Shown one piece after another: positions 1 to 32,888 of a stretch of 32,888 bases of DNA (positions are counted from its first letter, which is position 1; each line of letters begins with the position of its first letter). The stretch is from positions 1 through 32,888 of the forward strand of contig LT642212.1 in NCBI GenBank assembly GCA_900128585.1, read 5' to 3'. The notes under the pieces are model-generated. The model saw only the letters and a list, made by a program, of their open reading frames with translations. It was not told the DNA's origin and did no database searches. Position numbers and translations under genes: made by a program. This DNA comes from Stramenopiles sp. TOSAG23-3. Lineage: Eukaryota.

Positions 1-2
1 TT

Positions 3-76
<74 letters not shown>

Positions 77-87
77 TTTTCTTCTTC
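1..87. repeat. (TTTC)n microsatellite with TTTG/TTC variants
   Basis: Tandem TTTC units read directly from the start of the window. Confidence 0.95.
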
Positions 88-828
88 TTTTTTCTCTCCC
101 TCCATTTTTTCTCATTTTTTTATATTTTACATACATAAACACAGCATTATATTATTAACATATTAATACTATTGCATCAATGCTATTCCATCGAATTTCT
201 TATTCTAACTACATAAACACAGCACAGTTAATACAAGACTATCATACCATTATATATATGCTATTTAATGGTATATTTATGCTATCTTTATGCTACCCTT
301 CATTGTCATTCAAATTTTCATTTGTTTACGTTAAAGACATTTAAATGGCTTTATATTTGCACCAAATGATAATACAATTATAATGTACAAAACAAAAAGT
401 AAATATGGTTCCGAAATAGTAATATACATTTTTCATTTCAGACCTTCGAATTGGTTTTGAGTTCCTTCTTTTGAGTTCCTTTCCATTGCTTTCTTTGAAT
501 GAACGAAAGAACAGAACACGTAGATGCAAATGGTAACGAAGTGTTTCGGCTGTATCTGTGGCACTGTATAGATTTTGTCTCTTGCTTTTCTGCGTGTACT
601 ACCCCCTGTCGTCTGGTCGTGCGTTGAGTAGTTAGTGGAATCTCTTTCGTTCATTTCGTGTTCGCTTGCCAGGTTCCGTCCTTCCCTCTTTCTATCGTTC
701 TCTCTCTCTCTCTCTCGAGTGCAAAGCCATTGTGTTGTGTGTTTCGTGTTTGGGTGTTTGAACTTTTTGTTGTGGTAGTTGTTGTTGTTATTTTTTAGTT
801 TTAACGTAGCAGTGTAGTTCTTGAAACC

Positions 829-1863
829 ATGGATTCTGCGACCCCCTCGTCCCCGTCTACGGCTGGGGCAGAGAAGACCGACGTTCCGGCCGTCGCGGCT
901 CCGGGGCCGACGGCCGTCGCCGCCCCCACGAAAGGGGGAGTTGGCAACGTAATAGCAAAGTGTGATGACTGGGTGAAAGGCCTGATGGACTGCAAGCCGT
1001 TGGCGGAGAACGACGTAAAGCAGCTGTGCCAGATGGCCAAGGAGATAATGACGAAGGAGTCAAACGTCCAGGCCGTCCAGGCCCCGGTGACGGTCGTAGG
1101 GGACGTCCACGGACAGTTCCACGACCTGATGGAGCTCTTCCGTATCGGGGGGTACGCCCCGAACACCAACTTCTTGCTGATGGGGGACTACGTGGACCGG
1201 GGGTATTTTTCCGTCGAGACGGTCACCCTCGTCGTCGCGCTAAAGGTCCGGTACCGCGACCGAATCCACCTCTTGCGGGGGAACCACGAGAGTCGGCAGA
1301 TCACCCAGGTGTACGGGTTCTACGACGAGTGCCTGCGAAAGTACGGCAACGCGAACGTGTGGAAGTACTTCACGGACCTCTTCGACTCCCTCCCGTTGAC
1401 CTGCCTCATCGAGAACCAGATCTTTTGCCCTCACGGCGGCCTGTCCCCGTCCCTGGACACCCTGGACCATATCCGGGCCTTGGAGCGCGAGCAGGAGGTC
1501 CCGCACGAGGGCCCGATCTGCGACTTGCTCTGGAGCGACCCGGACGACCGGTGCGGGTGGGGGATCTCCCCCCGCGGGGCAGGGTACACCTTTGGCCAGG
1601 ACATTTCGGAAATGTTCAACCATACGAACGGCCTGACCCTTGTCTGCCGGGCCCACCAGCTCGTCATGGACGGGTTCGCGTGGACCCACGACAAGAACGT
1701 CGTCACCCTATTTAGTGCCCCGAACTACTGCTACCGTTGCGGGAACCAGGCGGCCATCATGGAGATCGACGAGCACATGAAGTACACCTTCCTTCAGTTC
1801 GACCCCGCACCCAGGCGAGGGAAGCCCGAGGTTACCCGAAGGACACCGGACTATTTCTTGTAA
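829..1863 (+). CDS. PPP2CA: Ser/Thr protein phosphatase 2A catalytic subunit (344 aa, Ala/Pro-rich N-terminal extension of about 40 aa)
   Basis: PPP motifs GDVHG, GDYVDRG and [16 protein letters not shown] loop; diagnostic PP2A C-terminus RRTPDYFL; single uninterrupted ORF. Confidence 0.97.
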
Positions 1864-2332
1864 GAATGAAGCAGAAGGGAAATACATAGAAACGAGCCGC
1901 GGGGGGAGACAGGCTCAGAATGTGGGACTTGGCCGACACGGTAAAACCAGCGATAAATAATTAAGAAAGTAACAATTAAAATGCGTTCGAAGTTCGTTTT
2001 TAACTTTTATGAAAAAAGAAAAAAAGGGGGGGAATCGGGGGAACTAACCTCCTCACTTAACACGAACATATCATGTACATGAAAAATAAACAATTTATAT
2101 ATCTTACGTGGTACCATCCTCATCAAATATTTTTTGAAATGGTTAAAAAAAAAATATTATTAATGTTCTTAACTACACGGACGGTCTTTGCACACCCTCA
2201 AGTTTTAATAAACTGTTGCTCTCCGACCGTTTCTCTTTAATATATGCACAGGAACATTTTGGCGGGCGTTTGGTGACCCCCCATCCCCTCCTCCCTTCTA
2301 TGAATGTTTGTTTTTACATGGTCCTCCCTCGC

Positions 2333-3238
2333 TCAGGCGTCCCGGATCATGTCCTCGCAGGATTTGGTCTCCCCCATGAACGAGGCCAAAAACGTTTTGA
2401 TCGACATGGTCCCGTCGCTTCGCCCATACAAGTAAAAGAACCCGTCCGTGTCATCCTGGCGGAGGGGGATCCCAAAGTACCGAAAAGCCTCGTTGAACTC
2501 CGCCGCGTTCAGCTTGTCCGCGTCGTCGTTGTCCTGGAACTTTAGGTTTCGAAGGAGGGTGACCTTTTGGCTCTCCCCGCCCTTCTTCTTTTGGATGACT
2601 TTGTTCCGCAGGATGTTGACCAGCTGAAGGAGGCGGTCCTTGTTGACCACGTCCTGGTTCTCCTTTACTAAAAATACAGACTCTACTAGCTGGACAAAGT
2701 AGTCGTCCCGAGGGGAGACGGCCCCGATATCACGCCAGTACGAGGTGAAGATCTCCTCGTCGGCACCACCGATGGGGATGCACTGGGCAAAGGTCGCAGC
2801 CTGGGCGTCCACGGTGACGTTTCCGCAGCGGACGTCCGGGTGCCCCTTGGCGTTGTAGGACGCGCAGAGAGCGTCCTGGTCTACGAACCCACCGTCCGGC
2901 GCCACCGACTTCCACGCAATCTGGACGATGTTCGCCCGTCGCGCGTTTAGGGGAAGGATCAGGTCGTTCATCAACGCTTCTACGTCAAGGCGGCCCGTGT
3001 TCCCCTTGTCGGCCTCCTTGTAAATGGAGGCGACCTGTTGGGTGGAGAGGAAGAGTCCGCAGTAGTTGAGGACGTCCCCAAAGTCTTGCTTGTCGCACAT
3101 CCCCGAACCATCCCAGTTGACAGTCCGAAAGGCCTCCTGAAGCTTATCGAAAGATTGCTGGCGAAGGTCGTAGGCCTGGACCCGAAGGGACTCCAAGCAC
3201 GCCAAGTAAGCGTTACGAACAAGGTCCACGGTACTCAT
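2333..3238 (-). CDS. Calcyphosin-like multi-EF-hand protein (301 aa from ATG at 3238)
   Basis: EF-hand-like loops (NWDGSGMCDKQDF, DKGNTGRLDVEAL, DNDDADKLNAAEF); calcyphosin hallmarks YNAKGHPDVRCG and DDYFVQLV. First ATG is at 3238; the ORF-track start at 3430 is non-ATG and lies in AT-rich sequence. Confidence 0.8.
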   Translation of the reverse strand: MSTVDLVRNAYLACLESLRVQAYDLRQQSFDKLQEAFRTVNWDGSGMCDKQDFGDVLNYCGLFLSTQQVASIYKEADKGNTGRLDVEALMNDLILPLNARRANIVQIAWKSVAPDGGFVDQDALCASYNAKGHPDVRCGNVTVDAQAATFAQCIPIGGADEEIFTSYWRDIGAVSPRDDYFVQLVESVFLVKENQDVVNKDRLLQLVNILRNKVIQKKKGGESQKVTLLRNLKFQDNDDADKLNAAEFNEAFRYFGIPLRQDDTDGFFYLYGRSDGTMSIKTFLASFMGETKSCEDMIRDA

Positions 3239-4635
3239 GGTTGGGTGTGGGGAACGGTCGGGTGGGGTTGTTGGTTTGGTCGGTGTGTTACCTGCAATGA
3301 AAGAACGTCGAATAGATGGGAGTATTTCCTCAACTGAAAGTGTGCGTCTGATTCGGTAGGTATTGGTGTAAAATATAAAAACGAGTTTAAATTTTGGAGT
3401 GGAGTTCAACCAATGCGAAACAACAAACAAGAAGAAGGTTTCCTTTTTTCGTTTTATTTTTATTTTATTATTATTTTTTTTCCATATTTTTTATTAACAT
3501 AGAAATAACATTGGAATGTAAAAAGAAATAAAAAATATTAGAAAAATAGGTATATATTTAACATACACACAGCATGAAAAAAAACAAAAAACATCAACAA
3601 CGGCTTTGTTTCCAATGTGTCACATAATATGGAAATAGCAAAGGGAAAGAAACCGTCAGAAGAGATGATGTATAATATATAAAAACCTATGCTGTGTATT
3701 TATAATATATAAAGAAATGAAGAAAGAAAATGAAAGAAAATGAAAGAAAGAAAAGAAAATGAAAGAAAGAAAAGAAAAAGAAAGAATTAAAATTAAAAAA
3801 AAATAGAAAGAAAATAAATATTCATCAAATCATCAAATACATAATACATGCAATAGCATACATTCAGATGAATCATTTCATTTGTAAAAGAAAAGGTGGT
3901 AATAGTAATAGCTAATAGCTAATAGCATTATCAAAATTCATGGTTCAGGATAGGGCTTCAATTGATTAAAAAAAGAAGAAAGAAAGAAAGAAAAAAGAAC
4001 ATTGAATAGCATCATGGAATTAACATACGTATAGCAAAGTTCACAATAGAATACGGACAGAAAAGCCAAGGTTTATGTATTTATAATAACATTAGACTAC
4101 CAATTAATCCTATCAAATGGTATTTCAAGATTTTAATAAAATGGATTTCTTCCAGGGGAATAAATGTTCTATATTGTACTTATAAGGAATTATTCTATAG
4201 TGTCTTATAATATTATCTCCTATCATTTGTATCTCCGATTCTAAATTTGATTCCTTCTTGGAGAAAAAATAGGAAGGAAGTATACTTATAATGAAGAAAT
4301 TAGTATTCTAATAGACTATATCATCCTATCTAAGCGAGATAGAAAAAAAGGAAGGGCCACAAGAAACTATACTTAAAATTAATATATAGTATTCTAATAA
4401 TCATATTGATAGCAACATTTGCGTTGTATTATAATATTGAATAGCATTGTGTTATTTAACATACATATAGCATCTAATAATTTTGTTAATTTTTTAAATT
4501 GATCCTTCGTTAATGAGTCCTATGCTATTTCTATATTCTATTCTTATTCTTGAACTTTTTCAAATAATATAGACACAGCATAGATACTTTATATATTAAT
4601 TCTTCTCAATATCCGTCAGATGATCGTTAATTAAA

Positions 4636-4711
4636 AGAAGAAGAAGAAGAAGAAGAAAGAAGAAGAAGAAGAAGAGGAGCAAGGGTTTGGAGTTTGGAGT
4701 TTGGAGTTTGG
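4636..4711. repeat. (GAA)n tract followed by short tandem GGAGTTT repeats
   Basis: gaagaagaag... then gtttggagtttggagtttggagtttgg read directly. Confidence 0.85.
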
Positions 4712-5006
4712 ATGGAGAGAGTGTTTCTTCTAGAAAGAAAGGAAAGAAAGGTAGGGGAAACGAAAGAAGAAACGAAACGTCTTTAGAAGAAACTGTTTCT
4801 TTGTTGATTGAACAAGTGAGTACTTACTGTGTATGGTAACTGACTTGTAACGGGGCTTAGACGTTCAAAAGCGGAAGAAGAAAGAACCACGTTGTACGTG
4901 CGAGTGCGCTTGCTGTAGCGTAACTAAACAATACTGTCGTCGTCGGTTGGGAGCGACTTCTACTGGATACGCCCGAAAACGTGGGAATAGTTTGTTTCTG
5001 AACGTG

Positions 5007-6782
5007 ATGTCGGACGTTGAAATGGACACCCCGGACGACGGGTCGTCCCAGAACCCGCTCCACCCGATTGCGCTCTTGATCGACCAGCTCAAGTCCGACG
5101 AGGACGCCAAGCGCCTGGCGTCCGTCCAATCCCTCGGAAAGATCGCCGCCGCCCTCGGCCCCGAGCGGACCCGGGGCGAGCTCGTCCCCTTCGTCGCGGA
5201 GTCCTGCGACGACAACGACGACATTTTGAGAGCGTTGGCGAGCGTCCTCTCGACGATGGTGCCCCACGTCGGGGGGCCGGCGTTCGCCTACGCGCTCCTC
5301 CCGCCCATCGAGAGCCTCTGCCTCATCGAGGACACCGTCGTCCGGAAGGCCGCCATCGATAGCCTCAACACCATCTCCAAGGCCATGCCGAGGGAAGACC
5401 ACGGGCGGTACATGTCCCCCTTGGTCGCCCGCCTCTGCGACCAGGACTGGTTTACCTCACGGGTCTCCGCCGCCCTCGCGATACCCGTCGCCTACGAGAA
5501 GGCCGGAAGCCCCGACCATGCCGACGAGTACATCTCGCAGTTTGAAAAGCTCTGCGAGGACGACACCCCCATGTGCCGCCGGGCCGCCGCCAAGGCCCTG
5601 GCCCAGCTCGCCCGGGCCGTCCCCGCGGACGTCGCCGAGGAACGGCTCCTGCCCCTCTTCGAGCGCCTTGCGATGGACGACCAGGACAGCGTCAAGCTCC
5701 TGTGCGCGGATGTCTGCGTCTCCCTCGCCACGGCCCTCCCGGACGACGTCGTTGGGGACCAGCTCGTCCCCCGGGCCGTCAAGCTCGCCACCGACACCAG
5801 CTGGCGCGTCCGCTGGAGCATGGCCAACTGCATCGAGACCCTCTGCCAGGCCTTGGGGAAGGACCTCACGGAGGAGAAGGTCACCCCCGTCTACAAGCGG
5901 TTCCTCGAGGACTCCGAGCCCGAGGTCCGCTCTGTCGCCGCCAGCAAGCTCGCCGACGTCGCCGCCCTCATGGCCCCCGACCTCGTCATCCAGGAGCTGC
6001 TCCCCATCGTCAAGATCATGGTCAAGGACGCCAGCGAGCACGTCCGCGTAGCGATGGCCGGGAGCATCATGGGCATCGCCCCCATCCTTCAGCGGGACCT
6101 CACGATCGAGCACCTCCTGCCCATCTTTTTGCAATTTTTAAAGGACCAGAACTGCGACGTGCGCCTGAACATCATTTCCAAGCTAGAGAGCATCAACACC
6201 ATAGTCGGCGTAGACCTGCTGAGCCAGAGCCTGCTCCCCGCCATCGTAGAGCTCGCCGAGGACCGCCAGTGGCGCGTCCGCCTGGCCATCATCGACTACA
6301 TCCCCCTACTCGCCAAGGCCCTCGGCGTCGAGTTCTTCAACGAGAAGCTCGCCGCCCTCTGCATGACATGGCTCGGGGACAACGTCTTCTCCATCCGGGA
6401 GGCCGCCGTGAAGAACCTCTCCAAGCTGACCGAAGTGTTCGGCGTCGAGTGGAGCGCGCAGAACATCGTGCCCAAGGTCATGCTCCTCTACGGGCACTCG
6501 AACTACCTGTTCCGCCTGACCGCCCTGGCGAGCGTCCAGGCCCTGGCCTCCGTCCACGGGAAGGAGGTCCTTCGGAACGACATGCTCCCCTTGGTCATTC
6601 GGGCCACCCAGGACCCTGTGCCGAACATACGCTTCAACGTTGCGAAAACGCTTAGGTCCCTCGCAGGAAAGCTCGATGTGGACGATGTACAATCGCAGGT
6701 GAGGCCCGCGTTGGCCACGTTGGCAGGAGACAACGACATTGACGTCAAGTACTTCGCCACCGAGGCCCTCAGCGTATGTTAA
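5007..6782 (+). CDS. PPP2R1A: PP2A 65-kDa scaffold (A) subunit, HEAT-repeat protein (591 aa)
   Basis: LHPIALLIDQLKSD..., ALGPERTRGELVPF, DWFTSRVSA, DDTPMCRRAAA, SWRVRW, LSQSLLPAIVELAEDRQWRVRLAII, DPVPNIRFNVAK, DIDVKYFA; first in-frame ATG at 5007 (alternative 5022). Confidence 0.97.
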   Translation: MSDVEMDTPDDGSSQNPLHPIALLIDQLKSDEDAKRLASVQSLGKIAAALGPERTRGELVPFVAESCDDNDDILRALASVLSTMVPHVGGPAFAYALLPPIESLCLIEDTVVRKAAIDSLNTISKAMPREDHGRYMSPLVARLCDQDWFTSRVSAALAIPVAYEKAGSPDHADEYISQFEKLCEDDTPMCRRAAAKALAQLARAVPADVAEERLLPLFERLAMDDQDSVKLLCADVCVSLATALPDDVVGDQLVPRAVKLATDTSWRVRWSMANCIETLCQALGKDLTEEKVTPVYKRFLEDSEPEVRSVAASKLADVAALMAPDLVIQELLPIVKIMVKDASEHVRVAMAGSIMGIAPILQRDLTIEHLLPIFLQFLKDQNCDVRLNIISKLESINTIVGVDLLSQSLLPAIVELAEDRQWRVRLAIIDYIPLLAKALGVEFFNEKLAALCMTWLGDNVFSIREAAVKNLSKLTEVFGVEWSAQNIVPKVMLLYGHSNYLFRLTALASVQALASVHGKEVLRNDMLPLVIRATQDPVPNIRFNVAKTLRSLAGKLDVDDVQSQVRPALATLAGDNDIDVKYFATEALSVC

Positions 6783-7734
6783 GGAAGGAATGAACGAACG
6801 GGGCGTGGTCTGGCGTCATAGCATTTGATAGCATACGTCAAAGAATGCGATTAGTGTTCGTATCTTTAGTTTACGAATAGTAGGTTCGGTGGGAAAAGTA
6901 CTTTTATTAAAGGTGAAGGTTAGGTACCGAAGTGTCATACGAAAAGTACGAACATATAAAATAGTTGTTACCCCCCTATCAAAGGAGTAGGTGATCATAA
7001 AAATCTATTTATAAGCTAAGAACTGGACGACTTTCTCTCTCTCTTTCGTAGAAAATAGTTGGCAGTGTTTCCCAATTTCAAAAGTTCAAATGGATGTCCG
7101 TACCACACATTAAAAGAATTACTGGTTCTTGGTACCATACCATCCAAAAGTTCCGAGTTCCGAGAAGACCAATTTAATTAATAATAAAAATATTATTATA
7201 TCGATGACCTTCTTTCTTCTTTTCTTCTAATTCTTCATGCTATGTCTATATTCTATATAATAATTGTTTTTATATTTAATTTACCTTTAATAGCAGCAAC
7301 AATCCAACAACAAAAAATAATAATAAAAAAAATTATTATTTTTTAGAATTTTTTTTTAGAGAGAAGAAGAAGAACCGTTAAAATTAAAAGCAAATATTCC
7401 AATGCTGTGTCCTGTGTAACGTTATAAATGTGCGCGACGATGAAGATGAGGATTCCATACTACTACTCGCTCTCTAATAATACAATCACTTGATTTGACG
7501 ATATTCCATTCCCACATTCATTTAGTTCTTGAACTTTAACAAAGAAGACGAATGTTTGTGGGATTGAGGGTGTATTTCTCATGGAAAACACAATTTATTA
7601 TCGTCAATTTTGATTGATTCTTTGGTTTTGTCGGTTAGTGGGTTACTGTTGAATTGTTGTTGTTTTTAACCGGTGTGTCTTTCTGTGCTAGGTAGCGCCT
7701 TGGTCGTCGGGCAGTGCAAGTTGGGTAAACCGAT

Positions 7735-10700
7735 ATGGCCGGGAACGACTGTGTCGATATGTTTGCCATTGTGGCACGGGTGCGGCCGCTGGTTCGGGCA
7801 GAAATAGAGAAGGGGTGGAGGGTTTCGGCGGAAATAGACGAAGATCGGAATGTTGTCATACTTCGGAAGAGTGGCATGAGAAAAACGTTCAAGTGTGACC
7901 ACGTCCACGGGCAGGACAGCGCCACAAAGTCGGTTTTCAACGCCAACGTTGCCCCGCTGTGCGACAAGACGTTCGATGGGTACAACACGGCCGTGCTTCT
8001 CCACGGCCAGACGGGCGCAGGAAAGTCGTACACGGGCCACGCACTGGTCAACGAAGCGTTTCGTTTGATTTTTGCAAAAATAGGGGCCGTCCAAAACCCG
8101 AAAATACGCCACTTTGTCTCGGCCTCGTACTTTGAAATATACAACGAGGAGGTCGTAGACTTGTGGTCCCCGGACACCCTCAAGAACTTGGCCCGCACTC
8201 CGAAGAGCTGTGTCTCATTCAAGTGCCACCCTCGCCACGGCGTGTACGGGAAGCGACTGGTGCAGTGCAGCGTGGACAGCGCGACCACGGCCGAATCACT
8301 GCTGAAGATGGGAAAAGCCACGGGCGCCGTGGTCGCAACGTCGGCCAACATGGACCGGAGTCGCACGTCCACGTGCCTATCGATTTCCCTCAAGCGTATT
8401 TCCAAGAACAAGTTTGGGGAGGACGAAGAAGTCGTGTCCACGATGAAGTTTGTAGAACTGCCAGGTTCCGACATGAAAGGTACCATGCAGGGTGCTAACA
8501 CGGACAGGCTTCGCACCACGTGCAAGATAGACACCCAGCTGTCCGCATTTAAGAAAGTCGTAAAGACCCTTGCGGACAATGCGACGAAATATGCCCACAA
8601 CCCACGGCCGGTTCCCTACGATCAGTCCCCGTTGACGTTGTTCCTGAAGGACGCCTTGGGGGGGAATGCGAAAACGTTGGTCATGTGCATGATTGCCCCC
8701 TCCGACGGGGACTTTGACGATTCCATGGCAACCCTCGGGTTTGCAGACAAGGTGATGCGGTACGTGCGCAACAGGGCCGTCGTTGCGACGGGCGTGCGCA
8801 AAGGCATGATCAAGAGTTTGAAATCTGAGATAGAGTTTTTGGCGGACGAGGCCCTTGCGATAGACAAAGAAATAGAAAGCGCAAAGAACATCGCCAGTTT
8901 GGACGTTCCCACAGGCGACGAAAAGACGGGGGAGGGGGAGTACACTTACCTGGAGGGGATCAGCCCCCAAGAGCGGGCTGCACTTGCCGCCGAACGACGC
9001 GAAAAATTTGAAAAGCTCGACGTGAAGCGCTCGCTGGCTATAGAACGGATGGAGGAGGACAAGTATTTGCTGGACATTGCGTCGATGCAGTGGAAGGAGG
9101 TCGTCGAGGGAACGGACATCCAGACGGAGACCCAGTCAACGCAGCTGGAAAATTTAGGCGTTACGTACCTTCCCGGGATGCGGAAGCTGAAAACGACACC
9201 GCACCTCATTACCCTGTGCCGGGACCCGTCCATGACGGGAGCGCTCACGTTCATGCTGGAGAAGGGGGACACCACTATTGGGCGCGACAAGGGCATCTCC
9301 TTGGAAGGCCTGGGCATCGACCACGACCAAGGTACCATCACCAACAAAGATGGGGTCCTCACCTTTGTCAACGGGGGGGGCGCGACAACGTTTGTGAACG
9401 GGGCACAGATCTTCCTGTACGATGTACCTGCGAACCCCGACGATATCCCACGGAAAGCCTCGCCGACCAGGCTTCATCACGGGGACAGAATCCTGTTTGG
9501 CCAGTACCACCTGTTCCTGGTCCAAAACCTGGCGGAGTGCGAGCCTAGTGCAACGAAGAAGAAGAAGACACGGAAGGGTGGGGGGGGCGGCAAAGAAGAG
9601 GAGGACACCCGAGACATGGCGTTGCTGAAGGATTGGTCCTTTGCCATGCAGGAACTGTACGCTGAGGCGATCGGTGGGAAAATGGCAAAGGAGCTGGAAG
9701 TCCGCCAGGCGGTGGAGACCAAAGCTGCACTCAGCAGTGAAAAGCTTCAAGTGATAGAAGCGGAAATGACGAGCGAAAAGGAGAAATTGAAGGAATGGAC
9801 CACTTCCGCGAAAAAGAAACAGCAGCATCCACCCGCTAAACTGCGGCAAGAGCAAGACAAATGTCGCCACAGAATCGACCAGTTGGAGCGCCGATTGGCG
9901 GAGCAGCTGGGGGTAGACGGAAACCTGCAGTCAAAAATTTCGACCCTGGATCGCGAGAAGAAGGTGATCGAGGGCCAACTGACCGCGTCTCTTCCACTTG
10001 TCAGCGAGGTCAACGCGTACGCCAAAGCGTTTGGAAAGGCTCTCTCGTTCAGCGCCAAGCTGGTGGCGGACCATTCCAAATCGATCCTGGCACTACCGAA
10101 CGTGTCAAAAAGTGCCGGTTCCAAGAAAGAAGATGCTGCAGAACAATTGGAAGTCGGGGTGGAGGTCGTCCCAGTCAAGAAGTCTGGGCCAAAAGCATCG
10201 ACCATTCCCGTAATGTGGAACTACGACAAGTTTATGGCGCGCCTGTACCTGATGCGAGAAATGTACCGGAGTTACGTGCGTGGTGGCCGCACGGTGGCAT
10301 GCTTACGAAAGCTATACACCAAGGACAACGACCCATTCGGCGATTTCATGCAGCACGTTCTTATCGGTCGCTCCTACTTGTACCTGGACTCGCTCTCATA
10401 CTTTTTAGAGTTTGAAGACTCCGTGCCCATAGTGGACTACCGTGGCAAAGACAACGGGTTCGTAAAACTAAAAATTGTGCCTCGGAGGCTAGGGGATTCT
10501 GACTTGTTCACGCACGAAATCCATGACGAAGGCGAGAAGAGCACGCGGGACTTTGTTGGGAAAATGTTTGAATTTTCTGTTTCTGTGGTGTCTGCAAAGG
10601 GGATACCAGAAGCCCTGTGCAGCAACGTGTTTGTCAAAACTCGGTTCGGGAACGAGACGAACGTGTTACGAACGGACCCTTGCGCAGCGGATACGACAAG

Positions 10701-11196
10701 TCCAAAATTTACCAACAACAAATTCATGTTTAAAAAAGAAATCACGGACGAAGTATGCGAGTATTTCGAGACCGGCTCCATGGAAGTGGAAGTGTATGGT
10801 GCCCAGCCGGGAACGTCTATTAAAGCCAAGAAAGGGGGGGAAACGAGAGCAATGTTATCGACCGGTCAGGACTACGATGAAGACAAGGGCCCGTCGAGCG
10901 CACAGGAAAAGCACGTTGTGGAAGTAGAGAACTTGCAAAACGCAATCCTTTCGGAACGAATTAACACCAAACAGGCGTTGGACTCGGCGGTCGATCTAAA
11001 ATCACAAGTAGATCGTCTAAAGACGAGAATTATGCAAAGTGGGGGAAGCGTCGAAGACAAATATAAGATAGAGAACAATTCTTTGAAAAGGGAAATGGAC
11101 GTTTTAAAGGCAAAGCTAGAAACTTCGTCAAAGCGAGTTGCCAACCTGGAACAAAAAGCTTCGAAAACTAAGAGCGGGGTGTGCACTATTTCTTAA
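7735..11196 (+). CDS. Kinesin-3-type (KIF28/KLP-6-like) protein: motor, FHA, coiled coil, C2-like domain, C-terminal CaaX
   Basis: N-terminal ARVRP; FDGYNTAVLLHGQTGAGKSYT P-loop; SYFEIYNEEVVDL; LKDALGGNAKT; FHA segment (TTIGR...TFVNG...RLHHGDRILFG); WNYDKFMARLYLMREMY/DPF motif typical of kinesin-3 tails; ends CTIS*. Confidence 0.88.
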   Translation: MAGNDCVDMFAIVARVRPLVRAEIEKGWRVSAEIDEDRNVVILRKSGMRKTFKCDHVHGQDSATKSVFNANVAPLCDKTFDGYNTAVLLHGQTGAGKSYTGHALVNEAFRLIFAKIGAVQNPKIRHFVSASYFEIYNEEVVDLWSPDTLKNLARTPKSCVSFKCHPRHGVYGKRLVQCSVDSATTAESLLKMGKATGAVVATSANMDRSRTSTCLSISLKRISKNKFGEDEEVVSTMKFVELPGSDMKGTMQGANTDRLRTTCKIDTQLSAFKKVVKTLADNATKYAHNPRPVPYDQSPLTLFLKDALGGNAKTLVMCMIAPSDGDFDDSMATLGFADKVMRYVRNRAVVATGVRKGMIKSLKSEIEFLADEALAIDKEIESAKNIASLDVPTGDEKTGEGEYTYLEGISPQERAALAAERREKFEKLDVKRSLAIERMEEDKYLLDIASMQWKEVVEGTDIQTETQSTQLENLGVTYLPGMRKLKTTPHLITLCRDPSMTGALTFMLEKGDTTIGRDKGISLEGLGIDHDQGTITNKDGVLTFVNGGGATTFVNGAQIFLYDVPANPDDIPRKASPTRLHHGDRILFGQYHLFLVQNLAECEPSATKKKKTRKGGGGGKEEEDTRDMALLKDWSFAMQELYAEAIGGKMAKELEVRQAVETKAALSSEKLQVIEAEMTSEKEKLKEWTTSAKKKQQHPPAKLRQEQDKCRHRIDQLERRLAEQLGVDGNLQSKISTLDREKKVIEGQLTASLPLVSEVNAYAKAFGKALSFSAKLVADHSKSILALPNVSKSAGSKKEDAAEQLEVGVEVVPVKKSGPKASTIPVMWNYDKFMARLYLMREMYRSYVRGGRTVACLRKLYTKDNDPFGDFMQHVLIGRSYLYLDSLSYFLEFEDSVPIVDYRGKDNGFVKLKIVPRRLGDSDLFTHEIHDEGEKSTRDFVGKMFEFSVSVVSAKGIPEALCSNVFVKTRFGNETNVLRTDPCAADTTSPKFTNNKFMFKKEITDEVCEYFETGSMEVEVYGAQPGTSIKAKKGGETRAMLSTGQDYDEDKGPSSAQEKHVVEVENLQNAILSERINTKQALDSAVDLKSQVDRLKTRIMQSGGSVEDKYKIENNSLKREMDVLKAKLETSSKRVANLEQKASKTKSGVCTIS

Positions 11197-11299
11197 ACGT
11201 GTAGTATCAGAATCATAATTGTTTTTTTTCAGAATTAATTATTTCGAGCGGGGGATGGGGTTAAAAAGTAAAATATTATTCCTTCCGCGCATTTCCAAA

Positions 11300-14200
11300 C
11301 TAAAAACTTCCAGAAGTTTCGTCGTCTTTGAGTTCCTTTTCCAACCGTTTTATGTCATCCTCCGCCTCATTGTTTTTTCTCTCGAAATCTAGATGCTCCT
11401 TTCCGTCGCTGTCTGTTACGGGTTGTGCTGCGCGCTCTTGCTGCGCCTTTGCTTCCCGTTCTTGCTGAAGTTTTGCTTCCCGTTCTTGCTGCAGTTTTGC
11501 TTCCCGTTCTTGCTGCAGTTTTGCTTCCCGTTCTTTTTGAAGCTCCGCTTCTCGCTCTCTTTGAAGCTTTGCCTGCCTCTCTCGCTCGACCGCTGCTTTC
11601 TTTTCTTTCTCAACCCTTGATTTTCTTTCTCGCTCGGCATTTTCGATTTCTAACTGTGCTGCTACCAACGCCCGTTGCTCCTCCTCCTTCTGTTTTTCAC
11701 CAAGCGTCCGCGCAAAGTATAGGACTTCGTCGATTGTAATCATCCCATCTCCGTCACGATCGATCTCTTTGCAAAGAGTTGGCAAATCGTCTGCAAATAA
11801 CAAAGGTTTTAAGTAATGGCGCCCTTCCAGCATTTTTCGTACCCTAACATTTATTTCAATGGCCCTAACAAATGTTGTTGCCGTAACCACATCGCTGTGC
11901 CCAGGCTTGAACTGATCAAACATACTTCGAATGTACTGTCGCGTATCCATTTCCTCTAGGAACACCATTTGCATGGCGCCGTGGACGTCACTGTCCGCAC
12001 GCTTTCCAACACTGCTCCCAATGCCAAGCGCGCGCCGGCACATAAAATCATACATCTCATCTATGCTTATAGAACCATCGTTATCAACGTCCAGTTCCAT
12101 TAAATCGTTGATGTACGTGCTTGGGTTTGCAAGCGTAGCTAGCGAGGGGGTGTCCAGAAAGAACTTGATAACTTTCTCTGATGTTTGCGCTAAAAGTAGA
12201 AAATCGGTCATTTGAATTTCCCCTCCGTTATTTGGGTCTATCAGTTCGAACAGATCTTTGATTCTCTGCAGAGTGAGTTGGGATGCAAAGGCTAATAGCT
12301 CGTCCACAGAAATACTGTCATCTCCGTCCGTATCCAAGGACATCAGCGTGCTTTTGCTGGCGCGGTGAATGCTCGTCAAACTCACTAGTTCCGGGCGGCT
12401 GGCGATGAAATCTTGTACTGAGCGTTGAAGCATTATTGCCCGTACAAATGTCTTGCACGATATAGACTCCGATTCTAAAGTAGGGTCTATCAATCGAAAC
12501 AATTCCAGCGCCGAATGCCTCGCCATTTCCCCCCGCCCATCTACATTCGATGTATTCTGGTTAGCGCGGAGCTGTTCCTGTTCAGCAAGTGACGTCGTAT
12601 TTGCATCGTCTTGCGCGAATTCATTTTCATCTAAAGATAGAATATTGCTTTGGTCGACTCTAACAATAAACATGTCACTCCAAATGTAACATTTTTCATC
12701 GATTTCTGCGTTTGGGTGCAGTCGTTCTTTTGCTAACTGAGTCGTCACTAACCCGTGCTCGTCATAAAACCTGAACTCGGTGTCTGTTAACTCTAGAGGT
12801 TTGACTTCAGTTCCTTGGCACAAAATAGGGTCGAACGTTCCATACTGCCGGGCATGGAAGCGAAATTCTTTTTGCGGGTCTAGTTTAACCAGAACGGATA
12901 CCGGCGCGAGCCCCTGTCTGCTGCCAGGGACGTCCAGTTCTGCCAGCTCGCTAACTTTGTGATTTGCCCAAACTGTCGTCAAATCATCTTTTGAGTATGT
13001 GTCACCATCATCGCAGTACTCACGGTACTCCGTGAACAGGTCTATTTTTTGTCGGAGCGGGTACGTCCACGACAGAATGGCCCTACCGTACCCCGGTGGT
13101 GGGATTGGGCACATAAAGGCATTGTGCAAACTCGGGGACAAGAATTCTGTGATGCGTGGCAAGTGTTTTTGATAGCTGAAGTAAGACGTGCCGTTAACAG
13201 TCGCAGTGATACAGACAGACAGGGGCGGTCCGACGGGGATCATTTGGTACGATGTCCCCAATTCGCTCGTCACGGTGTTCATGACAAGCTTCCCCGTTGC
13301 GCGATTACGGATCTGAATGATGGCTCCCCCCATCGGCGCTGCGGTCGACGAGTCGTAGACCGTAAAATGGTACGGCCAACGAATCCCTGGGATCTTTATA
13401 CGGTCGAACGACTCTCCGTAAACTACAACTCCACGGCGATGCATATCGACCACTTCTCGCCGCGCCAAATCGAACGATCGGGCGGTCTCCAGGAAACGCA
13501 TGGCCTCTGAGTCACTCGTCAAACTGTACTGAACCTGAGTCCACTCTGGTAGCTCCACGTTCTCTTCGTACCTTCCCCCTGGGACGTTGAAAGACGCGCA
13601 ACCATTTGAGTCTGTCTCGGATACGTGTTTAAACCCAGATTGCATGTTAGTAAGACTCACAAGTATACCCGCGGCTCTCACAGCGTCCCCGGACTCGAAG
13701 TCAACCAACGCGACTGTAACGGTTTGAATTTTAGGCATTAAAAATATCGACATTTCCCTTGCGTTGTCGCTCTTGACGAAAAGGCCACGCTTTTTCTTTA
13801 CCGCTTCGTCGGCGGCAACCCCAACGCGCAATGGCGGGTGGGCTCGAGGGTAAAATCCTGGCGCATTAAATTGACACACGTATGTGTCTGTGGCGTTCAA
13901 GGTGGTTTCGGTGATACCCTCATCGTTGGTAAAGAGCAGAGTGTGGGTATGGTTTAACTCAGAACTGGCACGCGAGTCTCGCGTTACCGACCCAGACGAT
14001 TTGCGGCGCTTTTTCGTGGTATGGATGCTGTCCGTGGTGGCTACCATAGTGGACCGGCGCTTCATCCGCATTTCGTGAACATTCGTCATTCCTTTCCCCT
14101 TTTCTTCTTTTACTTGGGCTAAACTCCTGTTTAATTCCGCCCGGCTGTCTACAGAATGCACTGAGACAGCTACACCGGGAATCGGCATCTTGTAATACCC

Positions 14201-17200
14201 GTCGTACACTTTGATCTTCATCCGGCACCTTGCGTCGGCATCATGGTTGTACGGCCATTCGTGGTCTACGTTTTCTTCGTCTGATGATTCCATTGCTTCT
14301 ACTACCAGTTTTGCCGCTAATTCAGGGGTCGGCAGCCAGCCTTGATTTTCATCCAATGCGCTATAAAGCACTTGGCTAGATGCGCCTTTGAAGCGCTGAA
14401 AGGTGATCTTAAAAGCGCCTATTCTTCGGGAAGAGGGCGTTCCGTTGATTAGCATTCCCGGATAGGCCGTCTTTATGGCGGCAGCAACGTCGTAGTACAA
14501 CCTTTCAAACGCGCCCGGGACATGCCACGTAGTTTCTTGGTGGTTCTCGCAGTCACAGCAGTACCGGATTGTTATGCACGGGCGTCTGGCTACTGTGTGC
14601 TGGCGTAGCATGGGCCACATGTTCCCGACCTGCTCGACAATGTGCAGCGCGCGCGGAAAGGGCATGTGCAAAGTCTTCAATACCCATTCACCATTTTCTA
14701 CTCGGTCCATTGTGCATAAAATTAGCCCAGCGTGGTTCCCGGCAACATCTACGCTGTACGTCGCAATGTCGTTCGTGTGGGTGGTAATGGCCATCGTGTT
14801 TGCGATCGGGTGCCCTCGGCGCTTTCCTTCACGAACCAACATGTTGACAACGTTTGCATCGTGTTGATGGCGCTGGATCCGCACAGTACAAATCCCTAGC
14901 TGCGAGCAGGCATCTAAATAGCTGCCAAACATAAAGAAAACAAACGAGTTCACCGCATGTGATGCAACATTTAAGTCTAGGTCAAATGTTTGTGCTATCG
15001 ATACCCACCTGCCTTTGCTTATCTCCGTTTCGTGAATTGCAGCTCGCATGTCTCGCTGCCGCCCATGGGCGACAACGGCATGGTCTTGGGTGTGGTTTTG
15101 GTACCGTTGCACAGAATCAAGTGGCACCCCTCCGATGTCCAGCGCAATGCACGCCAGGTCCAAATTCACGATGGCAGCAAGAGCAGCCGCCCCTTGTCCG
15201 GCGTTTAGCTTAATTCTCCACGAAAATGCGAGGGAAAACGATATCTGTCGCTGCTCAGCGGAACTCATTTTGCCCCCGTATAAGGGAATCGTACTCCCCG
15301 CGCCTACATGCTGTATCTTAGGAAATTTCGAAGGGTTCAAAGGGAACGTCCCGCTTTTGCCGTTTGCCTTTGCTTGGCCAAGTTTATTGGTTTCGGCAGG
15401 CGACTGTGACGCCATGGTGGCGACAGAGCTCGATTTAAGCAATTTTTGGATGGCCAGTTGCTCTGCGACTTGTTTGTCCCGTTCTTGGTCTTCCGATCGT
15501 GCTCTGGCGTGCATGTTTCGGTTTTCCAGCGTGATGCCAAGCATGCAAAGTTGTGGAAGCTGCATGTCGACTCCTAGTATCCATATGATTTGGTTGAACA
15601 ACGTCTGGTTTAAAGGCTTCTCGCTCATTCCATTTTGAAAGGTCTGCCGTTTAATCGAGGGTGCTAGCCCTCCTTGCATAACTTCCAGGGTTTTTTGCAG
15701 CTTGTTCTGTTCCAAATATGTTTCTATCATCGATTTCAAACTTCGTGTGGAATCGGCGGCCTCGTCTTTCGTCGCCGCCAACCGCGATCGTAGCTGCAAT
15801 TTTACTTCGCCGAAAACGTCCGTGTGCCAAAAAGTTGTGAATAGCCGGATCTGGGCTTCCAGTTTTGTCATTATGCTACCACAGTCGGGAAACTCAAACT
15901 TGCTCGACCTAGACGTGAACAGCACCCTCTCGCGGTATTGGTTGTTTTGATCCATGTGCGTCATGGCGAGGAAAAACGAATAGTCAGGGTCGTCACTCCT
16001 GCACTCCAAGGCGTAACCTGCCGTCGGTCGGCCCGGAATGCTTTTGCGCACATCAAGTATCCAGTCTTGGGGAAAGTCTTGTTTTGACAACTTGTAGAGC
16101 AACTTATAGACGAACGCGATAGGCGGGGACCTGAACTTCGCGCCTTTGTCCCAACGCACGACAATCCTTATTTTCCCCCACCCTCGCATGTGTTCTGTCA
16201 GCGACGACAGTGGCCTCCATTGCCAATTGGACGCTATCTTGTTGTGGCTGATGGTGGAAAACTGGTGCCCCGCCTCCGGGTCCAAGACCAGGTGATGCAT
16301 GTCAGTGTATGGTCTTGGTGCCCCAAAAAACATGGGCGGGTTTATGCGCCAACCGAAATGGTCGCAATGTAGGTGGGCGTTATGCCCAAATATAGACTGG
16401 TCGGATATGTGATCGCCATGATACAGGCTGACGTCATAGAATGGAATGTCTGCCAGTAAGTGCGTCGCTGTTTTTCCTGTTAATTCGTTCGGGACAAAAA
16501 CTTCCGAAGCATTGGCAGACGAGCTGACGTGGCCGGGAAGCCCGCAGCTGTGAACCTCTTTTACAGACACACGGTGGCGGATACCAGCGTTTATTTCTTC
16601 ATTTGAACGAGCGACGTTCCACATTCGTATGTGCGAGATCATGCCCGTAAAGTCGCCGCCGACAATGACAGGGGCATCGCTGTGGTGCAACTGCCCCTGG
16701 ACAGTGTCGACGTGCCGCCGAACGGCCGCAACCTCTTGCCCGTCTACGTAAGCGTAGAGGTAAAAACCGTTGTACACGGCGCTGAACGCGACCCATCGGT
16801 CCACAGGAATGGAAAAATTTGTCAAGCAAGTTTCTGTCCCATCGCTGGCTACCACGGAAAACCCATACATCTTGTCTTTTTCTAAACAGTAACCACCTGT
16901 ATCATGGATCTTGAACCGCCCTTCTTGTGACACCAGCAGCGTCGGGTTTGTGCGCCGTGGGGCAAATATCCCCTCTTTAAGTCGCTTGTCCGTAGAAATA
17001 TTCGTTTGTTCCTTCTTTTCAACTCTCATCGCGTTCTGGCTTTCTCTCTCTTTCTGGTTTATTTTCCTCTGTTTTGCAGCGGTAAAGTCGGACGATCCCG
17101 CGCCGTCCCCCGTTTGTATTACCGACTTGGTCATGTCCCCTTGCCACGCCGGGCACCAACCAAATATGTCCGGGTCTTTTCTCCCACAGCACAGCCATTT

Positions 17201-18046
17201 CACAAAGTTCCCCTCCTCGTCGGTTTTGATCCCTGTATGCTTGCGAACGTTCGCGCTAGTCTCTGCAAAGAGGGTTTCCGTGCGAGGTATAAACAGCCAC
17301 ATGTCGACCGTCAATTCGTTTTTTAAGTTCCATTTCCCTGCCCTTCCCCCTTCCGGCGAAAGCGACAAGCACCCTGTGCCCGTCAGCAGCAGTGCAGGTT
17401 TGGCGTGGAATGTTTTCGCTTGGATGGCTTTTGCTTTTCTTTTTATTGCTGATATCCCGCGCAAGAACCCCCGAAATCGCAACATGTCGCCGCCAGCTCG
17501 AGCCGCGGGTGAGGCGGCGGCTTTGCTCTCCGGGGACGGACTTGCTTGCAACACATTCCCCTCTGCGACAGACTTTTCTTCTTCGCCCTGCCCTGGGTCG
17601 GCTTTCTTCTCCAAAACGACGGGCGCCATGTTCACGGTGGAAATGATGGAGGTTTCGATGACTTTGGCGTTCATTCGACGGTTTCGTTTGTTCCTGCGCA
17701 ACTGGGACGGCGATTTCCTTGGTACATGCACGTAGGTAGACGGTGCGAGAGCGCCCCTTATATTTTTGCTATGCCGAGGGCTTGAGCTATTCAAGCGACG
17801 GCGGGGTTTACTGTTGGCCTGCTTCTTTTTTCTGGGCGGTTTTGGAGACAGTGACGCCGCTTTCCTAGGGTATCGATTGTTGTACACGCCTTGCATTTTT
17901 GCGTACGATTCGTCCTCTTCTGCGATCGCATTCACTGCATGTTTCAATACTTTCCCAACCAGTGAGTTAGAAACGTTTGGGGAATCGACCTTCACGTTTG
18001 CGGGGCTCTCCGGGTCCCCTCCTACACTGCCTTTTTTCAAGGACAT
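11300..18046 (-). CDS. Large multidomain protein (2248 aa): LamG/ConA-like, TerD-like, Rdx/SelW-like CxxC domain, beta-sandwich repeats, multiple EF-hands, coiled-coil tail
   Basis: Single 6.7-kb ORF. LamG-like TVDMWL...WVAFSAVYNG...FTGMISHIRMWNVARS; TerD-like NLDLACIALD...DLDLNVASHAVNSFVF...GLILCTMDRVENGEW; ITIRYCCDCENH...RIGAFKIT; EF loops DTDGDDSISVDEL, DPNNGGEIQMTDF, DVDNDGSISIDEM, DRDGDGMITIDEV. Confidence 0.8.
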   Translation of the reverse strand: MSLKKGSVGGDPESPANVKVDSPNVSNSLVGKVLKHAVNAIAEEDESYAKMQGVYNNRYPRKAASLSPKPPRKKKQANSKPRRRLNSSSPRHSKNIRGALAPSTYVHVPRKSPSQLRRNKRNRRMNAKVIETSIISTVNMAPVVLEKKADPGQGEEEKSVAEGNVLQASPSPESKAAASPAARAGGDMLRFRGFLRGISAIKRKAKAIQAKTFHAKPALLLTGTGCLSLSPEGGRAGKWNLKNELTVDMWLFIPRTETLFAETSANVRKHTGIKTDEEGNFVKWLCCGRKDPDIFGWCPAWQGDMTKSVIQTGDGAGSSDFTAAKQRKINQKERESQNAMRVEKKEQTNISTDKRLKEGIFAPRRTNPTLLVSQEGRFKIHDTGGYCLEKDKMYGFSVVASDGTETCLTNFSIPVDRWVAFSAVYNGFYLYAYVDGQEVAAVRRHVDTVQGQLHHSDAPVIVGGDFTGMISHIRMWNVARSNEEINAGIRHRVSVKEVHSCGLPGHVSSSANASEVFVPNELTGKTATHLLADIPFYDVSLYHGDHISDQSIFGHNAHLHCDHFGWRINPPMFFGAPRPYTDMHHLVLDPEAGHQFSTISHNKIASNWQWRPLSSLTEHMRGWGKIRIVVRWDKGAKFRSPPIAFVYKLLYKLSKQDFPQDWILDVRKSIPGRPTAGYALECRSDDPDYSFFLAMTHMDQNNQYRERVLFTSRSSKFEFPDCGSIMTKLEAQIRLFTTFWHTDVFGEVKLQLRSRLAATKDEAADSTRSLKSMIETYLEQNKLQKTLEVMQGGLAPSIKRQTFQNGMSEKPLNQTLFNQIIWILGVDMQLPQLCMLGITLENRNMHARARSEDQERDKQVAEQLAIQKLLKSSSVATMASQSPAETNKLGQAKANGKSGTFPLNPSKFPKIQHVGAGSTIPLYGGKMSSAEQRQISFSLAFSWRIKLNAGQGAAALAAIVNLDLACIALDIGGVPLDSVQRYQNHTQDHAVVAHGRQRDMRAAIHETEISKGRWVSIAQTFDLDLNVASHAVNSFVFFMFGSYLDACSQLGICTVRIQRHQHDANVVNMLVREGKRRGHPIANTMAITTHTNDIATYSVDVAGNHAGLILCTMDRVENGEWVLKTLHMPFPRALHIVEQVGNMWPMLRQHTVARRPCITIRYCCDCENHQETTWHVPGAFERLYYDVAAAIKTAYPGMLINGTPSSRRIGAFKITFQRFKGASSQVLYSALDENQGWLPTPELAAKLVVEAMESSDEENVDHEWPYNHDADARCRMKIKVYDGYYKMPIPGVAVSVHSVDSRAELNRSLAQVKEEKGKGMTNVHEMRMKRRSTMVATTDSIHTTKKRRKSSGSVTRDSRASSELNHTHTLLFTNDEGITETTLNATDTYVCQFNAPGFYPRAHPPLRVGVAADEAVKKKRGLFVKSDNAREMSIFLMPKIQTVTVALVDFESGDAVRAAGILVSLTNMQSGFKHVSETDSNGCASFNVPGGRYEENVELPEWTQVQYSLTSDSEAMRFLETARSFDLARREVVDMHRRGVVVYGESFDRIKIPGIRWPYHFTVYDSSTAAPMGGAIIQIRNRATGKLVMNTVTSELGTSYQMIPVGPPLSVCITATVNGTSYFSYQKHLPRITEFLSPSLHNAFMCPIPPPGYGRAILSWTYPLRQKIDLFTEYREYCDDGDTYSKDDLTTVWANHKVSELAELDVPGSRQGLAPVSVLVKLDPQKEFRFHARQYGTFDPILCQGTEVKPLELTDTEFRFYDEHGLVTTQLAKERLHPNAEIDEKCYIWSDMFIVRVDQSNILSLDENEFAQDDANTTSLAEQEQLRANQNTSNVDGRGEMARHSALELFRLIDPTLESESISCKTFVRAIMLQRSVQDFIASRPELVSLTSIHRASKSTLMSLDTDGDDSISVDELLAFASQLTLQRIKDLFELIDPNNGGEIQMTDFLLLAQTSEKVIKFFLDTPSLATLANPSTYINDLMELDVDNDGSISIDEMYDFMCRRALGIGSSVGKRADSDVHGAMQMVFLEEMDTRQYIRSMFDQFKPGHSDVVTATTFVRAIEINVRVRKMLEGRHYLKPLLFADDLPTLCKEIDRDGDGMITIDEVLYFARTLGEKQKEEEQRALVAAQLEIENAERERKSRVEKEKKAAVERERQAKLQREREAELQKEREAKLQQEREAKLQQEREAKLQQEREAKAQQERAAQPVTDSDGKEHLDFERKNNEAEDDIKRLEKELKDDETSGSF
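11437..11580 (-). repeat. Coding 24-nt tandem repeat encoding EREAKLQQ units
   Basis: gcttcccgttcttgctgcagtttt repeated, giving EREAKLQQ-like units in the C-terminal coiled coil. Confidence 0.9.
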
Positions 18047-18603
18047 CTTTGGATCCCCGGGAATAGTGAATTGTCGAGAACGTTAACTTTCGTCAACCCA
18101 CCCGCGATTTGAAAGAAACGGAGATTATTATTTTCCCGTGCTGTTGCTGTTACTTGGCAAAAGTGTTGATTCTGCATTGGCGCGAACAAGTACCGTACCG
18201 TACCGTCGCGGTGTCTTTATTGCTTAAAAATTATATAATTATATAATAAAAATAATAAAAATAATAATAATAAAACAAAGAAGAAGAAGAAGATGATGGT
18301 AAATAAATGGTAAAGAAAGGAGGATTATTATTGAGGAGGAGTGAGAGAGTGCGTAGACAGTTTAAAGTATAGGATGATATAGATGATAGAACAAAACCAA
18401 CTAACAATTCTTCTTCTTGATGTTGTAGACATTCACAGATTCAATTCTATTCCCCTTCATTGGTGTTGTCGTACAACTTGCAATTTAGATGTGGCAGTTG
18501 CACAACCGAAATAACTTGAAACACATACAAACACTTGTGCATCCCTTTACTGTCGGAAACATTAGGTCTTTTCTCCAAAGGGAAAGAACGTAATAAGTCT
18601 GTA

Positions 18604-18717
18604 GGGCTTGGGCTTGGGTGCTTGGGCTTTGGGCTTGGGCCCACTTTGTTGATTGTTCACTCTTCTTGACCTCTTGACTCTTGACCTCTTGACTCTTGAC
18701 CTCCTGACTATTGACTC
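18604..18717. repeat. Short tandem arrays: TGGGCT(T)-type repeats followed by 15-nt CTTGACCTCTTGACT repeats
   Basis: gggcttgggcttgggtgcttgggctttgggcttgggccc and cttgacctcttgactcttgacctcttgactcttgacctcctgact read directly. Confidence 0.8.
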
Positions 18718-19368
18718 GATGAAGAAGAATCTCATCACATTGAACATTTGAGATCACACAAAACACAAAAAACACAAAACACAAAACAAACAGAAATGTC
18801 ACAGTTTAAGTTTCAGTAATCTCAGAGAAGAATACCCTAACCCTAATCCAATCCTTTCTCTCTTTCCAAACCATATTCTTAACCCTAATAATAACCAACT
18901 ATAATTATATAGGAACATAAATGTATACTAATATCATACTTATATATTTGTTGTAAAGCCTTCATTGGATTTTATTATATCCTCTAATTACATACAATTA
19001 ACATTGTAATGAATAGTTTATATGTTGTTGTTAATGGTATAGTTATGTTATTTATTTACCATCCATTCATTTTTTTTTCTTTTTTTATTATTATTATTAT
19101 TTCTTTTATTTCCGCGAAGAAGAAGAAAACGAAGGAACGGAACGGAACGGGAACGGAAGGAAAGCAATTATATAGTTTACGAAACACATTTTGAAACAGA
19201 AAAGATAGAAAAGGAAAGAAATACGTGAAGGAAATTTTTACAAACATCGATATAACAGTACCGTTTTGTTCATTTCATCGTAGGACACCGTATTTTGGCG
19301 AAACACAGCGTGGGACGCTTTTTAGTCGGTTTGTATATTTCTTGATATTGTTGGACTGGCGTCGATTG

Positions 19369-20445
19369 ATGGCGTCGATTGATACCACAAACGATGCCCT
19401 GCTAGCGGAGCAAGAAAAGTTTCTGACGGCGATTCGTTCGCATTCGGGTGGGGTGACGCTTCGGGACCTTCCGGCGTCTCTCACGTCGTCCCCTTTGATA
19501 GTGGATGTAATCAATGCCCTGATACGGAGCAGGCGGTTAGAAATGAGCGGGGACCCCAAAAACCCTAGGTACAACTTTGTGGACGCCCTTCGCGCAAGCA
19601 CGCTGCGGGGAATTTTAACCGACCAGGAAACGCAAGCCGTGTACAGTAAAATCGAAGAAGCAGGGGACGTAGGGATATGGACGAAGGACATTCGCACGCG
19701 AACGAACTTGATGAAGCAGCGGGTGGACAAGATACTGAAGAAGCTGACAGCGTCCGGGCTCATCAAGTCCGTACGCTCCATAACGCACAAAAACAAGCGT
19801 TTGTACATGCTTGCCCATATTGAGCCGAACCGAGACATTACGGGCGGGCCGTGGTACACGGACACCGATTTTGATAGCGAGTTTGTGGGGTTGGTAAGAA
19901 AGCTCATTTTGTTCATTCTGAAGAACCACGACGGGAAGGGTCTTCAGGCGGCGAAAAAACGAAAGGCAGAGGTCATGGAGGCGGAAGCGTATACCGATGC
20001 CATGTCGGCGGAAGACATTGAGAAAGTTTTGAGGGAGGACAAGTATCAAAAGGCGTGCAAAGTGAAGTTGGACACGAGCAACGTTTTGGAGATCCTTCAG
20101 ACCTTGTATTACGACGGGGAAATCGAACCAGTGGTACCAACGAACATGTTGGGGGCCGGTGGCTTGCCCCGCGATTTTGTTGACCGTACCGATTGTAAAT
20201 TTAGAACACGGGCAAAGCAGTTTGGGATGGACAAGCACGATTTGAGCATAGCCCCGTGCGGCCGATGCAATTTGATCCTGGAGTGTTCGGAGCACGGGAA
20301 AGTGAGCCCGTATACGTGTAAATACATGGTGCGTTGGCTCGAAATCGGGTTGACGTCGGACGAACGGGAGCAGCTGGAATCGGAGCGGCAGTCTAGCGCT
20401 CTTGAGGCCGGTCACCCCACCGTAGTCCACGACCTGTCTTGGTGA
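19369..20445 (+). CDS. POLR3F: RNA polymerase III subunit RPC34/RPC6 (358 aa)
   Basis: VYSKIEEAGDVGIWTKDIR..., LIKSVRSITHKNKRLYML, ITGGPWYTDTDFDSEFV, ILQTLYYDGEIE; C-terminal Fe-S ligand motif PCGRC-x5-C...VSPYTCKYM; first ATG at 19369. Confidence 0.95.
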   Translation: MASIDTTNDALLAEQEKFLTAIRSHSGGVTLRDLPASLTSSPLIVDVINALIRSRRLEMSGDPKNPRYNFVDALRASTLRGILTDQETQAVYSKIEEAGDVGIWTKDIRTRTNLMKQRVDKILKKLTASGLIKSVRSITHKNKRLYMLAHIEPNRDITGGPWYTDTDFDSEFVGLVRKLILFILKNHDGKGLQAAKKRKAEVMEAEAYTDAMSAEDIEKVLREDKYQKACKVKLDTSNVLEILQTLYYDGEIEPVVPTNMLGAGGLPRDFVDRTDCKFRTRAKQFGMDKHDLSIAPCGRCNLILECSEHGKVSPYTCKYMVRWLEIGLTSDEREQLESERQSSALEAGHPTVVHDLSW

Positions 20446-20936
20446 GAGGGCGTGGGCGTTGCGGACGGGATGGCAGACAACTGTGTGACGTTCGCAGGGC
20501 ATGAGCGCGGCGTGTATTTCTTTGTTGCTTTAAAACAACGACAGGCCTAATTGAGAGACGAGGTTGGGGTGTGAGAACGAGTTTTAATCTAGAATAGATA
20601 CGTGTACCATTTTTGCTACATATGTACAGGCGTGTGTACGCTTTTCGTAAATTACCGTAACCGGCACCCCGTGAAATAAAAACGTCACATGAAGGAACGT
20701 AAACCTCTGATGGACAAAAGCAGCAGGTTCATTTTCGCGGTACATTATAAGGAAGATACTTTTTTAATTACTTTAAGACATAACTACCAGTGTTTTGTTT
20801 TTATTGAAAACGGAAGTGTGTGTGCAGGGACAGAGATCGATCGAGCCCCCCCCTCCACCTCCCCCCCTTCTCTTCCTGTCCAAGAAAACGTGTACGGCCA
20901 CAACTGACCGTACTCGTGCCCTTGTGCTTCACTTAA

Positions 20937-22289
20937 TTAATCGCGGCGGCAGACGTCTTTGAGCGCGGAGACGATGTCCTTTGCGCTATTCCCTCGCTCG
21001 CACAAGTTGACAACAACCCGGGTGTGTTTCAGACTATAGTCGGTGTACCCGCCACAGTACGTATCGTACGCCGCATTGACCGCACGGTGGCAGTCGAACG
21101 ATTTGGGGGTGTACTGCTTCGAAGTCAACATTTCTTCCACGACAGCCTTGCCGTCGGATTGGTGAAGCTTTCGGACCAGGTTTTTGAAAATAGCGTCGGC
21201 GTTCTCTCGGCTTTCGATCTCTTTGATGAGGCGGCGGGCATCGCTACTTTCACCCGTTCGCATGTACCGGTGGTACAGCTGAACAATGGCAATGTCGCGG
21301 GAGTCCACGTTCCCGGCTTCTTTCGAGGCGGCGCCGCCGGCGGACCCAACGAGCCGGGTTTCGACGGTGGTGCGAAGGGCGTTGGACGGGGCAGGGAGGT
21401 CTTTGTCACCTTCAAAGTCCGCGGCGGGAAGGTCGGTGAAGTTCTGCGTCCCGAACTGCTGCACGTGGCTTTTGTTGGTGAGCTGTTTGACGACCTGGTA
21501 CTGCTTCTCCAAGGTCTCCTTCGTCAGGTCGGTGGAGTCCGCGTTTTCCATCCAGTTGACGGAGTACAAATCCCCGAGGCAGGTGTGCAAGTCTTTGCCG
21601 TTCACCTTGTCGTTCGGCGGGCAGTACGTTCCCCAGCTGGACTCTTGCCCGTTCGCGGCCGTGGTGATGTAAATGTTCATGTCCTTCAAGTCGTCCAAGC
21701 CTTCGAACATGGAACCACTCTCGCAGGCTTCGACGTAAAAGACCAACTCTTTGTACATTTTCTTCTGGTACATGGTCTGGAGGGCCTGGTGCAGCTTGTC
21801 CTTGTACAGGTACGGTGGGTTCGGCATGGCGATCAGCCCCGTGCCTCCGTGGTCAACAAAGTTGATGAAGACGCGGTCCTCGTTCGTGCTCTCGAGGACG
21901 CGCCCGGTGCCTTGGCCCTGGACGGAGTCTTTGTCGCCCGTGATGACGGCGATGAAGTTCTTCGCGTTCACTTCGCCCTTGGTGTAGTCCTTGACGCAGC
22001 CCGCGTACACGTCCGTTCCGGGCGTTCCGGCTTGCGTGGGTTGGTTGAACAGTTTGCCCTTGAACGGGTTCTGCCAGCTTTGCGCAACGTCGTCGTACAT
22101 CATCAGAATGATGTTCTTTGCCGGGATCCCCTGCTTCAGCATGATCTGGTACGCATGGCACACATCCGCATGGTGGCGGTAGTTCTGGTACCCGTGGGAG
22201 CCTGCAATAAGCACAGCGTAGTGGTCAGCCTGCACCGCAGTTGCAACCAAGGCAACCGCAAGGAAAAGAGACGTCAACGTTCGAATCAT
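20937..22289 (-). CDS. LGMN: Legumain / vacuolar processing enzyme (peptidase C13) with signal peptide (450 aa)
   Basis: Signal peptide MIRTLTSLFLAVALVATAVQA; YAVLIAGSHGYQNYRHHADVCHAY; catalytic His in DHGG and Cys in EACESG; ESSWGTYC; TCLGDLYSVNWME; C-terminal LSAM prodomain cysteines. Confidence 0.95.
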   Translation of the reverse strand: MIRTLTSLFLAVALVATAVQADHYAVLIAGSHGYQNYRHHADVCHAYQIMLKQGIPAKNIILMMYDDVAQSWQNPFKGKLFNQPTQAGTPGTDVYAGCVKDYTKGEVNAKNFIAVITGDKDSVQGQGTGRVLESTNEDRVFINFVDHGGTGLIAMPNPPYLYKDKLHQALQTMYQKKMYKELVFYVEACESGSMFEGLDDLKDMNIYITTAANGQESSWGTYCPPNDKVNGKDLHTCLGDLYSVNWMENADSTDLTKETLEKQYQVVKQLTNKSHVQQFGTQNFTDLPAADFEGDKDLPAPSNALRTTVETRLVGSAGGAASKEAGNVDSRDIAIVQLYHRYMRTGESSDARRLIKEIESRENADAIFKNLVRKLHQSDGKAVVEEMLTSKQYTPKSFDCHRAVNAAYDTYCGGYTDYSLKHTRVVVNLCERGNSAKDIVSALKDVCRRD

Positions 22290-23100
22290 TGGTTCTTGTT
22301 CTGGTTTTTGTTTCGTATTGTAAAGTAAAAGTAGCAATTTCGTTTTAACAATCCGTCTTACCCACCCACTTTTTCGCTTCTCTTTCTTTCCTTTAAACTT
22401 ATTCCCTTCGAACACCCTGATGAACTCTCTTTTCAGAAATGAGAGAAAAAGAAACGAAACGAAACAAACGAAAGATCTTTTTCTTCTTTTTTTTTCGAAT
22501 TTACCAATGCTGTGTAATGTATTCTAATTTTGCATTTCAGCAGATTTCAGCAAATAATAAAAAGAGATGAAAGAACCTCAGGATAACCCTTATCTTCATA
22601 GCATAAATAATAATATAAATACAAACGATAAGTATGAATTTGTTACTTAGTTTTATTATTAAATACGTAATAATACAAGCTAAAGTATACAATGCTATTC
22701 TTATATTGGGACTACCGATTCCATCATATAGATATATAATAGTATTACATACAATCTATAAATACAAATAATTATATTATCTGTAATATTAACTACAATT
22801 TTATGATATATAAAGTATACGTATAATACTATTTCTATGTATCTAAGAATTTGGAAGGCGAAGAGAAGAATAGTTTCACAAATCACACACAACAACATGA
22901 CCACAGCATTAAATCATAAATCGATGTATTTTAATTCCATGCTATGACTATGTATTTCTTGTGCGTGAGTAAAAAAGAATCAAATCAAACATCCTCCTTT
23001 CTTCCAAAAAGTTAGGGCACAAAACAATTAAGTACAATTATATAAATACTAATATTTAATATGGATAGTGTTAGAAAAGATAAGAAGATTTCAATCAAAA

Positions 23101-23101
23101 A

Positions 23102-23173
<72 letters not shown>

Positions 23174-23195
23174 AAAAAGAAAGAAAAAGAAAGAG
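23101..23195. repeat. (AAAG)n microsatellite
   Basis: Long perfect AAAG run followed by degenerate units. Confidence 0.95.
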
Positions 23196-23557
23196 AAGAT
23201 AATAAAATAATAATAGAAGAAAAGAAGGGAGAGAGACACGACGACCCGTACTAAGAAAGAAAAGAAAAGATAGAAAGAAAGAACGAGTGAGTATAGTTTC
23301 AAGTTTCAAGAGTGGAAAAGGTTTTGACACATCGATGCGTTGTTTGATTATTAGGGGAAATGGCATTTTCATTATTAAAACCTTGATTTTGTTTTGTAGG
23401 CCTTAATATTGTTTCATTCTTTTTTGCGGACCATATTGATTATTTGCCTTAAAAATTCGCATTTTCTCATTTTCCACAAAACCTGTTGTCGCGTTCGCCA
23501 GGTCTTTCTTCGTCGTCGTGTATTGGGTCTTATTTTTCACGCCAAACTAGTAGTAGC

Positions 23558-25009
23558 ATGCCAAGGAAACGCAAGAATGCAAGTTCGACCACGTCCGCAG
23601 CGTCGGTTCGAACCACGTCGACTGCTGCAAAATCGTCCGGATCAGGGAACAAGATGTCGGCCGCAGAAATTGCAGCCGCGGGTTCCGTGTCGAAGTTTGT
23701 CGCCGGACTAGCTCGTAGCGTGAACGCGGCCCCGGACGAAGTGTGCTGTTGGACGGCCAAAGGCGACGCGTTCGTCATTGCCGACGCCGCGCGGTTTATC
23801 CAAGTCCACAAGAAGAATACCCGGTTCGAAAGTTTGATCCGGCAGTTGCACTACTACGGGTTTGCAAAGGACAAGCGGACAAGCGACAAAACGTGGCGGT
23901 TTAGTCACATGTTTTTTCAACAGGGAAAGCCGTGGTTGCTGCACCGGATCGTTCGGCAGACGCAACCGAAGAAATCGGCAAAGGGGAAGGGGGCACCGGT
24001 GGAGCTCACGGTGGGACCGACGCAGACCACGCGCGCGGAAGCGAGTGCGGAAACCGCCAGGCTCCGGGAGGAAGTCCAGACGTACAAGTTGGAGAGTGGG
24101 AAGCAGGAACGGAGAATAGAACAGTTGCAGGCAAAAGTGCGCCAGGTCGAACTGTCGAGGGATCGCGTTGTGGAGAGCATGCAGCGAATGGGGCAGGACG
24201 AGGATGTCCTGCCGGATCGCAAACTCGGCCTGGTCGACATTAGCGGTCTGCTGGGGCGACCGCACAAGCGCCAAAAGGCGAGTGGCCCGTGTACGAAAGA
24301 CCAGGCGAGCAACACCGATTCGCCCCCATCCCCCGCGTCGTCGGTGGACTACAACTCCAGCCAGGAGGAGGACCGCGCGAGGGCCCCCCGGTTCTTCGGC
24401 CTGGGCATGGAGGCGCCACGGACGCTCGTGCGTACGAAATCGTCCTCGTCGAATTTTGCGGGCATGTTTTCGTCCGGGTTCGCCTCCCGCTCGAGCAGCA
24501 CGTCCTCCATCCCATCGGAGCCGCCCAAGGAGGGGCTACTTTCTCGCGGCAACAGTTTTAATTTCAACGAAGTCGCCTTCAACATGCGGCGCGACATGCC
24601 TACCCCCCCTCCCACGTTCAACACGGGCTTCCCGCCGCCGTTCTTTCAGCCACCATCTCGAGTGTCCAGGATGAAAAGCTTCACCCGGGAAATGGACAGC
24701 GATGCGAGCGCAGCGCTCAACGAGTTCGTAGCATCATCCAACGAGGATCTCCCGATAGACGAGCCGGCGGGAATATCGTCCAAAGTCCACATGTTCATGG
24801 AAGGTTGCTGCGACGATGCGGAGGGGGCCAAGTCCGAAGTCTCCCGGCACGGGGTCTTGTCGGACCAGGAAACCAAGCACTTGGCCCAACTCTTGGTGAA
24901 CTCCCCTCAGATCAAAATAGAATCCTTGATCAACCACATCATTCAAGAGTCGCATCTGTCGGGGCGGATGAAAGTTCCAGTTGCCGAAGAGGTGGCCATA
25001 GATCTGTGA
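23558..25009 (+). CDS. HSF-type DNA-binding domain transcription factor (483 aa)
   Basis: KFVAGL...CCWTAKGDAFVI...FESLIRQLHYYGFAK...WRFSHMFFQQGKPWLLHRIVR matches the HSF DBD; downstream coiled coil LREEVQTYKLE...LQAKV; first ATG at 23558. Confidence 0.88.
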   Translation: MPRKRKNASSTTSAASVRTTSTAAKSSGSGNKMSAAEIAAAGSVSKFVAGLARSVNAAPDEVCCWTAKGDAFVIADAARFIQVHKKNTRFESLIRQLHYYGFAKDKRTSDKTWRFSHMFFQQGKPWLLHRIVRQTQPKKSAKGKGAPVELTVGPTQTTRAEASAETARLREEVQTYKLESGKQERRIEQLQAKVRQVELSRDRVVESMQRMGQDEDVLPDRKLGLVDISGLLGRPHKRQKASGPCTKDQASNTDSPPSPASSVDYNSSQEEDRARAPRFFGLGMEAPRTLVRTKSSSSNFAGMFSSGFASRSSSTSSIPSEPPKEGLLSRGNSFNFNEVAFNMRRDMPTPPPTFNTGFPPPFFQPPSRVSRMKSFTREMDSDASAALNEFVASSNEDLPIDEPAGISSKVHMFMEGCCDDAEGAKSEVSRHGVLSDQETKHLAQLLVNSPQIKIESLINHIIQESHLSGRMKVPVAEEVAIDL

Positions 25010-25265
25010 AGGAAAGAAGGATGGTAGAAACTTCTGGCCTTCTGCGTTCCTGTTCTAAGTTCCTGGGGCGTGTAGAGAGAAGTTCGTACCTAGTGATCTT
25101 ACGCGTTATCGAAGGAAGACGAGAAAACAAGCAAACATTTTAAATAAAATATTAAATTTTTTTTGTGCCAATCGCACCCAGTTAATTCTACGTTCTAACA
25201 TGTACGTTTGCGTAATACGCCCTCTCTCACAGCAACGCCCCCCCCGCCTCGTGTACCCCCTCCCC

Positions 25266-27047
25266 TCACACCAATTGGGTCTCGACGTCGCCCCCCCCAC
25301 CGCTCTCATCCTGTGTGAACAGCGACTGCATCGCTTCGTAATCGATCTTTTTTGTTTTCTTGTGGCCCATGGAATGGTACGCCGCGTCGGCGGCGGTGCG
25401 GTAGACAGCGCGCTGCCCAGGCTTATCCTTCGAGCCACGTTTCCGTTTCTTTCTTGGGCGATGCTGGGTGGGGTTCAGCGTCTTCTTCTGCGCTTGCTCT
25501 TCCAAGTAGTCCTTGTTGAGCTTCTCCCATATTGCCGTCTTGCTCTTCACTTCGGCATCGCTGCACAAGTATTCCTTCATCTCGTCGTCGTGCATGCTCA
25601 GGACGCCCGGGGCTTCGGCCTCCTCCGCCGCCTTCGCCTCGCCCACCGCCTTCGCCTCGCCCGCGTCCCCGTCGTCGCCCGCCGCGTTTGCGGACGCGGC
25701 AAGCTCCCACTCGTCCACCTCCACGCCGAGCTGCTCGTACATTTCTTCGAACTCCGCGGCGCGCTCGCGCTTTTTGTCCGACAAGTTATCGTCCAGCAGG
25801 AGAAGGTGCTCGTAGGGCTCCCCCTTCTTCTTCGCGTCAAGGATCGCCAGGCGCTGGTTTTCCAAGCGGTCGAGCTCGCGTGCCCGCGTAAAGCTCGGCG
25901 GGTCGCACTCCTCGGGCAAGTCCAGGCGGTCGAACTCCTCCGGCGTCAGCTGCGCCGTCGGCGTGTTGGCGAACTCCCCCAGCCGTTTCCGGAGCGTTTG
26001 GTCGCATATTCGCGTGACGCTCACAATGTCCTTCTGGGTCCGCTTGAACCCGTGGAGCCCGGCGGCGAGGAACAGCGCCGCGGCGCAAATCCCTGCCGGG
26101 CGCCGGCCCGTCTGGATCCAGTCCTTCTTGAACCGCTTTACCAGGCGCAGCGCCGTCATGGCGACCTGGTGGGTCTTCTCCCCGCCCCCAAACTCTAACT
26201 TACTGCTGAAACGATGAATGTACAATGTGGGTTCGATGAGGGGCAGCGACAGGTTGAGCAGTCGGCAAAATTTCAAAAAGCACGTCCCCAGCTCGTACAC
26301 GTTGACCTGCAACGCGTCCGAAAAGTCTATCAGCAGATACGGTGATTTCTCCGTCCGGCACACAATGTACAAGCAGGCCGCGACGACGTGGGTGGTCCGG
26401 CGCCCTTGCACAAAGTTTCGCTGCACCGCGAGGAGAAACAGGCGGTGGGCACTGTCCACGTAGTGCTGGCCCAGGCGCAGCTTTGCCGCCAGGCCCGAGA
26501 TCCGCTTGCGCCCGTTGTTGATCGTTATCTCCCGGCTCTCCTTCGTGTACGTTATCCCGTGCACGGCCATCCCGGAGCTGAACGACTTGGTCGCCGTCGC
26601 GGACACGTACTGACCCACGATCGAGGAGGTCCCGGAGGAACTCTCTGCGAACTGGACCGAGGCCACGATACTATTCTCTTCCAAAACGGTACCGCACGAC
26701 ATGCAGACCGCATTCCCGCTCCCCTCGTCCCGGTCGATGTTCGACGACCCGCACTTCGGGCACCCGATCTGCGACGGTCTCGGCAACGCTGGCTGTTTTG
26801 CCTGCTGAATGGGCGTCACGAGGGCCTGCGGCGGGGGCAGCAGGTCACCCCCGGCCGGCGTGCTCGGCACCGCCGCCGGCGTTGCCAGTGCGGCCCGGCG
26901 CCGTTGTTCCTGCGGCGGCGCCTCTTGCGTGGAGGCCGTGCTGGCCACAGAAGGCTGGCCAATTCTTACCTGCGTAAGCGGCGTTCCCACGGGCACCGAA
27001 ACCGGCCGTGGGGCAGGCATCGGGGTGGACAGTTTGTGCGAAGCCAT
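25266..27047 (-). CDS. BRF1: TFIIIB subunit BRF1 (593 aa)
   Basis: Zn ribbon CPKCG...AVCMSCGTVLEE; ESREITINNG; cyclin folds FVQGRR...AACLYIVCR...LLIDFSD; DWIQTGRRPAGICAAAL; TLRKRLGEFANTP; ECDPPSF; TBP-binding block EVKSKTAIWEKLNKDYL; KKIDYE; first ATG at 27047. Confidence 0.95.
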   Translation of the reverse strand: MASHKLSTPMPAPRPVSVPVGTPLTQVRIGQPSVASTASTQEAPPQEQRRRAALATPAAVPSTPAGGDLLPPPQALVTPIQQAKQPALPRPSQIGCPKCGSSNIDRDEGSGNAVCMSCGTVLEENSIVASVQFAESSSGTSSIVGQYVSATATKSFSSGMAVHGITYTKESREITINNGRKRISGLAAKLRLGQHYVDSAHRLFLLAVQRNFVQGRRTTHVVAACLYIVCRTEKSPYLLIDFSDALQVNVYELGTCFLKFCRLLNLSLPLIEPTLYIHRFSSKLEFGGGEKTHQVAMTALRLVKRFKKDWIQTGRRPAGICAAALFLAAGLHGFKRTQKDIVSVTRICDQTLRKRLGEFANTPTAQLTPEEFDRLDLPEECDPPSFTRARELDRLENQRLAILDAKKKGEPYEHLLLLDDNLSDKKRERAAEFEEMYEQLGVEVDEWELAASANAAGDDGDAGEAKAVGEAKAAEEAEAPGVLSMHDDEMKEYLCSDAEVKSKTAIWEKLNKDYLEEQAQKKTLNPTQHRPRKKRKRGSKDKPGQRAVYRTAADAAYHSMGHKKTKKIDYEAMQSLFTQDESGGGGDVETQLV

Positions 27048-27600
27048 GGTAAAAGAATGCAACGGCCGTTCTTCTACCGGGCGGGCAACCGTCCTCTCTC
27101 CGCGTGTGTGCGTGTGTGAGTTCGTACGACAACTAACCCTCTGAAGAGTACTACTCAAACCGTAGGTCTCAACCGAATACTATGTCCACAGAAAGTAATG
27201 CACGGAAACCAATGCGTTCAAAATGAATCACTCGATGTTCACTGCATCATTCGTAGTCTGTCAATCCCATTTTATTCTTCATTTATTTTATCTTTTTCGA
27301 TTGGTGGTTTCCCTTCTTTTTTTGCATTCTTTCTTTCGAAGCAAAAAAAAAAATTTTTGAAGGAAAAAAAATCGAAATATTTAACCGTCATTATATAGGT
27401 AAACCATAAACGAATACAAACTAAAACGTACTTACAAAAACACACGTATTACATAGTACAACAAACAAATACTTTTCTATTCCATCGTCGCCAATCAAAT
27501 CCCTGGAAAGATAGAATACATAAAGATGGTACTTTTTATAAATCATATCCAATAGATTCAACCCATTTTGATTTGTGGTTCTCTCTGAGTTTTTGGAGTT

Positions 27601-27632
<32 letters not shown>

Positions 27633-27633
27633 T
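27601..27633. repeat. (TTTC)n microsatellite
   Basis: Direct reading. Confidence 0.85.
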
Positions 27634-27783
27634 TAATTGAAGAAGAAGAAATCTATATAATATTCTAATACGAAATGATGAAAAAGAAGAAGGGTGAAAA
27701 AGAATGAAAAGTATGGTGGTTGGTAATTGGTTGCGATTCAACGAAGCGAAGTATTGAAAATCATAGCGAAAATAACGAAGCGA

Positions 27784-29439
27784 ATGAATCGTTTTTGCGC
27801 GTTTGCGGCGGTGTTGGTGTTGGCGGACCTTTCGTTTCTAATTGGGAGGGTGGAATGTCGGGGCGACGATCCGAACCCGAACTTTGCAGACTTGTGGGAC
27901 GAAGATTTGGAAGAAATTAGTGTGCCCGAAAAGCTAGTGGTGACCTCCGGGAAAGTCCCGTCGTTCTTGTCGGGGGGTGTCTTGGTCCGGAATGGGCCAG
28001 GGCAGTTGCGGTCGCCAAAGCGCAACTTTACGTGGGCGTTCGACGGCCTGGCAAAGCTTTACTCGTGGACGTTTTCCGCGACGGACAGCAACGACGTATC
28101 CTACCGGTCGGCGTTCGTCCGTTCGAAGACGTTCAACAAAACACGCGAGGACAAAAAGTTCCCGAAGATGATGACGGTAGGGGACGTGGTCCCCAAGTAC
28201 GGGCCGTTGGACGGGATCATCCCCATCCACGACAACGTGAACGTGAACGTGTGGAAGTTTACGGACGACCCGAGGCGTGCGATGACGCTGACCGACAGCG
28301 TCGACAGCGTCAACTTTGACCCAGTGACGTTGGCAACGGAGGGTGTCCAGACGTGGTCGAACGACACGCTGAAAAGCACGGAGATCTCCTGCGCCCACCC
28401 GCACATTGAGCCAAACACGGGGGGGACCTCCCTGATCAACTACGCCTTGGCCGTGAACCCGATGGGCAATGTCACGATACAAATGTACCGCATGGGAAAA
28501 GACCGCGTGCGGAAGCCGTTCGGCGTGTACTCCAAAGGGGTCCCGTTCACGCCGTACATCCACTCGTTCTCCGTGACGGAGCGGTACGTGATCCTCCTGG
28601 TCTACCCCACCGCGTACGACATGATGTGCATGATTCTCGGAAAGCCGATGCACGAGTGCATGGCGTGGAAAGGGAAGACGACCAAGACCCAAGTGGTGGT
28701 CTTTGATCTGAAGAGCACCGACCCGAACAAACCGCCCGTCTTCGTCACCGAGACCGAAGCTTTCCATTCCCAGCACCACATCAACGCGTACGAAGTGCCC
28801 TCGGGGGCGACGGGGGGGGCGAGCATCGTCCTGGACCTTTGTGCGTACGTGAGCCCCGTGTTCTGGACCAGCAAGTACCCGTTCGGCGACCTCGAAGTCA
28901 TGAAGGCCCGTACCTCCAGGAACCAGGTCGGCGGGTTTGGCACGTACCGACGGTTGAACATTCAGTTCGCCGAAGACGGCACCGGGAGCGTCGGCATCCT
29001 GGACATCCCTGTCAAGGACGAGAAAGGAAACGTCTACACGGTAGACTTTCCGTTCATCAACCGCGGCATTGGGTTCGGGGGGCTGGACGGGAGCCACTAC
29101 TGCAAATTCTTTGCCCTCTCCCCCCGCGCCCGGAACAGCACCGAATTCGCCGACTGGGCGATCGTCCAAGTCGACGCCTGCGCCCCGAAATCCGCCCCAA
29201 ACGCAAAAGTATGGTTCAAAGAACGGCACTACCCAGGGGAGCCAATATTTGTGCCCGAAACCCCAACCGTTCCGACTGAAAACGGTGTCCTGTTGGTGAA
29301 TGTCTTGGACGGTGTTGAAGAAACAAGCTACGTGCAAGTCTTGAATGCGACAACAATGGAATCTGTGGCAAGAATTGACCATGCAACCCACAAAACCTTG
29401 CCTTACATGCAACACGCATCGTTCTTTAAAACAAATTAA
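27784..29439 (+). CDS. Carotenoid cleavage oxygenase / RPE65-family protein with predicted N-terminal signal peptide (551 aa)
   Basis: GKVPSFLSGGVLVRNGPG, WAFDGLA, DNVNVNV; four candidate Fe-binding His (CAHPH, YIHSF, QHHINAYE, MQHASF); DFPFIN; PGEPIFVP; ENGVLLVNVLD; first ATG at 27784. Confidence 0.92.
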   Translation: MNRFCAFAAVLVLADLSFLIGRVECRGDDPNPNFADLWDEDLEEISVPEKLVVTSGKVPSFLSGGVLVRNGPGQLRSPKRNFTWAFDGLAKLYSWTFSATDSNDVSYRSAFVRSKTFNKTREDKKFPKMMTVGDVVPKYGPLDGIIPIHDNVNVNVWKFTDDPRRAMTLTDSVDSVNFDPVTLATEGVQTWSNDTLKSTEISCAHPHIEPNTGGTSLINYALAVNPMGNVTIQMYRMGKDRVRKPFGVYSKGVPFTPYIHSFSVTERYVILLVYPTAYDMMCMILGKPMHECMAWKGKTTKTQVVVFDLKSTDPNKPPVFVTETEAFHSQHHINAYEVPSGATGGASIVLDLCAYVSPVFWTSKYPFGDLEVMKARTSRNQVGGFGTYRRLNIQFAEDGTGSVGILDIPVKDEKGNVYTVDFPFINRGIGFGGLDGSHYCKFFALSPRARNSTEFADWAIVQVDACAPKSAPNAKVWFKERHYPGEPIFVPETPTVPTENGVLLVNVLDGVEETSYVQVLNATTMESVARIDHATHKTLPYMQHASFFKTN

Positions 29440-29871
29440 GTCAGCTCGATTTTATATATTTTTTTATCAAAAAACTCGTTCTTCTTATTGAATCTTTCTT
29501 CTTCTGTATTTGAAATTACAATGCTGTGTTGGTGTTAAATTAAAAGGTGGGAAATTTTTCATTATCAATCCTGTGTGCCTATTAACAATTTGTCGTTGAC
29601 ATTTAAACTAACGTATGTTGGTGGTATAATTTAGTAAACGATACTATGTTAATGTATCATTTTGTTGTAAGATTCGTTCGTCACAGAAATGAAAAAATCA
29701 TGACACCGAACGAACAAATGTGAAAACGAAAACGAACGGGGGTGGTGGGGGAAAAGGAAAGCAATTGGGAAGGCATTGAATGGACAACGCATTCGTCGCA
29801 GAAAAGCATTTGAGCATTCGACGTGTATCTGGTATTGTAGTCGATCCACCAGAAAGAAAGGTAACGAGAGA

Positions 29872-30603
29872 ATGGCGATTACAGAGTTGTCTGCCGACCA
29901 ATGGGTTGGTCGTTGGAGCAGTGGGAAAGCGAGGCGAGAGCCAAAGGTAGACGGGGGGGCTGCCCCGGCACGTCCCGTGGTACTTGTCCAGTATGGGCAT
30001 TACATTGGGTGACCTTCGAAGAAAGGCGCTGCTCCTGAGCCGCCTTTCTCAACAAGTCGTGATAGGATTGAAAATTTAGTGCAAGAGCTGGAAGACGCGG
30101 GCTTCCGCCCCGTCGAGGAGCTGTCGACGGGTATAATGGTGATGAACCCGACCGTGACCGTGCGTGCCATCGACGGGACCGTGTTGACGGAGGTGGGAAA
30201 CATCCGGAAACTCGGCAAGAAAGGGGAGCCGGACAGGTTTGGGGTGCTCGGGGAGAGCAAAGACTCCGTCTTTGCGTACTACAGCAGATGGTTCGGGTAC
30301 CAGAAGCCCGTGAACCGAATCAACTTTGGGGAGGACGATGAGTTCGGGTTCAGCGACGACGAGTTCGCCGTCGAAAAGCCCGCCGCACCGACCACCAGCG
30401 CAAGCGCGTACACCCCGTCAAGCGTGAAGATTGACTTTGGGGAGGTTGACGATGAGTTCGGGGGCGACATGTTTGCCAGCTCGCTCGACGTGAACGAGAA
30501 CAAAGCCCCGGCGGGAAACACGGAGACACCGGCCGCGCCGCCGAAACCAATTGCCCCGGCCGCGACCGCTTCCTTCACCTTTTCGATGGACGAAGATTTT
30601 TAA
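29872..30603 (+). CDS. Candidate selenoprotein (243 aa, Sec at residue 47 from in-frame TGA 30010-30012); UPF0728/C10orf53-like domain plus acidic tail
   Basis: ATG at 29872. Frame stays open across a single TGA: ...VVLVQYGHYIG-U-PSKKGAAPEPPFSTSRDRIENLVQELEDAGF... to TAA at 30601-30603. Type II SECIS in the 3' UTR and a stem-loop 7 nt after the UGA. Confidence 0.85.
30020..30049 (+). promoter_or_regulatory. Putative Sec redefinition element (SRE)-like stem-loop downstream of the UGA
   Basis: AGAAAGGCG (30020-30028) is perfectly complementary to CGCCTTTCT (30041-30049), with an inner GCT/AGC pairing; begins 7 nt after the TGA. Confidence 0.55.
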
Positions 30604-30687
30604 AAGGTCCATATTTTGCACGACGAAACGTGGGCCGACGGGGGAGTCGCCCCTTCCGAGATAGAACGGCGCAGCAGACCATTTCAA

Positions 30688-30763
30688 GCATGATCTATGA
30701 CGTCCATACGGCTGAAAGAAATCCTTTTGTTACAGGGAGACAGCCAATGGACCGAGACGATGC
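30688..30763 (+). promoter_or_regulatory. Eukaryotic SECIS element, type II
   Basis: Core ATGAC (30697-30701)/CGAG (30753-30756); helix II GTCCAT/ATGGAC and GGCTG/CAGCC; unpaired AAAGAA at 30715-30720; apical mini-stem TCCTTTTG/CAGGGA; helix I GCAT/ATGC. Confidence 0.88.
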
Positions 30764-31509
30764 CGCAGGGCCCTTGGACGGGCATGATTGAGATACAAAA
30801 CGACTTGCAATCATGTGATGGACCGGGGCCACAATCGCGGCAGTACATTTTTAAAAAAGGGCATGCGGCCTGTTCGTTTGCTGCGCGTACAGCGTTTTGA
30901 GTGAGTGTAAAAAATAATATGTTTTAAACTGAGACAAATGTAACGTATAGGGAATCCCTTCATTACTACTTCGGGAGAGTAATTTTCGATGCCCTGCCGC
31001 CCAATGAATTATGTTTCCGAGCCAGTGGTTTTCATGTTGATTAAATCAATGCGACGCACTTCTCGTGTTACGCTTTCTTGCGAAAATAAGTGAGGGGGTG
31101 AACCGAAGAGACGCGTCGTTTTCTTGGTTGTTTTACGAAGTATTTCTCTGGAAAATTATTAAAACATACACTACTGTATAATTTGTGTTTTACGACGTAC
31201 AACCCTCTATCTTAGCAGTGTAACCGTAAAATTATGTTTGCACTTCCATTTTTAAAACCAATCGTAATTTAACCTTTGTTCGCTTACGCGTGTTAGCGCT
31301 GGGCCCCAAGTACACTCGCAAGTACGCGCTCTGCTGCATCGAAAGAAACGACGCGGGCGACCCCGACGATACACCCATACGAATAAGAGTGCCGAGTCGG
31401 GTCCGTTTCCTTTCATTTCTTTCTCCTCCTCCCCGCCTTGCCTTTTGTTCCGCGCGCACGAACGGGCGACCGCCCGGCCACCACCCCCACTCCCTCCGGG
31501 AGAGCACAT

Positions 31510-32016
31510 TTAGCTGTTCGTGTCGTCAAAGCACCCAAAGACCTGGGTCCGTGGGACTTGCAGGCAGTACGAGCACAAATATTTGGCCGGGCATGGGTTC
31601 ATTTGAACCACGTCCTTTTGATCTACGGAATTGATAACCTTGCACGTGTTGGAGCGGAAGAAGCCGCACTCCGCGAGCTTGCACGCGTAATATTCACACC
31701 ATTCTTGCGCGTGTGGGGGCACGCCTTCGCACATGCTCGAGTAGTGCCCTACCCAGTTCCACTGGCGACTATTTTCCACAATTAATTCACACACACTACA
31801 CCTCTCTTTCTCCAATATTGGCTCGGCCGGCGGCGAGTTCGCCAACGTCGCGCACTTCTCTGGGGACAAGAGCGGTATGGCCCCGGAGGATACGGCTGCC
31901 AACGCACGCGCTTTTGTATCTACACCGTCCACCGTTACTATAGTTGCTAATACTACCACAACGACGCACGCCAAAAAAACTCGACACGATCGTGCCGACG
32001 AGGAACCAAACACCAT
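31510..32016 (-). CDS. Secreted Cys-rich protein, possibly saposin-like fold (168 aa)
   Basis: Hydrophobic N-terminal segment VFLACVVVVVLATIVTV; 12 Cys in the mature part including RCSVCELIV...MC...WC...PCPAKYLCSYC. Confidence 0.7.
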   Translation of the reverse strand: MVFGSSSARSCRVFLACVVVVVLATIVTVDGVDTKARALAAVSSGAIPLLSPEKCATLANSPPAEPILEKERCSVCELIVENSRQWNWVGHYSSMCEGVPPHAQEWCEYYACKLAECGFFRSNTCKVINSVDQKDVVQMNPCPAKYLCSYCLQVPRTQVFGCFDDTNS

Positions 32017-32703
32017 TCTTTAATATATTGTTTCTGATATAATGGGGGGGGGGCACGCACGGGAAGTAATAGGGAAGAGGAGATTGGGGGCTGGCTGGCT
32101 ACAAATGACCTCGTAAAGAAACAAACGGGTGACGAAAGAAAAGGGCTCTCTGTCGTTCGGCGTGGTATTGATTAACTCGTTGATCCAACTGAGTAACGTT
32201 CAGAATCTAACAAAGGTGGTACACGCGAGAAGAAAAAGATAGGTAGGATCACATTGAAAGAGAAGAAAGAGCCTTCACACACAAACAAACACCTTTCCGT
32301 TTACATTCCCTTCTTATCTCCGTTCGTTGTTCCCATGAAACGACGCGAAAGTAAAAAAGGAACACCCTTTAATTATATCTTATATACATATATAATCCTA
32401 AATAATAACATTGTCATAATATAAGTATTTGTTTGAACCATATTAGTACTTTAAATTCATTTGATCGTTTCTTTTTTCTAATATTCTCTTCTTCAATCCA
32501 TTTCCTTTTCGTTTGGATTTCTTCTTTATTTAACATGGAATACAATCCGTTTAATAACTAAATCAAGGTTTAATACTTAAAATATAATATACTATTCCCC
32601 CCCCCTCTTCTTCTTTTAAAAAAGAAAAATGAAAAGAGAAAAGCTTCCTTCTTTTTTGATAGGGAAATAGAAAGGTAGTCTAAGGATGTACTCCTCAAAA
32701 GGT

Positions 32704-32888
32704 TCTTTCTTTCTTCTTTCTTCTTTCTTCTTTCTTCTTTCTTCTTCTTCTTTCTTTTTCTTTCTTCTTCTTCTTTCTTTTTTCTTCTTCTTTCTTCTTC
32801 TTCTTCCTCTTCTTCTTCTTCTTCTTTCTTTCTTTTTTTCTTCTCTTCTTTGTTTCTTCTTCTTTGTTTCTTCTTCTTTCTTTCTTCT
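32704..32888. repeat. Compound (TTC)n/(TTTC)n pyrimidine tract
   Basis: Direct reading up to the end of the window. Confidence 0.95.

What the first reader, a model, noticed from the sequence alone, without database searches (positions are those of the whole stretch)
29872..30763. Hidden selenoprotein: in-frame UGA plus type II SECIS, apparently a Sec form of the uncharacterised UPF0728/C10orf53 family
Seen in sequence: ORF-track fragments 29776-30012 and 30079-30603 share a frame and are separated only by TGA 30010-30012. Read-through from ATG 29872 gives 243 aa: MAITELSADQW...PVVLVQYGHYIG-U47-PSKKGAAPEPPFSTSRDRIENLVQELEDAGFRPVEEL...VTVRAIDGTVLTEVGNIRKL. A canonical SECIS lies about 90 nt past the TAA. 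TGA is a normal stop in four neighbouring genes (calcyphosin, RPC34, HSF, BRF1), so this is not codon reassignment. From recalled family sequences (not a database search): UPF0728/C10orf53 proteins read V(V/T)LRYGPYxxCG...HRTxRLxGLQxVLxxDGH, and U47 in YGHYIGU falls at the Cys position of YGPYxxC. Inference: a Sec/Cys pair would mark this family as a thioredoxin/Rdx-like oxidoreductase. I do not know it among the standard eukaryotic selenoprotein families, though it may correspond to a 'hypothetical' algal selenoprotein.
Basis: partly seen in the sequence, partly recalled or inferred. Interest (0 to 1): 0.93.

Follow-up and report, generated by a model that had tools for sequence, protein, structure and literature searches.

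The report
Hidden selenoprotein related to ciliary C10orf53
A marine protist gene that looks cut in two by a stop codon almost certainly reads that codon as selenocysteine, and its small thioredoxin-like domain most resembles an orphan mouse cilium protein, which hints that this orphan family does redox chemistry.

Summary
ATG 29872 to TAA 30603 is one 243-codon frame with a single TGA at 30010-30012.

- **Conserved TGA:** three metagenome homologues carry a TGA at the same column, with protein conservation on both sides.
- **TGA present in RNA libraries:** RNA-library contigs from four studies cross it unchanged and without a splice joint.
- **TGA is still a stop here:** it ends four neighbouring genes.
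- **SECIS-like hairpin:** all four genes have an AUGA...AAA...GA hairpin 75-111 nt after the TAA. Eight of nine comparable helix positions vary yet always pair. Rfam finds no SECIS, and the 3' core departs from the published consensus.
- **Fold:** two AlphaFold models give an Rdx/thioredoxin-like fold. The only PDB match with Z of 8 or more is chain V of mouse radial spoke 3 (Z 10.6 and 10.7). SelW/Rdx proteins follow at 6.2-7.0.
- **Pfam UPF0728:** hits are sub-threshold, in 2 of 4 homologues and not the window's protein. They appear only with Cys at the Sec column.

Verdict: a real selenoprotein, probably a distant Sec-bearing relative of UPF0728/C10orf53. I found it in no catalogue I could read.

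The parts
29872..30603 (+). Coding sequence of the selenoprotein: 243 codons including the Sec codon, plus the TAA stop
   Evidence: Homologues align over the whole length. GC3 is 0.57 before the TGA and 0.74 after it, against 0.41 in the upstream in-frame leader.
30010..30012 (+). In-frame TGA, codon 47, read as selenocysteine
   Evidence: A TGA sits at the same alignment column in L001 (38-40), L002 (698-700) and L003 (711-713). RNA-library contigs of 4 studies cover it with no change and no joint.
29971..30294 (+). Rdx/thioredoxin-like domain (residues 34-141), order b1-a1-b2-b3-b4-a2, with Sec in the b1-a1 loop
   Evidence: AlphaFold models. Structure matches: 9d2f_V at Z 10.6 and 10.7, SelW/Rdx proteins at 6.2-7.0.
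30295..30573 (+). Low-confidence acidic tail with repeated acidic-aromatic motifs (DDEFG, DMF)
   Evidence: pLDDT is about 45-59 beyond residue 150. DFG and DMF motifs recur in the homologues.
30574..30600 (+). Conserved C-terminal peptide ending in DEDF-COOH (F-x-F-S/N/T-M/L-D-E-D-F)
   Evidence: Invariant or nearly invariant columns. Present in every homologue that reaches its C-terminus.
30697..30756 (+). SECIS-like element, type II architecture. It has the 5' core AUGA (30697-30700), a lower helix of 6 bp and an upper helix of 5 bp. An unpaired AAAGAAA follows (30715-30721), then an apical mini-stem and the 3' core CGAG (30753-30756).
   Evidence: The same architecture occurs in L001, L002 and L003, 75-111 nt after their TAA. 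No Rfam SECIS hit.
29825..30827 (+). Span covered by RNA-library contigs, the likely extent of the transcript
   Evidence: table 8: pieces from X17 begin at 29825 and pieces from X9 end at 30827. There is no cover outside this span in the 29700-30900 stretch laid. Contigs cannot prove transcript ends.

Best explanation
This is an intron-less gene for a 243-residue selenoprotein. The UGA at codon 47 is recoded to selenocysteine by a SECIS-type kink-turn hairpin about 94 nt into the 3' UTR. This is the ordinary eukaryotic mechanism, in which SBP2, eEFSec and tRNA-Sec act on the hairpin (that part is inferred, not shown).

Residues 34-141 form a small Rdx/thioredoxin-like domain in the order b1-a1-b2-b3-b4-a2. 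The single Sec lies in the loop after the first strand, within the conserved motif G-H-Y-I-[S/G]-U. This is the region where Rdx and thioredoxin proteins carry their redox motif.

I therefore expect a one-selenol redox protein that forms a transient selenenyl-sulfide with a thiol partner (inferred). The domain is probably (about 0.65) a distant homologue of UPF0728/C10orf53, a stalk protein of mouse ciliary radial spoke 3.

The disordered acidic tail, with DFG/DMF motifs and an invariant ...DEDF carboxy-terminus, most likely docks the domain onto a partner protein (inferred).
For: **Recoding**
- The frame has exactly one in-frame TGA.
- The three metagenome homologues, at 40-49% identity to one another, have exactly one in-frame TGA each, at the same column. 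The flanks are conserved on both sides (P.V...GHYI upstream, P[YF][ST]TSRDRI downstream). Codons before the TGA differ synonymously: GGG/GGT/GGA, CAT/CAC, ATT/ATC.
- Database forms that cross the column show W there (P0003, P0004, P0005, P0019, P0023, P0026). They come only from contigs of 1541 nt or less. The same 90% clusters hold 148- and 151-aa forms, from contigs up to 19165 nt, that start 47 residues downstream. This fits TGA having been read by code 4 on short contigs.
- None of the 26 database forms in alignment A5 crosses the column under the standard code.
- RNA-library contigs from 4 studies cross 30010-30012 with no difference and no joint.
- TGA terminates four neighbouring genes that have full-length Pfam domains.

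**SECIS**
- All four genes have AUGA(C/A)-helix-(G)AAA-mini-stem-helix-(U/C)GAG, 75-111 nt after the TAA.
- Of 9 comparable helix positions, 8 vary and all 36 cells are standard pairs.
- The strain variants in run X17 that fall inside the element (an inserted A after 30714, and 30718 G>A) lie in the unpaired A-rich loop.

**Fold**
- Model 1 has domain pLDDT blocks of 73-90. Model 2, of the L003 homologue, has pLDDT 81.7 and pTM 0.75.
- 9d2f_V is the only chain with Z >= 8 among 48,161 representatives for both models. For model 1: Z 10.6, rmsd 2.3, 85 aligned. For model 2: Z 10.7, rmsd 2.5, 89 of 92 aligned.
- Mouse SelW and SelW-related proteins follow at 6.2-7.0, then thioredoxins.
- The paper that deposited 9D2F lists C10ORF53 (UPF0728, 10 kDa) in the RS3 stalk (passages read).
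- Pfam UPF0728 scored E 0.025 (L003) and 0.13 (L001). Both hits appear only with C at the TGA, not with X or W.
Against: **Against the SECIS reading**
- No Rfam SECIS model matched the window or the three loci at E <= 10, and nothing in the window reached a gathering score.
- The 3' core is UGAG or CGAG, while the published consensus is KGAW.
- My own scanner found only the window's element correctly. It missed L001 and L003 and mispaired L002.

**Against, or untested for, recoding**
- Sec machinery could not be checked because no genome is held.
- No Cys-containing member of this family was found. That removes the usual Sec/Cys pair argument within the family.
- RNA-library contigs show presence, not translation, and such libraries can contain DNA.

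**Against UPF0728 membership**
- Pfam scores are about half the 27-bit cut-off.
- The window's protein and L002 give no hit.
- Profile searches of PDB sequences found no 9d2f chain.
- Foldseek E-values were all above 0.001.
- The name of chain V was not seen.
- The loop that holds the Sec is modelled with low confidence.
Confidence: 0.8

Rival explanations
1. It is a real selenoprotein, but an independent Rdx/thioredoxin-like family. The likeness to UPF0728/C10orf53 would then reflect only a common small fold, not descent.
For: Pfam UPF0728 hits are sub-threshold and seen in only 2 of 4 homologues, never in the window's protein. phmmer over 1.84 billion representatives found only 12 relatives, all of this family. 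Profile searches of PDB sequences did not reach 9d2f. The protein is 243 aa with a long acidic tail, whereas the matched chain has 92 residues.
Against: The match to 9d2f_V stands 3.6 to 3.9 Z units above the next chain in three searches with two independent models, and covers 85-89 of 92 residues at rmsd 2.3-2.5. UPF0728 is the only Pfam family hit by two of the four full-domain homologues. Both hits begin at profile position 6, and the L001 hit spans positions 6-73 of 88.
Confidence: 0.25
2. The UGA is not read as Sec. Either it is a leaky stop read through by a near-cognate tRNA (Trp, Arg or Cys), or it terminates. In that case only a 46-residue peptide or a downstream-initiated fragment would be made.
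For: No curated SECIS model matches. The 3' core departs from the consensus. Sec machinery is untested. There is no Cys form in the family.
Against: A conserved hairpin that co-varies and has AUGA, unpaired A's and GA sits at a fixed distance after the stop in 4 of 4 genes. The first strand before the UGA and the rest of the domain after it fold as one unit in both models. The UGA lies in the loop where this fold carries its redox residue.
Confidence: 0.07
3. The TGA is a sequencing error, a fresh nonsense mutation in a pseudogene, or TGA is reassigned to Trp in this organism.
For: Database translations show W at this column.
Against: RNA-library contigs from 4 studies carry the same TGA. Three divergent homologues have it too. 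TGA ends four neighbouring genes whose Pfam domains run close to their ends. The W forms coexist with truncated forms of the same clusters.
Confidence: 0.02

Closest known systems
UPF0728 / C10orf53 (Pfam PF15092), a stalk subunit of mouse radial spoke 3 (PDB 9D2F, probably chain V)
   Same: The domain size and fold are the same. The match is Z 10.6 and 10.7, rmsd 2.3-2.5 A, with 85-89 of 92 residues aligned at 19-21% identity. Weak Pfam hits in register start at the first strand. They depend on Cys at the Sec column, which suggests the family profile favours Cys there.
   Different: It carries Sec. It is 243 aa long, with a roughly 100-residue acidic tail and a conserved ...DEDF end. Pfam scores are below the cut-off, and the window's own protein gives no hit at all. 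C10ORF53 is described only as a structural stalk protein next to MDH1B. A ciliary role for this protist protein is untested.
Rdx family (selenoproteins W, T, H, V; SelW-related bacterial proteins)
   Same: It has the same b1-a1-b2-b3-b4-a2 thioredoxin-like fold, with the selenium or sulfur residue in the b1-a1 loop. Mouse SelW (2npb) scores Z 6.7-6.8 and the bacterial SelW-related proteins 6.2-7.0.
   Different: There is no CxxU or CxxC motif. The motif is G-H-Y-I-[S/G]-U with no Cys three residues before it. No Rdx family appeared in any Pfam scan at E <= 10. The Sec sits about 7 residues before the first helix rather than at its start.
Lineage-restricted algal selenoproteins (the 'Hypo', MSP and SymSEP families of the algal selenoproteome surveys)
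   Same: It is a small protist selenoprotein of unknown function, found (as far as sampled) only in the Sec form, like the families listed as almost exclusively Sec-containing (PMC7539508, section 5).
   Different: None of the family names in the abbreviation list or the sections I read corresponds to UPF0728 or to this motif. The 16 Thalassiosira selenoproteins listed in PMC2375036 do not include it. The make-up of 'Hypo' is in supplements that I could not open.
Eukaryotic type II SECIS element
   Same: It has the AUGA 5' core, a tandem GA/AG-capable 3' GA, a helix of about 11-12 pairs with a small internal loop, unpaired A's directly after the helix, and an extra apical mini-stem. It lies in the 3' UTR.
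   Different: The 3' core is UGAG or CGAG instead of KGAW. It is not detected by the Rfam covariance models. The L003 copy has a long A/U-rich apical region.

Membership tests
Eukaryotic selenoprotein gene (UGA-Sec with 3' UTR SECIS) | In-frame UGA conserved in homologues, with protein conservation on both sides | tested here: met
   4 of 4 DNA sequences have the TGA at one alignment column, and the flanks are conserved. Synonymous differences occur upstream of the TGA.
Eukaryotic selenoprotein gene (UGA-Sec with 3' UTR SECIS) | SECIS architecture in the 3' UTR (AUGA core, unpaired A's, GA, helix lengths), conserved with compensatory changes | tested here: met
   Present in 4 of 4 genes, 75-111 nt after the stop. 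8 of 9 helix positions vary and 36 of 36 cells pair.
Eukaryotic selenoprotein gene (UGA-Sec with 3' UTR SECIS) | Recognition by a curated SECIS covariance model, and a core consensus of UGAN/KGAW | tested here: not met
   No Rfam SECIS hit at E <= 10 in the window region or in L001-L003. Nothing reached a gathering score. The 3' core is UGAG or CGAG. SECISearch3 was not available.
Eukaryotic selenoprotein gene (UGA-Sec with 3' UTR SECIS) | Sec machinery (tRNA-Sec, SBP2, eEFSec, PSTK, SepSecS, SPS2) in the same genome | not testable with these tools
   No genome is held for this window. There are no earlier notes on this genome.
Eukaryotic selenoprotein gene (UGA-Sec with 3' UTR SECIS) | Selenium actually incorporated at the UGA | not testable with these tools
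   Needs 75Se labelling or mass spectrometry.
UPF0728 (Pfam PF15092) | Score at or above the Pfam gathering cut-off (27 bits) | tested here: not met
   The best scores are 14.8 bits (L003) and 12.5 bits (L001). The window's protein and L002 give no hit at E <= 10.
UPF0728 (Pfam PF15092) | Same fold as a solved member | tested here: met
   9d2f_V scores Z 10.6 and 10.7 and is the only chain with Z >= 8 of 48,161, with two models. That chain V is C10ORF53 is inferred from its 92 residues and the paper's subunit list. The chain's name was not seen.
UPF0728 (Pfam PF15092) | Cys at the column that holds Sec here (a Sec/Cys pair) | tested here: inconclusive
   This is indirect only. The UPF0728 hits appear with C at the TGA and vanish with X or W. 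No UPF0728 sequence could be fetched to read the column directly.
UPF0728 (Pfam PF15092) | Single-domain protein of about 90 residues | tested here: not met
   This protein has 243 aa, and the full-length or near-full-length homologues have 175-223 aa, each with an acidic tail. The Pfam profile has 88 positions.
Rdx family (SelW/T/H) | CxxU or CxxC motif in the b1-a1 loop | tested here: not met
   The motif is G-H-Y-I-[S/G]-U in 4 of 4, with no conserved Cys nearby.
Rdx family (SelW/T/H) | Thioredoxin-like b1-a1-b2-b3-b4-a2 fold | tested here: met
   Secondary structure. SelW and SelW-related chains score Z 6.2-7.0.

The most novel reading that the evidence does not exclude
UPF0728/C10orf53 is not a mere structural brick of radial spoke 3. 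It would be a redox-active Rdx-type protein whose loop cysteine is the working residue. This marine-protist branch, which replaced that residue with selenocysteine and added an acidic docking tail, would be the natural Sec/Cys pair that exposes the chemistry. If so, the spoke stalk would carry a thiol/selenol redox sensor beside the MDH1/MDH1B NADH module.
Probability: 0.3. Interest if true: 0.75.

Novelty: new member of a known kind. Interest (0 to 1): 0.62.

Why it matters
Gene callers cut this gene at the UGA. Every standard-code database entry of the family lacks the first strand and the selenocysteine, so the family is invisible as a selenoprotein.

A Sec residue is one of the strongest sequence-level markers of redox catalysis. 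This one falls in the redox loop of an Rdx-like fold whose best solved relative is an orphan human and mouse protein that was recently placed in ciliary radial spoke 3. That gives a testable functional hypothesis for UPF0728, a family with no assigned biochemistry.

It also adds a lineage-restricted family to the selenoproteomes of marine protists. Its SECIS variant (3' core UGAG) escapes the Rfam models.

Tried and rejected
- **Rfam:** cmscan of 29500-31300 and of L001-L003 at E <= 10, and of the whole window at gathering scores, gave no SECIS or tRNA-Sec hit. The few weak hits (snoU109, mir-598 and others) are chance-level.
- **Own genome:** not held, so the Sec machinery is untested.
- **My SECIS scanner:** too strict on helix I. 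It found the window's element, missed L001 and L003, and paired L002's AUGA with the wrong GA. I replaced it with constrained folds.
- **First ATGA at 30690:** I considered it as the core. I rejected it because the homologues have a single AUGA in the AUGA-N-G...C-NGAG frame that matches 30697. From 30690 the unpaired A's would also be 21 nt away.
- **PDB sequence searches:** profiles A2, A3 and A4 gave nothing relevant. The single hit was a de novo designed protein at E 0.96.
- **Foldseek on the PDB:** no match at E <= 0.001. 9d2f_V was rank 29 by E-value, though it had the highest probability (0.98) and the highest TM-score normalised by target length (0.73).
- **Earlier findings of this scan:** nothing on this sequence or genome, and 'UPF0728' and 'C10orf53' occur in no note.
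- **Literature:** 'UPF0728' occurs in 4 papers. 'C10orf53' together with 'selenoprotein' occurs in 2, unrelated by their titles and abstract openings in the listing. A broad search for new selenoprotein families in protists returned nothing relevant in the 25 listed. A search on 'SECISearch3', 'stramenopiles' and 'novel selenoprotein' gave 13 listed papers, none naming such a family in its title or abstract opening.
- **P0031:** a 248-aa database form whose N-terminus differs before the conserved PPFSTSRDR. I suspect a frameshift upstream of the TGA column, but I have no DNA for it, so I did not use it.
- **Profile word search with a wider E-value:** the limit is 10. The rerun found 24 family members and no UPF0728-annotated protein.
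Full report
**1. The observation**

The sequence is as described. ATG 29872 to TAA 30601-30603 is a single frame of 243 codons, interrupted only by TGA 30010-30012.

The in-frame leader upstream of the ATG has GC3 0.41. The coding parts have 0.57 before the TGA and 0.74 after it.

TGA is an ordinary stop in this organism. It ends an EF-hand protein gene (2333-3430, minus strand), RPC34 (19225-20445), an HSF (23486-25009) and BRF1 (25266-27158, minus strand). The RPC34 and BRF1 Pfam domains run close to their ends. Codon reassignment is therefore out.

**2. The TGA is real and conserved**

A word-indexed search found 7 relatives among 784 candidates. An exhaustive phmmer search of 1.84 billion representatives found only 12 with E <= 0.001. 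This is a small family.

The database forms split into two kinds. Full-length forms show W at the U column and come only from contigs of 1541 nt or less (P0003, P0004, P0005, P0019, P0023, P0026). Within the same 90% clusters there are shorter forms from contigs up to 19165 nt that begin exactly 47 residues downstream. In cluster 2, of 15 listed members, 3 have 195 aa, 11 have 148 and 1 has 147. In cluster 3, 2 have 198 aa and 2 have 151. That pattern is what a gene caller produces when it reads TGA as Trp on short contigs and as stop elsewhere.

All three have TGA in frame at the same column: L001 38-40, L002 698-700 and L003 711-713. Each has exactly one in-frame TGA.

The flanks are conserved on both sides: P.V...G-H-Y-I-[S/G]-U-[S/P] upstream and P-[YF]-[ST]-T-S-R-D-R-I downstream. 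The codons before the TGA differ synonymously between loci.

A profile search found 24 members among 589 candidates. Only the three W forms cover the column, and the other 21 cover 73% or less of the query. In alignment A5, none of the 26 database forms crosses the column. I found no Cys form.

**3. RNA evidence**

Twenty public runs from 13 studies hold all or part of the stretch. I laid contigs of four RNA-library runs from four studies.

- Each run has a contig across 30010-30012 with no differing letter there. X13 covers 29903-30120, X17 29825-30289, X20 29964-30197 and X9 29905-30065.
- No joint was reported anywhere in 29700-30900.
- Cover runs from 29825 to 30827 and so includes the hairpin.
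- Differences seen are 30240 T>C (synonymous) and 30265 T>G (Ser to Ala) in all four runs.
- In X17 only, there are also 30658 G>C, an A inserted after 30714, and 30718 G>A. The last two fall in the unpaired A-rich loop of the hairpin and leave the helices intact.

Contigs cannot prove transcription or translation, and RNA libraries can hold DNA.

**4. The 3' UTR element**

Each of the four genes has an ATGA 75-111 nt after its TAA: window +94, L001 +75, L002 +111 and L003 +85. Each region folds by itself into the same shape, with z-scores of -1.9 to -3.1.

The shape is AUGA(C/A), a lower helix of 5-7 pairs, and a small internal loop or bulge. An upper helix of 4-5 pairs follows, then unpaired (G)AAA(A). 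The element closes with an apical mini-stem, the returning strands and the 3' core (U/C)GAG.

I counted pairs outward from the core and inward to the A's. Of 9 comparable positions, 8 vary between the four sequences, and all 36 cells are standard pairs, several with changes on both sides.

This is a type II SECIS architecture as described in the SECISearch3 paper (PMC3753652, passages read). There are two honest negatives.
- The 3' core ends in G rather than A or U, and the window has C rather than G or U before the GA.
- No Rfam SECIS model matched at E <= 10 in the window region or the loci.

My own scanner, built around the window's element, expects 0.365 hits per simulated window on both strands. 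It was too strict to find the homologues' copies.

**5. The protein**

Pfam gives nothing for the window's protein. AlphaFold with the family alignment gives a domain at residues 34-141 in the order b1-a1-b2-b3-b4-a2, followed by a disordered tail (mean pLDDT 64.6, domain blocks 73-90). A second model, of the L003 homologue's domain with 30 sequences, has pLDDT 81.7 and pTM 0.75 and the same order of elements.

The Sec lies in the b1-a1 loop, about 7 residues before the helix. The loop itself is modelled with low confidence.

Structure comparison gave these results.

| Search | Result for 9d2f_V | Next best |
|---|---|---|
| Foldseek on the PDB | No match at E <= 0.001; rank 29 by E-value, but highest probability (0.98) and highest target-normalised TM (0.73) | Thioredoxins and SelW-related proteins lead by E-value |
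| VIA-align on Foldseek's top 1000 | Z 10.6, rmsd 2.3, 85 aligned | Seven SelW/Rdx entries at 6.2-7.0, then thioredoxins |
| VIA-align on 48,161 representatives, model 1 | Z 10.6, the only chain with Z >= 8 | Mouse SelW at 6.7 |
| VIA-align on 48,161 representatives, model 2 | Z 10.7, rmsd 2.5, 89 of 92 aligned, again the only chain with Z >= 8 | Mouse SelW at 6.8 |

**6. What chain V is**

PDB 9D2F is the mouse radial spoke 3 model of bioRxiv 10.1101/2025.05.19.654877 (passages read). The paper names C10ORF53 as a stalk subunit next to the N-terminal domain of MDH1B ('UPF0728 protein C10ORF53 homolog', 10 kDa). In the passages I saw, it is the only subunit of about that size.

I could not read the chain's name, and sequence searches of the PDB did not reach it. 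The identity of chain V with C10ORF53 is therefore an inference.

Pfam UPF0728 provides independent support.
- It is the one family hit by two of the four full-domain homologues: L003 at E 0.025 (14.8 bits) and L001 at E 0.13 (12.5 bits). The cut-off is 27 bits.
- Both hits start at profile position 6, and the L001 hit spans profile positions 6-73 of 88.
- Both hits vanish when the TGA is read as X or W. This indicates that the profile column opposite the Sec rewards Cys.

The window's protein has a six-residue insertion after the Sec and gives no hit.

**7. Mechanism**

- **Shown:** a conserved UGA, a conserved hairpin that co-varies, and an Rdx-like fold with the UGA residue in the loop after the first strand.
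- **Inferred from established knowledge of eukaryotic Sec insertion:** SBP2 binds the kink-turn core and recruits eEFSec and Sec-tRNA to the UGA.
- **Inferred from the fold and the lone Sec, with no Cys three residues before it:** a one-selenol redox protein that forms a selenenyl-sulfide with a partner thiol. The conserved His-Tyr next to it and the T-S-R-D-R helix cap are candidate helpers.

The tail carries repeated D-F-G and D-M-F motifs and an invariant F-x-F-S-[M/L]-D-E-D-F carboxy-terminus. I read it as a docking peptide. Its partner is unknown.

**8. Comparison with known families, and novelty**

The protein works like an Rdx-type selenoprotein but fails that family's CxxU test. It resembles UPF0728 most closely in structure but fails Pfam's threshold and the family's one-domain architecture. 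I therefore call it a probable distant relative, not a member.

In the algal selenoproteome survey (PMC7539508; abstract, sections 5, 6 and 22, and passages read), the 42 families named do not include it. Its 'Hypo' class is defined only in supplements that I could not open. The 2007 survey (PMC2375036, passages read) lists 16 Thalassiosira selenoproteins without it, plus three Ostreococcus 'hypothetical proteins' that I could not inspect. Searches for UPF0728, and for C10orf53 together with 'selenoprotein', found no paper linking the two.

I rate it a new member of a known kind: a eukaryotic SECIS-dependent selenoprotein. What makes it interesting is the functional clue it gives for UPF0728.

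**9. Verdict**

- Selenoprotein gene: about 0.9.
- Distant homology to UPF0728/C10orf53: about 0.65.
- Interest: 0.62.

Noticed in passing
window 30295-30600, and the tails of P0003-P0056: All family members that reach their end finish in ...F-x-F-S/N/T-M/L-D-E-D-F. They also carry one to several D-F-G and D-M-F acidic-aromatic motifs in a disordered tail. This looks like a set of short docking motifs whose partner is unknown.
   Followed up: partly
P0031 (database protein, 248 aa): Its N-terminal part diverges from the family just before the conserved PPFSTSRDR. The residues there are what a one-base frame slip over the G-H-Y-I-G-TGA stretch would give, so this gene model probably hides the same TGA behind a frameshift. 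I had no DNA to check this.
   Followed up: no
window 30658, 30714, 30718 (run X17): One polyA metatranscriptome carries a strain variant with three changes in the 3' UTR. The two inside the hairpin only lengthen or purify the unpaired A-run and leave every helix pair intact.
   Followed up: partly
window 11300-18046, minus strand: An uninterrupted ORF of 2248 aa, the largest in the window. I did not examine it.
   Followed up: no
window 829-29439: The neighbouring genes, by Pfam, are as follows:
- calcineurin-like phosphatase (829-1863)
- EF-hand protein (2333-3430, minus strand)
- PP2A-A-like HEAT protein (4947-6782)
- kinesin with a KIF1B domain (7735-11196)
- RPC34 (19225-20445)
- legumain (20937-22415, minus strand)
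- HSF (23486-25009)
- BRF1 (25266-27158, minus strand)
- RPE65-type carotenoid oxygenase (27727-29439)

The long intron-free ORFs and AT-rich spacers indicate a compact protist genome.
   Followed up: partly
window 22439-22498, plus strand: My pattern scanner also flagged an ATGA...GA stretch here. It is A/T low-complexity sequence with no suitable upstream ORF, so I regard it as a false positive.
   Followed up: partly
window 29627-29715, minus strand: There is a weak H/ACA snoRNA-like match just upstream of the gene (snoU109, 26.6 bits against a 43-bit threshold, E 0.14). It is probably chance.
   Followed up: no
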